Shown: positions 1 to 32,005 of the stretch, piece after piece
How positions within the stretch are numbered: the first letter of the stretch is position 1
Layout: each line of letters starts with the position of its first letter
From: an uncultured virus (IMG/VR IMGVR_UViG_3300013936_000020)
Taxonomy: Duplodnaviria > Heunggongvirae > Uroviricota > Caudoviricetes
Length of the DNA stretch: 32,005 bases
Virus record (IMG/VR): IMGVR_UViG_3300013936_000020
Reading direction: 5' to 3' (one strand)
Made by a program: the position numbers and the translations under genes
The notes under the pieces: generated by a model
Databases searched by the model: none
Told to the model about the DNA's origin: nothing
Seen by the model: only the letters and a program-made list of their open reading frames with translations

Positions 1-353
1 CCAACGTGCAGCCGAAGGAACTTCTCGGTCGTGTATTCGATGTCGTGGACTACGAGATGCGGAAGAACGGCAAGGGCGAGGTGAACTGGGTGAAGCTGCT
101 CATCTGTTACGAGGAGGTGGATGCCGACGGCGTGCTGACAGGCAAGAAGGCGATGTGCGAGGTGCATGGCGACTACCACGGCATCTACACCTATCTGCTT
201 GCTGCGGAGAAGGCTTTCGGTGGGAAAGGAGCGATATTGCCAATAGAGGATGCGGAGATTGTCAACTCCTGCGGATACATCTTCAAGGACTCCACCAACA
301 TGATGAGATACTTCGAGGATTTTATTAACAAGAATAGAAATAATAGATTATGA
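1..353 (+). CDS. Hypothetical phage protein, 5'-truncated by the window edge
   Basis: Frame is open from the window start (..NVQPKELL); the stop overlaps the next ATG (ATGA coupling at 350-353). Confidence 0.6.
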   Translation, partial: NVQPKELLGRVFDVVDYEMRKNGKGEVNWVKLLICYEEVDADGVLTGKKAMCEVHGDYHGIYTYLLAAEKAFGGKGAILPIEDAEIVNSCGYIFKDSTNMMRYFEDFINKNRNNRL

Positions 354-1117
354 TTGCAAAGAATTATATCGAGCTGCCTACTGAAGGCTTAGTAAGGGGC
401 AGTATCTTGGACGAGGGGAATGCCGTGACCGTGTATCTGGACGTACACAACGAGGAGATTCCTGTGTTTAGTGGAGACGAGACGGAATCGGAGGATGTAT
501 CGTACAAAGAGGTCAAGGTAGGCTATCCTGTGAGGGTGGAGAAGCCTCTGACGGAGGCGAGACTGGTCAACGCTGCCTTGCAACTCGCTTACGGCTTGCG
601 TGACAACGATGATGTCTCTCGCTTTAACGCCGACATGTCGGTAAAGATTACCTCTGATGCAAACGATGATGACGTGACAGAGTATCTTGGTTTCTTGCAG
701 TGGGTGAAGCTGGAGTATGCGAAGGCGACAGGAAGCGTGAGCGATCTTGATGCAGCCAAGCAACATGTGCTGTCGGAGATAGAGGCTTACGACACGTCAT
801 CTGCCGTAAACGGATTCAAGCTCAATGGTCAGACTGTATGGCTTGACAAGGCTACTCGTGTGGGACTGATGAACTCTACAAACATCGCCAAGTCAATGGG
901 AAAGGAAAGTACGGATTTGTGGCTTGGGAACGTTAAGATTGAGGTGGGATGCGACAAGGCTATTCAACTGTTGTCTGCCTTGGAGATGTACGCACTTGAG
1001 TGCTTCAACGTGACTGCTGCACACAAGAAGGAAATAGAGGAGTTGGCTACCATCGACGAGGTGGATGCATACGACATCACAATGGGCTATCCTGCACAGT
1101 TGGAAATGAAGATTTGA
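350..1117 (+). CDS. DUF4376-like tail-fibre-associated protein
   Basis: C-terminal IEAYDTSSAVNGF..WLDKATRVGL..ALEMYALECFNVTAAHK..GYP pattern typical of this Bacteroidales phage family; position upstream of lysis. Confidence 0.7.
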   Translation: MIAKNYIELPTEGLVRGSILDEGNAVTVYLDVHNEEIPVFSGDETESEDVSYKEVKVGYPVRVEKPLTEARLVNAALQLAYGLRDNDDVSRFNADMSVKITSDANDDDVTEYLGFLQWVKLEYAKATGSVSDLDAAKQHVLSEIEAYDTSSAVNGFKLNGQTVWLDKATRVGLMNSTNIAKSMGKESTDLWLGNVKIEVGCDKAIQLLSALEMYALECFNVTAAHKKEIEELATIDEVDAYDITMGYPAQLEMKI

Positions 1118-1174
1118 GTTATATTAAGGGAAGTTAGGGGAAATTCCCTCTGATTTCCCCTAATAAAAAAAGAA

Positions 1175-1741
1175 ATGATTATGTGGTTATTGAGTTTGAT
1201 TTCATTTCTCCTGCTTGGGGGATATTTGTTTTTGTTGGCTATGCGCTTCGGCATTCCAGACATGGTGAGTGATACTTACTATCAGTTGCAAGGTTGTGTT
1301 GGTAGCGAAGTGATAGGCGACAAGCGTAAGCGAAAATATGGTGCTGTTTTCACTGCCATCATGATTCTCGTTGGAGGCTTGATGATGGTGTGTTTGCTTG
1401 ATAGCGAGCAAGGTGTTCAGTGTCTCGCCTTTACAGGTTGTGCAGGCTTGTGTTTTGTTGGCATCGCTCCTAATTATATAGACAGGGATGTATATCCGAT
1501 TCACAAGGGCGGTGCTATCGTGGCGGCTGTCGGTTGCGTGGGTTGGTGCCTGAGCATCTGTCTGTGGATTACATTGGCTGTCGGAGTTGTCTATCTGTTA
1601 TATCTGCTATATGCGGATATTACGAGGAAAGCAAACGATATGTGGCATATCAGTAACGCCACTCCTAAGTTCCATCCTTGGTATTGGGCGGAGGTGACAG
1701 GCTTCCTTGATGTATTTCTTACTTATTGGATATGCGTATGA
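1175..1741 (+). CDS. Multi-pass membrane protein
   Basis: 188 aa with ~5 hydrophobic segments; A-rich Bacteroidetes-type initiation region. Confidence 0.75.
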   Translation: MIMWLLSLISFLLLGGYLFLLAMRFGIPDMVSDTYYQLQGCVGSEVIGDKRKRKYGAVFTAIMILVGGLMMVCLLDSEQGVQCLAFTGCAGLCFVGIAPNYIDRDVYPIHKGGAIVAAVGCVGWCLSICLWITLAVGVVYLLYLLYADITRKANDMWHISNATPKFHPWYWAEVTGFLDVFLTYWICV

Positions 1742-2007
1742 GAGGGTTTTGTAAAAGATTGTTTACGTTTGACATGCGAGATGTCATCGGTGTTTTTTGT
1801 TGGTTCTTCTTGAGCGTTGTAATAGGTTTTCCTGCTTTTCCTATTATGGTTGTCAGGGAGGTGTATCAGTGGAAACGATACAAGTTGAAGAAGTTCGAGT
1901 GGGAGGATGTCATAAGGTATGGTATCATTATCGTCCTTGGCAGCATTGGAAGTCTTTACTTAGAGAATATACTCTTTGGCATAAGGCATGTGTTTCATTT
2001 TACTTAG
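1726..2007 (+). CDS. Small membrane protein (start may be 1738)
   Basis: Two hydrophobic segments; overlaps the upstream stop. Confidence 0.6.
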   Translation: MDMRMRGFCKRLFTFDMRDVIGVFCWFFLSVVIGFPAFPIMVVREVYQWKRYKLKKFEWEDVIRYGIIIVLGSIGSLYLENILFGIRHVFHFT

Positions 2008-2041
2008 TTACTTTATTAGGTTTTAAGTTTTTATGTTTTTG

Positions 2042-2071
2042 AAGGCTGCTGTCCGTGAGGATGGTAGCCTT
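2042..2071 (+). terminator. GUGA-loop hairpin, probable intrinsic terminator
   Basis: AAGGCTGCTGTCC-GTGA-GGATGGTAGCCTT followed by TGTTT. Confidence 0.6.
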
Positions 2072-2205
2072 TGTTTATATACATCAAGTTTTTTCAGTGT
2101 CGTTTCAGTATTTTTCAGTGTTTCATTCCTACAAATGAAACTGTTTCCTTGTAGAAATGAAACTATATTTTTCTGATTTTACAAGAGAGTTCTTGATTTT
2201 CTTGC

Positions 2206-2213
2206 TAACTTTG
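2206..2213 (+). promoter_or_regulatory. Bacteroidetes primary-sigma -7 element
   Basis: TAACTTTG matches TAnnTTTG, 30 nt before ATG 2244; no clear TTTG at -33. Confidence 0.6.
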
Positions 2214-2243
2214 CGGGCGGTAATATCAATAACTTAAATTTAT

Positions 2244-2756
2244 ATGAGTATGAGTAAGGAAGATGAGGAAAACCTCTTGCGATGGATGCAAGGGAAAGAT
2301 GTCAGTGAGATGATGGCTTTGCTTATGAAGCATGGCAATCGGTATTCACGCAGGATATTGAGTTTCTTTCGGTGGTTCTGTAAGTGGATGCCTGTAATCA
2401 TCATGGTGTTTCACGCATACGGAATATGGGATTTCGCACAGCATCCAAGGGAGATGTTCGAGCCTTACGAGGAGAACTTGCCTTGTTACCTTTTTATTTA
2501 TTTTATGCTCTACATCTTGCCGATGGTAATTATCTTGGCAAGCAGATTCTTCTACCTCTGTTGGCGTTATAGGATTCCGTTCTTCTATTTCTTCGGCATC
2601 AATGCCGCCCACATCGTGGAGTGGAGCTGGTACACGACCAACGACATGGTGGAGTCCTGCTATACAGTAATGGTAGTTACCGCCATGTTCTACGTGTATG
2701 GCTTTGCGGACATGTTCATCAACAAGACAAAGATAGGGCGGAAGATTTGCGCATAG
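2244..2756 (+). CDS. Membrane protein (about 4 TM), first gene of an uncharacterised cassette
   Basis: 170 aa with aromatic-rich hydrophobic helices; has its own promoter. Confidence 0.75.
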   Translation: MSMSKEDEENLLRWMQGKDVSEMMALLMKHGNRYSRRILSFFRWFCKWMPVIIMVFHAYGIWDFAQHPREMFEPYEENLPCYLFIYFMLYILPMVIILASRFFYLCWRYRIPFFYFFGINAAHIVEWSWYTTNDMVESCYTVMVVTAMFYVYGFADMFINKTKIGRKICA

Positions 2757-2795
2757 AGCTTGTTTTTGTGAGAATTTCGTAAAATCAAAGAGAAC

Positions 2796-3134
2796 ATGAA
2801 GAATATATTGAATTATAAATTACTTGGCGCAGCCTTGAAGTCTTTGAGCGATGCTTGCTTCAAGGCTGACGAGCAACAGAGAAATGGAGAGAAGGTAACG
2901 GCTTGTGGAATGAGCGACGAGGATTTGGATAGGTTGTGCGACATCATACCAGACATGCTCAACCCGATGATGAGCACGGAGGAGGTCAAGGAGAAGCTGC
3001 ACGTGTCGGACGCTACATTGAACAGAATGGTGTGTCGTGGGGACATACCGAATGGAGAGTGCAAGAAGCGAGGGCATACGAGATACTGGAAGAAATGGGA
3101 CATCCTACATTTCTTGAAGAAGAGGGGCAAGTGA
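2796..3134 (+). CDS. HTH (AlpA/HTH_17-like) DNA-binding protein
   Basis: C-terminal MSTEEVKEKLHVSDATLNRMVCRGDIP..RYW motif. Confidence 0.75.
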   Translation: MKNILNYKLLGAALKSLSDACFKADEQQRNGEKVTACGMSDEDLDRLCDIIPDMLNPMMSTEEVKEKLHVSDATLNRMVCRGDIPNGECKKRGHTRYWKKWDILHFLKKRGK

Positions 3135-3277
3135 TTGCTTCTCTTTTTTGTTTCCATTTCTTTCCAGTTCTTCCAACATTGGAAAGGATGATACTACCTA
3201 CTATCACCTTAAATCTCTGATAATCAACCACTAAAAGAAATTGTGAGCGAGTTACATTCTATCTCGCATATTCAGAG

Positions 3278-3285
3278 TACCTTTG
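3278..3285 (+). promoter_or_regulatory. Bacteroidetes -7 promoter element for the 3346-5562 operon
   Basis: TACCTTTG, no consensus -33; upstream inverted repeat 3184-3210 and downstream palindrome GTAACGTTAC 3291-3300. Confidence 0.6.
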
Positions 3286-3345
3286 CATCCGTAACGTTAC
3301 ATAGTGTTAGTTAATATTTAAGGATAACTTAAAAAGATTGTTTTT

Positions 3346-4074
3346 ATGGAAATGACAGATGCAAAGGTCGTGGAGAAGAAAATCTACGAGGAAGGAAAGA
3401 AGCACGACGAGTATGCTTCTAAGGGTGTAGCTGGCACAGGCTTAGGCTTGGGCATAGCAGGCACAGCTCTCGGTCTTGGTGCTTGGTTGCTTGGCAATCG
3501 CAGTCCGTTCGGTTCAATCGGCGGTAATATGCCAGACAACGTGAATATCAACACCTATGGAGGTATGACAGGAAGCAATTCCGCTCCAACCGCATTGCAA
3601 GTGATGGAGAAGGAGAACGCCGACGAAGTGGCTCTCTTGGAGAAGATGTACGGTTTGAAGCTCGACACAGCCAACAAGTTCTATCAGATGCGTGAAACGG
3701 ACATCGCCGAGAAGTTCAGCATGTACAAGGGCGGCGTGGAAGCATTGAACGCAGAGAACCGCCGTGCCGAGCGTGCTGAGTTCGGTCTTTACAAGTCTCA
3801 GGTAGAGGCAGACTTCGGTCTGTATAAGAATCAGCGAGACCAGTTTGATGCCTTGAGCGCAAAGTACAACGAGCTTGACAAGAAGGTCGCTGTAATGGAA
3901 GCCCTAACTCCTTACAAGGAGAAACTGATGATGGCTTACGTGAACGAGAAGACCTGTCGCTGTATCTACGGTGTCGTAGGCTTGCCAAACGCAACCACTA
4001 CCGTATTGGAGGGTGCAAACCCTTTCGGATGCAACTGCGGACGTACGACTACGACAACTACAACAGGAGCGTAG
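3346..4074 (+). CDS. Conserved phage protein with glycine-zipper hydrophobic segment and coiled coil
   Basis: GVAGTGLGLGIAGTALGLGAWLLG; internal repeats (AEFGLYKSQ/ADFGLYKNQ); heptad-like region; Cys-containing tail. Confidence 0.85.
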   Translation: MEMTDAKVVEKKIYEEGKKHDEYASKGVAGTGLGLGIAGTALGLGAWLLGNRSPFGSIGGNMPDNVNINTYGGMTGSNSAPTALQVMEKENADEVALLEKMYGLKLDTANKFYQMRETDIAEKFSMYKGGVEALNAENRRAERAEFGLYKSQVEADFGLYKNQRDQFDALSAKYNELDKKVAVMEALTPYKEKLMMAYVNEKTCRCIYGVVGLPNATTTVLEGANPFGCNCGRTTTTTTTGA

Positions 4075-4112
4075 TAAAAAGAAAGTCTGCAAAGGCTAAG
4101 AAGAAATGAGTT

Positions 4113-4153
4113 GGTGAGGGGTGTTTGCCCTCGTTGGCGGATGCCCTCTCACC
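4113..4153 (+). other. Long intercistronic RNA hairpin (stabiliser or partial terminator)
   Basis: GGTGAGGGGTGTTTGCC..GGCGGATGCCCTCTCACC with G.U pairs that favour the + strand. Confidence 0.6.
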
Positions 4154-4193
4154 TTCTCTACAACATATCACCAACTTAAAAGATATATTGATT

Positions 4194-4682
4194 ATGATGA
4201 ACTTTGGAAACAGTCCATTGTTGGACGTTGGCACGACACAGCAACCGCAGACTATGGATGCGGAATTGAGAAATGCTTACGAGGCATTGCAAGAGAAGCG
4301 AGCCTCCATCAACATGCAGGTAAGGCAGTCTCCCACCCCACTCTGGGACGAGATAGACAAGATAGAGGACAGCTTGACTGGAGCACAGAGACAGTACTTG
4401 ATGAATAACAAGGAATATGCCGATAGCTCGGTATATGTGTCGAAGATAGTGCAAGACGAGATTCTGCGTATCGTGAGACCTCGTATAGAAGCGACCGTGC
4501 AAGGACAGGAAGCGTTGAAGAAACATCTATCCTTGGCTAAGAGGCTAAGGAAGGAGGCTACGCAAGCCGAGGAGCAAAAGAACGCCATCCGTGACGAGTA
4601 CTTCGACAACTACGCCGACAAGATGAGCTATGCAGAGTTCATCGCCATGAAACAAGGTAAGAAAGGAGGGGCAAAGAAATGA
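4194..4682 (+). CDS. Helical hypothetical protein of the cassette
   Basis: Start reassigned to ATG 4194 (AT-rich leader, downstream of the hairpin); coupled to the next gene. Confidence 0.8.
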   Translation: MMNFGNSPLLDVGTTQQPQTMDAELRNAYEALQEKRASINMQVRQSPTPLWDEIDKIEDSLTGAQRQYLMNNKEYADSSVYVSKIVQDEILRIVRPRIEATVQGQEALKKHLSLAKRLRKEATQAEEQKNAIRDEYFDNYADKMSYAEFIAMKQGKKGGAKK

Positions 4683-5110
4683 AGATAGTGGAACTGAAAG
4701 AGAAATTGCTTGCGTCCATCGACCTTTGGGCTGACGCAAGGATTGACGACATGGTTAAGGGCAACCCGATGATGGCTGTACCTTCCGTATATATGAAGCG
4801 AGCGGCGCACAATGTAATTGCAAAGAACAAAGAAAAGTGGAGCAAAGGTATTGATGACGCCGCCTTGTTTGTCACAGATGAGAACGGAGATGTAAACGCA
4901 GACACCATATTTGACGACATGATGCAGATGCTCAAATCCGTGCAAGACTTCCATTTTGACGTTGGTTTCATTCACGGACACATCAATGATGGTATCATAA
5001 GCATTGATATGCCCGACAACATACTGACGGCGATATTCCTCGGAAGCAAGCGAAGCATTAGTATTACTCCAGATGATTTCTTGGAGTTAAAGACATTGAT
5101 AACAGAATAG
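4679..5110 (+). CDS. Hypothetical protein of the cassette
   Basis: 143-aa ORF with ATGA overlap to the upstream gene. Confidence 0.8.
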   Translation: MKIVELKEKLLASIDLWADARIDDMVKGNPMMAVPSVYMKRAAHNVIAKNKEKWSKGIDDAALFVTDENGDVNADTIFDDMMQMLKSVQDFHFDVGFIHGHINDGIISIDMPDNILTAIFLGSKRSISITPDDFLELKTLITE

Positions 5111-5133
5111 TATTACTTTTAACGATTGATAAG

Positions 5134-5562
5134 ATGAAAAAGGTATTCGAAAGAGTTTTGGCTTGTGATGATATACAAGCGGTAAAGAACGTTGTATCCA
5201 TCATGGCAGAGTCATGTGATATTGGGATGAACGACTCCTGCGCCCTGGAAATGATGAAACAGGTGCAGGGAGAAATCGGTGCGTGCCACTACGACGAGGA
5301 AATGGCAAAGATGCACCTTTGTCTAATCGGCAACATACATTGCATCGACGCTGCGAAAGATTTCTTTTGTAAAGTAAAGAACGACAAAATTAACGTTTGG
5401 GACTGGTGTGTGCTTTGGGGAGAGATGGTTAATAGAAATGCTACGAAAATTCGTTCATGGTTTCCAAACATCAGAGAAATAGACTTTGAGAAAAAGATAT
5501 TAGATGAGTGTATATCATTCCTCGAAAGCGGTCAGATGCCTTTTTACGACCTAAAATTGTGA
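5134..5562 (+). CDS. Hypothetical protein, last gene of the cassette
   Basis: 142 aa; HYDEEMAK..INVWDWCV pattern; Cys-rich. Confidence 0.8.
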   Translation: MKKVFERVLACDDIQAVKNVVSIMAESCDIGMNDSCALEMMKQVQGEIGACHYDEEMAKMHLCLIGNIHCIDAAKDFFCKVKNDKINVWDWCVLWGEMVNRNATKIRSWFPNIREIDFEKKILDECISFLESGQMPFYDLKL

Positions 5563-5577
5563 TTTATTTGTCGTTGT

Positions 5578-5609
5578 CTTGTGAGTCTCGATTTATTTTG
5601 CTATCTTTG
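5578..5609 (+). promoter_or_regulatory. Promoter upstream of the lysis module
   Basis: CTTG-N20-TATCTTTG (-33/-7). Confidence 0.6.
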
Positions 5610-5651
5610 CGGAGTAAACCGAGACTTATATTTTTATTCAGGATAACGACA

Positions 5652-6209
5652 ATGATTCAGACAACGACAGATGTAGTAGGCAACACTGGAACAAGGTTTC
5701 TTGGTGGGCTATTGAGCGCAGAAATGATAGCGGTATTCTACGATATGCGGTGGATGCTGTTATTGATAGCTTTGTGCGTGATTGCTGACTTTCGGTATGG
5801 CTGGGGTGAAAGCTCACGGCGGTATTCGGAAGCAGAGAAAGCAGGTGATAAACTCTTGATGGTTCAATATAAGTGGCGAACGTCGAGGGCTGTGCGTAGA
5901 ACGGTGAACAAACTTATAGACTATTGCGTGTGGATAGTCGTTGGCATGGCTATTGGCATGGCTATTTTAGAGCCGATTGGCGTCAATCACATTTTCGGAG
6001 GTGTTGGAGCAACTGCAATCGCCGTAGTGTGCGAAGCGAAAAGTTTCTTCGGACATTTCTTCTATTTACACGGAGTAAACGTAGAGCAAAAGACTATTAC
6101 TGGGTTTATGAAAGCTATCATCGTGGCACTCGCTAAATCAAAGAACGAGACATTCGGAGAGGCATTGGAGGATGGATTGGAAAAGGAGGTACAAGATGGC
6201 AAATCATAA
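5652..6209 (+). CDS. Phage holin (Bacteroidales type)
   Basis: About 3 TM segments; ADFRYG..SRAVRRTVNKLIDY motif; directly upstream of the endolysin; start reassigned to ATG 5652. Confidence 0.8.
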   Translation: MIQTTTDVVGNTGTRFLGGLLSAEMIAVFYDMRWMLLLIALCVIADFRYGWGESSRRYSEAEKAGDKLLMVQYKWRTSRAVRRTVNKLIDYCVWIVVGMAIGMAILEPIGVNHIFGGVGATAIAVVCEAKSFFGHFFYLHGVNVEQKTITGFMKAIIVALAKSKNETFGEALEDGLEKEVQDGKS

Positions 6210-6729
6210 GATATTAGCTCCGTTCATTCTTTCCCACGAAGGAGGATTCTCTAATGACAAGAACGACCATGGAGGCGCAACGATGAAAGGTGTTACGCTT
6301 GCGACCTTCCGTTCGGTTTACGGACAGGGAAAGACCGTGAACGACTTGAAGAAGATAACCACGGAGCAATGGAACAACATCTTCAAGAAGTACTATTGGG
6401 ACAAATGCAATGCTGATTTGATAGACAATCAGAGCATTGCCAACATGCTCGTCGATTTCGCCTGGCACAGTGGTGTATCTAAGGCTACGGAGGTTATTCA
6501 GAAGATTGTAGGTGTTACCGCTGATGGTATTATTGGCAGGGTAACAATCGGGGCAATTAATGGCTTTAATCGTGGCGATAAAGTATTATTCGACTTGCTA
6601 AAACAAGTTCGCATGGTGTATCTTCGCAGCCGAAAGAATTGGAAATATTTCAAGAACGGTTGGACTACAAGGGTAGAGTCTATCAAGTATGGCTCACTCA
6701 CGTATTCGGGTAAAACTATAAAATGTTGA
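6196..6729 (+). CDS. Endolysin, glycoside hydrolase family 108 with peptidoglycan-binding segment
   Basis: EGGF..D.GG.T..GVT catalytic motif; ADGIIG..T; C-terminal GWTTRV. Confidence 0.92.
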   Translation: MANHKILAPFILSHEGGFSNDKNDHGGATMKGVTLATFRSVYGQGKTVNDLKKITTEQWNNIFKKYYWDKCNADLIDNQSIANMLVDFAWHSGVSKATEVIQKIVGVTADGIIGRVTIGAINGFNRGDKVLFDLLKQVRMVYLRSRKNWKYFKNGWTTRVESIKYGSLTYSGKTIKC

Positions 6730-6733
6730 TGAT

Positions 6734-7171
6734 ATGAGTATAAGATTTGATTGGTGGAAATGGTTGGTGATATGCGCCGTTTCCTTCTTCTGTCTCTCGT
6801 TCTTCTGTAGATGCACGACGACTAAATATGTGCCTGTTACAGAGTATCGGGACAGAGTTGTAAACAAGACGGATAGCTTCTTGAAGCTGGATTCCGTCTA
6901 TGTTCACGACAGCGTATCGGTTTACATTCGAGGCGACACAGTCTTTAAGGATAAGTTTCGACTCCAGTACAAAGACCGATACATCGTAAGAAACAAGTCG
7001 GACACTTTAGTTGTGCGTGATTCGATACCATATAGAGTAACAATCGAGAAGCAATTATCGAAGACTGACAAGGCTTTTATAAACATAGGGAAAATAGCCT
7101 CCGTCCTCCTTTTCGTAGGAGTGCTTGCCTTCATCGGTTGGATATACTGGAGATTGAAATTACACAAATGA
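6734..7171 (+). CDS. Probable unimolecular-spanin-like lipoprotein
   Basis: N-terminal signal ending in Cys, beta-rich DSVYVHDSV repeats and a C-terminal TM helix; follows the endolysin. Confidence 0.65.
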   Translation: MSIRFDWWKWLVICAVSFFCLSFFCRCTTTKYVPVTEYRDRVVNKTDSFLKLDSVYVHDSVSVYIRGDTVFKDKFRLQYKDRYIVRNKSDTLVVRDSIPYRVTIEKQLSKTDKAFINIGKIASVLLFVGVLAFIGWIYWRLKLHK

Positions 7172-7240
7172 TGATACTGGTAAATTCTTTTTCATTTTTA
7201 TTATTTTGTTAGGTTTTTGTTGATTAGTTAGTTGTGAAAA

Positions 7241-7278
7241 CAAAAAGGGGCGACCGTCCGAGAAGGATAGCCGCCCCT
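7241..7278 (-). terminator. Terminator between the convergent lysis and early operons
   Basis: AGGGGCGGCTATCC..GGACGGTCGCCCCT followed by a T-run on the - strand. Confidence 0.7.
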
Positions 7279-7306
7279 AATCATATATGAATAATGCACA
7301 GAAATA

Positions 7307-7795
7307 TCATTCCTCGTCCGCTTGCTCGAATCTGATGCCATACTTATTTACGAAGTATTGCTCTCTTTTCGTACGTCTCGTCTGAGAGTCATAGTACATG
7401 ATTGCATCGTCCACGGTGTCGTAAAAGTAATTATGCTTCCTTGCCAAGTGAAACATTGCCTGTTGTACTTTCTTTGGCGTTATGCAAACCTTGTATTTCG
7501 TCTCTTTCCTCATTCCGCTACGGACACGCCACGACTCGATTCTTCGTATAGTCTTAATCTTCTCGCCCAGCTTAGAGAGGTCTCTTTTTTTCAGTCCCTC
7601 TTGTCTTCGATTGTAGACATAAGCATTGATTCTCGCCTGAGCCTCTTCCGTATGCTTTAGATTGTTCTTTCTTGCGCACCTGATAATTGATGACTTGGCA
7701 AAGCCTGTTGCTTCATGAATCTCCCTTGAAGACATCGTGGGGTAAAGTTCCAGGACCTTCTCCGTCAGTCCTGGGATTTTTGATTGCCACGGCAT
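7307..7795 (-). CDS. Basic hypothetical protein with N-terminal HTH-like segment
   Basis: SSREIHEATGFAKSSIIRCA; K/R-rich; last gene of the leftward operon. Confidence 0.65.
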   Translation of the reverse strand: MPWQSKIPGLTEKVLELYPTMSSREIHEATGFAKSSIIRCARKNNLKHTEEAQARINAYVYNRRQEGLKKRDLSKLGEKIKTIRRIESWRVRSGMRKETKYKVCITPKKVQQAMFHLARKHNYFYDTVDDAIMYYDSQTRRTKREQYFVNKYGIRFEQADEE

Positions 7796-7801
7796 AGGTT
7801 A

Positions 7802-8395
7802 TCATTTAAGACCAGTAGAACCATACCCACCGTCACCTCGGTCTGTTTCGGATAATTCCTCAGTTTCCTCAATTTTAACATGAAGGATAGGTATGATTAT
7901 CATCTGTGCGCAACGATCACCAACATCATACATACGTGGAGGTAAAGGCTTGCAACCTTCTGCGATGTCTGGATAGTTCTCGTTTCTCCCAGGAAATGTC
8001 ACTTCTTGTGTCGAGAAATCCGTTTGCACAGAACCACTATAATCTCCAGGCTCAAAGCCGTTATCAATGATAGTTTTAGGCTCGCTTACGTTTGGCTTAT
8101 CGACAACCAACAATGTAGGTCTGAACTTAGCGAACACCTCACCTCTGTAATGGCAGTCCACCACGCCTACCGAGTTGCTTAGAGTCAAATCCTTCTTACA
8201 GATTGATGAGCGAGGGAACAACAATCCTACATATCCTTCGGGTATCTCGAAGGCAAGCCCGAAGCCGTACACGATATTGCCTTCTTCGTCAAACACTCGA
8301 CTTGTTGCCGTCAAGTCAAATCCTGCATCTGTTGGGTGTGCTTTCGTAGGCACTACCGCATTCTCTGTCAATCTCTTAATCTTTACTTTTACCAT
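7802..8395 (-). CDS. dut: Trimeric dUTPase with a large insertion
   Basis: Motifs AGFDL, PRSS, GVVDCHYRGE, GDRCAQ, RGDGGYGSTG. Confidence 0.95.
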   Translation of the reverse strand: MVKVKIKRLTENAVVPTKAHPTDAGFDLTATSRVFDEEGNIVYGFGLAFEIPEGYVGLLFPRSSICKKDLTLSNSVGVVDCHYRGEVFAKFRPTLLVVDKPNVSEPKTIIDNGFEPGDYSGSVQTDFSTQEVTFPGRNENYPDIAEGCKPLPPRMYDVGDRCAQMIIIPILHVKIEETEELSETDRGDGGYGSTGLK

Positions 8396-8416
8396 TTCTT
8401 TATTATGATTTAAAAA

Positions 8417-8671
8417 TTACTTTTTGTTTCTATACTGTCCGTGCAGGAATTTGAGAACATTAATCATAGCTAACTCATTCATTAGCTTCTGCTCATCGAA
8501 TATAGTCGTTACAGTTGCCTCGTCTCTGTTGAGGTCGTACAGCAATCCATCTGTTGGCTGATTAACAATATTCTCCAATTTCATCTTCACGACACCCTCA
8601 CAAGTGTTAAACAACACGCAACCTTCCTCGAAAGCCTTGCGCTGAACTTCTATTATATCTTTCTTTTCCAT
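8417..8671 (-). CDS. Hypothetical protein
   Basis: Tiles into the leftward operon. Confidence 0.6.
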   Translation of the reverse strand: MEKKDIIEVQRKAFEEGCVLFNTCEGVVKMKLENIVNQPTDGLLYDLNRDEATVTTIFDEQKLMNELAMINVLKFLHGQYRNKK

Positions 8672-8673
8672 AT

Positions 8674-8838
8674 CTAAAATGCTTTATCCAGTTCCTTAAC
8701 CGCCTTGCGTCTGTCAGCGTTTCCTATTCGCTTCCACCACAAGGTATCTTGATGCTTTCTTTTATTGTCGCTCAGTCCGAGCTGACCAGCACGAAACCAA
8801 TAGGCTATCATGCCGAAAATGTCACGTTCCTTGCTCAT
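8674..8838 (-). CDS. Small hypothetical protein (54 aa, not in ORF track)
   Basis: ATG 8838 to TAG 8674 fills the gap exactly (MSKERDIFG..). Confidence 0.5.
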   Translation of the reverse strand: MSKERDIFGMIAYWFRAGQLGLSDNKRKHQDTLWWKRIGNADRRKAVKELDKAF

Positions 8839-8841
8839 AAT

Positions 8842-9078
8842 CTATATTTTCTTAAGTTTTAACATCTGCCCAGAAGAAGGACCAGCAGGGTTCTTGAAGA
8901 GATACTTTTTCCCCTTGAGCCAAGGAAACCTTTTATAGAACCTCTTCCACTGAGCCTTACTTGCTTTCAACCTTGGTACTCGTGTCGGTGAATACGAGCC
9001 ATCCTTCTCCATCAATTCCAACCCCATCAAGTCATAGTACGAGTATCCCAAGCTAATACGTTTCCTCTTATGTTTCAT
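8842..9078 (-). CDS. Basic hypothetical protein
   Basis: Tiles into the operon. Confidence 0.55.
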   Translation of the reverse strand: MKHKRKRISLGYSYYDLMGLELMEKDGSYSPTRVPRLKASKAQWKRFYKRFPWLKGKKYLFKNPAGPSSGQMLKLKKI

Positions 9079-9084
9079 AAGCTA

Positions 9085-9330
9085 TCATTTACTTTTTATG
9101 AACTCACCATCCTTGAAGTCATACCACTCATACTTATTGCTTTCGTTGTATGCGTTCTTGTCATAGTGAGAGATAACTAATTGCAGTTTCACCTCCTTCT
9201 TGTCTCTTGCAAATTCTGCGGCGTGAATGAAGATGCCGTTGCGGTCGTTGATGAATATCTGCTTCATACGACCTCCTTCTTTCTCGTCACGCCACCATAG
9301 GTTTCCGTGATATTCTGTAAATGGTCTCAT
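9085..9330 (-). CDS. Hypothetical protein
   Basis: ATGA-coupled to the upstream ORF. Confidence 0.6.
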   Translation of the reverse strand: MRPFTEYHGNLWWRDEKEGGRMKQIFINDRNGIFIHAAEFARDKKEVKLQLVISHYDKNAYNESNKYEWYDFKDGEFIKSK

Positions 9331-9521
9331 AAGCTTTTCCTTTTTCTAAAAATGATTCTTATCGCCTTAGCGATGCGATGGTCTTTTTTCTTCCACTTAT
9401 GCTTTTCCCAATAGCTTTGCACATTAGGAAGCTCTCGCCAAAATAGCCAAGGATTTTTCCTGTATCTCCGAGGCTGCCTATAGCACGATTTCATTATTTT
9501 CCTTGCTTGTCTAACTTTCAT
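9327..9521 (-). CDS. Basic hypothetical protein (MKVRQARKI type)
   Basis: Tiles into the operon. Confidence 0.55.
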   Translation of the reverse strand: MKVRQARKIMKSCYRQPRRYRKNPWLFWRELPNVQSYWEKHKWKKKDHRIAKAIRIIFRKRKSL

Positions 9522-9524
9522 GTG

Positions 9525-9704
9525 CTACTTCCATTTTCGTTTAGTCAATATATGTAAGTCTAAATTCCAAAAAAGGAAGGCTATACAGATATGATAATGA
9601 ACACAATTACATTCTGTATATCTTGATACCCAAAAACTTGGTATCAAATGAATTAGCCAATCACTTCCAAGCATAGTGTAATTAAACTCGAATTTCGTTT
9701 TCAT
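9525..9704 (-). CDS. Small hypothetical protein (59 aa, not in ORF track)
   Basis: ATG 9704 to TAG 9525 fills the gap exactly. Confidence 0.45.
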   Translation of the reverse strand: MKTKFEFNYTMLGSDWLIHLIPSFWVSRYTECNCVHYHICIAFLFWNLDLHILTKRKWK

Positions 9705-9706
9705 TT

Positions 9707-10087
9707 CTACACCTCCTTGTCGAACTTTGACATTAACACTACAATGCGTTTGTATTTAGAAACAACTAACCCAAAAGGGACTAATCCGTTTTTTGCTCCA
9801 TTAAGAAACTTACAATCAAATCTCTTTAGTCTGTCATTCCATACTGTTTCAACAACACTTCCTGTCTCTAAGTTAGATATGATGTCACCAACATAAATAT
9901 CTTTCCCATTCATATCCTTTTCACCTGTGTACTGGCAGACGGTGGAAGGGTCAACAACATGTGAGCCTCCATTAATAGGAGCAATCATAGTCACTTTTTC
10001 TGCATGAAGCAAGTCACCTTCCACCCATTCTTTGTTATCAAGTCTCTTTGCCTTGAAACGAATATCTTCCAATCTCATATTAGTCAT
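9707..10087 (-). CDS. YopX family protein
   Basis: IRFKAKRLDNKEWVEG..VDPSTVCQYTGEKDMNGKDIYVGDI. Confidence 0.85.
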   Translation of the reverse strand: MTNMRLEDIRFKAKRLDNKEWVEGDLLHAEKVTMIAPINGGSHVVDPSTVCQYTGEKDMNGKDIYVGDIISNLETGSVVETVWNDRLKRFDCKFLNGAKNGLVPFGLVVSKYKRIVVLMSKFDKEV

Positions 10088-10284
10088 TTTAATACATATT
10101 CCAAATCAAATACAAAATCTCCTAACAAGTCTATTTTCTTTCTTATTAGTTCTGCTTCCAAATCAAACTTGTGTTCAACACAAAAATTTAATTCACTCAA
10201 CAGTTTATCTCTTTCAGACTTCCATTTAGCCAAAAGCTCATTTTTTTCTATCTTTTCCATATCACTCTTCTTTAAGTTCAACAA
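10084..10284 (-). CDS. Hypothetical protein
   Basis: Stop overlaps the YopX start. Confidence 0.5.
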   Translation of the reverse strand: MLNLKKSDMEKIEKNELLAKWKSERDKLLSELNFCVEHKFDLEAELIRKKIDLLGDFVFDLEYVLK

Positions 10285-10472
10285 TAGACAAGCTCAACTG
10301 GCTTATCGTTAAAACTCAGTTCTCTTCCTATCAGCTTCTTGATTGAGCCTTTGGGAAGTACAACTAAATTATAATAACCACCTGTAATCCATAATGAACC
10401 ATTCTTAGTTTTTGTAAGTTTTGCATCAGAAATAATTTCATTGCCCTTCTCATTTACAGCAACCCATGCCAT
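10278..10472 (-). CDS. Small hypothetical phage protein
   Basis: MAWVAV..LPKGSIKKLIGRELS..PVEL pattern recalled from Bacteroidales phages. Confidence 0.65.
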   Translation of the reverse strand: MAWVAVNEKGNEIISDAKLTKTKNGSLWITGGYYNLVVLPKGSIKKLIGRELSFNDKPVELVYC

Positions 10473-10474
10473 AA

Positions 10475-10834
10475 CTATTTCTCCTCTACTTTAACACCAA
10501 ATGTAGCACCATCGGCAAATGTGTATTCCTTGATAGCCTCTGAATATAATATGTTATCATTGATATCAGTTATTATACTATACTCATTCTCACCAATTAG
10601 TTTAGTCCACCCAAACGGCTGATGCTTCAACATTTCTTTCCAGCACTCCTCTGCGTTGGCAAAAGGACGATACTTTGGAGATGGCTTGATGCGAAATTTC
10701 ATACCTCCATCTAACTCCAAATCTTCTATGTCCATCCAAGGTGATTTAAGACCTTTATAAATACCTTCAATCTGCCCACCTTCTGCAAAAGCTTGCAAGA
10801 TAGGCAATAGTTGCCTTGCTTCATCACGTGTCAT
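10475..10834 (-). CDS. Hypothetical phage protein
   Basis: QAFAEG..YRPFANAEECWKEMLKHQPFGW..TFADG pattern. Confidence 0.7.
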   Translation of the reverse strand: MTRDEARQLLPILQAFAEGGQIEGIYKGLKSPWMDIEDLELDGGMKFRIKPSPKYRPFANAEECWKEMLKHQPFGWTKLIGENEYSIITDINDNILYSEAIKEYTFADGATFGVKVEEK

Positions 10835-10836
10835 TG

Positions 10837-11016
10837 TTAATCCTCCTTATCCTTTAACTGCTCTTTAAGACAATTAATGATTATCTGCTTATCCTCATTT
10901 TCTTTAACTACATTTTTGTATTCCTTGATGAGGTTGTTAATTACACTCTGTTTACCAAGTCTATAACAGAGAAAGTACCCCATAACAACATTCATTAATA
11001 CTAATACTACTATCAT
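10837..11016 (-). CDS. Small membrane-anchored coiled-coil protein
   Basis: Start reassigned to ATG 11016 to avoid overlap; N-terminal TM. Confidence 0.5.
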   Translation of the reverse strand: MIVVLVLMNVVMGYFLCYRLGKQSVINNLIKEYKNVVKENEDKQIIINCLKEQLKDKED

Positions 11017-11066
11017 ACCTCTTTCTATTTGCCCTCTCCCTGCTGTCACCAAGGAGAGGTGGTTAG

Positions 11067-11375
11067 TTAATCTGTTACTACTTCCCAATCTTCTGCAAAC
11101 ACATCTGATACAGAAGGAACCCAAGAATCTGCTCTACCATCGGGGTTGATAATCAGCATCTGATTAGTATAGTCAATGTGTGGATTCTCACGCTTCATCA
11201 AGATGTCCTTTGCCGACTGAGGAAGAGACTGCATCTTAGGGATGATGTCACCTGTAATGTGTGCAGGAACTTGCTTCACGACAAACAGACCTTTACCATT
11301 CCAACCACTACGGCGAATAGCTTCACCTTTCTTTAAGTGCTCAATAGCACAACCAAAATTAATTTTTTCTTTCAT
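11067..11375 (-). CDS. DUF2829 / Tad2-like anti-defence sponge protein
   Basis: FG.AI..LK.G..I.RSGWNGKG and WVPS..DV.AEDW motifs. Confidence 0.85.
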   Translation of the reverse strand: MKEKINFGCAIEHLKKGEAIRRSGWNGKGLFVVKQVPAHITGDIIPKMQSLPQSAKDILMKRENPHIDYTNQMLIINPDGRADSWVPSVSDVFAEDWEVVTD

Positions 11376-11544
11376 ATCACTACTATTTAGCCCGAAGGCT
11401 GTTAAACGTTTAATCTTCTATTTATAATCCGTATAACCTCTTGTATGTGCATAGCCTCTGTGCTGGTACTTGCATACCGATTGTTATATAAGGATAACAT
11501 ATTTTTAAGTTGAATTAAATTTTGTCTTGTAAGATGGTTCATAT

Positions 11545-11958
11545 CTATACCTCCATTTCTGATTTTAAGCCCAATCCGAAGAGAAGATGCTGCAAGGTAT
11601 GTACGTAAGGTATTTCAAAAGAATACGCAGACCAATACAAATCATCAAACTTAAATTTCTCCTCTAACTTATCATACTTAATGTAAATATCATCTTTATA
11701 GTATTGGTATAAAGATGTGCCTATATTAGTATACTTCCACCCATTCTTTTTAAGAACATCTGATACAAGCTTGATAGGAGCTATATTTTCTTCTTCAAGC
11801 CAAAGTCTCTCCCCTGTGTCTTTTATTTTCATAACACATTTTCCTTTATGGCTTAAATCATATCCAACAAATTCACAAATGAGCCCTTTTGGATATTGGC
11901 AATTATACTTTGGGTCTGTCATTACCAAATCTCCAGGGATATATAAATTTTGTTCCAT
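11545..11958 (-). CDS. Hypothetical phage protein
   Basis: YIPGDLV..PIKL..LKKNGW..YVHTLQHLL pattern. Confidence 0.7.
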   Translation of the reverse strand: MEQNLYIPGDLVMTDPKYNCQYPKGLICEFVGYDLSHKGKCVMKIKDTGERLWLEEENIAPIKLVSDVLKKNGWKYTNIGTSLYQYYKDDIYIKYDKLEEKFKFDDLYWSAYSFEIPYVHTLQHLLFGLGLKSEMEV

Positions 11959-11960
11959 AC

Positions 11961-12149
11961 TTACTTTCCTTTCTCAACGAATATTACATTCTTGCCATCT
12001 GAACGATTACCGCTTTCACACATTAGGAAACAAGCTCCCCTCACTGGTGTGTCAAAGAAGAAACACCCTTCGCAAGGATGCTTTGGGTTGTTAAATGTAT
12101 TCTCCTTAACCTCCAAGATGATTTCTTCACCAATCTTATATTCTTTCAT
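11961..12149 (-). CDS. Small Cys-rich protein
   Basis: CEGCFF..C...C..RSDGKNVIF. Confidence 0.65.
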   Translation of the reverse strand: MKEYKIGEEIILEVKENTFNNPKHPCEGCFFFDTPVRGACFLMCESGNRSDGKNVIFVEKGK

Positions 12150-12331
12150 TTCTCACCTCCTATCTTGTCAAGTTTGTCACAAATAAATGAAGAACTCATA
12201 GCACATGCAATCGCCAATGGTATGCGCCATAGTGAATACTCGCTTACTCCAGTATATTCAACCAGGTTGTTGTATAGGGCAAATACCAAGACCATATAAC
12301 AAATAAAATACTTAGTCAATGTCCAAATCAT
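12146..12331 (-). CDS. Small two-TM membrane protein
   Basis: Two hydrophobic helices; ATGA-coupled on both sides. Confidence 0.55.
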   Translation of the reverse strand: MIWTLTKYFICYMVLVFALYNNLVEYTGVSEYSLWRIPLAIACAMSSSFICDKLDKIGGEK

Positions 12332-13047
12332 TTTTCACCTCCTTTATAATCTTTAGTTGTACCTATCAGTTTTGCTGTTTCCTCGTTGTAAGGGAGGCAA
12401 TAGCTAAAACCGTAACAGCAATTTATTGTTACAAATCTATTCCCTTTCATGTGGCTGAACAGACTTGCTACCCAAGTATCAGCATCTTCATCCCTAACAA
12501 TAACCTTGTCAAATGGCTTAGGAGTCCACTTTGGCTTGTTTGGCTCAATCTCCAAGGTCTCCATGTTGAGCTTGCCATCAAGTCTCTCTTCAATGGTGTT
12601 GAGGTAATATTCCCCTGACTCTTCATCTTCCTTCATGAACAAAGAAGTCAAAGGCTGGTTCTCTGACAGATACTTGATGTTATTCTCATTCCTGCCATCC
12701 AACCAATGTTTTGCCCTGAATTGAGTATAGTCATCATTATACCAGCCTTCAAAGAAACATTCACATGTGTCCTCATTGTTAACCAGTACATCGCCTTTCT
12801 TCCAGGCGAACTTACCCCAGTCCCTCATGGCATTGGAAGGAAAGAGCATAGAAACTCCATTTCGATTATATCTCCCATCTGCCATGAAGGTCTGATGAAT
12901 TTGACCTTCGTCTGTTACGAAGATGGTATATTCACCCAAGTCTTTTTCAACCTTATCAAATGTTACATCACCAAAAATAGGTGAGTATAACTTCGTGCCT
13001 TTTGGCTTATTCTTCAATATCTCTGCTATGTTAATTTCCTTTTCCAT
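12328..13047 (-). CDS. Modular hypothetical phage protein
   Basis: INIAEILK..GTKLYSPIFG N-terminus and KPFDKVIVRD..CLPYNEETAKL C-terminus. Confidence 0.75.
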   Translation of the reverse strand: MEKEINIAEILKNKPKGTKLYSPIFGDVTFDKVEKDLGEYTIFVTDEGQIHQTFMADGRYNRNGVSMLFPSNAMRDWGKFAWKKGDVLVNNEDTCECFFEGWYNDDYTQFRAKHWLDGRNENNIKYLSENQPLTSLFMKEDEESGEYYLNTIEERLDGKLNMETLEIEPNKPKWTPKPFDKVIVRDEDADTWVASLFSHMKGNRFVTINCCYGFSYCLPYNEETAKLIGTTKDYKGGEK

Positions 13048-13208
13048 AATTTTAGTTTCTTAATAAGTGACACTTAACAACCTTGTTAACAAGATGAGGT
13101 TGCTTTTTATTTATCTCGTCAACAATCCTTTGTTCCAGCTCGGATTGTGTCTCCCACCGCTTTCGCTTCGGGATGGTTAATGTGTCGGCAACAATTCTGC
13201 TGCCTTCG

Positions 13209-13451
13209 CTAAAGGTCAATACCATCTTCATATTCTTCGTCTGTCAATATAATTTCATTATTTAATAGGCAAGCAGAGACATCTACTACCCTTGCATCAT
13301 TTCCAAGCATATTAGATAGCCATCCGCTGTTGTCTAAGACATCCTCGATGTTAGCCTCATTGATTGAGTGTTCGGAATCCATTTCCTCGTCAACGACTAT
13401 AGTCATAGAAACTTGGAATGTCTTTCTTCTCTTCTTAACAAGATTTGCCAT
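13209..13451 (-). CDS. Acidic hypothetical protein
   Basis: 80 aa, D/E-rich; tiles into the operon. Confidence 0.55.
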   Translation of the reverse strand: MANLVKKRRKTFQVSMTIVVDEEMDSEHSINEANIEDVLDNSGWLSNMLGNDARVVDVSACLLNNEIILTDEEYEDGIDL

Positions 13452-13453
13452 AA

Positions 13454-13639
13454 TTATTCCACCACTTTATAAATTACACTTTTCTTGTCCTTTCTCTCGG
13501 CTCGGCTACACTTGAACTGCTTACAAAAGTCGTCATACAAACTTCTTGCTATCTCGTCAAAAAAGCAGCCGTCGCAACTATTGTTTAGCGACTCCATAAC
13601 CTCCAACGTGAGGCGAGAACCAACTGGGATTTCTTCCAT
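13454..13639 (-). CDS. Small Cys-rich protein, paralog of 11961-12149
   Basis: CDGCFF..C...C..RKDKKSVIY. Confidence 0.65.
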   Translation of the reverse strand: MEEIPVGSRLTLEVMESLNNSCDGCFFDEIARSLYDDFCKQFKCSRAERKDKKSVIYKVVE

Positions 13640-13641
13640 AA

Positions 13642-14001
13642 CTAAACCTTTTTGTGTTTCAACTCTTCCAAGTCGTGTTTTAAACGCTCGTGGAAATTGT
13701 CCTCACCATCATCACCACTCAGAAGCCAGTCGATACGTTGCGCATAGACCTCTGCTTTCTTCAACAAGGCGATTCCTTTCTTAAACTCTCTGATTGTCTC
13801 TTTGGAGTAACCAGACGCATTCGGCATCGTATGATGATGTTTCTTGATGTACTCCATTTCTTTGTCATCGAGCCAATGGTCTTCGATGTATCTACTGATT
13901 TCATATTCATCTTCCAAAGAATGTCCATAAATCTCATCCTCAATCTCTGTGTATATGTCAGCGATTCTGTACTGAGCATATTCAAAAGCCCCTCCACTCA
14001 T
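13642..14001 (-). CDS. Hypothetical phage protein
   Basis: MSGGAFEY..RIDWLLSGDDGE pattern. Confidence 0.7.
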   Translation of the reverse strand: MSGGAFEYAQYRIADIYTEIEDEIYGHSLEDEYEISRYIEDHWLDDKEMEYIKKHHHTMPNASGYSKETIREFKKGIALLKKAEVYAQRIDWLLSGDDGEDNFHERLKHDLEELKHKKV

Positions 14002-14003
14002 AA

Positions 14004-14927
14004 TTATTCTCTTTTAAGTTTAAGTTGTCTCATCTTAGCCTTGATTGCGCCGACAGAGCGACCAAGAGCCTTGGCGAGTTCTTCGTCGCCCATCTTGTCG
14101 TAGTTGCGAGCCAAGAAATTCACCTGTATGTTATTCCACGGAAGGAACGAGTTGTTCTGGTGTTCCTCTCCGTCGTAATCGACGCCATTCAACTTCAGTC
14201 CATCGTCAGCCGCTCTTTTAATCCGTTCCAAGTCACAAACCTTTAGCGCAAGGACTTCGAGAGCCTTGAAAATCGCACCACCCTCCTTGAAATACTCAGC
14301 GTCCTTGTCAGGAATAATCATATCGGCGACCTCACGCATACTTGAATACATACCGAACATCGGTTGCAGGAAGGCTTGACTTGGCTTTACTCCAGGAATG
14401 CTGAAACCGAGATTGCTCATCACTTCGTCGTATCGTTGGCTTAGGTCGTGCAACATGATTGAAAGGTTGTAGGCGACAACAGTCTGCGATTGCAGCTTGT
14501 GTTCCTTGATGTCATGCTTTAGCAGGATGTTGTCGGTTGTGTAGAATAGCCTCATAACGTCAGCCTTCAAGTCTTCCTCCATGCTGTCAGTAATATCAAG
14601 CCATAACTGATATTGGGATATTTTGCTTGTGTGCGTCTTGAAGACATTCATTAGGCTCTCGGAACGCAGAAATGCTTCCTTGATGCGGTATTTTAGTGTA
14701 TGCCTAAATAAGTCCTTTCTTTGCGACAGCATGTCAAGCAAATCTTTTATTGAAGTCTGCGTTATCTCAGCGAGCGAGCCAATCATCATGTAGTAGAGTG
14801 ACGTAACCCTATCTATTGTCCGTTGGCTTGGAACTTTTACAGGCACTCCTGCGAGCACAGGTCTCGATGTGTTTGGATTCCAATTCATCTGCATAGGCTT
14901 ACATTTTGTTTTCGACCGCCAACGCAC
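14004..14927 (-). CDS. Helical protein with C-terminal HTH-like domain (true start probably slightly downstream)
   Basis: C-terminal W...QVNFL..Y..MGDEELAKALGRSVGAIKAK. Confidence 0.7.
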   Translation of the reverse strand: MRWRSKTKCKPMQMNWNPNTSRPVLAGVPVKVPSQRTIDRVTSLYYMMIGSLAEITQTSIKDLLDMLSQRKDLFRHTLKYRIKEAFLRSESLMNVFKTHTSKISQYQLWLDITDSMEEDLKADVMRLFYTTDNILLKHDIKEHKLQSQTVVAYNLSIMLHDLSQRYDEVMSNLGFSIPGVKPSQAFLQPMFGMYSSMREVADMIIPDKDAEYFKEGGAIFKALEVLALKVCDLERIKRAADDGLKLNGVDYDGEEHQNNSFLPWNNIQVNFLARNYDKMGDEELAKALGRSVGAIKAKMRQLKLKRE

Positions 14928-15059
14928 AGACGAGGCAGGAAATCATCAATACCATCAACCAGACGTGCTCGATTGCGAAGAACACCATCGCAATTCCTGC
15001 CAACGCTGCGGAGGCTATCAGCAGGAACATTACTATAATATGCTTATATTTCTTCATCG

Positions 15060-15362
15060 TTATCGTACCTCCTTTCCGTCGTCATACACAGCCTTGTAGC
15101 TGTCAAGTTGCTGTGATACGTGAACCAACTTGTGATTGTAGCTATCTCGTTCCGCTCTCGCCTTGCTGATGAAGATGAAGCTAACGATGAACGCTACGAC
15201 TATCGTTGCCACGATGAACACCCAAGGCAGCTTGTAAACCGCCTTGTTGATTGCCCTGCCGACGTTGCGAAAGAACACCCCTGTGTAGAGGATTGAGTAA
15301 ACGAACGCCTCCTTGGTGGTTGCGTTGGTTACGAAACTGATTTTGTCTTCTTTCTGTGCCAT
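15060..15362 (-). CDS. Membrane-anchored hypothetical protein
   Basis: Central TM helix. Confidence 0.6.
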   Translation of the reverse strand: MAQKEDKISFVTNATTKEAFVYSILYTGVFFRNVGRAINKAVYKLPWVFIVATIVVAFIVSFIFISKARAERDSYNHKLVHVSQQLDSYKAVYDDGKEVR

Positions 15363-15486
15363 AATTCCAAAAATTATTAGTTATCGTTTTCTACTGCACC
15401 AGTTAGATGTTGATTGCCAGTACCCTGCCAGCCAAATCTCCTTCGGTGTCGCCTTCGGGTGGTCTCTAAGCCACTCGTCGGCTTGT

Positions 15487-16164
15487 TCATTTACGTTCGC
15501 CATTGTCTGCTCGTTTTGATTCTTGCTTTACTTTGTCTTGAAGACCGCCCAAGGGATTTGATGTTACGTCACGACCTTTGAGCTTGCAATACTCTTCCCA
15601 GGATATAGCTTTTTTCTTCGCCTCGATAGCCTCTTGTTTCTGTTTCTCGGCAAGTTTCTCACTATCAACCATAGCACGTTGCTCAAACAAGATGTATGAG
15701 TAATCTTTGAGACCAATCAGAACGTCTTGCGGATTGACGGTACGACCTGCGTACAGCTTGCCGTAATCCCCAAGCGAGAAGCAATAGAAGAAATGTGTAA
15801 GCTCGGCAGGAGTAAGATGATAGTACTCTTGTCTTATCCTCGCTGCAATGCCGTTCACCTGATAGACAGTGACGGATTCAAAAGCACCGAGGAACGTGAA
15901 TAGTTCGATGAGCATCTTCTTTACCCACCACTCGCTTGCTCCATCGGAAAACTTGTTGTCAATTTCCACGAGGGAAAGACCTCCTTGTTCCACCGCTTGG
16001 TGTGCGGTCGTTATCATATCCTTGCGCTTCGATAATGCAGGATATTGCCAAAGGAAATCCATATATCCCTTGCCGAACCTTTCGACAGCCGCTGCGATGT
16101 CAGCTTGTGAGGATTGCTGCTGCCTTGTTAATTGATTGCTGTTGTCTTGCATAACTATTAACAC
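15487..16164 (-). CDS. Replication-module protein (helicase-loader position)
   Basis: Follows the initiator-like gene; YYHLTPAELTHFF..GDYGKLY motif; function inferred from position. Confidence 0.55.
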   Translation of the reverse strand: MLIVMQDNSNQLTRQQQSSQADIAAAVERFGKGYMDFLWQYPALSKRKDMITTAHQAVEQGGLSLVEIDNKFSDGASEWWVKKMLIELFTFLGAFESVTVYQVNGIAARIRQEYYHLTPAELTHFFYCFSLGDYGKLYAGRTVNPQDVLIGLKDYSYILFEQRAMVDSEKLAEKQKQEAIEAKKKAISWEEYCKLKGRDVTSNPLGGLQDKVKQESKRADNGERK

Positions 16165-16507
16165 TATTGTCTTTAGGAGCGAACAAGCCTGTGTAGTTGT
16201 TGCCCATCGAGAAATCCACTATCTGCTTTGCGTATTCGGGGTTTCCTCCGCTCATTTGCAGTAGTTTCTTCTTTAGGGCTGCAAGTCCACGTGGCTTGTA
16301 GGACTGTTTCTTTTCTTTCTTGTATGCCAACCACTCGTCCAGTGCCTCTTGACACGGATAATCGCCTTGTGGCGGCTCTTCTACTTGGAAATCTGATAAG
16401 TCATACCCAAGAGCGAAAGCAGCCCCTATACAGAAGATTCTCTGCTTCTCTCGGTCGTTGGGATATAACTCGCTTGATTTCTGTCTTACTTCTTTAGGTA
16501 GTATCAT
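16100..16507 (-). CDS. Replication initiator-like protein (C-terminal domain type)
   Basis: WLAYKKEKKQSYK..AKQIVDFSMGNNYTGLF resembles the C-terminus of phage replisome organisers. Confidence 0.55.
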   Translation of the reverse strand: MILPKEVRQKSSELYPNDREKQRIFCIGAAFALGYDLSDFQVEEPPQGDYPCQEALDEWLAYKKEKKQSYKPRGLAALKKKLLQMSGGNPEYAKQIVDFSMGNNYTGLFAPKDNSVNSYARQQQSINKAAAILTS

Positions 16508-16947
16508 ACGCCTAAGTATTTTTGTTGATTTTCTACATCATTCTGAATGTGAAGCAAGGCGATATACTCGTCAGAGGAAGGAAAGTCAAATCCTGTTTCC
16601 TCCTTAGACCAAGCACGAAAGTTGTCTATTGACTTACTCATTTCGTCCTGTGTTAGGTCGGCAGAGGAACGTAGGTAAGTGTAAATCTCGCCTGTGAACT
16701 TATCTATTCCCTCTCTGACGAATATATCCTTGTTTGCGGTCAGCTTATAGAAATGAGTTTTAGTTTCCTCTAACGAATAACCAAACTGCAAGCCGAAATA
16801 AGATAGCATTAAATGTAAATATTTCAGCTGTTGAAGCGATTTTGGACGCTTCTCTGTCAATTCAACGATGCTACCTTTGTTCTGTAACTCCACGCATCGG
16901 TCTCTGAACTTTTGAAGCTCGATGCCATTCTTTAAGTTGTACCACAT
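16504..16947 (-). CDS. NinB/Orf-like recombination mediator
   Basis: KSLQQLKYLH..RSSADLTQDEMSKSIDNF; located in the recombination module. Confidence 0.6.
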   Translation of the reverse strand: MWYNLKNGIELQKFRDRCVELQNKGSIVELTEKRPKSLQQLKYLHLMLSYFGLQFGYSLEETKTHFYKLTANKDIFVREGIDKFTGEIYTYLRSSADLTQDEMSKSIDNFRAWSKEETGFDFPSSDEYIALLHIQNDVENQQKYLGV

Positions 16948-16995
16948 ATCTCACAATTAAATGCTTGTTTAATCATTTCGACCTTGCGTCTTACC

Positions 16996-17475
16996 TCAAA
17001 AAGGCAGCGAATCTGCACTCTGTCCTGCTTGACCTTGTTGTGGTTGCTGAGGAGGGAAAGGCTGACCGTTAGGCACTGCGCTACGCATAGCCTGTTGTGC
17101 GGCTTGCTGCGGTGCTTGCGCTCCTGCGGCAGGGTTGTTCGCACTCCACTGCTGACCGCCTTGTTTGTAGCCTCCTTGTGGTTGTTGATAACCTTGCTGA
17201 CCTCCAGGCTGTGGTCGCTGAACGTTCCAAGCCTGTACGCTGTTGAACCATTTCTGATTGTATTCCCTTGCGTTGATGTCGAACTGAACGTTAAGCATTT
17301 CTCCAACTTGGATATTAAATTGGTCTATCTTTTCGTTTACAACATCGAATGCGAGTTTCTTTGGGTACTGTTCCTGTGTTTCGAGAACGTATGTGATACT
17401 TCTCCATTGATTGCCTCTTGCAGAAGTACCGCTTCGTTCTGGTAACGCTACTATAATTTTTCCGAATAATTCCAT
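16996..17475 (-). CDS. DUF3127-family ssDNA-binding protein
   Basis: OB-fold-like N-terminus (FDINAREY..KWFNSVQAW), Q/G/P linker, DSLPF tail. Confidence 0.85.
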   Translation of the reverse strand: MELFGKIIVALPERSGTSARGNQWRSITYVLETQEQYPKKLAFDVVNEKIDQFNIQVGEMLNVQFDINAREYNQKWFNSVQAWNVQRPQPGGQQGYQQPQGGYKQGGQQWSANNPAAGAQAPQQAAQQAMRSAVPNGQPFPPQQPQQGQAGQSADSLPF

Positions 17476-17477
17476 AA

Positions 17478-18170
17478 CTATTTGCTGATTATTTCTTCAA
17501 TGAATTGATTTGCGAGGATAACACGCTCTTCCATAAGTTTGATGTCCTCCTCGTTACGTTCAATGTCCGCCCAGTGGATAGGCTTTGAGAGCCAAGGGCA
17601 ATACGTAATGAAGATTCCGCTCTTTGCGTTTGTGCAGCTCATTTCAGCCATTATCTGCCAATAGTACTTCGGCTCTGTGTCTTTGAGTGAGGCTGCATCG
17701 TGGATATAAGTACGGTACTTCATGTAAGTATTGAGGTTCGGACACTTGACTTCAAGAATGCGAATATCCTTACCATCACGACCATATATTGCACCATCAG
17801 GACTTGCGGCGAAATGAGGTATCGTGTCGTGCTTGCAGGAAGAAAGCTCTACAATCTCGCTTTCTGGAAATTCCATATTCTGAAAAAGCCTAAGTGCTTC
17901 ATCTTCCTGTTCCGATCCCCACTGCATCGCCTTGGTGGTGAAAGATGTTTGGTCGAGGTAGTCTTGGAAGGCATCATCGTCATTCAAGAAATCGGGATTA
18001 AAGAGGCGTTCGGCTGCGACCTGCATAAGATACGACTTAGCCGTGTCACTCCAAACTTCATCTTTCTTGCGACCAGACTTCATAATGTCGGCTACCTTGC
18101 TCCCACAAATTGAACCGATGCGACTACGAAACCATTCCAACGAACGTTGCTCAATACCCTCTGCTATCAT
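17478..18170 (-). CDS. YqaJ / lambda-exonuclease family recombination nuclease
   Basis: QRSLEWFRSR, AMQWGSEQE, ASPDG, LEVKCP, YYWQ. Confidence 0.92.
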   Translation of the reverse strand: MIAEGIEQRSLEWFRSRIGSICGSKVADIMKSGRKKDEVWSDTAKSYLMQVAAERLFNPDFLNDDDAFQDYLDQTSFTTKAMQWGSEQEDEALRLFQNMEFPESEIVELSSCKHDTIPHFAASPDGAIYGRDGKDIRILEVKCPNLNTYMKYRTYIHDAASLKDTEPKYYWQIMAEMSCTNAKSGIFITYCPWLSKPIHWADIERNEEDIKLMEERVILANQFIEEIISK

Positions 18171-18708
18171 TTGCCTTCCTCCTTCTTAGCCGCTGCATCA
18201 GCCTTTGCAGCCTCGGCAGCTTTGGCAGCGAGATTTTCTTTCTTCTCGCTTTCAAGGTTGTCAACATACTCAGGAGCGAAAGCATCAATATCCAAGTCTT
18301 GGACGTCTGACGTGTTGGTGTTGATTACAGCTTGGTCGAAAGTAACAGCGTTCTGCATTTCAATGGACTTAGGTGCAAATTTCAATATTGATTTGAGAAC
18401 CGTCTTTTGCGCCATAGCATCAAAATCTGATTTCCATGGGGAATTGAAACCAGCACGGAAGGCTTGGCTGAACTTTGTTGCGTGAGCCTTAACCTTGTCA
18501 ATATCCCAATAAGCAACCTTTGTAAAGCCATTCAGAAGCTCGAACTTAGCCATATAGCCGATAACCTTGTCAGACTTCTTTTGTTTCTTGTCGAAAACGT
18601 AATCTTCGTCGAACTCGTCACCCGAAATATACTCACCTTCGTGGACTGGAGCTGCAAGAATCTTCTTGAATTGACCGCTGCGTTGGCAAAGTTGCAATAA
18701 ACCTAAAT
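18167..18708 (-). CDS. recT: RecT single-strand annealing protein, exon 2
   Basis: LGLLQLCQRSGQ..PWKSDFDAMAQKTVLK..PKSIE; splicing to exon 1 gives a 279-aa RecT. Confidence 0.92.
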
Positions 18709-19516
18709 CACTAACCCACCGATTTACCATTTCAGTGGAGTGGACTATCTCTTCACCATTACAGGTGTCTCGCACTTGGGCGTGTGATAAATCCACGCCT
18801 ACTCGGTTACACTCATCACCGATAGTCTCTACACTCCAATATTTCCAAACAAATCCTCGAAAATGTTTTCTAACTCCTTTAAGAGCCTTACAGAGCCTGT
18901 CGTTCCCACATTGAAAATGTTCTGCTGCATCTTTTATAGAGCGGAAATAGCAAAAGCTAAATTCATCCTCTGTGTACCCATAAATGGCTTTATAAATAGG
19001 AGGATGCGGAATTTTTCCTTTATTAGCTTTCGATATTTTTATTCTTGACTCAAAAGTATGTTTCTTTCCAAGATTTGCTACCCTCAGTTTTTGACGTGTT
19101 TCTTCGCTTACCGAATGTCCGATTTTTGGTCCAGTAAGTTGTGCTAACTTGACTTTCTTCTCTTTATCGGTTTTTCTTTCCCACTGTGCTCGTGCGCACT
19201 TTGCAAGATAAGCACGTTCATTGTCGGAAGGATGATAACCTTTAGAGCCCTTGCCTCCAATAGTCATATTATAAGATGCAGAAAGTTTGTTTATCCAGAA
19301 AATTTCCTTTGAATCAAGCTCTTCTTTTTGGCATTCCTCTAAAACCGAAAATGTGAAATTCCCAAATCCGTATTTTTTTAAAGCTCTACAGATAAGCCTA
19401 TTCCCTTTGGTGCTACAAGGACATCTGTGCTCCATCATTCTACGATGTAAATCCACACTTTGCCCGACGTATATATCCCCTGTAATATTATTAGTTAAAG
19501 AATAAATACCAATCAT
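18167..19516 (-). CDS. Intron-encoded GIY-YIG homing endonuclease with NUMOD repeats, open in frame into recT exon 2
   Basis: GIYSLTN..IYVGQS..R; NUMOD3-like HSVSEETRQKL/HTFESRIKIS; NUMOD1-like FRSIKDAA..GFVWKY; no stop before 18167. Confidence 0.9.
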   Translation of the reverse strand: MIGIYSLTNNITGDIYVGQSVDLHRRMMEHRCPCSTKGNRLICRALKKYGFGNFTFSVLEECQKEELDSKEIFWINKLSASYNMTIGGKGSKGYHPSDNERAYLAKCARAQWERKTDKEKKVKLAQLTGPKIGHSVSEETRQKLRVANLGKKHTFESRIKISKANKGKIPHPPIYKAIYGYTEDEFSFCYFRSIKDAAEHFQCGNDRLCKALKGVRKHFRGFVWKYWSVETIGDECNRVGVDLSHAQVRDTCNGEEIVHSTEMVNRWVSDLGLLQLCQRSGQFKKILAAPVHEGEYISGDEFDEDYVFDKKQKKSDKVIGYMAKFELLNGFTKVAYWDIDKVKAHATKFSQAFRAGFNSPWKSDFDAMAQKTVLKSILKFAPKSIEMQNAVTFDQAVINTNTSDVQDLDIDAFAPEYVDNLESEKKENLAAKAAEAAKADAAAKKEEGK

Positions 19517-19638
19517 TGTTTAAAAATATTAAAGCACGGTATTGCCCTTTATTGGAGGGTTTCACCGTTAGCCATACATAGTATGACACCGTTTTTTCTT
19601 ACGTTCACGAGATTTTACTTGACCATAACTTTTGGTTT
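18709..19638 (-). mobile_element. Group I self-splicing intron (IA-like, 930 nt) in recT
   Basis: Exon UUGGCU pairs with IGS GGUCAA including a U.G at the 5' splice site; terminal G 18709; P7 strands AGAGACUA (18823-18830) and GAUAGUCC; P3 UCUCGU/GCGAGA; P4/P5 CGGUGAAACCCU..AGGGCAAUACCG; two extra hairpins between P7 and P3; splicing restores QFQIG-Y-LGLLQL. Confidence 0.93.
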
Positions 19639-19936
19639 AGCCAATTTGAAACTGTGCCTTCTTTCCGTAAGGGATGATGTAGCACTGACCCAATGTAGGG
19701 ATAACCTGCAACTGCATCGTGGCTGCAACCATCGCTGCTCCGATAATGCTCATTGGCTCTGCGTTGCGAAGTTGTGGGTTTCCGTTGGCTACACTGATAA
19801 CCGAACTCATAAAGCTGTTAGCCATCTGTGGGCTATTCCAAACCTCGTTAAGTTTACCAACAACGGCAGGAGAGTGCATCAACTCTCCCAACGACATACC
19901 AGTATTTTGTTGCTGCGTTGTAACTTGTGTTGTCAT
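19639..19936 (-). CDS. recT: RecT single-strand annealing protein, exon 1
   Basis: SIIGAAMVAA..L..LGQCYIIPY..AQFQIG; unspliced reading stops at the TAA created by the exon/intron junction. Confidence 0.92.
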
Positions 19937-20104
19937 TATCTATTTTTTAAAAAGTTATTTACTCGTACCTATATTCCCAGTTACTACAACAGTAGTCCGT
20001 GAACCTACGAGCCTTCGGGTTGCCACACAAGCCAAGTCTTAGGCAATCGTGGCATGAAGACTTATAGAAAGGGTCCAATTTACTTCTGTTCATAGTTACG
20101 TGAA

Positions 20105-20368
20105 TTAGTGTACCTTATTTATGTATCTGTAATACGTCTCCACCCTTACCGAGCCTCCCTTTCCGTCGGGTCGGTCGTAGTAGTGTGGAACTGAATCGAG
20201 AATCCTCCCCTCGCCTGCCGTATAGTTGAGATATACGCTTCTTGTCTGTATCGCAAGAATCGTCTCCCTGTCGAGTTCCATAAGGCAAGAATGAATGTCC
20301 CGTAGACGAAAGACCGCCTTTGCCGTACCGACAGGCAACCTTGCAATCACTTGGTCAAGTCTACTCAT
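20105..20368 (-). CDS. Hypothetical protein
   Basis: Overlaps the upstream stop. Confidence 0.6.
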   Translation of the reverse strand: MSRLDQVIARLPVGTAKAVFRLRDIHSCLMELDRETILAIQTRSVYLNYTAGEGRILDSVPHYYDRPDGKGGSVRVETYYRYINKVH

Positions 20369-20846
20369 CTATTTCCTCTTTTTCTTCCTCGGAAGAGTTA
20401 AAGTAACAATCGAATATCGTGGTGTCGGAGATTGAGCAAGTCTCGTAGTCGAGCATGGAGCCCTTCATGACATTGTTGTCAATGTAGCTCTGCGCCTTGT
20501 TTGTCGAGGCTGCTTGCACAAGATACGTCACCTTTGACTTCTTCTCCTTGCCTGACTTCTCATCAATGGTGATGAATGAGAGCTTGCACTTGTAGAACTT
20601 GTCATCTTTCTCTTCTTCGGAGGTGAACACCTCTCCGTAAGCAGCAGGATTGATGTTGACAATATTCATGTCCCCGCTGCAAAAAGGCGACATTTCCTCG
20701 ATAGCCATCTTCTCAGCCTCGCCGAACGAGAGGGCATCGACCACGATGTTTTTCTTCACCATCTTCTCCACTCCATCCTCCTGCGTCTCTTGCATCGCAA
20801 GCTGAACCTCGAAGAACTTTGCGGAATGAACTTTTAATTCTGCCAT
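20361..20846 (-). CDS. DUF4494-family protein
   Basis: VVDALSFGEAE..KFYKCKLSFITIDEKSGKEKK..YLVQAAS. Confidence 0.85.
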   Translation of the reverse strand: MAELKVHSAKFFEVQLAMQETQEDGVEKMVKKNIVVDALSFGEAEKMAIEEMSPFCSGDMNIVNINPAAYGEVFTSEEEKDDKFYKCKLSFITIDEKSGKEKKSKVTYLVQAASTNKAQSYIDNNVMKGSMLDYETCSISDTTIFDCYFNSSEEEKEEIDE

Positions 20847-20972
20847 AATCTTATGAATTTAATTAAACAATATGTTACTTATCTCCATCCTCGTCGATGC
20901 CTATCATCTGTGCGAATGCCGCTCCAACGATGAATATCAGACAAGTGGCGAGGAAACTGAAAAATATAATAC

Positions 20973-21401
20973 TCATCCTTTATTGATTTCCAATGCTAAA
21001 AAATCTCCATCAACATGCTTCTTTACATGGCAAGATAGAATGACACGATTCTTTTCGGAAGGATTATATCCAAACTTCTGCAACAAAAAACCTGTCAACG
21101 GTTTTCCATTTATACAAACATTTTGATTCGAGATTTTGCTTCCACAGTGACTAACCCGAAATCCTTCCCCCTTGCTATTGTTGTCAAAAATAAGCATTAC
21201 GTCGTCGGTGTATTTGTTCTGTTGAACCCTACATAATGTATATTTTCCACGTATTAGCTCCGATATGTCAATATTAAGAGTAACACTATAGTTCTTACAC
21301 TTACCTTTCCCGCCGTGATTTACGGAAATTTGGTTATTCTGCAATTTTCTTCTGTGCGAACCGTAATCAAAGTCCACAAATTCATACCCGCTGTCTGTCA
21401 T
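20973..21401 (-). CDS. Hypothetical protein
   Basis: 142-aa ORF in operon orientation. Confidence 0.65.
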   Translation of the reverse strand: MTDSGYEFVDFDYGSHRRKLQNNQISVNHGGKGKCKNYSVTLNIDISELIRGKYTLCRVQQNKYTDDVMLIFDNNSKGEGFRVSHCGSKISNQNVCINGKPLTGFLLQKFGYNPSEKNRVILSCHVKKHVDGDFLALEINKG

Positions 21402-21531
21402 AAATCGAAATATTTTATAGGTTTCTTACCAAATAGCAGACGGCAGAGACCGTTTGCAATCTCCGCCGCCACAACTACAAACAACATAAAAACTAAATAA
21501 ACAACTATGAAATATGGTTTCATACACCTTA

Positions 21532-21999
21532 TTATATAATAGGTTTGTAATTATACTTGACGCTTACCCCGCCACCATCCCTTTTTGGCAGGCACTTGAC
21601 GATAGCCTCAAGGAACACCACATTAGGATCTCCGTTATGCCTTCGTTTGTTGTGCTTGATGATTTTTCGTACCATCAGCTTACGAACGATGGCGAACTCA
21701 CGAAAACTATGTGTGTACGACGACTTGACATCGCAGATGACCAATGTGTCACCCTTGTAGTAAACGAAGTCGGCGTGATACATGACAGGAAACTCCAACA
21801 GTTTCTTTATTAGCTTGTCTTTCGTCTTCAAGTGCTTGACGACAATTTGCTCCTGCTTGGGAACAAGCATGAACCCAGTCTGCCGATGTACGCAGCTTAC
21901 GTCAGGGTCGGCGATCAATTCAAGGTAGAAGCCAAGTTCTTCCTTCGAATCGAAGGTCATTCCGTCGTACTCAACCTTGGATTGCGTCACCCTAACCAT
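21532..21999 (-). CDS. DUF1064-like PD-(D/E)XK nuclease (putative resolvase)
   Basis: DGMTFDSKEE..YHADFVY..ICDVKS. Confidence 0.8.
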   Translation of the reverse strand: MVRVTQSKVEYDGMTFDSKEELGFYLELIADPDVSCVHRQTGFMLVPKQEQIVVKHLKTKDKLIKKLLEFPVMYHADFVYYKGDTLVICDVKSSYTHSFREFAIVRKLMVRKIIKHNKRRHNGDPNVVFLEAIVKCLPKRDGGGVSVKYNYKPII

Positions 22000-22268
22000 G
22001 CCTTGCCCGCCTCCTTGACCGGGTTTTTCAACAGAAGCTGGAATGCGTTAACGCCGAAACGTTGCCACTTTCCGTTTTCCCACTGCACGAGGTATTCATT
22101 CTTGAACGCCTCGCGTTTTCCGTCCGTAGCCTCTTGCTTCAACATAACAACTATGTTTCCGTCATCCAGAAAGCCAACGTATTCGACGGCATCGAGCCTT
22201 AGAATCTCGCCAACCGTCTCCTTTCTTATTCTAATATGTCTTAGTACTTTCATCATTTTTTTTGACAT
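21987..22268 (-). CDS. Hypothetical protein
   Basis: 93-aa ORF overlapping the next start. Confidence 0.6.
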   Translation of the reverse strand: MSKKMMKVLRHIRIRKETVGEILRLDAVEYVGFLDDGNIVVMLKQEATDGKREAFKNEYLVQWENGKWQRFGVNAFQLLLKNPVKEAGKAWLG

Positions 22269-22381
22269 AAAAATGAAGCCATCCTGTTACCAGGTTTACA
22301 ATCCTCCCTCTCACGCTAAGGCAGGATGGCTTCGACACGTGAGGCTTAGTATCAACCAATAAATATTTAAACAATATGGCG

Positions 22382-22464
22382 CGGTGGGTGTAGGGATCGA
22401 ACCTACGAATCGTTTCCGACTTACACGTTAGCAATGTGCTGCATTACCGCTCTGCCAACCCACC
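22382..22464 (-). tRNA. tRNA-Ser(GCT)
   Basis: GGTGGGT/ACCCACC acceptor, loop TTGCTAA, long variable arm, GGTTCGATCC T-arm, G discriminator; one mismatch in the anticodon stem. Confidence 0.9.
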
Positions 22465-22556
22465 TGAAGCCTCCTACCTTCACAGGCAAGAGGTGTGAAA
22501 AACATTACAAATCTAATCACCATTATTTAAATTAAAGAAAACAGCCTATTTCGATA

Positions 22557-22667
22557 GGCGAGGAGGCAGGACTCGAACCTGCATCTGACGGATATACCGC
22601 AGTCCTGTCCGATGCGCCATTCCTACAGTGGTCGCATCCGCTTCCTTGGCGTTGGACGACACCTCGC
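22557..22667 (-). ncRNA. Non-canonical tRNA-like RNA with a D-loop insertion
   Basis: Acceptor GCGAGGTG/CTCCTCGC; perfect T-arm GCAGG-TTCGAGT-CCTGC; D-stem GTCC/GGAC enclosing an extra hairpin; shrunken anticodon loop. Confidence 0.65.
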
Positions 22668-22783
22668 AAACAATAACCAATTAATATTTACCTAAACTAA
22701 AAGAACTTTCTTTGAAAGAGCACCCTATTCTCACGAACAAGGTATAATTTTTGAACATGGAATTTATAAACTATGATTTTAAT

Positions 22784-22871
22784 TGGAGGCGAGGACTCAG
22801 CGAAGAGCCACCTGCGACGATAAGAACGGTATCATTGGTTGTCGCCGTGCATCGGTTACACCACACGCCTC
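22784..22871 (-). ncRNA. Non-canonical tRNA-like RNA with an expanded anticodon arm
   Basis: Acceptor GAGGCGTG/CTCGCCTC; D-stem GTGT/GCAC; stem GCGAC/GTCGC enclosing 22 nt; T-arm GGCTC-TTCGCT-GAGTC. Confidence 0.6.
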
Positions 22872-23193
22872 TTTATGTATTAATGAAAAATCTAAAAAAT
22901 TCTTCACCAGAAATTATTTATAGCCATCATTCCGTTGGCTTAAATAGGGAAATATCTCCCCGTTTAGCTACCCTATATTTCTATTACAGCATATCCATTT
23001 GCTTGCCACGACAATTCTTCTGTGGTTTTATCGCCGAGAATAGGCGGCCATCCTTCCGTGGTAGTCCATTTGTAGCTACAATAAACTATAGCTTGAGTAG
23101 TCTTCCGTATGTCGTGCGTCCTTTCACACCGTCATGGATTGCTGGTCTCGTGATGTTACTTTTTACACGCATACTTTCTGTGCATTTCCAACA

Positions 23194-23204
23194 TGTCAAA
23201 GAGC
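23194..23204 (-). promoter_or_regulatory. boxA-like antitermination element
   Basis: GCTCTTTGACA versus consensus GCTCTTTAACA, on the sense strand of the early operon. Confidence 0.6.
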
Positions 23205-23240
23205 TTCCCTCTCGTTCCTAACAACGGAACTTGAAAGTTG

Positions 23241-23312
23241 TCGCCCGAAGGAGAATCGAACTCCTAATCTCGGTTTAGGAAACCGATGTTTTATCCATTG
23301 AACTATCGGGCG
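23241..23312 (-). tRNA. tRNA-Arg(CCT)
   Basis: Full cloverleaf: CGCCCGA/TCGGGCG, TCGGT-TTCCTAA-ACCGA, AGGAG-TTCGATT-CTCCT. Confidence 0.93.
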
Positions 23313-23453
23313 TATTGGGGGAGAAACGGAAACAAAAGCTCCCCCACCCCATCGCTATGGGCTTACTTAGATAAAAATACTTTCACAATATCCTCACGGA
23401 CGCATGAAGCCACCTTGTAATAACTTAAACAATCTTATATATAGAAATTATAC

Positions 23454-23696
23454 CTAAACAACTCTATTTCTCTCAATCATTTTCCTTACGTCAGCCACTT
23501 TATATAATATGGTATTGCGTACCTTGTAATATGGCAGCTCGCCTGACTCACGTAGGTCTTTCACGAAGTCCTTGCTTACTCCACCGAGAAACGCCAGGAT
23601 TGACTTATTGGTCAGGAACTCCTGGTCTTGCTCCTTCAACGAGATAACCTTCTCTACCACGTCGATGCCGACCTTGGTGTGATACTTTGGTGGCAT
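23454..23696 (-). CDS. HTH_17 excisionase-like DNA-binding protein
   Basis: FLTNKSILAFLGGVSKDFVKDLRESGELPYYKV..ILYKVADV. Confidence 0.75.
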   Translation of the reverse strand: MPPKYHTKVGIDVVEKVISLKEQDQEFLTNKSILAFLGGVSKDFVKDLRESGELPYYKVRNTILYKVADVRKMIERNRVV

Positions 23697-23699
23697 AGA

Positions 23700-24362
23700 C
23701 TAAAAGTACTTCTTTTGAAACTTAGACCGTAGATAGTTCACGACAGCATCGCCTGACTTCAAGAAACCATCCTCAATGAGCATTGCCACCTGTCTTTCAA
23801 GCTCAAAGTACTCACGTTGTTTCTCTTCTGTTCCATACTCGTTGCGAATCATGTGCTCGTGCTTACCAACGATAATCCAATTAAGTCCTTTTGCGATAGT
23901 CTGCATAGTCTTTTGCATTTCGTTTGACTTCACGATAGTTCTAACAGCGGAAGCGAGTTTCTTGTATGCCTCTCCTGCTTCGTTACGATAACTTAGCATT
24001 TGGTCTGAAACAAATTTCAATACCTTAACCTTGAATGTCGGGCTTAGCCACATAGCAAAGTCAATAAAGAGGAGTGGGTGCATCCAAGTGCCACCATTTT
24101 TTCCTCTAACAGAAACATAAGCAGGATTCTTTTTATCAAGATTTTCTTCACTAATCAAAGCTTTCAAATACTCCTGTGTTGATTTGAGGCTCAGATAGTT
24201 ATCAATGTCCTTCTTTTTATAATCCCCATTTTCGTGGGTATTTAAATTTTCTGGACTATTCCACTGCCTAAGCAAATCTGTTGCGTTGAACATTCCGTCT
24301 TTTGTCCGCTGCTCAACTTTTAAATTGTCAAGCGGTCTTATCATTACCTGATTGGTGTTCAT
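23700..24362 (-). CDS. KilA-N domain protein (antirepressor-like)
   Basis: QRTKDGMFNATDL..RGKNGGTWMHPLLFIDFAMWLSP.F. Confidence 0.9.
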   Translation of the reverse strand: MNTNQVMIRPLDNLKVEQRTKDGMFNATDLLRQWNSPENLNTHENGDYKKKDIDNYLSLKSTQEYLKALISEENLDKKNPAYVSVRGKNGGTWMHPLLFIDFAMWLSPTFKVKVLKFVSDQMLSYRNEAGEAYKKLASAVRTIVKSNEMQKTMQTIAKGLNWIIVGKHEHMIRNEYGTEEKQREYFELERQVAMLIEDGFLKSGDAVVNYLRSKFQKKYF

Positions 24363-24391
24363 ATATCCAGTCTCCTATACTTTAATTGTTT

Positions 24392-24613
24392 CTACTCGCA
24401 AGGAACAGCGGTTATAATCGCCGTATGGTTCTTATAGTCTGCCGAGGTAGAGTATTTTAGTACTCCTTTCGGCAAGTCCTCATACTGAGCGAGCTGATAA
24501 GCGTATGTTACAGCCGACCTAACAGCCCTTGCGGACTCAAGCAGGAAGACTTCAAACTTACCCGGCTTGATGCCCAATATGTCTTGTTTTGTTATTCTTG
24601 CAACTTTTTTCAT
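24392..24613 (-). CDS. First early gene (Cro position), hypothetical
   Basis: Divergent from the repressor; role inferred from position only. Confidence 0.6.
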   Translation of the reverse strand: MKKVARITKQDILGIKPGKFEVFLLESARAVRSAVTYAYQLAQYEDLPKGVLKYSTSADYKNHTAIITAVPCE

Positions 24614-24641
24614 CTTAGTTACTTAAATTTATCGTTTAAAA

Positions 24642-24673
24642 TTTGGAGGTGTGCGAAAAAAGTCGTATATTTG
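24642..24673 (+). promoter_or_regulatory. Rightward promoter for the repressor
   Basis: TTTG-N20-TATATTTG, a full Bacteroidetes consensus. Confidence 0.75.
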
Positions 24674-24757
24674 CAGTGTCAATGTAAAGTACGTACTTTC
24701 GGTCGCACAAGCCTCCGTTTGTAACGGCTTTGTTAGTTACTCGACCGTCAACGAGTG

Positions 24758-24789
24758 CAAAGGTATAAAAACTTCGGTAAAGTACCTAA
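24758..24789 (-). promoter_or_regulatory. Leftward early promoter
   Basis: TTAG-N20-TACCTTTG on the - strand, overlapped by an operator. Confidence 0.65.
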
Positions 24790-24822
24790 TGTTTCGGTAA
24801 AATACTTCGGTATATTACCGAA
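24773..24822. promoter_or_regulatory. Three 17-bp operator-like sites TTCGGTA-N3-TACCGAA
   Basis: 24773-24789 (one mismatch), 24793-24809 (degenerate right half), 24806-24822 (perfect). Confidence 0.75.
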
Positions 24823-24872
24823 TTTTAACGTTTCGAGTCGATTTAGTTACATATTTAAAACTAAGAAGCATT

Positions 24873-25388
24873 ATGGGAACATTAAATTCGGTACAGGAAA
24901 GGCTAGATTACCTCATCAAGATTAAGAAGATGAGCGAAAATGCCTTCATGAAGGCTACGGGAACTAATAACATCGGTAAGATGCGAAGTGGAAAGCTGTC
25001 AATATCCGAGGGAACAATAAGTAAGATATGTAATTCCCTTGGGGTTAGTTATAGCTGGCTTAAATACGGTAGCGGCGGGATGAACGATTCTATGATATTT
25101 CATTTGAGCGACGCCACACATAAAAAGATGGAGGAATCAATAAAGGAAGCCTTCGAGCATGGCGGTTTACCAATGACGCAACTTATAAATACAGGAAACG
25201 TTGGCGACAACAGTCAGAACATTTCTACCGGAACAGATCGCGCGTCCGAGCGAGAGGAGCAGTCCTTCAAGGAGAAGAATTCCCAGCTCATCCAGATCAT
25301 CAACGCCAAGGACGAGATAATCAAGTCCAAGGACAGCGAGATAAAGCTCCTAAGAAAGATACTCGCAGATAATGGTATAGAAGTCTAA
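24873..25388 (+). CDS. XRE-family HTH repressor (CI-like, no S24 peptidase seen)
   Basis: ERLDYLIK..SENAF..ISKICNSLGVSYSWLKYGSG; C-terminal coiled coil. Confidence 0.8.
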   Translation: MGTLNSVQERLDYLIKIKKMSENAFMKATGTNNIGKMRSGKLSISEGTISKICNSLGVSYSWLKYGSGGMNDSMIFHLSDATHKKMEESIKEAFEHGGLPMTQLINTGNVGDNSQNISTGTDRASEREEQSFKEKNSQLIQIINAKDEIIKSKDSEIKLLRKILADNGIEV

Positions 25389-25405
25389 CATTAAATATTA
25401 CGATT

Positions 25406-25588
25406 ATGGAAGGTGTAATGTATATAATAATGTTCGTGTGCGCAGTGTTGTCAATCATATTATTCTTCAAGGTTTGGAGAATGACCGATGACGTTCACGC
25501 CATAAGGGACAAGTTCGCTCCTAAGACAGAGAATAAGGGTAAGTTCGACGATGTGCCTGCGACATGGGAGGAAGCAGACAAGAAATAA
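25406..25588 (+). CDS. Small membrane protein downstream of the repressor
   Basis: N-terminal TM; FFKVWRMTDDV; followed by perfect palindrome 25597-25616. Confidence 0.65.
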   Translation: MEGVMYIIMFVCAVLSIILFFKVWRMTDDVHAIRDKFAPKTENKGKFDDVPATWEEADKK

Positions 25589-25697
25589 CCCACATCATGA
25601 GCCTACGTAGGCTCATCTGTGAGTAAATGTGTGAGTAATAGAAATATAATATATATAAATCAGTAAGGAACAACGCTTTGCGAGAATCGCAAACAAT

Positions 25698-25740
25698 CTT
25701 CCCAAGCCTGGGAGGCGGGTTCGATTCCCGTATCCCGCTC
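25698..25740 (+). other. attP core: 3' half of tRNA-Gly(CCC)
   Basis: CTTCCCAAGCCTG..GCGGGTTCGATTCCCGTATCCCGCT begins at the anticodon loop with no 5' half; adjacent to the integrase. Confidence 0.85.
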
Positions 25741-25746
25741 AAACAG

Positions 25747-25795
25747 AAAAAGCGTTAAAAATCAATAAGTTATGATTTTTAGCGCTTTTTTCTTT
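25747..25795 (+). terminator. Terminator for the tRNA reconstituted on integration
   Basis: AAAAAGCGTTAAAAATCA / TGATTTTTAGCGCTTTTT plus T-run. Confidence 0.7.
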
Positions 25796-25924
25796 AACAA
25801 TATATTCCATCTCTACAGCCTATTTTAACAACAAATTAACAGGTTTTGATGGGTATTGAGGGGTGTATTTGTGGGTAAATGTGTGAGTAAAGCGTGAGTA
25901 CTTACAAAAAAGTGTGAGTAAACT

Positions 25925-27133
25925 ATGAACAGTATCAAGACTTACGTAGAGAGCAAGACGATGTATGTGTATTTCATCGTATCTTACAACAAGAAGAGAT
26001 TCCAGGTCTTCACTGGCTTGAAGAGTACTGAGAAATTTGATGGACTTGTTTTTCCTCAGTCCGTCCCGAACCATCGTGTCAAGACTTTTAGACTAACAAA
26101 GTTGTATTCCGAGGTGGAGGAATACCTTATTGGCCACGACGGAGAGCCGACTAACTTAATGAAGGAGCACATCAAGTCCATAATCAACGGAGGCGAGGTC
26201 GAGGTTGAAAAGAACATCCTCTACTACATAGACGAATATATCAAGACAAAGCCGAAGGAGAGTACCAAGCAAGTCTTTCTGACCACAAAGAAAAGAATCG
26301 AGAGTTTCGACGGACATGCCACTTTCGACACCATAGACAGAGACTGGCTTGAGAGATTCCAGGCACACGAGATATTGAAAGGACGCCTTATCAACGGAAT
26401 CGGCATCGACCTAAGAAACATACGGACTGTGTTCAACTGGGCCATAGACAATGAAATTACCGCCAAATATCCATTCAGAAAGTTCTCCATCAAGACAGAG
26501 CGTCAGCAATATCTGTACTTGAACGCAGATGAGATGAGAGAATACAGGGATTTTCCTGTCGAACCTTTTATGGAGAAGTACCGAGACTTGTTTATGTTAG
26601 GGTTCTATCTGATAGGAATAAACCTATCAGACTTATTGGAGCTTCCAGCCGATTGCATCAAGCATGGACGAATACAATACAAGCGGAACAAGACCGGACG
26701 CTTGTATGACATCAAGGTGGAGCCAGAGGCGATGGAGATAATCAAGAAGTACAAAGGCAAGGAGCACCTGCTGAACATTCTTGACGGCGGACAGACCAAA
26801 GAATCAAGTTTCAGAAGAACACTTGGGGATTACTTAAAGCGCATTGGACCAACTACTATGAAGAAAAATAAAAAGGGAGCGTTGATCAAGAAAGCAATCA
26901 CACCACTCCACAAGGATATTGTTTGGTACACTGCGAGAAGAAGCTGGGCCACGATAGCTGCGAGCCTTGACATTCCAAAAGAGACCATAGGCAAAGCCCT
27001 TGGTCATAGCGAGTGGGATTCAAGTACGACTGACCTCTACATCCAGTTCGACAACAAAAAAATAGACGATGCCAACCGTAAGGTGATAGATTACCTCAAC
27101 TCAGACAAAAAAGAAAGCCCTGCCACCGACTAA
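25925..27133 (+). CDS. int: Tyrosine integrase (Bacteroidetes type)
   Basis: YKRNKT, YTARRSWAT, LGHS, TTDLYI; SAM-like core-binding region; adjacent attP. Confidence 0.93.
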   Translation: MNSIKTYVESKTMYVYFIVSYNKKRFQVFTGLKSTEKFDGLVFPQSVPNHRVKTFRLTKLYSEVEEYLIGHDGEPTNLMKEHIKSIINGGEVEVEKNILYYIDEYIKTKPKESTKQVFLTTKKRIESFDGHATFDTIDRDWLERFQAHEILKGRLINGIGIDLRNIRTVFNWAIDNEITAKYPFRKFSIKTERQQYLYLNADEMREYRDFPVEPFMEKYRDLFMLGFYLIGINLSDLLELPADCIKHGRIQYKRNKTGRLYDIKVEPEAMEIIKKYKGKEHLLNILDGGQTKESSFRRTLGDYLKRIGPTTMKKNKKGALIKKAITPLHKDIVWYTARRSWATIAASLDIPKETIGKALGHSEWDSSTTDLYIQFDNKKIDDANRKVIDYLNSDKKESPATD

Positions 27134-27145
27134 GGGCGACAGGGC
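27107..27145 (-). terminator. Intrinsic terminator overlapping the int 3' end
   Basis: GCCCTGTCGCC-loop-GGTGGCAGGGC-TTTCTTTTTT on the - strand. Confidence 0.75.
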
Positions 27146-27190
27146 AATCAATGTATAGAGGTTGTTCTTGAATGAAAAATAATTCGCTTG

Positions 27191-27222
27191 CAAAGATAGC
27201 GAAAATTTTCCTATTTTGCAAG
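27191..27222 (-). promoter_or_regulatory. Leftward promoter facing the int 3' end
   Basis: CTTG-N20-TATCTTTG on the - strand, inside inverted repeat 27185-27224. Confidence 0.55.
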
Positions 27223-27228
27223 CGTTTT

Positions 27229-27642
27229 CTATTTTTTTTTGCGGAGCTCGATTTTCTTTTCCATCTTCTCGATTTTGGACTCCAGGACCTTTCTTCTTTC
27301 GAGGTACTTGCCGACGGATATTTGCTTCTTGCAGAGACGCACGTCGTTCTGTGCGAGCAGCCATTTAAGGTGATAGTAGATTGCCGAGTCCTCTATATCG
27401 TACAAACCCTGCTTGTATATGTCACATTCTTTCGCGTAAGAAACAACAATATCCTCCATCAACTCGATGCGCTTGTTTTTTATCGCAGTGCTAATACAGA
27501 ACAATACTATCGCCAAACAACACAAACTTTCTTGGTACTCCCCAATGCGAGCGGAAGCGACGGCGAGCGCAAGGAATGCGACAGCCATTACCGTATAGGA
27601 CGTGAACCACTCTTTCAACCACTTCTTAATCTTTTCTTTCAT
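27229..27642 (-). CDS. Membrane-anchored coiled-coil protein
   Basis: Two N-terminal TM segments. Confidence 0.65.
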   Translation of the reverse strand: MKEKIKKWLKEWFTSYTVMAVAFLALAVASARIGEYQESLCCLAIVLFCISTAIKNKRIELMEDIVVSYAKECDIYKQGLYDIEDSAIYYHLKWLLAQNDVRLCKKQISVGKYLERRKVLESKIEKMEKKIELRKKK

Positions 27643-28564
27643 ATTCTTTTTCTGTTAAGTGTTTGTTCAATCTGATGTAGTACTCCTCCAGGCTCTCCTC
27701 ACTTTTCTTGAAGATAAGGTTGCGCTCTTCCAGTAAGTCAGAAAGCTCGTAGTAAGTTTTGTTGCCGAAGTTACGAATATTCTTCAAGTCATTCATACAA
27801 GTGTACCTTGTAAGCAAGTCCTCGAATGTATCAATATCCCAAGACTTTAGGCAATTCAGACAGCGGACTGATAGGTCGCAATCAATGAAGCGAGTGGAGA
27901 GTATCTTTGGTGGAAAGACAATATCGCTTATCTGTTTCTCGCCGTGCTCGACACGGAATGTATCGTAGTCCTTCTGTAACGCCTTGATTGCTGATTTCAG
28001 AGACTCGACCTCTTCTTTCAATTCCTTGTTGGTCTTGATGTCCTGTCTTATCTCTTTTGTTTGTGTGTAGAACTTTTGGCAAGCCTTTCTGATTATCTGT
28101 CTGCATCGTTCTGGAGTTAAGCAGTACTCTTCAGACAACTCCAGTAAGGACTTATTTCCATCATTCAGAAACGCCATCAAGAGTTTGTATTCCCTTGCCT
28201 TTAAGTACGGAACAAGGCTTGCCTCGTAGAGGGCTGTAATCATATATTCCACGTCCTCGTTGCAAGCTCTGTAGTTATGCTTGAAGAAGAGTGCCTTACG
28301 TATCTCCGCCAGCTCATTGTTTGCTTGTTCCTTGGCAGCTTTTATCTCTGCCAGCTTCTTGTCAAGCATTTCCTCGCTGACGGTGATAAACTTGTACTTC
28401 TTTGCGTATCGCTCGATGTCCTCGGCATTGACGTAGGTGTTGCCCTTCTCGTCCTTGAAGCCACCAAGTAAGCCATCCTTGATGTAATTCGAGATAGTTT
28501 GTCTTGACACGCCAAGGATTTCAGCAGCCTTGTTTCTTGTTATTCTTTTATCCATATCATTCAC
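27626..28564 (-). CDS. HTH + sigma-region-4-like + RNA polymerase alpha-CTD-like fusion protein
   Basis: ITRNKAAEILGVSRQTISNY; LLELSEEYCLTPERCRQI; LSVRCLNCLKS..I.T..DL..LKNIRNFGNKT. Confidence 0.8.
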   Translation of the reverse strand: MNDMDKRITRNKAAEILGVSRQTISNYIKDGLLGGFKDEKGNTYVNAEDIERYAKKYKFITVSEEMLDKKLAEIKAAKEQANNELAEIRKALFFKHNYRACNEDVEYMITALYEASLVPYLKAREYKLLMAFLNDGNKSLLELSEEYCLTPERCRQIIRKACQKFYTQTKEIRQDIKTNKELKEEVESLKSAIKALQKDYDTFRVEHGEKQISDIVFPPKILSTRFIDCDLSVRCLNCLKSWDIDTFEDLLTRYTCMNDLKNIRNFGNKTYYELSDLLEERNLIFKKSEESLEEYYIRLNKHLTEKEYERKD

Positions 28565-28826
28565 TGATTAATTTTTCTATTAACTCCACCCCACCTTTAC
28601 CGAACTTAGCCAAGACTACATCTTTGTAGCTCGTTCCGTCCGCTCGGCACTCGGCAGGGTATTTACTTTCGAGCCAGTCGCAGAACTTGACAACATCGAA
28701 CATCAACGCTCGGCATACGATGAGCATCTTTGCATCCATATACTTTTGCAGGTCTTGCCCGAAGATGTCGCTGAACCGTCTCTTTAGGGAAGGAAACTCA
28801 CTTACTGTAATCATAAGGAATACCAT
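28557..28826 (-). CDS. Hypothetical protein
   Basis: FDVVKFCDWL..SYKDVVLAKFG; overlaps neighbours. Confidence 0.6.
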   Translation of the reverse strand: MVFLMITVSEFPSLKRRFSDIFGQDLQKYMDAKMLIVCRALMFDVVKFCDWLESKYPAECRADGTSYKDVVLAKFGKGGVELIEKLISE

Positions 28827-29124
28827 TAATGGATTTGATGTTGTACTGATAGACAGCCTCGTTGTCCTGTTTCTTCAACGGTGTTCCATCCTTCTTTAGC
28901 TTTACTCCTTTGTAGGCGCAACAAGATGTTGTTCTCTTGTAGTCATATCCACAGCGGACGAAACATAGCTTCTCGACCCTCATTTTGCACTTGTGGTCTT
29001 CGATAATATCCCCGACCTTGACAGGGCTGTTGGTAATGGCATACGCCTTGTCAATGGCTCTCATTTTGCCCTCGTGCCGTTTCTCCTCTTCTTCGTGGAG
29101 TGCGATAAACTCTTCCTTAGTCAT
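28798..29124 (-). CDS. Hypothetical phage protein
   Basis: NSPVKVGDIIED..LKKDGTP pattern. Confidence 0.65.
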   Translation of the reverse strand: MTKEEFIALHEEEEKRHEGKMRAIDKAYAITNSPVKVGDIIEDHKCKMRVEKLCFVRCGYDYKRTTSCCAYKGVKLKKDGTPLKKQDNEAVYQYNIKSINGIPYDYSK

Positions 29125-29253
29125 TGTTAGACACCTCCTTTCTTCTGGCTTCCATCTGCTGGATGATGTTGTCGATGGTCTTTCCTGGGTAGTCAGTGGC
29201 TACCTCCTTCAATACCGCAATCTGTGCGGTCAGTCTCAAATTGTCTGCTGGTC

Positions 29254-29451
29254 TCATTTTTCTTTCTTGATTAATTGTTTGTTGTTGTGGCCGACCATCT
29301 TGCAGCTAACCTCGGCAAGCATTCCTGCAACGAGGTTTATGTTTGATGGTACGGTCATATCCAGTCTTTTTCCGTTCTGTGAGCAACCTATTGTGATGCC
29401 CACACCTTGCTCGGCTCGTATCTTGATGTTTGTAATCATAGCTTGCCCCAC
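29254..29451 (-). CDS. Hypothetical protein
   Basis: Operon orientation only. Confidence 0.45.
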   Translation of the reverse strand: MGQAMITNIKIRAEQGVGITIGCSQNGKRLDMTVPSNINLVAGMLAEVSCKMVGHNNKQLIKKEK

Positions 29452-29601
29452 TTATACCCAAGCTGTGCGGCTATATACATAAAGTCATACAGCTTTGTTG
29501 CGCTTGGGTGGATGCCACTTTCCACGAACCCATTCTTGACAGTGTAATATCGCTTGGTCTTATAGAGGGTGTCCTCCAGCCAATATGTTCCATCTTCCAT
29601 A

Positions 29602-30039
29602 CTACTCTATCACTCCTTCCTCGTAAAAGTTGCACATACCGACTACCACCGTTCCTTCTTGCTCTGGGTATGTAACATCGGCAAGAACGTAATGGGTATC
29701 TATCCACACCGAAGACAATCTTTCACTATCATCGACACCTTTCGGGTCAATTCGGAAATTCTTCCAATATTCAACACCTAAGTTTGTGTTCTCTCTGAAT
29801 GAATCCGCAATATCCTTCAGGTCGAACACCTTCTTGCAGGTCTGCATACTCTCTTGTAGTCCGCCACGATGTTCACGAAAATACCTCACAAGGCTTTTCT
29901 TGCGCAATTTTTCTTCGATAGTTTTTATCACTTGTTCATCTACTAAATCAAAATTCTGCGCATAAACTCTGGCATATTGAACGCATTGCAAAATTACATC
30001 TATCTCGTCTTGATAGAACTTAACTGTTATTTCTTCCAT
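29602..30039 (-). CDS. Hypothetical protein
   Basis: FREHRGGLQESM motif; A-rich leader. Confidence 0.65.
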   Translation of the reverse strand: MEEITVKFYQDEIDVILQCVQYARVYAQNFDLVDEQVIKTIEEKLRKKSLVRYFREHRGGLQESMQTCKKVFDLKDIADSFRENTNLGVEYWKNFRIDPKGVDDSERLSSVWIDTHYVLADVTYPEQEGTVVVGMCNFYEEGVIE

Positions 30040-30060
30040 AACTATTATTTTTAGTTTAAC

Positions 30061-30405
30061 TTATGATACTGTGCTTGCGTACTCGTAGTGTGCCACTAAG
30101 ACGTAACCACCATATAGCTTACCTATTTTTACCTCATTAAGGTAAAACATAATATCGCCATCTTCTTTGTATGGTACAAGAGGACTTTTGTCTATCTTTC
30201 CATCCTTTCTGTACCTATCGCCAACTATCTGTGATAGTATCTGTGTGAAGACTTCAACATCACCTTCTTTATCGAAGCAGTGTCTGAAATCCTCCTCGTT
30301 ATCTATCTTGACGATAATACCCAACGGCTCACGTACCACAGGTACAGGGGATAATTGTTCTTTCTTGAATCCAGCGAATAGGTCTGGTATCTCTAATTCT
30401 TCCAT
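30061..30405 (-). CDS. Hypothetical protein
   Basis: 114 aa in operon orientation. Confidence 0.6.
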   Translation of the reverse strand: MEELEIPDLFAGFKKEQLSPVPVVREPLGIIVKIDNEEDFRHCFDKEGDVEVFTQILSQIVGDRYRKDGKIDKSPLVPYKEDGDIMFYLNEVKIGKLYGGYVLVAHYEYASTVS

Positions 30406-30413
30406 ATCTCAAT

Positions 30414-31139
30414 CTAACTTAAAGTGAATAATCTTTCTGTTGCCTTCTTTGTTATGGTCTGGTGCATAGAGTTGGTAATCTCCTTTTCCCAAACGCATCT
30501 GAACTCGGAAGGCATTTGGTATTCGCTGACAAATACCTTGTGTCCCTTGCTTGCCATTTCGATGCACCAAGCATAAAACTTGTCGTAGTCGAAATGTCGG
30601 CAGTCACCGTATTGCTTCGTGTTCTTGTAAGCAATATCGCAATACACGATACTCTTGTCGGGTATCTCCAACTCGTCATAGCTGCCAGCGTGAAACTCCA
30701 CCCCCCCACATAGAGGAACGTCATTCTTGACGTTTGCAATATTCTCTGCAATATAATCTCTCGCCTTTCCGTTGCTTCCTATAACGTGATGACCGCTATA
30801 CCCACCATCGAAGAAGCGACCGTTGAATGAAGCCATAAAGCCAATCCAGCCCACATCTGCATCGGGAATGCTCGTTATCTTTCCGTGGTAGCAGTCCCTT
30901 GCCAAGTTATACAAGTCCCTGTCTATCTTGTGAGGGAACTCTGCACCCAACTGGAGCATCTTCCACATCGCAATCAGGTATTTGTTCTTGTCGTTGGCTA
31001 TTCTTCTGTAGCTTGTCGGTACATGGGTAATCACGTTGCAGCCACCGCAGAATGCATCCACGAACGTACTGTGTTCCTTGTCGAGCATAATCGGGAGTAT
31101 ATCACCGACTATGCGACGCTTGCTGCCCATATATTTCAT
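30414..31139 (-). CDS. DNA adenine methyltransferase (D12/Dam-like) with variant catalytic motif
   Basis: YMGSK, FVDAFCGG (SAM binding), VYCDIAY, VFVSEY. Confidence 0.85.
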   Translation of the reverse strand: MKYMGSKRRIVGDILPIMLDKEHSTFVDAFCGGCNVITHVPTSYRRIANDKNKYLIAMWKMLQLGAEFPHKIDRDLYNLARDCYHGKITSIPDADVGWIGFMASFNGRFFDGGYSGHHVIGSNGKARDYIAENIANVKNDVPLCGGVEFHAGSYDELEIPDKSIVYCDIAYKNTKQYGDCRHFDYDKFYAWCIEMASKGHKVFVSEYQMPSEFRCVWEKEITNSMHQTITKKATERLFTLS

Positions 31140-31170
31140 TGTCTTAATAATTTAATTGTTTCAAAAACAA

Positions 31171-31201
31171 GCCTTCTCTATTCTCACGAACCAAGAAAGG
31201 C
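31171..31201 (-). terminator. GUGA-loop hairpin with T-rich tail after the KilA-N gene
   Basis: GCCTTTCTTGGTTC-GTGA-GAATAGAGAAGGC-TTGTTTTT. Confidence 0.6.
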
Positions 31202-31225
31202 AAACTTAATTATATGATTACAAAA

Positions 31226-31882
31226 CTATTTCTTTTGTAACACTGATGGTAAATATTTCTCACTATACTTCTTTCTTAAATATTCAATTACTTGGTCGTA
31301 TGAGTGAATAAAACCATCGTTGATAAGCATAGCAACCTGACGTTCCATGTTGAATAACTCGTATTGCTTGCTCTCTTCACCTTGTTTATTGCGCATTTCG
31401 TGTTCGTGCTGACCGAACACTACGTAATTGATAGCCTGTGCTATTTTGCACATAGCCACAGGCATAAACTTCTTGCTTACTATCTTTTGCACTGCTGCAC
31501 CAAGCTCCCTATATGCGTCCCCTGCATCGTTTCTGTACTTCAACATCTGGTCGTACACAAACTTGATAACCTGCACCTCGAAACGAGGATTGAGCCACAT
31601 AGCAAACTTAACAAACAATATCGGGTGCATCCAAGTACCACCATTATTACCACGAGTTTTCAAATACGCAGAATTTTGCGTATTTAAATTTTCCTCTTCC
31701 ATCAAGGCAGAAATAAATTCCTTGGTATTGTCGTTATCAAAGAATTTGGTAATCTCCTTCTTCTCTCCACTTGCATCATTCCATTGTTTGAGCAAGTTTG
31801 TAGCATTGAACATACTATCCTTCGTTCTCTGCTCGACCAAAAAGTTACCCATTGGTCTCTTCATTACTTGGTTTGTAACCAT
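31226..31882 (-). CDS. KilA-N domain protein, paralog of 23700-24362
   Basis: QRTKDSMFNATNL..RGNNGGTWMHPILFVKFAMWLNP.F. Confidence 0.9.
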   Translation of the reverse strand: MVTNQVMKRPMGNFLVEQRTKDSMFNATNLLKQWNDASGEKKEITKFFDNDNTKEFISALMEEENLNTQNSAYLKTRGNNGGTWMHPILFVKFAMWLNPRFEVQVIKFVYDQMLKYRNDAGDAYRELGAAVQKIVSKKFMPVAMCKIAQAINYVVFGQHEHEMRNKQGEESKQYELFNMERQVAMLINDGFIHSYDQVIEYLRKKYSEKYLPSVLQKK

Positions 31883-32005
31883 ACTCTCAAAGTTAAAATT
31901 AATAATCTACATAACACCTCTATACCCATAAGAATAAATGGGATAGCCAAGCGAGCCGAACCTTAAATTATTATCAACTACAATATATACTCTATACCAT
32001 AGTGG

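What the first reader, a model, noticed from the sequence alone, without database searches (positions are those of the whole stretch)
2244..5562. Self-contained, regulated six-gene cassette of unknown function between tail and lysis genes
Seen: a hairpin-bounded unit with two promoters. Unit 1 encodes a ~4-TM protein and an HTH protein. Unit 2 (promoter lacking -33, inverted repeat AAGG.TGATA-N8-TATCACCTT at 3184-3210) encodes a 242-aa glycine-zipper/coiled-coil protein, then a strong hairpin (4113-4153) that could raise that gene's mRNA level, then three soluble proteins. I recognise no enzyme or virion domain. Inference: a membrane sensor/regulator pair controls an oligomeric membrane-active or structural complex, for example host-envelope or dormancy modification, superinfection exclusion or defence. 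I recall similar cassettes in gut phages but know of no assigned function.
Basis: partly seen in the sequence, partly recalled or inferred. Interest (0 to 1): 0.78.

Follow-up and report, generated by a model that had tools for sequence, protein, structure and literature searches.

The report
Conserved unknown-function cassette beside phage lysis genes
A six-gene block in a Prevotella-type temperate phage is a real, separately regulated module whose core genes also occur in many crAss-like gut phages, including the prototype crAssphage; its function is unknown, and the best guess is that it helps control or carry out cell-envelope disruption at lysis.

Summary
Six + strand genes lie at 2244-5562: A (3-4 transmembrane helices), B (HTH_17), C (242 aa), D, E and F. 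Bacteroidota-type -7 promoter motifs sit upstream of A and C. A conserved inverted repeat lies upstream of the C promoter. Strong hairpins lie at 2040-2073, 4113-4153 and 5580-5630.

None of A, C, D, E or F matches Pfam, PHROGs, NCBIfam or PADLOC.

The refutation test fails, because the genes do co-occur elsewhere. B-C-D-E are kept in about 80 related phages of Prevotella, Segatella and Leyella. C-D-E also recur in distant crAss-like lineages, in p-crAssphage (gp61, gp60, gp59) and in Bacteroides phage BF1-TP2. crAss001 lacks the module, so it is accessory and not core virion machinery.

C is predicted to have a short N-terminal tail, one glycine-zipper membrane helix, a single 126-residue helix and a Cys-bearing tail. 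D, E and F have no signal peptides.

Lysis genes (holin-like, endolysin, unimolecular-spanin-like) flank the module on either side, or sit between B and C.

Best reading (0.4): an accessory lysis or envelope module. Rivals: a coiled-coil fibre with helper proteins (0.2), and superinfection exclusion or a moron (0.15). Function is not shown.

The parts
2040..2073 (+). Terminator-like hairpin that closes the preceding genes; upstream boundary of the cassette
   Evidence: 15-pair stem, -24.7 kcal/mol, z -6.25
2206..2213 (+). TAACTTTG, a Bacteroidota-type -7 promoter motif upstream of A
   Evidence: read directly
2244..2756 (+). A: polytopic membrane protein, 170 aa, 3-4 hydrophobic helices
   Evidence: No family hit. 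Found in 78 of 80 related loci. Only weakly like the multi-TM proteins at the same position in crAss-like loci (hhalign P 1.1e-3, probability 20%)
2796..3134 (+). B: small DNA-binding protein with a C-terminal HTH_17 domain
   Evidence: PF12728, E 2.3e-8. Found in 80 of 80 related loci. A homologue lies upstream of C in 27 of 51 distant loci
3115..3150 (+). Hairpin followed by a T-run, overlapping the stop codon of B; terminator-like
   Evidence: -18.0 kcal/mol, z -2.6
3184..3226 (+). Operator-like region: inverted repeat AAGGATGATA-N8-TATCACCTT, then a second box CTGATAATCA (3217-3226)
   Evidence: The inverted-repeat core is kept in 68 of 72 unique family upstream regions.
3278..3285 (+). 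TACCTTTG, the -7 promoter motif of the C-F unit, 60 nt before the ATG of C
   Evidence: 72 of 72 in the family
3346..4074 (+). C: 242-aa protein. Charged N-terminal tail (1-26), glycine-zipper hydrophobic helix (27-48), Gly/Asn-rich linker, one long helix (83-208) carrying F-G-L-Y-K repeats, and a conserved Cys-bearing tail
   Evidence: The family has 3178 clusters at 90% identity and 242 representatives at 50%
4113..4153 (+). Strong hairpin between C and D
   Evidence: -33.4 kcal/mol, z -4.5. Nearly invariant within the family. Hairpins of other sequences sit at the same place in several crAss-like lineages
4194..4682 (+). D: 162-aa helical protein with no signal peptide and a conserved W-D-E-I-D motif
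   Evidence: Homologous to BF1-TP2 gp39 (E 6e-20) and p-crAssphage gp60 (profile E 1e-42)
4679..5110 (+). E: 143-aa protein whose start overlaps the stop of D. Predicted as a helical hairpin plus a small beta-sheet
   Evidence: pLDDT 79. Homologous to BF1-TP2 gp37 (E 2e-35) and p-crAssphage gp59 (E 1.5e-8)
5134..5562 (+). F: 142-aa protein rich in Cys and His, with no signal peptide
   Evidence: Found in 45 of 80 related loci. Has invariant Cys and His columns. Weakly like the DUF7841 proteins that follow E elsewhere (hhalign P 8.5e-4), but has no Pfam hit itself
5580..5630 (+). Hairpin at the downstream boundary. It encloses the -7 motif TATCTTTG (5602-5609) of the lysis genes
   Evidence: -26.0 kcal/mol, z -5.5
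5649..7171 (+). Adjoining lysis cassette: G, a holin-like protein with 3 hydrophobic segments (5649-6209); H, a GH108 endolysin (6172-6729); I, a unimolecular-spanin-like protein (6734-7171)
   Evidence: Glyco_hydro_108, E 1.2e-24; endolysin phrog_315, E 3.4e-36; I has an N-terminal hydrophobic, Cys-bearing leader and a C-terminal TM helix

Best explanation
The block is an accessory module that belongs functionally with the phage's lysis region.

Shown:
- Six co-oriented genes form two transcription-unit-like blocks, A-B and C-F, each preceded by a Bacteroidota -7 promoter motif.
- The core B-C-D-E (with F or a DUF7841 protein after E) is inherited together across very different Bacteroidota phages.
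- crAss001, whose virion has been solved, lacks the module.

Predicted:
- C is a single-pass inner-membrane protein with its N-terminus in the cytoplasm. Its 126-residue helix would be about 19 nm long if it is a straight alpha-helix. That helix and the Cys-bearing tip would lie in the periplasm.
- D, E and F stay in the cytoplasm.
- A is a polytopic membrane protein.

Inferred:
- B acts on the family-specific operator TGATA-N8-TATCA to switch on the C promoter.
- The hairpin after C makes C more abundant than D-F.
- C builds an envelope-spanning assembly late in infection, and its cytoplasmic partners time or modulate membrane and envelope disruption. Functionally this would resemble a large-periplasmic-domain holin with cytoplasmic regulators, or an inner-membrane spanin subunit.

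No binding, topology or lysis phenotype has been shown.
For: Co-inheritance:
- tblastn finds A in 78, B in 80, C in 80, D in 80 and E in 79 of 80 related IMG/VR loci.
- In 51 loci fetched with a 35%-identical homologue of C, iterated profiles find C in 51, D in 48, E in 49 and B in 27.
- p-crAssphage gp61, gp60 and gp59, and BF1-TP2 gp40, gp39 and gp37, are C, D and E in the same order.

Accessory status:
- crAss001 has no homologue of C. Its endolysin gp30 is followed directly by gp31 and the capsid gene.
- cr85_1, from the same subfamily, carries the module at exactly that junction.
- Passages found in the crAss001 structure paper PMC10172136 list no virion component matching these genes.

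Link to lysis genes:
- 106 of 142 loci have at least one recognised lysis-gene family in the fetched flank.
- Within the window's own family the lysis genes lie downstream of the module (for example 32 loci 'A B C D E F Ldc I') or upstream (6 loci 'Ldc G I A B C D E A', 6 loci 'G I A B C D E A').
- In two unrelated lineages the lysis genes sit between B and C: L040 and L088.

Topology of C:
- The hydrophobic helix reaches a TM-grade Kyte-Doolittle score in many homologues.
- Over 30 homologues there are 84 K/R residues on the N-side flank against 39 on the C-side flank.
- Conserved Cys at positions 204 and 229 lie beyond the long helix.
- The AlphaFold2 model has helix 83-208 at pLDDT 85-93.

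Regulation: the promoter motif, operator and post-C hairpin are conserved as described.

Late expression: in a lineage of 90-178 kb contigs, D carries an in-frame TGA at the invariant Trp codon. The passages read in preprint 10.1101/2021.08.26.457843 describe that pattern for late and lysis genes.
Against: - No sequence or fold similarity to any holin, antiholin or spanin family. Pfam, PHROGs and NCBIfam give nothing for C, D, E or F, and PDB profile searches give nothing significant.
- The window already has a complete-looking lysis set (G, H, I), so C is not needed as a spanin.
- No outer-membrane lipoprotein partner is encoded in or after C.
- 36 of 142 loci show no recognised lysis gene nearby. 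These are mostly the 90-178 kb TGA-recoded lineage.
- In p-crAssphage the annotated lysozyme gp80 is about 25 kb away.
- In crAss001 a head-fibre gene (gp29) also sits inside the lysis cassette. Adjacency to lysis genes is therefore weak evidence in these phages.
- Late-operon ends are common insertion sites for unrelated genes.
- The module always lies downstream of fibre genes as well, and a hairpin-boosted, highly expressed long coiled coil equally suits a structural protein.
Confidence: 0.4

Rival explanations
1. C is a virion fibre or whisker: a trimeric or dimeric alpha-helical coiled coil attached to the head or tail through its N-terminal part. D, E and F/X are assembly helpers or adaptors. 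A and B are unrelated neighbours.
For: - Depositors annotate p-crAssphage gp61 and its crAss-like homologues as 'putative tail protein'.
- The module follows fibre genes in every lineage seen: the window's DUF4376 fibre, L088's 1314-aa protein, L093's 733-aa fibre-like protein, and p-crAssphage gp62-67.
- A 126-residue helix with a small conserved tip is fibre-like.
- The post-C hairpin suggests that C is made in excess.
- Accessory head fibres with patchy distribution are described for crassviruses, and one (crAss001 gp29) sits among lysis genes.
Against: - The 22-residue uncharged Gly/Ala/Leu/Ile stretch is TM-grade and has K/R-rich N-side flanks, which is unusual for a soluble fibre.
- No PHROG tail or head family matches.
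- The C-terminal tip is among the most conserved parts of the protein, unlike receptor-binding tips.
- A dedicated HTH gene and a family-specific operator travel with C.
- The 'tail protein' label carries no stated experimental basis in the records seen.
Confidence: 0.2
2. The cassette is a moron-type module for superinfection exclusion or other protection of the infected or lysogenic cell. C would block incoming phage DNA or ejection proteins in the periplasm. B would give it expression independent of the late operon.
For: - It has its own promoters, terminator-like hairpins and a linked regulator.
- It contains membrane proteins.
- It is accessory and shared by unrelated phages.
- Its position at the end of the late region is typical of such genes (general knowledge of lambda bor/lom and the cor genes, recalled).
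Against: - No PADLOC hit for A, C, E or F. B hits only a generic small-HTH model and D has one marginal hit (E 0.0082).
- The core is present in crAss-like genomes inside the late structural and lysis block, co-oriented and tightly packed with it.
- D carries recoded in-frame TGA in one lineage, which argues for late rather than early or lysogenic expression.
- Three cytoplasmic partner proteins are not expected for simple exclusion proteins.
Confidence: 0.15
3. It is a membrane-tethered cytoplasmic platform. If C has the opposite topology, or only associates peripherally with the membrane, then C, D, E and F and the DNA-binding protein B would organise a late intracellular process at the membrane, such as assembly or genome handling.
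For: - D, E and F lack signal peptides and co-vary in presence with C.
- D and E overlap or abut, as for subunits of a complex.
- The N-terminal tail of C is short (about 26 residues), which is little surface for three partners.
- F has invariant Cys and His columns that suggest metal binding in the cytoplasm.
Against: - The K/R bias places the N-terminus inside and the long helix outside.
- Conserved Cys in the tail of C suit an oxidising compartment (inference).
- No DNA-handling or assembly domain is detected.
Confidence: 0.1

Closest known systems
p-crAssphage (Carjivirus communis) gp61-gp60-gp59-gp58, and Bacteroides phage BF1-TP2 gp40-gp39-gp37-gp36
   Same: These are true homologues of C, D and E in the same order. 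C against gp61 is 35% identical (E 1.7e-27), and against gp40 43% (E 1.4e-48). D against gp39 scores E 6e-20, and E against gp37 E 2e-35. A DUF7841 protein follows E in both phages.
   Different: All are uncharacterised: they are annotated 'putative tail protein' or 'hypothetical'. The window has F in place of a recognisable DUF7841 protein. The window adds A, B and the TGATA operator. Neither A nor B homologues were found in the fetched flanks of these two phages.
T4 holin T with its regulators RI and RIII (class III holin and lysis inhibition; recalled knowledge)
   Same: C is similar in size to T (242 aa against about 218 aa). Both have a short cytoplasmic N-tail, a single membrane helix and a large periplasmic part with conserved Cys. 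Both have small cytoplasmic proteins encoded alongside. The gene lies downstream of tail-fibre genes.
   Different: No sequence relationship: Pfam, which holds a holin T family, gives no hit at E <= 0.1. The periplasmic part of C is predicted as one long helix, not a globular domain. No RI-like periplasmic partner was identified.
Lambda Rz-type inner-membrane spanin subunit (recalled knowledge; spanin survey PMC6139136 seen only in a search listing)
   Same: An N-in membrane anchor, a periplasmic helical rod, Cys residues near the far end, and a position next to the endolysin in many loci.
   Different: No outer-membrane lipoprotein partner gene is embedded in or after C. A unimolecular-spanin-like gene (I) is already present. 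C is about 90 residues longer than Rz. There is no family hit.
crAss001 gp27 and gp28 ('lysis regulatory protein' and 'holin' in the record)
   Same: These are single-pass TM plus coiled-coil proteins in the same genomic slot, between the fibre genes and gp31/MCP. gp28-like genes co-occur with the module in many crAss-like loci.
   Different: Not homologous to C (hhalign probability 0.1%). crAss001 lacks C, D and E altogether.
Coiled-coil phage fibres (P22 gp26 needle and phi29 gp8.5 head fibre, recalled; crAss001 gp21 and gp29 head fibres, PMC10172136 passages)
   Same: A long alpha-helical shaft, a small terminal tip, accessory and patchy distribution, and a location among fibre genes.
   Different: C has a TM-grade hydrophobic helix and no similarity to any of them. 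No virion evidence exists for C.

Membership tests
HTH_17 (PF12728) DNA-binding proteins - gene B | Match to the Pfam model above its gathering score | tested here: met
   E 2.3e-8, 34.6 bits against a cut-off of 27, residues 58-110. The crAss-like counterpart L087 B scores E 3.3e-8
Two-component spanin, inner-membrane subunit (Rz-like) - gene C | N-terminal membrane anchor followed by a periplasmic helical domain | tested here: met
   Prediction only: AlphaFold2 helices 27-48 and 83-208; K/R flank bias of 84 against 39
Two-component spanin, inner-membrane subunit (Rz-like) - gene C | A cognate outer-membrane lipoprotein gene embedded in, overlapping or directly following the gene | tested here: not met
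   no + strand ORF of 20 aa or more with a lipoprotein-type leader lies within or after C. D has no signal peptide
Two-component spanin, inner-membrane subunit (Rz-like) - gene C | Sequence match to a described spanin family | tested here: not met
   No Pfam, PHROG or NCBIfam hit for C
Class III holin (T4 T-like) - gene C | Sequence match to the holin T family | tested here: not met
   No Pfam hit at E <= 0.1. That the Pfam library holds this family is recalled
Class III holin (T4 T-like) - gene C | Lethal, endolysin-releasing membrane lesion upon expression | not testable with these tools
   Needs expression with an endolysin in a host
DUF7841 (PF25223) - gene F | Match to the Pfam model | tested here: not met
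   F has 0 Pfam families at E <= 0.1. The positional counterparts in L087, L089 and L112 match at E 6e-28, 3e-33 and 7e-23. Profile-profile comparison of F against X gives P 8.5e-4 with probability 24%, which is only a hint
Known anti-phage defence systems (PADLOC-DB) | Match of any cassette protein to a defence-system model | tested here: not met
   B matches only the small HTH model mad1 (E 4e-5, a generic HTH). D has a marginal hit (E 0.008). A, C, E and F have none
Phage virion (tail or head) proteins - gene C | Match to a structural PHROG or Pfam family, or presence in purified virions | tested here: inconclusive
   No PHROG or Pfam match. The 'putative tail protein' labels in records come without stated evidence. 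No virion proteome is available for a phage that carries the module
Unimolecular spanin (T1 gp11-like) - neighbouring gene I | N-terminal lipoprotein-type leader plus a C-terminal membrane helix in a protein of about 130-150 aa next to the endolysin | tested here: met
   hydrophobic segments at 7-25 and 116-134. The leader carries Cys residues (the window's is not a canonical lipobox; crAss-like members have ...LLSGC or ...FIAC leaders). Found in 102 loci. Function not tested

The most novel reading that the evidence does not exclude
The module, which includes p-crAssphage gp61-gp58, is a previously unrecognised envelope-spanning device of Bacteroidota phages. It would consist of a periplasm-crossing membrane rod with cytoplasmic partners and its own regulator, and it would set when or whether the infected cell lyses. 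It would be a non-homologous counterpart of lysis inhibition, and could contribute to the delayed-lysis, carrier-like behaviour reported for crassviruses.
Probability: 0.15. Interest if true: 0.85.

Novelty: new variant of a known kind. Interest (0 to 1): 0.62.

Why it matters
The C family alone has 3178 clusters at 90% identity in public data. It occurs in prophages of Segatella copri, Prevotella and Leyella, and in several crAss-like lineages including the prototype crAssphage. These are among the most abundant viruses of the human gut, yet every member is annotated 'hypothetical' or, without stated evidence, 'tail protein'.

Two results give a concrete target for experiments on how Bacteroidota phages manage lysis, which is poorly understood. 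First, four to six of these genes travel together with a dedicated promoter, operator and regulator. Second, they keep company with lysis genes in several different gene orders.

Cultured systems exist for such tests: BF1-TP2 on B. fragilis, and lysogens S. copri HDD04 and L. stercorea MSK.21.24.

Tried and rejected
Family libraries: nothing for A, C, D, E or F in Pfam, PHROGs, PADLOC or NCBIfam.

PDB sequence profiles of C, D and E: no hit better than E 0.07.

ESM Atlas:
- C returns only uncharacterised viral clusters, one auto-named DUF5320.
- F returns PPR-repeat look-alikes at 0.92, which is a lead at most, suggesting a helical repeat.

Fold searches with the E model:
- BFVD gives no match at E <= 0.001; the best rows are uncharacterised crAss-like proteins.
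- VIA-align against 48,161 PDB chains gives a best Z of 7.3, covering only the N-terminal helical hairpin, which is generic.
- I did not search with the C model, because a single long helix cannot give a meaningful match.

Complex prediction of C + D + E, with C as the partner: verdict 'no answer', score 0.00. This is not evidence either way.

RNA evidence: no RNA holder was listed for window 1-9000, so no reads were laid.

Whole genome: none is held for this window.

Longer fused forms of C: none scored, which is weak evidence.

Metaproteome supplements of PMC9523058: I searched for short motifs of the C and D families and found no relevant peptide. It is not known whether those two phages carry the module.

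Literature searches found nothing on these genes: 'DUF7841', 'BF1-TP2', crAssphage with gp61/gp60/gp59, and Bacteroides phage with holin, spanin or lysis cassette.

Earlier-findings look-ups returned nothing.

Searches that failed on input:
- The P0203 seed found no viral loci.
- Alignment A1 was too divergent for a genome scan, so the single protein was used instead.

Rejected idea: crAss001 gp27 as a homologue of C (hhalign probability 0.1%).

Full report
**What is in the window**

The window is part of a temperate phage of the Bacteroidota type.
- It carries an integrase (25925-27133), a repressor-like gene, a RecE/RecT-type recombination module, a dUTPase and a methyltransferase.
- It uses TAnnTTTG-type promoter motifs.
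- Seven genome contigs carry 50-79% identical copies of gene C. They are labelled Prevotella sp., Segatella copri (including the complete chromosome of strain HDD04) and Leyella stercorea, plus one MAG labelled Bacilli, which may be a binning error.

On the + strand the order is as follows:
- a DUF4376 tail-fibre-like gene (350-1117);
- two small membrane proteins (1175-1741 and 1726-2007);
- A (2244-2756), with 3-4 hydrophobic helices;
- B (2796-3134), HTH_17, E 2.3e-8;
- C (3346-4074), D (4194-4682), E (4679-5110) and F (5134-5562);
- a holin-like protein G, a GH108 endolysin H (E 1.2e-24), and I, which has an N-terminal hydrophobic Cys-bearing leader and a C-terminal membrane helix, as in unimolecular spanins.

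**Check of the observation**

- The -7 motifs sit in the spacers before A (2206), C (3278) and G (5602).
- The hairpins are real and far stronger than shuffled controls: 2040-2073 at -24.7 kcal/mol (z -6.3), 4113-4153 at -33.4 (z -4.5), and 5580-5630 at -26.0 (z -5.5).
- The inverted repeat at 3184-3210 is the only exact TGATA-N8-TATCA in 32 kb.
- In the window's phage family, 72 of 72 unique upstream regions of C keep a -7 motif a median of 58 nt before the ATG. 68 of 72 keep the inverted repeat.
- Aligned views show two further TGATA-like boxes between the repeat and the promoter.
- As RNA the repeat is weak, so a protein-binding site is the better reading.
- That B is the binding protein is inferred only from its constant position next to the site.

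**Are the genes known?**

- A, C, D, E and F match nothing in Pfam, PHROGs, NCBIfam or PADLOC.
- Profiles of C, D and E match no solved structure by sequence.
- C belongs to a large family: 3178 clusters at 90% identity and 242 representatives at 50% identity. Where a source names them at all, the name is 'hypothetical'.
- The alignment of 30 members shows these features in order: a charged N-tail ending in E-Y-A-S-K-G; a 22-residue uncharged Gly/Ala/Leu/Ile stretch; a Gly/Asn-rich linker with a P-x-N-V-N-I-N motif; two or three F-G-L-Y-K...R-D repeats; and a tail T-C-R-M-I-x-G-x-V-V-L-P-x-T-P-T with nearly invariant Cys204, Pro214 and Cys229.
- AlphaFold2 gives helix 27-48 and a single helix 83-208 at pLDDT 85-93. 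The rest is of low confidence (mean 64.6).
- Over the 30 homologues the N-side flank of the hydrophobic helix holds 84 K/R and the C-side flank 39. By the positive-inside rule this places the N-tail in the cytoplasm and the long helix outside.
- E is modelled at pLDDT 79 as a helical hairpin plus a small sheet. Fold searches return only uncharacterised phage proteins or generic hairpins.
- D is helical, with an invariant W-D-E-I-D region.
- F has several invariant Cys and His columns.

**Do the genes co-occur elsewhere?**

- In 80 related IMG/VR loci (about 75% identity in C), tblastn finds A in 78, B in 80, C in 80, D in 80, E in 79 and F in 45. These genomes are syntenic relatives, so this alone says little.
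- Fifty-one loci fetched with a 35%-identical homologue of C are informative. Iterated profiles find C in 51, D in 48, E in 49 and B in 27.
- Some of those loci are crAss-like. Portal and crAss-type capsid genes flank the module.
- Another group consists of 90-178 kb contigs in which D has an in-frame TGA exactly at the invariant Trp codon.
- In annotated records, p-crAssphage gp61, gp60 and gp59, and Bacteroides phage BF1-TP2 gp40, gp39 and gp37, are C, D and E.
- The gene after E in crAss-like loci, in p-crAssphage (gp58) and in BF1-TP2 (gp36) is one family, Pfam DUF7841. The window's F is only faintly similar to it (hhalign P 8.5e-4).
- The 3-4-TM proteins just upstream of B in crAss-like loci are faintly similar to A (P 1.1e-3).
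- The firm core is therefore B-C-D-E. A membrane protein before it and a fourth soluble protein after it are recurrent positions.

**What kind of module is it?**

Three facts constrain the answer.

1. It is accessory.
- crAss001 has no homologue of C, and its gp30 endolysin abuts gp31 and the capsid gene.
- cr85_1, from the same subfamily, has the module inserted at that junction.
- The passages I read of the crAss001 structure paper (PMC10172136) list the virion parts, and nothing corresponding to these genes is among them.

2. Its steady neighbours are lysis genes, in changing order.
- I labelled 142 loci with profiles for the holin-like G, the two endolysin types (GH108 'H' and DUF5675 'Ldc'), the spanin-like I and the crAss001 gp28-like protein. 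106 loci have at least one of these in the fetched flank.
- In the window's family the lysis genes lie after the module in most loci, before it in 15 or more, and between B and C in L040.
- In crAss-like loci they lie before it (L087) or after it (L110-L119), and between B and C in L088.

3. C has its own conserved promoter, and a hairpin directly after its stop codon.
- The hairpin recurs with unrelated sequences in several lineages (L087, L089, L096, L108, L110, L127, L130, L133, L144).
- This fits more C than D-F being made.

**Against over-reading the link to lysis genes**

- 36 of 142 loci show no lysis marker nearby. These are mostly the TGA-recoded lineage.
- The annotated lysozyme of p-crAssphage is about 25 kb away.
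- crAss001 keeps a head-fibre gene inside its lysis cassette.
- The module is also always downstream of fibre genes.
- The window already has holin-like, endolysin and spanin-like genes.
- No lipoprotein partner for C is encoded.

**Mechanism I commit to (0.4)**

I read this as an accessory envelope and lysis module.
- C accumulates in the inner membrane late in infection. A rod about 19 nm long and a Cys-bearing tip reach across the periplasm.
- D, E and F act on its cytoplasmic side.
- A is a further membrane component.
- B switches the C promoter through the TGATA operator.

Together they would time or assist envelope disruption. This would work like, without being related to, a large holin with cytoplasmic regulators or an inner-membrane spanin subunit. 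Only the gene content, the conservation, the regulatory motifs and the predictions are shown. Topology, binding and any effect on lysis are inferred.

Rivals:
- a coiled-coil fibre with helper proteins (0.2);
- superinfection exclusion or another moron function (0.15);
- a membrane-tethered cytoplasmic platform (0.1).

The remainder is unassigned.

**What did not help**

- The complex prediction gave no verdict.
- No RNA runs were listed.
- No fused forms of C were found.
- No literature on these genes was found by four searches.
Supplementary tables of the recoding preprint might name the gene families it calls 'spanin' or 'transmembrane'. I could not check whether any is the C family.

**Verdict**

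The module is real, abundant, uncharacterised and experimentally approachable. Its function remains open.

Noticed in passing
L094:6724-7203, L099:6748-7227, L104:6963-7442, L120:6526-7005: In a lineage of 90-178 kb viral contigs, the D homologue has an in-frame TGA exactly at the invariant Trp of the W-D-E-I-D motif. This points to TGA-to-Trp recoding in these phages. One C homologue (L115) has an in-frame TAG where the other members have Tyr.
   Followed up: partly
window 18167-19936 (- strand): The RecT-like annealing protein appears to be split. A 99-aa ORF (19637-19936) matches the N-terminal part of the RecT profile. The 449-aa ORF (18167-19516) is a GIY-YIG/HNH homing-endonuclease-like N-half fused to the C-terminal part of RecT. 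This may be an intron or a homing-endonuclease insertion.
   Followed up: no
L001-L080 and L138-L143 (the window's phage family): The endolysin type is swapped between close relatives: GH108, DUF5675, or a 478-aa DUF5675 fusion in L003. The whole lysis cassette lies either upstream or downstream of the A-E module.
   Followed up: partly
L087:9570-12458 and L112:10480-12125: The crAss-type major capsid genes in these loci are interrupted by HNH or GIY-YIG homing-endonuclease ORFs.
   Followed up: no
L096:1891-2595: Reverse-transcriptase fragments lie next to a tail-protein gene, which suggests a diversity-generating retroelement. The ORF is broken in table 11.
   Followed up: no
window 23700-24362 and 31226-31882 (- strand): Two paralogous 220-aa proteins match the same PHROGs (phrog_129 'transcriptional regulator' and phrog_6095 'amidase') in the early region.
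   Followed up: no
L082 (BF1-TP2) 4701-6406: A three-gene island lies between the endolysin and the C-D-E module of BF1-TP2: a DnaA_C-like HTH, a histidine-kinase-like ATP-binding protein and a DUF4325/STAS-like protein, as annotated in the record.
   Followed up: no
L136:5911-6201 and L135, L131, L137: Several distant loci carry C genes with internal deletions or lost N-terminal parts, while D and E stay intact. These may be assembly variants or decaying copies.
   Followed up: no

Follow-up and report, generated by a model that had tools for sequence, protein, structure and literature searches.

Among the closest described systems is the td intron of phage T4 with its homing endonuclease I-TevI, a group I intron in a phage protein gene that carries a GIY-YIG ORF in its P6 loop. 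The 3' end of that ORF supplies bases to P6a and P7, and its start region is hidden in RNA structure. Downstream of the 5' splice site there is an in-frame stop, and ribosomes occupying core sequences impair td splicing, as set out in the relevant parts of an article (PMC3073962). The same article describes under the name of core creep how ORFs of this type extend into the intron core, with overlaps of 9-81 nt in its Table 1, and the parts considered here predict a variable ORF length and a dispensable extension (Edgell, Chalamcharla and Belfort, 2011, BMC Biol 9:22; PMC3073962). The locus described below has, or is predicted to have, the features listed for td and lies in a window of 32,005 nt, the whole stretch of DNA that was analyzed, from an uncultured virus of the Caudoviricetes. 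It is best explained as a mobile group I intron in recT of a temperate gut phage, for which splicing is predicted. Its endonuclease ORF possesses no stop of its own, and this probably reflects core creep that has proceeded past the 3' splice site, with a RecT tail that is most likely no selected device.

On the minus strand of the window, recT is interrupted after codon 99, U19639 being the last base of exon 1 and G18709 the last base of the intron (Table 1). An upstream ORF of 99 aa (19936..19637) is followed by an ORF that is uninterrupted over 449 aa (19516..18167) and that, starting from 19516, passes P6', P7, P7.1, P7.2, P3', P8, P9 and the 3' splice site before it reaches the recT stop. 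Pfam matches on this ORF comprise GIY-YIG (residues 2-83), NUMOD3 (150-170), an I-HmuI NUMOD-like module (190-224) and, at residues 272-399, positions 64-191 of the RecT profile; the junction peptide WVSDLGLLQLCQR is present. Removal of the intron restores the RecT frame exactly (QIG-Y-LGLLQL, 279 aa), as in the intronless RecT P0018, and the RecT domain is complete once the exons are joined (profile 2-61 from exon 1 and 64-191 from exon 2), so spliced RNA would yield the RecT of 279 aa. Contiguous recT with a matching junction occurs in 70 of the 80 metagenome loci returned, and the recT alleles comprise nine with the intron, 70 without it and degenerate ones. L002, P0121 and P0156 are degenerate copies. 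At the same recT site, locus L004 carries a copy of about 260 nt that lacks the ORF. The gene order is recT, exonuclease, SSB-like and NinB/Orf-like, and ORF ends at 18167 and 18170 cause the recT stop and the exonuclease start to overlap as ATGA. The sole blastn match among phage records consists of 72 nt of recT in a Leuconostoc phage.

Table 1. Features of the interrupted recT locus, in positions of the window
Feature	Position	Strand	Basis
recT exon 1, 99 codons and first base of Tyr codon	19639..19936	-	ORF list; Pfam RecT profile 2-61, E 6e-12
UAA in exon-1 frame across 5' splice site (U/AA)	19637..19639	-	sequence
Group I-like intron, 930 nt, last base G18709 (omega-G)	18709..19638	-	junction versus intronless recT; covariation
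P1: exon UUGGCU 19644..19639, guide GGUCAA 19624..19619; U.G at splice site	19619..19644	-	sequence
P3 5' strand UCUCGU, partner GCGAGA 18773..18768 (pseudoknot)	19607..19612	-	covariation
Extra hairpins between P3 and J3/4: A 19604..19588 (conserved bulged G), B 19587..19571 (7 bp)	19571..19604	-	covariation
P4 (CGGUG/UACCG) around P5 (CCCU/AGGG)	19537..19567	-	P4 conservation; weak RF00028 match in L004
P6 5' strand, 18 nt before nuclease AUG and its A; partner 18852..18834	19516..19534	-	19-bp duplex, -18.4 kcal/mol
Stop-less fusion ORF, 449 aa, readable on unspliced RNA	18167..19516	-	ORF list; Pfam
GIY-YIG homing endonuclease proper, codons 1-228	18833..19516	-	Pfam; dN/dS 0.11 vs L016; conserved catalytic columns
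Core-encoded linker, codons 229-270	18709..18832	-	covariation; dN/dS; pLDDT
UAG beside P7 that ends the nuclease ORF of relatives; read out of frame in the window (codon positions 2-3-1)	18829..18831	-	comparison with relatives
P7 5' strand	18829..18823	-	covariation
P7.1	18822..18803	-	covariation
P7.2	18799..18779	-	covariation
P3'	18773..18768	-	covariation
P8	18767..18754	-	covariation
P7 3' strand	18747..18742	-	covariation
P9	18738..18716	-	covariation
recT exon 2, also encoding the last 179 residues of the fusion (449 aa)	18167..18708	-	Pfam RecT profile 64-191, E 7e-25
YqaJ/RecE-like exonuclease, start overlapping recT stop as ATGA	17478..18170	-	ORF list; Pfam

A preliminary description of this DNA had proposed an intron whose nuclease ORF lacks a stop and continues in frame into exon 2, which the ORF, the Pfam matches and the splice junction bear out; that the three RNA states differ in what they encode, and that the recT stop and the exonuclease start overlap as ATGA, can likewise be read from the sequence. 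Its arithmetic for the excised intron also agrees with ours, as the linear form holds 269 codons of the nuclease ORF with no stop and a full-length circle would add 23 further codons before a TAA. The concern that a sequencing error had removed a stop could be dismissed, because the same open frame stands in independent assemblies that are 99-100% (L001, L014, L015 and L020), 87-88% (L016-L019 and L021), 81% (L002) and 51% (L022) identical. The stop-less frame is therefore genuine.

The RNA displays hallmarks of group I introns: P1 places a U.G pair at the 5' splice site, and the intron terminates in G. Relatives present U/GA or U/AA at the position of the U/AA, and in lineage B (L022) and in L193 the equivalent of P1 pairs GGGU with GCCC. 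P3 forms with all six base pairs in 10/10 single-anchor loci that include six different sequence variants, both extra hairpins form in 12/12 sequences with compensating changes, and all five pairs of P4 are retained in 12/12 sequences. The partner strand of P6 (18852..18834) coincides with the last domain codons of the nuclease. Over 14 sequences, the 27 pairs of P7, P7.1, P7.2, P8 and P9 are formed in 96.2% of the cells, compared with 30-41% for slid partners, and 16 of them show changes on both sides; the observed values were reached by none of 500 shuffles. One P7 pair (columns 24/113) changes among relatives from G-C to A-U and to C-G. Compensating changes thus back the core helices P3 (as a pseudoknot), P4-P6, P7 with its bulged base and P8. 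An alternative P3, in which the 3' strand of hairpin B pairs with the stretch before P8, fits GC-rich loci and fails in the window, L007 and L009. The 5' half of the intron has an unusual layout. With P7.1 and P7.2 located before P3', the intron presumably resembles subgroup IA2.

It is covariation, and not Rfam, that supports the intron. The Rfam model RF00028 gave no group I match on the window, either at gathering or at E values up to 10, and only a partial match (10.1 bits, E 5.2) on the ORF-less L004; at gathering, L004, L007, L008, L009 and L013 were without a match as well. Possibly, the ORF of 808 nt in P6 together with the two extra hairpins between P3 and P4 explains this miss.

The first 228 codons of the ORF encode a GIY-YIG nuclease of the I-TevI-like type (PF01541, E 8e-10; PF07460; PF22083), with the conserved Tyr, Arg, Glu and Asn and with NUMOD-type DNA-binding modules. 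Among 16 sequences, G3, I4, Y5, Y16, V17, G18, R25 and R26 are near-invariant and H30, E71 and N83 are invariant. Comparison with L016 (pS 0.55, pN 0.105, dN/dS 0.11) demonstrates purifying selection on the nuclease, and this value, together with the mixture of intron-plus, intronless and degenerate alleles, points indirectly to a putative homing function. The linker behaves differently: its 42 core-encoded codons give a ratio of 1.09 (pS 0.195, pN 0.209) versus L022 and a dN/dS of 1.14 versus L002, while pS in the flanks amounts to 0.78-0.89. These codons evolve as RNA, without selection at the protein level, and structure prediction leaves the linker unstructured (pLDDT 27-32).

Near the window, 16 protein clusters with 62 member sequences carry the fusion to RecT. 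So do 11 of the top 150 representatives of nuclease clusters formed at 50% identity; these 11 are only 30-45% identical, and their linkers comprise 43-45 aa and differ in length only by multiples of three. All six lineage-A clusters of at least 246 aa are fused, and counts from this word-index search with the nuclease only are lower bounds, as it missed lineage B. The preliminary description had looked to relatives for an open in-frame junction, and this expectation holds for close relatives; the outcome named there as refuting, stops in the core or other frames, is in part seen as well, in other recT introns at the same site. In the recT introns L003, L005 and L173 the nuclease ends (..VWYVV) at the UAG of P7, as does the open frame of L006 (..VGFVV); relatives of 228 aa end in ..YVV. 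Three others (P0139, P0141 and P0144) use the frame of the window and stop after P7.1, L193 is in phase and contains two in-frame TGAs in loops of the core, and P0266 reads the whole core but is not in phase when it reaches the splice site, terminating one codon beyond. At least 15 further representatives have a stop inside the core, some of which may merely be cut at a contig end (e.g., P0252 on a contig of 1219 nt). For P0266 and P0278, viral contigs gave distant loci or none, and host gene and stop were judged from the protein ends; for most unfused sisters recT is a presumed host gene. ORF ends in this family are thus variable: some lie upstream of P7, others at its UAG, downstream of P7.1 or within loops, and the longest ORFs end one codon beyond the splice site or only at the stop of recT.

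How readily such a frame arises can be estimated in several ways. Among 20000 shuffles of the 127-nt stretch from P7 to the splice site, 6.3% were free of in-frame stops, and the factor of 1/3 for phase gives a chance of about 2% for a single instance of a stop-free, in-phase frame; the other two real frames contain 4 and 8 stops. In L005, the same frame of 124 nt is stop-free and in phase although its nuclease stops at P7. Among ORFs that enter this frame, 11/29 are fused; recT introns with an earlier nuclease stop provide a rough neutral baseline of 1/4 scored. Mapped onto the nuclease tree, the fused state of 20 rows requires 12 changes, at least six of which are forced by well-supported branches; sisters differ in being fused or unfused, and the two states also alternate within the window's own clade (P0266, P0241 and P0243). 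Lineages A and B both retain the open frame, with the synonymous sites of the nuclease saturated between them. About 2-5 single substitutions at change-tolerant loop sites would create a stop, in a core whose sites depart from the neutral rate and which may undergo recombination separately from the nuclease.

These data are most easily accommodated if read-through is a largely neutral extreme of the known tendency of such ORFs to creep into the intron, which is what it looks like. The ORF lies in the P6 loop, and in relatives it terminates at a UAG that flanks P7 on the 5' side. In the lineage of the window it enters P7 one base out of register (GUA GAG ACU AUC...) and so misses this UAG. The new frame happens to be stop-free across P7.1, P7.2, P3', P8 and P9 and, as it is in phase with exon 2, ends only at the recT stop. 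On this reading a stop was lost and the ORF extended to the next in-frame stop, in this case beyond the 3' splice site. On unspliced RNA, ribosomes from exon 1 would halt at the U/AA on the splice site, and only such RNA would allow the nuclease to be completed, as a nuclease-linker-RecT(100-279) protein of 449 aa. Once the intron has folded, P6 would conceal the start region of the nuclease, and the excised linear intron would act as a non-stop message, its product being marked for decay. In all likelihood the RecT tail is a passenger that is tolerated rather than a selected device. The frequency of fusion, the chance of about 2%, the retention in lineages A and B and the few substitutions that suffice for a stop could nevertheless reflect selected read-through.

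We consider it unlikely that read-through has been kept by selection in order to tie nuclease output to unspliced RNA, to feed exonuclease translation, to silence the excised intron and/or to tether recombination proteins. Recurrence of the fusion in many diverged lineages with in-frame indels only, the 6/6 longer lineage-A clusters, the low single-instance chance and an acidic C-terminal motif (D..IDAF..EYVDN) common to lineages A and B would suit such a device, and the gene order makes a link to recombination conceivable. However, the linker has a dN/dS of about 1, the open frame of L005 goes unused, fused and unfused states alternate even within the window's clade, the fused share is not above the rough neutral baseline, and the fusion is devoid of the first 99 residues of RecT. 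This device is the splicing-controlled switch or tether suggested in the preliminary description, and the linker ratio, the unused frame of L005 and the scatter of the fused state on the nuclease tree give no sign of selection for it; a switch is conceivable, supported by its own logic only. Somewhat more improbable is a selected chimera, made only from unspliced precursor, whose RecT part would load annealing protein and exonuclease at the break and thereby promote homing, and whose non-stop intron and P6-hidden start would shut the nuclease off after splicing. The RecT part in such a chimera would comprise the oligomer interface and the acidic C-terminal tail.

Partial translation seems equally doubtful as selected read-through. 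The folded core might make ribosomes stall or dissociate, or cleavage might occur in the linker, so that the working enzyme would comprise about 230-270 aa and the fusion would never accumulate. The predicted lack of structure in the linker is compatible with this, proteolytic processing is described for organellar intron proteins fused to exons in that article (PMC3073962), and relatives have nuclease termini at various points between the 5' side of P7 and a position shortly after the splice site; yet such helices are normally unwound by translating ribosomes, and no cleavage motif was identified in the linker. That the insert does not splice at all, recT being permanently split by a nuclease gene and made as a stub of 99 aa plus the fusion, is highly improbable. 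The Rfam results and the layout of the 5' half would permit it, whereas the strong covariation seen for ten helices, the P3 pseudoknot among them, the U.G pair and the G at the two intron ends, the exact restoration of the RecT reading upon removal of the insert and the ORF-less copy at the same site argue against it. Core creep past the 3' splice site accounts for both the variable ends of the ORF and an extension that is unconstrained as protein (1.09 and 1.14) and modeled with low confidence.

If the fusion is made, it would be a natural example of a homing nuclease that only unspliced RNA encodes in full, and two thirds of the recombinase from the invaded gene would be attached to it. It would also offer a simple system for studying the competition between translation and ribozyme folding on a single bacterial message and would test whether core creep has any limit. 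For annotation, "GIY-YIG + RecT" proteins of 445-490 aa in metagenome catalogues represent read-throughs of unspliced introns and no new domain architecture. The Rfam group I model misses this intron family.

Compared with known systems, the locus resembles core creep as described in the above article, insofar as a stop is lost, the ORF extends to the next in-frame stop, the extent varies and the extension is unconstrained (PMC3073962). In contrast to I-TevI, whose ORF reaches 20 nt into the core and ends at a stop of its own, the ORF covers the entire 3' half of the core (P6' through the terminal G, about 145 nt) and then 542 nt of exon 2 without any stop of its own, and, unlike the 3' core-creep examples in the parts of that article considered, which end inside the intron, it crosses the 3' splice site (PMC3073962). 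Our literature search, which covered some sources in part, returned no earlier case of an ORF that crosses a 3' splice site into a fusion with the downstream exon. Intron-encoded proteins fused to residues of the host gene are similarly made from unspliced RNA, but 5'-exon fusions borrow the translation start of the exon and are processed, whereas here the ORF has its own start, is fused to the 3' exon and borrows a stop. A further parallel is the GIY-YIG nuclease in nrdF of Bacillus thuringiensis, whose ORF lies in P6a and overlaps P6a/P7/P7.1/7.1a by 56 nt (Table 1 of PMC3073962). Its route into the core, as given there, is that of the window's frame, although the nrdF nuclease stops after P7.1, as do P0139, P0141 and P0144, and the ORF of the window does not (PMC3073962). 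On the best reading, core creep is the known kind of event to which this locus belongs, and the crossing of the 3' splice site into recT is what is new.

The observation that a GIY-YIG homing nuclease ORF runs on into recT exon 2 is confirmed here and can be generalised beyond the window (L and P handles denote related metagenome or viral loci and protein cluster representatives, respectively). The source is a temperate phage, and all features of the recT-intron locus lie on the minus strand. ORF calls and Pfam domains bear out the ORF anatomy given in the preliminary description, junction peptide included: residues 272-399 of the 449-aa ORF correspond to RecT profile positions 64-191 in Pfam, and its stop forms an ATGA overlap with the start of the exonuclease gene. 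The recT/exonuclease overlap is not universal among close relatives (L015, L017, and L002 versus L014, L016, and L023), some of which have 230-640 nt, apparently an extra gene, between recT and exonuclease. Two tRNA genes are placed between the recombination module and the repressor/integrase region, and a pair of paralogous ORFs matches the same PHROG families, labelled variously amidase or transcriptional regulator.

Features of the recT-intron locus and its surroundings
Feature	Coordinates	Strand	Remarks
Recombination module		-	order: recT, YqaJ/RecE-like exonuclease, SSB-like DUF3127 protein, NinB/Orf-like mediator
Integrase, repressor-like gene, endolysin			elsewhere in the window
99-aa ORF	19936..19637	-	RecT profile positions 2-61
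449-aa ORF	19516..18167	-	GIY-YIG residues 2-83, NUMOD3 150-170, I-HmuI NUMOD-like 190-224
P3, 5' strand	19612..19607	-	UCUCGU
P3, 3' strand	18773..18768	-	GCGAGA
Extra hairpins	19571..19604	-	conserved also in L003-L006, L009, L010, L173, L193
tRNA gene	22382..22464	-	52.8 bits; long variable arm
tRNA gene	23241..23312	-	62.3 bits
Paralogous ORF	23700..24362	-	220 aa
Paralogous ORF	31226..31882	-	218 aa

The last base of exon 1 is U19639 and that of the insert G18709. With the exons joined, the reading is QIG-Y-LGLLQL within 279 residues, as in the intronless RecT P0018, which has the same length. In the DNA, the insert interrupts the Tyr codon after base 1, and the exon-1 frame meets a stop codon (U/AA) on the splice site itself. 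Among the best 80 metagenome loci, recT is contiguous with this junction in 70, carries an insert in nine, and is cut off in one. Rfam group I does not match the window at any E up to 10 and gives only 10.1 bits (E 5.2) for L004, which carries an ORF-less copy of the insert in the same position of recT. The case for an intron rests on anatomy and covariation. In a 3'-half alignment of 14 loci (nine recT introns and five from other host genes or, like L013, without assigned host), the helices assigned as P7 (with bulged A), P7.1, P7.2, P8, and P9 comprise 27 pairs, with 96.2% of cells paired versus 30-41% when partners are slid by 1-3 columns. Both-sided changes occur in 16 of these pairs, the covariation score is 0.507 (slid controls 0.044-0.083), and none of 500 shuffles reached the observed pairing or covariation values. 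In all ten loci that could be anchored unambiguously, the P3 pseudoknot keeps six of six pairs, through six variants of its sequence; L022, of fusion lineage B, has two anchors, the first of them spurious, and its true strand reads as in the window. P4 and two extra hairpins are present in all 12 sequences examined, P1 contains a U.G pair, and the order P7, P7.1, P7.2, P3', P8 is presumably that of subgroup IA2, as in T4 td. An oddity is the position of these two hairpins, one with an invariant bulged G, between the P3 5' strand and J3/4, and P2 is absent in the window's lineage and present in L022 and L193. The family may be a subclass poorly covered by the curated Rfam model, and the insert is very probably a working self-splicing intron.

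A near-identical P7, P7.1, P7.2 core occurs in other phage genes (L007, L011, L012 (minus strand), L008, L009, L010, and L013). In L009 and L010 the GIY-YIG ORF begins in the P8 loop, not P6, and L013 has the core in two copies (~1374 and ~2520). L004 carries RAGATH-18 RNA at 272..332 (59.5 bits) and 652..711 (48.8 bits), both above the gathering score and upstream of that phage contig's exonuclease-recT genes.

P6 is a 19-bp stem (-18.4 kcal/mol) in which the 18 nt before the nuclease AUG, together with its A, pair with the final codons of that domain, the loop being filled by the nuclease ORF. The core sequence that follows P6 directly on the 3' side is GUAGAGACUAUC; of its frames, one is closed immediately by UAG, one reaches UGA in P7.1, and the third, GUA GAG ACU AUC GGU GAU GAG UGU AAC CGA GUA GG, is open. 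Nuclease ORFs of a GC-rich group of recT introns (L003, L005, and L173) end ..VWYVV on the UAG beside P7, where the open frame of L006 ends ..VGFVV and 228-aa relatives ending ..YVV likewise stop. The window enters the open frame owing to one extra base between the conserved UAU and UAG. Up to the splice site its frame contains no stop, the other two containing four and eight, and 6.3% of shuffles of this stretch are stop-free. Its length of 124 nt places the ORF in phase with exon 2 and, as no stop precedes the splice site, the linear intron comprises 269 stop-less codons. A circle would add 23 codons before a TAA, in agreement with the preliminary description.

An assembly error as source of the fusion was rejected, as independently assembled loci with protein identities of 99-100%, 87-88%, 81%, and 51% show the same open frame. 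An initial protein search listed 120 matches, of which 16 are clusters (62 member sequences) in which nuclease and RecT are fused, at 425-460 aa; these are either 69-99% identical to the window (lineage A) or about 50% identical and with a different RecT as host (lineage B); the other 104 are RecT proteins of 265-300 aa, the sampled P0018 and P0052 being uninterrupted. A full scan restricted to the nuclease part yielded, among the best 150 representatives of 50%-identity clusters, 11 fusions of 418-488 aa. One is P0005 of lineage A; the other ten, scanned with Pfam, all begin RecT at profile positions 56-63, with nuclease parts 35-44% and whole lengths 30-45% identical to the window's. All 11 share a linker SVET...[ED][ED]IV...D/G of 43-45 residues. 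Conservation of the open junction in relatives holds in part: it is kept in independent assemblies down to 51% identity, but other relatives stop in the core or at the P7 UAG.

The preliminary description had interpreted the fusion as a selected, splicing-controlled switch; that read-through from nuclease to RecT is maintained by selection is possible but unsupported. In favour of selection, the fusion is frequent, all six lineage-A clusters with at least 246 aa carry it, indels in the linkers of fused forms come in multiples of three (though this holds by construction), and the frame is kept in lineages A and B while synonymous sites of the nuclease are saturated. In window codons 224-271, 25 single substitutions would make a stop, only about 2-5 of them at loop sites visibly tolerating change. 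Against selection, however, conservation of the linker lies at the RNA and not the protein level: its 42 codons give pS 0.195 and pN 0.209 against L022 (ratio 1.09) and a ratio of 1.14 against L002, whereas the nuclease gives pS 0.55 and pN 0.105 against L016 (ratio 0.11) and RecT exon 2 pS 0.76-0.89 and pN 0.06-0.27. Residues 224-281 reach pLDDT of only 27-32 in the AlphaFold model. L005 possesses the same 124-nt stop-free, in-phase frame but leaves it unused, its nuclease stopping at the P7 UAG; in L003, L004, and L006 the stretch is 126 nt and out of phase with exon 2 (eight of ten loci scored). Fusion is seen in 11 of 29 ORFs that enter the open frame, versus one of four scored recT introns with a nuclease not using it that is open and in phase (L005 versus L003, L004, and L006), which, as a weak test, suggests no clear excess.

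The stop position is also labile. P0139, P0141, and P0144 use the window's frame but terminate once past P7.1, and termini inside the core are seen in at least 15 other representatives. The recT intron of L193 keeps phase with exon 2, yet its frame is interrupted by TGAs in the loops of P7.2 and P8. P0266 spans the entire core to its ending ..ENLRVLR, which fits a one-base phase error and a UAA from A/UAA/AGG at the start of exon 2, while P0241 and P0243 stop before P7; these three fall within the window's own clade of 14 rows (SH-aLRT 90). The 20 fused rows require 12 state changes, at least six forced by well-supported branches, when placed on a quick maximum-likelihood tree built from 157 nuclease domains. 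The tree pairs fused with stop-in-core sisters (P0275/P0278, support 99; P0303/P0283, 96; P0271/P0252, 98), although most unfused sisters are compared as proteins and some stop-in-core proteins may be cut by the contig end (P0252 is on a 1219-nt contig). Degenerate nuclease genes in lineage A (L002, P0121, and P0156) conform to the usual life cycle of such elements.

The ORF, helices, junction, selection pattern, and distribution among relatives are observed, and the following course is inferred from the established behaviour of bacterial group I introns as described in PMC3073962 and PMC3984707. Exon-1 ribosomes would halt at the splice site, favouring folding. Once formed, P6 would occlude the nuclease start, so that nuclease synthesis would be largely confined to precursor that is nascent or unfolded. 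A ribosome starting at the nuclease AUG would unwind P6', P7, P3', and P8, block splicing of that molecule during passage, and run on to the recT stop adjoining the exonuclease start. Products of non-stop messages are rescued and tagged for decay by trans-translation, a fate that the product of the excised linear intron would share. Purifying selection on the nuclease means that the 449-aa ORF must yield a working product, either the entire fusion or a processed derivative.

In organelles, intron ORFs joined to their upstream exon are well known. In full-text literature, with subscription journals mostly outside coverage, neither fusion of a homing-nuclease ORF to its downstream exon nor a recT intron of the window's kind was found described, an absence that is not proof. 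In core creep, as described by Edgell, Chalamcharla and Belfort (2011; PMC3073962), an ORF that has lost its stop continues to the following in-frame stop; the examples overlap the core by 9-81 nt (I-TevI by 20 nt), and extensions are predicted to be variable in extent and dispensable. Both predictions hold here, and the fusion is best regarded as core creep that has passed beyond the 3' splice site.

What the first reader, a model, noticed from the sequence alone, without database searches (positions are those of the whole stretch)
18709..19638. Group I intron interrupting a phage recT gene
Seen: exact splice sites can be derived (GGCT|AAACC...GTTAGTG|ATTTAGG), with a P1 U.G pair, omega-G, P3/P4/P7/P8 and a plausible P10 (AAACC/GGUUU). 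Splicing rebuilds the conserved RecT motif QFQIGYxGL in a 279-aa protein. Established: phage group I introns are mostly described in td, nrd, DNA polymerase, terminase and lysin genes. To my knowledge recT is an unusual host, and the intron sits in a recombinase that could serve its own homing repair.
Basis: partly seen in the sequence, partly recalled or inferred. Interest (0 to 1): 0.75.

Follow-up and report, generated by a model that had tools for sequence, protein, structure and literature searches.

The report
Self-splicing intron in phage recT
A phage recombination gene (recT) is interrupted by a 930-base self-splicing group I intron that carries its own homing endonuclease gene, a well-known kind of mobile element found here in a host gene not previously reported for it.

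Summary
On the minus strand, recT is split at 19639|19638 and 18709|18708 by a 930-nt insert. In related viral contigs, 125 of 129 loci with both RecT halves are uninterrupted there. Removing the insert gives a 279-aa RecT that aligns without a gap to intron-less relatives.

The insert is a group I intron of the IA type (P7.1/P7.2 present). A GIY-YIG/NUMOD3 endonuclease ORF sits in the P6 loop. Rfam does not detect the window's copy. Other evidence supports it:
- Six further distinct introns sit at the same site in RecT genes that are 30-59% identical. They support all ten core helices: 99.5% of 401 cells pair and 20 of 58 pairs covary, against 0-3 in slid controls.
- Between two diverged copies the RNA cores are 96% identical. 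The exons are 71-74% and the ORF 78.5%.
- An ORF-less relative matches Rfam Intron_gpI end to end (36.8 bits, E 5.8e-8).
- The 5' core matches the annotated Streptococcus thermophilus phage lysin intron.

No RNA data exist, so splicing is inferred. One oddity: the endonuclease ORF has no stop codon and reads in frame into exon 2. This is a new member of a known kind, of moderate interest.

The parts
19639..19936 (-). recT exon 1 (99 codons plus the T of the Tyr codon). Its last 6 nt, UUGGCU (19644-19639), form the 5' strand of P1.
   Evidence: Pfam RecT profile 2-61, E 6.1e-12; ORF list; coordinates
18709..19638 (-). Group I intron, 930 nt. The first two bases (AA) complete an in-frame UAA stop with the exon's last U. 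The last base is omega-G (18709).
   Evidence: Absent from 125 of 129 related loci; structure and covariation; coordinates
19619..19624 (-). Internal guide sequence GGUCAA (P1 3' strand). Its first G pairs with the exon's last U.
   Evidence: 6/6 pairs in 7/7 introns, invariant
19606..19612 (-). P3 5' strand UCUCGUG. It pairs with 18768-18774 (UGCGAGA), which lies next to P8.
   Evidence: 7 pairs, 4 with changes on both sides, 98% of cells paired. Rfam's model places P3 the same way in L156.
19571..19603 (-). Two peripheral hairpins between the P3 5' strand and J3/4. Hairpin I is 3 bp and weak in the window. Hairpin II is GUCAUAC/GUAUGGC.
   Evidence: Hairpin II folds in 7/7 introns with different sequences. 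L148 lacks one C-G pair on both strands. The S3b lysin intron has the same layout.
19536..19568 (-). P4 (ACGGUG/UACCGU) enclosing P5 (CCC/GGG, only 3 bp).
   Evidence: P4: 6 pairs, one covarying (U-A vs G-C, 3 vs 4 sequences). P5 is invariant.
19516..19535 (-). P6 5' strand. It pairs with 18833-18852, giving 20 contiguous bp that close off the ORF. Its last pair includes the A of the ORF's AUG.
   Evidence: 12-20 contiguous bp in 7/7 introns. In the proximal 8 pairs, 4 have changes on both sides.
18836..19516 (-). GIY-YIG homing endonuclease ORF (functional part about 227 aa, to ...GFVWKYW). There is no stop codon. The frame continues through the 3' core and exon 2 to 18167 (449 aa in all).
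   Evidence: Pfam GIY-YIG 8.4e-10, NUMOD3 9.6e-7, I-HmuI NUMOD-like 6.5e-5; PHROG homing endonuclease 9.6e-35; I-TevI catalytic domain 1LN0, E 2.4e-4; same open frame in L120
18743..18832 (-). Catalytic core: J6/7 GUAGA, P7 GACUAU/AUAGUC, P7.1 CGGU/ACCG, P7.2 GGCGUG/CACGCC, P3 3' strand, P8 CACC/GGUG, J8/7 AAGAG.
   Evidence: P7 is invariant. P7.2 has 3 pairs and P8 has 4 pairs with both-side changes. Coordinates.
18709..18738 (-). P9 (CCACUGA/UCGGUGG) followed by GUUAGUG, ending in omega-G.
   Evidence: 7 pairs, 4 with both-side changes, 100% paired
18167..18708 (-). recT exon 2 (AT of the Tyr codon, 179 codons and the stop).
   Evidence: Pfam RecT profile 64-191, E 7.3e-25
17478..18170 (-). 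YqaJ-type exonuclease gene directly downstream, the expected partner of RecT.
   Evidence: PF09588, E 3.7e-19

Best explanation
The 930 nt at 19638..18709 (minus strand) are a mobile group I intron of the IA type.

Inferred mechanism: after transcription the RNA folds into P1-P9 with the P3-P7 pseudoknot. A free guanosine bound in P7 attacks the U.G-marked 5' splice site (GGCU|AAACC). The freed exon then attacks after omega-G (GUUAGUG|AUUUAGG). This joins the exons and restores the Tyr codon and a 279-aa RecT annealing protein. RecT works with the YqaJ exonuclease encoded next to it.

The GIY-YIG endonuclease encoded in the P6 loop is inferred to cut intron-less recT alleles at the conserved QFQxG|Y site during co-infection. 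Recombinational repair would then copy the intron in (homing).

Shown here: the insertion is precise, intron-less alleles exist, the RNA core is conserved, the fold covaries, and there is homology to annotated group I introns.

Inferred only: splicing itself, GTP dependence, and endonuclease activity and target.
For: (1) Precise insertion. 125 of 129 related loci with both RecT halves lack the insert. The spliced product is gapless against intron-less RecTs.

(2) Selection at the RNA level. Identity between the window and the diverged copy L148 is: exon 1 71.3%, 5' core 95.8%, endonuclease ORF 78.5%, 3' core 96.2%, exon 2 73.7%.

(3) Fold. On 7 recT introns, 58 pairs in 10 helices give 99.5% of 401 cells paired. 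With partners slid by 1-3 columns the figure is 36-42%. 20 pairs change on both sides, against 0-3 when slid. 0 of 500 shuffles reach the observed percentage paired, covarying pairs or covariation score. P6 is 12-20 contiguous bp in 7/7.

(4) Group I landmarks in 7/7: exon ends in U paired to G of the guide, the intron ends in G, and an in-frame stop (U|AA or U|GA) sits at the 5' splice site.

(5) Covariance model. The ORF-less relative L156 shares the R/P7.1/P7.2 block. It hits Rfam RF00028 over model 1-253 with 36.8 bits, E 5.8e-8, and P3, P6, P7, P8 and P9 are placed as in my model.

(6) Homology to annotated introns. The 5' core matches S. thermophilus phage S3b/ST3/J1 at 77.6% over 75 nt, E 6e-5. 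That record is annotated 'putative lysin ... group I intron' and has the same helix order. The R region matches the 3' end of the insert in the join-annotated PVP-SE1 primase/helicase.

(7) The ORF is a GIY-YIG/NUMOD3 homing endonuclease.
Against: Rfam's Intron_gpI model does not reach significance on the window itself. Even L156 is below the curated gathering score (36.8 vs 50).

The structure was derived from the same seven sequences on which it was counted. They fall into about four lineages, so the shuffle and slide controls flatter it.

P1, P5 and P7 never vary, so covariation says nothing about them. P5 is only 3 bp, hairpin I is only 3 bp in the window, and P10 is weak.

The endonuclease ORF runs through the whole 3' core without a stop. 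A translating ribosome would unfold the ribozyme.
Confidence: 0.88

Rival explanations
1. A decayed intron. The ribozyme once spliced but no longer does in this phage, so recT is a pseudogene split into a 99-aa stub and an endonuclease-RecT fusion ORF.
For: There is no RNA evidence of splicing. The endonuclease ORF has lost the stop codon that five sister introns keep inside J6/7. In the sister copy L148 the endonuclease gene carries a deletion of about 245 nt, so this lineage's mobile part is decaying. Hairpin I and P5 are short.
Against: All ten core helices are intact in the window, with 1 unpaired cell (the fifth, optional P8 pair) out of its 56 cells with letters. The cores are 96% identical to L148 while the flanking coding DNA has diverged to 71-78%, which means continuing selection on the RNA. 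Both exons keep full-length, high-scoring RecT sequence.
Confidence: 0.08
2. A free-standing GIY-YIG endonuclease gene inserted into recT with no ribozyme. RecT is then made as two polypeptides or not at all, as in phage genes split by free-standing homing endonucleases.
For: A stop codon follows exon 1 directly, and a separate ATG-initiated ORF follows. Rfam has no significant hit on the window.
Against: This does not explain about 250 nt of non-coding or overprinted sequence that is conserved at 96%. It does not explain 20 covarying base pairs in a group I topology, the exon-U/omega-G boundaries in 7/7, or the homology to annotated introns.
Confidence: 0.02
3. The read-through is functional. 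The endonuclease is meant to be made as a fusion with the C-terminal 180 residues of RecT.
For: The frame is open from the ATG at 19516 to the recT stop (449 aa). It is also open from the endonuclease remnant into exon 2 in the independent contig L120.
Against: All 5 nucleotide differences between the window and L120 in the core-encoded tail are non-synonymous. They lie in RNA loops or keep RNA pairs, so there is no protein-level selection. The five sister introns stop at UAG before the core. By my own arithmetic, not a tool result, an open 43-codon stretch that is also in frame has a chance probability of roughly 0.04, and it was noticed after the fact.
Confidence: 0.05

Closest known systems
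[quoted passage not shown] 2000)
   Same: This is the closest nucleotide match to the 5' core: 77.6% over 75 nt, E 6e-5. The helix order is the same, including the unusual placement of two hairpins between the P3 5' strand and J3/4, and P7.1/P7.2 between P7 and the P3 3' strand. The record is annotated as a group I intron with an endonuclease ORF. A passage read in PMC11878797 cites it among phage introns previously classed IA2. A passage in PMC5601072 calls them group IA.
   Different: The host gene is lysin, not recT. The ORF lies in the P8 loop and P6 is a local hairpin. Here the ORF is in P6. I recall that splicing of that intron was demonstrated, but I could not read the paper (PMC111580 is not held).
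Phage T4 td intron with I-TevI
   Same: Both are phage group I introns carrying a GIY-YIG endonuclease. The window's endonuclease is most similar among solved structures to the I-TevI catalytic domain (1LN0/1MK0, E 2.4e-4). From memory, not tested here, the td ORF also sits in the P6 region and its translation is restrained by RNA structure. The review PMC3984707 (passage) says ORFs that extend into the core are tightly controlled.
   Different: No T4-like phage is among the organisms listed for the nucleotide matches. The host gene differs. I-TevI has its own stop codon (recalled).
Group I introns in recA of Bacillus anthracis and relatives, and of phage 0305phi8-36
   Same: A self-splicing intron inside a recombinase gene (passages in PMC3984707, and PMC2504315).
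   Different: RecA is unrelated to RecT. Those introns are described as having IA1/IA3 features (PMC2504315). No sequence comparison was made here.
Intron in the primase/helicase gene of Salmonella phage PVP-SE1 (GU070616)
   Same: The R/P7 region matches at 82.9% over 35 nt, weakly (E 2). The match lies at the 3' end of an HNH-endonuclease-carrying insert in a CDS annotated as a two-piece join.
   Different: Different host gene and endonuclease family. The match is too short to be significant alone.

Membership tests
Group I intron | Precise intervening sequence whose removal restores the host reading frame; intron-less alleles exist | tested here: met
   125 of 129 loci are uninterrupted. 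The spliced 279-aa RecT is gapless at the junction against 4 intron-less homologues.
Group I intron | P1: 5' exon ends in U, paired as U.G with an internal guide sequence | tested here: met
   UUGGCU/GGUCAA, 6/6 pairs in 7/7 introns. It is invariant, so covariation gives no support.
Group I intron | Terminal G (omega-G) at the 3' splice site | tested here: met
   G at 18709. The intron ends in G in 7/7 full introns, and the 3' end of L240 reads ...CUG|AUA.
Group I intron | P3-P7 pseudoknot with the P7 (R/S) guanosine-binding helix and J8/7 | tested here: met
   P3: 7 bp with 4 covarying pairs. P7 GACUAU/AUAGUC is invariant, and the two cross. Rfam aligns both the same way in L156. That GUAGAGACUA / AAGAGAUAGUCC resemble the classical R and S consensus is recalled.
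Group I intron | P4-P5-P6 domain | tested here: met
   P4 has 6 bp (1 covarying), P5 has 3 bp (invariant, short), and P6 has 12-20 bp with 4 of the proximal 8 pairs covarying.
Group I intron | P8 and P9 helices | tested here: met
   P8: 4 of 5 pairs covary. P9: 4 of 7 pairs covary.
Group I intron | Match to the curated covariance model (Rfam RF00028) at its gathering score of 50 bits | tested here: inconclusive
   Window: no hit and 8.7 bits on the 3' half. ORF-less relative L156: 36.8 bits, E 5.8e-8, full length, below 50. The model was not given an ORF-deleted version of the window's intron. PMC11878797 (passage) reports that ribozyme signatures are often missed beside endonuclease loops.
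Group I intron | Guanosine-dependent self-splicing; ligated exons in RNA | not testable with these tools
   No RNA run holds the stretch. This needs a bench assay.
Subgroup IA (IA2-like) | Extra P7.1/P7.2 hairpins between P7 and the P3 3' strand (definition recalled) | tested here: met
   P7.1 CGGU/RCCG has one-sided change only. P7.2 has 6 bp with 3 covarying pairs. Rfam treats this block as an insertion between P7 and P3' in L156. No subgroup-specific models were available.
GIY-YIG homing endonuclease | GIY-YIG catalytic domain plus a DNA-binding module, encoded within the intron | tested here: met
   PF01541 39.3 bits (cut-off 22.6). NUMOD3 29.1 bits (cut-off 20.4). I-HmuI NUMOD-like 22.9 bits, below its cut-off of 27. 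I-TevI catalytic domain E 2.4e-4. Catalytic residues were not checked one by one, and cleavage is not testable here.
RecT (PF03837) single-strand annealing protein | Full RecT domain after exon joining | tested here: met
   Profile 2-61 (46 bits) and 64-191 (88.1 bits), both above the cut-off of 24. The product is 262/279 identical to an uninterrupted homologue.

The most novel reading that the evidence does not exclude
Because the endonuclease ORF has no stop codon in two independent contigs, the enzyme can be completed only from unspliced pre-mRNA, as a 449-aa fusion to the C-terminal 180 residues of RecT. On the excised intron it would be a non-stop message. Splicing and endonuclease production would then be mutually exclusive fates of each transcript. 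The nuclease would also arrive at its cut site already tethered to part of the annealing protein that repairs the break, giving a built-in coupling of cleavage and homing repair.
Probability: 0.05. Interest if true: 0.65.

Novelty: new member of a known kind. Interest (0 to 1): 0.4.

Why it matters
The finding adds recT to the list of phage genes colonised by group I introns. Three full-text searches found no paper linking the two. It is also not a single accident. The same QFQxG|Y site is occupied in at least seven distinct RecT genes, and a sister intron sits in a Sak4-like annealase gene.

It also gives a concrete case where the general Rfam model fails on a genuine intron, because of an ORF in P6 and extra hairpins. 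That is relevant to how many phage introns automatic annotation misses. In such genomes recT would be mis-annotated as two fragments plus a 449-aa chimera.

The stop-less endonuclease ORF overprinting the whole 3' ribozyme core could serve as a test case for the conflict between translation and ribozyme folding.

Tried and rejected
RNA evidence: the look-up of sequencing runs listed no RNA holder. It listed only 14 DNA runs, each holding 0.05 of the sampled words. I did not lay reads, so no statement on expression or habitat is made.

Whole genome: none is held for this window.

Rfam directly on the window: four attempts gave nothing significant.

Nucleotide search of 1.9 kb against annotated phages: only a 72-nt match in a Leuconostoc phage RecT gene, so there is no close cultured relative.

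Genome-contig scan with the 17-mer: 118 stretches were reported. One search examined 137 pattern matches in viral and genome loci together. Nearly all genome hits are coding coincidences (peptide ETIGDD in unrelated enzymes), and only L240 carries the intron core. My S-element filter flagged 14 loci, three of which (L141, L152, L194) share nothing beyond the motif. I picked the 15 true members by the shared flanking block GTGTAGAGACTATCGGTGATGARTGTARCCGAGTAGG.

Alternative pairing GGAGUG/CACUCC (extending P7): rejected because it is not conserved in L155 and relatives, while P6 and P9 covary.

Alternative P3 assignments (CGGUG after P7 with UACCG, or CUCGU with AUGAG): rejected in favour of the covarying helix next to P8.

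Foley et al. 2000 could not be read.

Earlier scan notes held nothing on this.

Full report
**What is there.** The recT gene lies on the minus strand. A 99-codon ORF (19936..19640, stop at 19639-19637) ends ...AQFQIG. It matches Pfam RecT profile positions 2-61. A 449-codon ORF (19516..18167) begins as a GIY-YIG/NUMOD3 endonuclease and ends as RecT profile positions 64-191.

**Is it an insertion?** Two scans of viral contigs with the two RecT halves gave 133 loci.
- In 129 loci both halves were found.
- In 125 of these the halves are separated by one codon (TAC or TAT, Tyr).
- Two loci are the window's own contig (gap 933).
- L120 carries a 684-nt version of the same insert.
- One distant locus (L060) gave gap 54, which I did not pursue.

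Joining the exons at GGCT|...G|ATTTAGG gives a 279-aa RecT. It aligns without a gap across the junction to four uninterrupted homologues (262/279 identical to L082). The boundary could be shifted by one base on sequence grounds. Only the stated register ends the exon in U and the intron in G.

**Is it a ribozyme?** Rfam does not say so for the window. There was no hit at gathering threshold on the whole window and none at E<=10 on 18500-19850. The 3' half alone gave 8.7 bits, E 5.8, on model positions 121-253 and the correct strand. The 5' half alone gave nothing. Three other lines of evidence do say so.

*First, conservation.* The window and L120/L148 are diverged copies:

| Segment | Identity |
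|---|---|
| Exon 1 | 71.3% |
| 5' non-coding block (122 nt) | 95.8% |
| Endonuclease ORF (aligned part) | 78.5% |
| Last 130 nt of the insert | 96.2% |
| Exon 2 | 73.7% |

The ORF has drifted about as much as the exons. This suggests that both lineages inherited the insert and that the two RNA blocks are held by selection.

*Second, comparative structure.* A 17-nt core motif found 19 viral and 118 genome-contig stretches. Most genome hits are coding coincidences. I took 15 loci that share the whole R/P7.1 block as true members.
- Eight of the 15 have RecT halves on both sides at the same QFQxG|Y site. L240 (only 617 nt held) has the downstream half. Six have none.
- After dropping L153, which was identical to L144 in the regions examined, seven distinct recT introns remain. 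Their RecT proteins are only 30-59% identical.
- Their alignment (A1) supports ten helices: P1, P3, P4, P5, P6, P7, P7.1, P7.2, P8 and P9.
- 99.5% of 401 cells pair, against 36-42% when partners are slid by 1-3 columns.
- 20 of 58 pairs change on both sides, against 0-3 when slid.
- 0 of 500 shuffles reach the observed pairing, covarying-pair count or covariation score. 6 of 500 reach the number of further pair types.
- P3, P6, P8 and P9 have four covarying pairs each, P7.2 has three and P4 has one. P1, P5 and P7 are invariant.
- P3 and P7 cross, which is the group I pseudoknot.
- P6 is a 12-20 bp long-range helix that closes off the ORF in all seven.
- A 6-7 bp hairpin before J3/4 also changes sequence while keeping its pairs. 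L148 has lost one C-G pair from both strands.

Caveats: the structure was derived from these same sequences, and they represent about four lineages.

*Third, links to recognised introns.*
- L156 is a relative with no ORF, inserted in another gene. It matches Rfam Intron_gpI over the whole model (1-253) with 36.8 bits, E 5.8e-8. This is below the curated 50 bits. The model's P3, P6, P7, P8 and P9 fall on the helices I had assigned, and the P7.1/P7.2 block appears as an insertion between P7 and the P3 3' strand.
- The window's 5' core matches the lysin-gene intron of S. thermophilus phages S3b, ST3 and J1 (77.6% over 75 nt, E 6e-5). That record is annotated as a group I intron with an endonuclease ORF.
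- That intron has the same order of elements, including two hairpins between the P3 5' strand and J3/4. This placement differs from the textbook P1-P2-P3 order and probably contributes to Rfam's miss.
- A passage in PMC11878797 lists that intron among phage introns previously classed IA2. It notes that IA2 is heterogeneous and that ribozyme signatures are often missed next to endonuclease loops.

**Other group I features.**
- P1 is UUGGCU/GGUCAA with U.G at the splice site.
- The last base is G in all seven introns.
- All seven begin AA or GA, so an in-frame stop (UAA/UGA) sits exactly at the 5' splice site. The review PMC3984707 (passage) describes such stops as a likely way to stall ribosomes so the ribozyme can fold.
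- P10 is uncertain. In L145 and L151 the same AACC/GGUU pairing is the far end of a longer continuous P10.

**The endonuclease.** The ORF has a GIY-YIG domain, a NUMOD3 motif and an I-HmuI-like module that scores below its Pfam cut-off. It matches PHROG homing endonucleases and the I-TevI catalytic domain.

In five sister introns the ORF is 183-189 aa and stops at the UAG inside J6/7 (GUG-UAG-AGACUAU). In the window's lineage the ORF is longer, and a 4-nt length difference in the P6 3' strand puts that UAG out of frame. The frame then stays open through the whole 3' core and, in phase, into exon 2. The independent contig L120 shows the same open frame, so this is not an assembly error.

The five nucleotide differences between the two copies in this tail are all non-synonymous. 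They lie in RNA loops or preserve pairs. I therefore read the read-through as incidental. In L148 the endonuclease gene is already broken by a deletion of about 245 nt. That fits the usual cycle of invasion, endonuclease decay and loss.

The distal end of P6 includes the A of the AUG. This could restrain translation, but that is inference.

**Context.** recT is followed by a YqaJ-type exonuclease and a DUF3127 / single-strand-binding-like protein. Together they form a normal phage recombination module.

Sister introns of the same subfamily sit in two other genes:
- A Sak4-like AAA_24 annealase gene (L154), with an HNH ORF upstream of P4.
- A probable terminase large subunit. That naming rests on a weak PHROG hit. 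L140 carries an HNH ORF in P8, and L156 has no ORF.

**Literature.** Three full-text searches found no paper that links a group I intron with recT or a single-strand annealing protein gene. Introns in recA of Bacillus and of phage 0305phi8-36 are known (passages). Supplements were not consulted, so large intron surveys may list such cases.

**Verdict.** This is a genuine group I intron of a known phage type in a new host gene. Splicing is inferred, not shown.

Noticed in passing
window 18167-19516 (-); L120:3619-4446: The intron's endonuclease ORF has no stop codon. It reads through the entire 3' ribozyme core and, in frame, into recT exon 2 (449 aa). The same open frame is present in an independent diverged contig. 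Five sister introns stop at a UAG inside J6/7.
   Followed up: partly
L154:1122-2621: A sister intron with the same R/P7.1/P7.2 core interrupts a Sak4-like (AAA_24, phrog_124) annealase gene near its start. It carries an HNH endonuclease ORF placed upstream of P4 instead of in P6. The subfamily therefore occupies two unrelated classes of phage annealing proteins.
   Followed up: partly
L156:1451-1716; L140, L142, L150, L157: The same intron subfamily sits in a gene weakly matching terminase large subunit (phrog_5909, E 1.2e-6). L156 is ORF-less (about 270 nt). L140 has an HNH/NUMOD endonuclease ORF in the P8 loop, and L142, L150 and L157 show the same 3' sequence. This looks like with-and-without-endonuclease stages of one intron.
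   Followed up: partly
L240 (genome contigs, 617 nt held): A bacterial or archaeal genome-collection contig carries the 3' core of a recT intron of this family followed by RecT exon 2. This is possibly a prophage. I did not look up the record title.
   Followed up: no
window 19638-19637 and the first two bases of the six other introns: All seven recT introns begin AA or GA right after the exon's final U. An in-frame UAA/UGA stop therefore lies exactly on the 5' splice site.
   Followed up: yes
window 22382-22464 (-) and 23241-23312 (-): Two tRNA genes (Rfam 52.8 and 62.3 bits). The first has a long variable arm.
   Followed up: no
Genome-contig loci L158-L275: The 17-nt intron core motif also occurs in many cellular genomes as coding sequence for the peptide ETIGDD in at least two unrelated conserved protein families. 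These are false positives for any short-motif intron screen.
   Followed up: yes
window 16996-17475 (-) and 20361-20846 (-): DUF3127 (PHROG: single-strand DNA-binding protein) and DUF4494 proteins flank the recombination genes. From memory these domains are typical of Bacteroidota and their phages, which hints at the host. This was not tested.
   Followed up: no

Follow-up and report, generated by a model that had tools for sequence, protein, structure and literature searches.

What kind of RNA, if any, is encoded in a phage tRNA array where the DNA between two ordinary tRNA genes has the shape of tRNA but no anticodon arm of the usual kind? The question is raised by a stretch of 32,005 nucleotides from an uncultured virus (IMG/VR IMGVR_UViG_3300013936_000020), referred to here in its whole length as the window, in which two tRNA-shaped structures, elements A and B, lie between tRNA-Arg(CCU) and tRNA-Ser(GCU) (Table 1). 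Comparison with relatives indicates that B is very probably, and A probably, a real, non-decoding, tRNA-derived RNA. The account of the pair that we favor, tentatively and at somewhat less than even confidence, is that A and B represent two separate families of RNA genes that derive from tRNA and have lost decoding, that would be matured like tRNAs, and that would act via their inner modules.

The window phage has the gene set of a temperate phage, with integrase, cI-like repressor, RecT, exonuclease, SSB, dUTPase, endolysin and tail fibre genes recognized by PHROG and Pfam comparisons, and it also encodes a homing endonuclease. Minus-strand genes extend from about position 24613 down to about 7300, and both elements are located in a 1-kb non-coding stretch of this early (replication and recombination) operon, bordered by genes for an HTH_17 protein and a 93-aa protein. 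No candidate protein partner is apparent among the neighbors, which include the HTH_17 protein, a KilA-N protein, a DUF1064 resolvase-like protein and the 93-aa protein. The strand and spacing of A and B are those of the true tRNAs of the array, tRNA-Arg(CCU) lies 351–567 nt upstream of B in 47 of the 48 sources examined, and the flanks of the array are homologs of one constant pair of small proteins. A further conserved segment between tRNA-Arg and B, the 'up' element, is possibly a third structured RNA.

Table 1. Positions of the RNA elements, their parts and the neighboring genes in the window.
Feature	Position	Strand	Remarks
Tyrosine integrase	25925-27133	plus	PHROG/Pfam scans
HTH_17 protein	23454-23696		Borders the 1-kb non-coding stretch
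tRNA-Arg(CCU)	23240-23312	minus	Canonical; ARAGORN and Rfam; first gene of the array
'up' element	23105..23204	minus	Conserved, between tRNA-Arg and B; sequence comparison
Element B, whole (87 nt)	22785..22871 (22871->22785)	minus	tRNA-shaped, with extended, bulged 'anticodon' arm
B acceptor, 5' strand GAGGCGUG	22864..22871	minus	Pairs with 22786-22793 (CUCGCCUC); then C at 22785
B D arm GUGU-AACCGAU-GCAC	22847..22861	minus	100% of cells paired; 1 pair changed on both sides
B anticodon-side arm	22814..22845	minus	Stem, bulge and hairpin
B outer stem GCGAC/GUCGC	22841-22845 with 22814-22818	minus	100% paired; 4/5 pairs changed on both sides
B bulge AACCAAU (7 nt)	22834-22840	minus	One-sided
B invariant hairpin GAUA-CCGUUCU-UAUC (15 nt)	22819-22833	minus	Stem never varies
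B T arm GGCUC-UUCGCU-GAGUC	22794..22809	minus	4/5 pairs changed on both sides
Element A, whole (111 nt including final C)	22557..22667 (22667->22557)	minus	Read from sequence
A acceptor, 5' strand GCGAGGUG	22660..22667	minus	Pairs with 22558-22565 (CUCCUCGC); then C at 22557
A inner module	22602..22657	minus	GUCC...GGAC around CGC-CAAGGAA-GCG and long hairpin GAUGCG-A-CCA-CUGUAGGAA-UGG-CGCAUC; RNAalifold prediction
A small hairpin GCGG-UAUAU-CCGU (5-nt loop)	22588..22600	minus	Closing pair G-U, U-A or G-C; loop invariant (3 sequences)
A T arm GCAGG-UUCGAGU-CCUGC	22566..22582	minus	Canonical; 2/5 pairs changed on both sides
Terminator-like hairpin GCCUAUCGAAAUAGGC and U-rich tail	22534..22559	minus	GCC in common with A 3' end
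tRNA-Ser(GCU)	22381-22464	minus	Canonical; ARAGORN and Rfam; last gene of the array
93-aa protein, no assigned function	21987-22268		Other border of the 1-kb non-coding stretch

The limits assigned to the two structures in a preliminary description (22557..22871) are exact. Element B reads GAGGCGUG / UG / GUGU-AACCGAU-GCAC / G / GCGAC-[AACCAAU]-GAUA-CCGUUCU-UAUC-GUCGC / AGGU / GGCUC-UUCGCU-GAGUC / CUCGCCUC / C, and there are several features of its organization among relatives. First, the position of the anticodon loop is occupied, as had been described, by a 22-nt structured insert composed of the 7-nt bulge and the 15-nt hairpin. Second, no change is seen at U8, in most of the D stem, in the AA with which the D loop and the bulge each begin, or in the hairpin GAUA-CC..UCU-UAUC. 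Third, variation is greatest in the remainder of the bulge and at the two middle bases of the hairpin loop; the bulge (7–8 nt) is found as AACCAAU, AACUGGAA, AACAAAAU, AACUAGAU, AACUAUU, AAAAAUAU or AACUUAAA, and the middle loop bases as GU, GA, AA or UU. The triplet that follows the AA of the bulge is, in six of these seven types, CUA (twice), CAA, CCA, CUG or CUU, each at most one change from the amber anticodon CUA. A pseudoknot of the bulge with the loop was considered and rejected, the same bulge being found alongside different loops. Fourth, the variable region is 4–6 nt long. Finally, the sublineages differ in the loops that form the tRNA elbow, which some keep and others lose: B of the window has a 6-nt T loop without the canonical UUCGAAU form, as most copies have a loop of this length, and a D loop without GG; relatives L002 and L003 combine a canonical, GG-containing D loop with a canonical 7-nt T loop, and GG together with a T loop of 7 nt is also seen in the L102 and L125 types, the T loop of L125 being canonical.

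The window sequence taken alone makes a weak case for either element, since the folding energies of the two elements relative to shuffled sequences are unremarkable (z = -0.43 and -0.53; the two true tRNAs give -2.43 and -2.66), and it is the relatives that carry the case. Through the two array-flanking proteins 97 IMG/VR loci were gathered, in which blastn identifies B in L001, L036 and L006–L009, and a pattern containing the B hairpin matched 41 IMG/VR stretches, with hits that collapse to 14 distinct sequences. When 10 distinct B sequences are aligned with plain MAFFT, 98.5% of the cells are paired in the hand-drawn structure and 8 pairs are changed on both sides, and RNAalifold recovers the same fold unaided from a plain MAFFT alignment. 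A covariance model built for B, R1, scores window B at 99.3 bits and yields an alignment of 43 matches from 43 sources (loci repeating the same contigs were left out), in whose 17 distinct rows 98.0% of the cells pair and both partners have changed in 14 of 26 pairs, among them 5 of the 8 pairs of the acceptor helix. Not one of 500 shuffles reaches any of these measures, and sliding the partners by 1–3 columns gives 31–53% paired cells. Being model-fitted, the R1 alignment leans towards the structure, a bias from which the unaided RNAalifold fold is free. All of the helices covary except the inner 4-bp hairpin, which never varies; this invariance is partly circular, as the 41 loci were fetched by a pattern containing the hairpin, but the hairpin is also invariant in the five distinct B sequences reached via the neighbor proteins (L001, L002, L003, L006 and L036) and unchanged in B of L266, a locus reached through A.

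A loose pattern applied to a genome collection returned at least 120 stretches, and among the 80 loci scored with R1 one (L175) contains B, in a prophage-like array of Segatella copri HDD04; Segatella is a major human gut commensal genus. With stricter filters R1 finds B in one of 151 genomes of the host genus, again the HDD04 prophage copy, and B is phage cargo, not part of the host core. A blastn search of a cultured-phage collection with the 1.1-kb array returned nine records, all of which match the tRNA-Ser part only.

Element A reads GCGAGGUG / UC / GUCC-AA-(CGC-CAAGGAA-GCG)(GAUGCG-A-CCA-CUGUAGGAA-UGG-CGCAUC)-GGACA-GGAC / U / GCGG-UAUAU-CCGU / CAGAU / GCAGG-UUCGAGU-CCUGC / CUCCUCGC / C. 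The perfect T arm and the anticodon loop of about 5 nt attributed to it are both present, the latter as the loop of the small hairpin. The family consists of three distinct sequences from one phage lineage, among which 8 of 33 pairs are changed on both sides, all of them in the acceptor stem, T stem and small hairpin. The acceptor strand occurs as GCGAGGUG, CCCCAGAG and AUCUGGAG, with the partner strand changing to match (5 of 8 pairs), and in the small hairpin both bases of the closing pair change. The hairpin-containing insert that had been placed in the D loop is found as a near-invariant module of about 55 nt that replaces the D and anticodon region, but its three inner helices have one-sided changes only, 8 of the 9 pairs of the long hairpin never vary, and its fold is thus predicted rather than proven.

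A is rare. Model R2, which gives 133 bits on window A, scores homologs at 132.8 bits in L001 and 111.2 bits in L266, and these are the two contigs to which blastn over the 97 loci and five pattern scans of IMG/VR lead. A scan of a metagenome collection gave three loci, two identical to the window (L142 and L143) and one a chance match, and a pattern scan of the genome collection gave none. In IMG/VR, an exact 26-mer from the A 3' end has no matches; an A-core pattern matched two loci, where L140 was rejected as an unrelated GC-rich chance match; another pattern matched 36 loci, none of which scored among the 35 to which R2 was applied (the locus on the L001 contig was left out); and a last scan returned just the two contigs already known. 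R2 served to weed out chance matches.

Structure is under selection in the relatives of both A and B. Compensatory changes are abundant in each, in agreement with the earlier argument against random decay. Selection preserves by shape those parts of a tRNA whose form maturation enzymes recognize, namely the T stem, the acceptor helix with its eighth pair and the C behind it and, in B, the D arm together with U8, and the sequences of these stems drift freely by compensatory change. What is kept by sequence is the anticodon-side modules, namely the B hairpin GAUA-CCNNUCU-UAUC and the two-hairpin module of A. Part of the B decoding region is free or diversifying. The proposal that A and B form one RNA family does not hold, because R1 has no match to A and R2 gives 13–35 bits on B, the level for any tRNA; as neither model recognizes the other element by more than a general resemblance to tRNA, they are two families.

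The preliminary description also gave the two elements a shared, odd 8-bp acceptor stem with a U.U mismatch. Both window helices read as described, and eight positions followed by C are general (17 of 17 distinct B, 3 of 3 distinct A). The U.U pair is not shared: pair 7 of B is U.U in 3 of 17 (the window, L266 and the L036 type), A-U in 12 and G-C in 2, and pair 7 of A is U.U in 1 and A-U in 2 of 3, and U.U is a peculiarity confined to this phage and a few of its relatives, not a design feature. Nor is the stem as odd as it seemed. The outer pair of B is G-C in 16 of 17 and never covaries, but that of A varies between G-C (window), C-G (L001) and A.A (L266), and complementarity between positions -1 and 73 is ordinary in the host, whose tRNA genes mostly read N73-C-A-A, with -1 complementary to N73 in 9 of 14 sampled; 'odd' is therefore an overstatement. 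The eighth pair may belong to a true 8/5 stem followed by an unpaired C, as in tRNA-Sec, a reading favored by L002 and L003, which encode 8 bp, C and CCA. Equally possible is a seven-pair stem with a -1:73 pair and an encoded C74.

If the eighth pair were inside the mature RNA, A and B would resemble tRNA-Sec in having 8 + 5 = 13 stacked pairs, an arrangement that in bacteria is otherwise ascribed to tRNA-Sec alone in PMC5389517 and PMC7609411. Unlike tRNA-Sec, they have no long variable arm, UCA anticodon or 6-bp D stem, and the base after the stem is C rather than G in all of the distinct sequences; the Rfam tRNA-Sec model has no match in the window.

The acceptor end of B raises the question of whether this RNA could be charged with histidine, which we consider unlikely. 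RNase P would leave the extra G, CCA would be added, and HisRS would charge the RNA through G-1:C73 whatever its anticodon, with the RNA, charged or uncharged, titrating HisRS or serving outside the ribosome as a donor of histidine or as a signal. The resemblance to bacterial tRNA-His is close at this end, with an eight-pair acceptor helix that terminates in G:C followed by C. C73 is present among the 14 sampled host tRNAs only in the two tRNA-His, whose genes read G-1...C73-CAA or C73-CUA, and the end of B, G...C-CAA, is identical in every letter to the end of a Segatella copri tRNA-His gene; at the pair that is U.U in A and B of the window, host tRNA-His is mismatched as well (C.U). A neighboring 77-nt family in related arrays likewise has G-1...C73-CCA with non-His loops. 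According to the account in PMC9976931, recognition by bacterial HisRS depends mainly on G-1:C73, which is enough for the charging of minihelices, and HisRS substrates also include plant-virus tRNA-like structures that have an N-1:N73 pair. Against histidine charging, the outer pair of B offers no covariation, G-1:C73 is present in B and in A of the window but is not kept by the A family (N-1:N73 is G:C, C:G or A.A), and in L002 and L003 the CCA begins one base later than at a His-type end, leaving C outside the helix. In addition, A and B differ from tRNA-His in the D arm, most B copies in the 6-nt T loop, and both in lacking a normal anticodon loop with GUG. This anticodon is a secondary HisRS determinant, and B has no 7-nt loop that contains it.

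It is somewhat more likely than not that A and B would be matured by the tRNA pathway, as our preferred reading has it. In each, the T stem stacks on the acceptor stem, and both helices have changes on both sides. However, RNase P uses the tRNA elbow, and given the 6-nt T loop and missing GG of window B the elbow may be lost there, which weakens this step. Conversely, processing might be all that the elements do, as tRNA-shaped RNase P/Z sites at which the early polycistronic transcript is cleaved or RNA ends are defined, with no function as free RNA, an idea to which we attach little credence. It would account for acceptor and T stems that are kept by structure alone and for the location of A and B between genes of one operon, and a terminator-like hairpin overlaps the A 3' end. 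It leaves unexplained the near-invariant inner sequences (the B hairpin and the fixed pairs of the long hairpin in A), and the adjoining true tRNAs already supply such sites. Moreover, the terminator-like hairpin was rejected as a conserved part, as it is absent at this place in L266 and the hairpin in L001 is about 50 nt further on.

Several lines of evidence bear on whether A or B could decode. First, a canonical anticodon arm (5-bp stem, 7-nt loop, U33, purine 37) is absent from both: B has a 5-bp stem, then the one-sided bulge of 7–8 nt and a 4-bp hairpin with the loop CCNNUCU, and A has loops of 5 nt and 9 nt, in keeping with the earlier impression that neither is built to decode. Second, the expectation of weak calls by tRNA finders was borne out, in that ARAGORN calls neither A nor B in the window and Rfam has no tRNA match to them at the gathering score or at E <= 10; for any Rfam 15 family, at the gathering score or permissively at E <= 10, there are chance-level rows only near A and B. 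Third, there is no indication of tmRNA in the region by ARAGORN or Rfam, and the third pair of B is G-C in 15 of 17 rather than G3:U70.

The relatives provide the main grounds for regarding the elements as unusual decoders, that is suppressor, quadruplet-reading or intron-containing tRNAs in which the B bulge (AA-CNN-..) acts as the anticodon or the hairpin is removed; we nonetheless think this improbable. ARAGORN calls tRNA-Leu(UAA) in L002 and L003 and a 4-base 'CUAG' tRNA in L125, the distant relatives L002 and L003 pass the Rfam tRNA model (41.1 bits for the L002 copy of B; cut-off 29), and six of the seven bulge triplets are within one change of CUA. However, the alternative cloverleaf of ARAGORN, with a long variable arm, unpairs the 3' strand of helix 3 and is rejected, for every cell of this helix is paired and 4 of its 5 pairs are changed on both sides. 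U33 is present in no variant, and the hairpin would be expected to block approach to the decoding site. We know of no bacterial mechanism for removing hairpin introns. Amber suppression is likewise rejected, with no sign of TAG recoding in a CUA-type phage: in two 20-kb stretches, frames of at least 100 aa give coverage of 0.83 and 0.99 with the standard code, and the frames of greatest length (2095, 782 and 573 aa) are the same when TAG is read through. The allo-tRNAs with 8/4 and 9/3 acceptor branches resemble A and B in having a non-canonical acceptor branch, an association with phage tRNA clusters and diverse 'anticodons' on one scaffold, but as described in PMC5389517 they retain 12 stacked pairs together with a long variable arm and a normal 7-nt anticodon loop, whereas A and B would have 13 pairs if the eighth is counted and have 5-bp T stems, a short variable region and no such loop.

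That A and B are decaying tRNA pseudogenes, a DNA-level site (an attP core or a homing-endonuclease target) or part of a plus-strand ORF (22751-23221) is scarcely credible. In favor of this are the lack of a tRNA call for either element, the integrase and homing endonuclease genes of the phage and an open frame of 156 aa on the plus strand. On the other side, the helices are maintained by compensatory changes (with the unaided RNAalifold fold countering a model-fit artefact), host sequences resembling A or B are only short T-arm-like or AT-rich matches with no long identity to host tRNA genes, and the ORF, without a PHROG match, has stops or frame breaks in L001, L266, L110, L121, L116 and L134.

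We therefore return to the reading of A and B as tRNA-derived RNAs that act via their inner modules. RNase P and RNase Z would excise them and a tRNA-like form would stabilize them, with the tRNA part as a natural scaffold, and the conserved inner module together with the tRNA-like shape would bind and titrate a tRNA-recognizing protein. A role for both as decoy or sponge of a tRNA-binding protein is possible, if on the unlikely side. Of the roles proposed in the preliminary description (nuclease decoy, synthetase binder or processing signal), none is singled out by the sequence. A candidate target is a host tRNA-targeting defence nuclease; for B, candidates are HisRS or a tRNA-His-specific factor, given that its acceptor end is the same as that of a host tRNA-His gene. 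An antisense target of the B hairpin loop was sought within the window, where there are 11 matches (6.9 expected), none of them convincing. Three further families in related arrays have A33 loops, swapped anticodon arms and His-type G-1:C73-CCA ends, and phage tRNAs are described as countering tRNA-targeting defences in PMC10264068, PMC11555353 and PMC12445682. One could imagine that Segatella temperate phages carry a toolkit of tRNA look-alikes, made up of A, B and these three families, in which the tRNA body is kept for maturation and an anticodon-side 'bait' rapidly diversifies, acting as decoys or inhibitors in an arms race with host tRNA-targeting immunity, with B a mimic of histidine identity whose invariant hairpin would lock onto the attacking enzyme; we regard this extended scenario as rather unlikely.

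A and B, which have no counterpart in Rfam, make up two new RNA families of a type already known in outline, the virus-encoded tRNA look-alikes; a literature search found no description of either, which does not prove that none is in print. The 3' tRNA-like structures of plant viruses are also virus-encoded, tRNA-shaped, handled by tRNA enzymes, non-decoding and, as presented in PMC9976931, equipped with an N-1:N73 pair. Unlike A and B, they are pseudoknotted 3' ends of RNA genomes. The TMER tRNA-like units of gammaherpesviruses are viral, tRNA-shaped, acted on by tRNA enzymes and non-decoding, but their hairpins are downstream of the tRNA-like unit and not inside it as in A and B. The stable RNAs 'species 1 and 2' of phage T4 belong to this group as well and are, like A and B, located inside a phage tRNA cluster. 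Engineered tRNA scaffolds and aptamer-tagged tRNAs, in the account of PMC7590224, also have a foreign hairpin in a tRNA body that the cell processes and stabilizes; these are man-made, whereas A and B are natural and conserved in a phage lineage.

If the favored reading is true, A and B would be natural instances of the principle that RNA engineering exploits in tRNA scaffolds. RNAs of this type escape gene finders, and the 'intergenic' DNA beside phage tRNA genes may hide many more; the prophage copy in a sequenced isolate, Segatella copri HDD04, makes B testable at the bench if the strain is obtainable. Phage tRNA genes are now mainly interpreted, as in PMC10264068 and PMC11555353, as replacing host tRNAs destroyed by defence nucleases. 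Conserved, non-decoding, tRNA-shaped RNAs would add to replacement a second strategy, that of mimicry or titration.

Arrays related to that of the window carry a 77-nt tRNA-like family whose ends, G-1 and C73-CCA, are of the His type and whose T loop is UGCGAAU. The loop of this family has the form GAA[NNN]U, without U33. Bodies that hardly differ receive the calls Thr(AGU), Leu(AAG), Pro(AGG) or Ser(AGA), and most of the variation falls in three loop bases. One copy of B, the probably non-decoding tRNA-shaped RNA following tRNA-Arg in the window, carries the 3′ end of the 77-nt family (T arm and acceptor strand; L107:1166-1255), and looks like the product of a deletion or recombination joining a B gene to a 77-nt family gene.

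In a 73-nt family the acceptor, D and T arms are identical and entire anticodon arms are swapped (CAU, GAU, GGU, AAG, or an 8-nt 'UCAU'), with position 33 mostly A. A further family, 'CUCU', is listed below, as are two tRNA-like stretches that have Rfam matches but no ARAGORN call.

Locations of the features. L-numbers are loci of related DNA, with positions within each locus after the colon.
Feature	Location	Strand	Remarks
77-nt tRNA-like family	L101:1549-1625, L102:1547-1623, L175:2851-2927		plus homologs; related arrays
73-nt tRNA family	L101:1872-1944, L102:1862-1934, L098:515-587		plus homologs
'CUCU' family	L101:1671-1746		8-nt loop, T loop UUGGAGU
tRNA-like stretch	L006:2859-2926		weak Rfam tRNA-Sec match, 28.5 bits
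tRNA-like stretch	L036:515-584		Rfam tRNA match, 44.7 bits
Leader, UUAGGUAAAUAUUAAUGGUUAUUGU	window 22668-22705	-	directly upstream of A
Hairpin, CUCUUGC...GUAGGAG type	window 22470-22500	-	conserved; directly upstream of tRNA-Ser
Hairpin, same type, in L001	L001:3013-3034		downstream of A
'up' element	window 23105-23204	-	conserved; between tRNA-Arg and B
RecT N-terminal part	window 19637-19936	-	
GIY-YIG homing endonuclease, then RecT C-terminal part fused in frame	window 18167-19516	-	

The Segatella copri HDD04 chromosome (L313, positions 1271995-1275024) contains nine tightly arrayed tRNA genes, including a second tRNA-His and a 72-nt tRNA with anticodon UCA that ARAGORN calls SeC, for which it is too small and has no long arm.

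Elsewhere in the window, RecT is split across 18167-19936 (-), a region in which Rfam at E <= 1 gave no group I intron.

The leader of A, the second probably non-decoding tRNA-shaped RNA, is kept in all three A-bearing phages despite the rewritten acceptor stem adjoining it; it fits neither a sigma-70 scan nor the Bacteroidetes promoter motif. The 'up' element is carried by 29 distinct inter-element sequences and has no match in Rfam. It contains a long-range helix, in which 23174-23166 pairs with 23116-23107, and an inner hairpin with compensatory variants (GCAUC/GAUGC versus GCGC/GCGC). The element is a candidate for a third RNA that lacks annotation.
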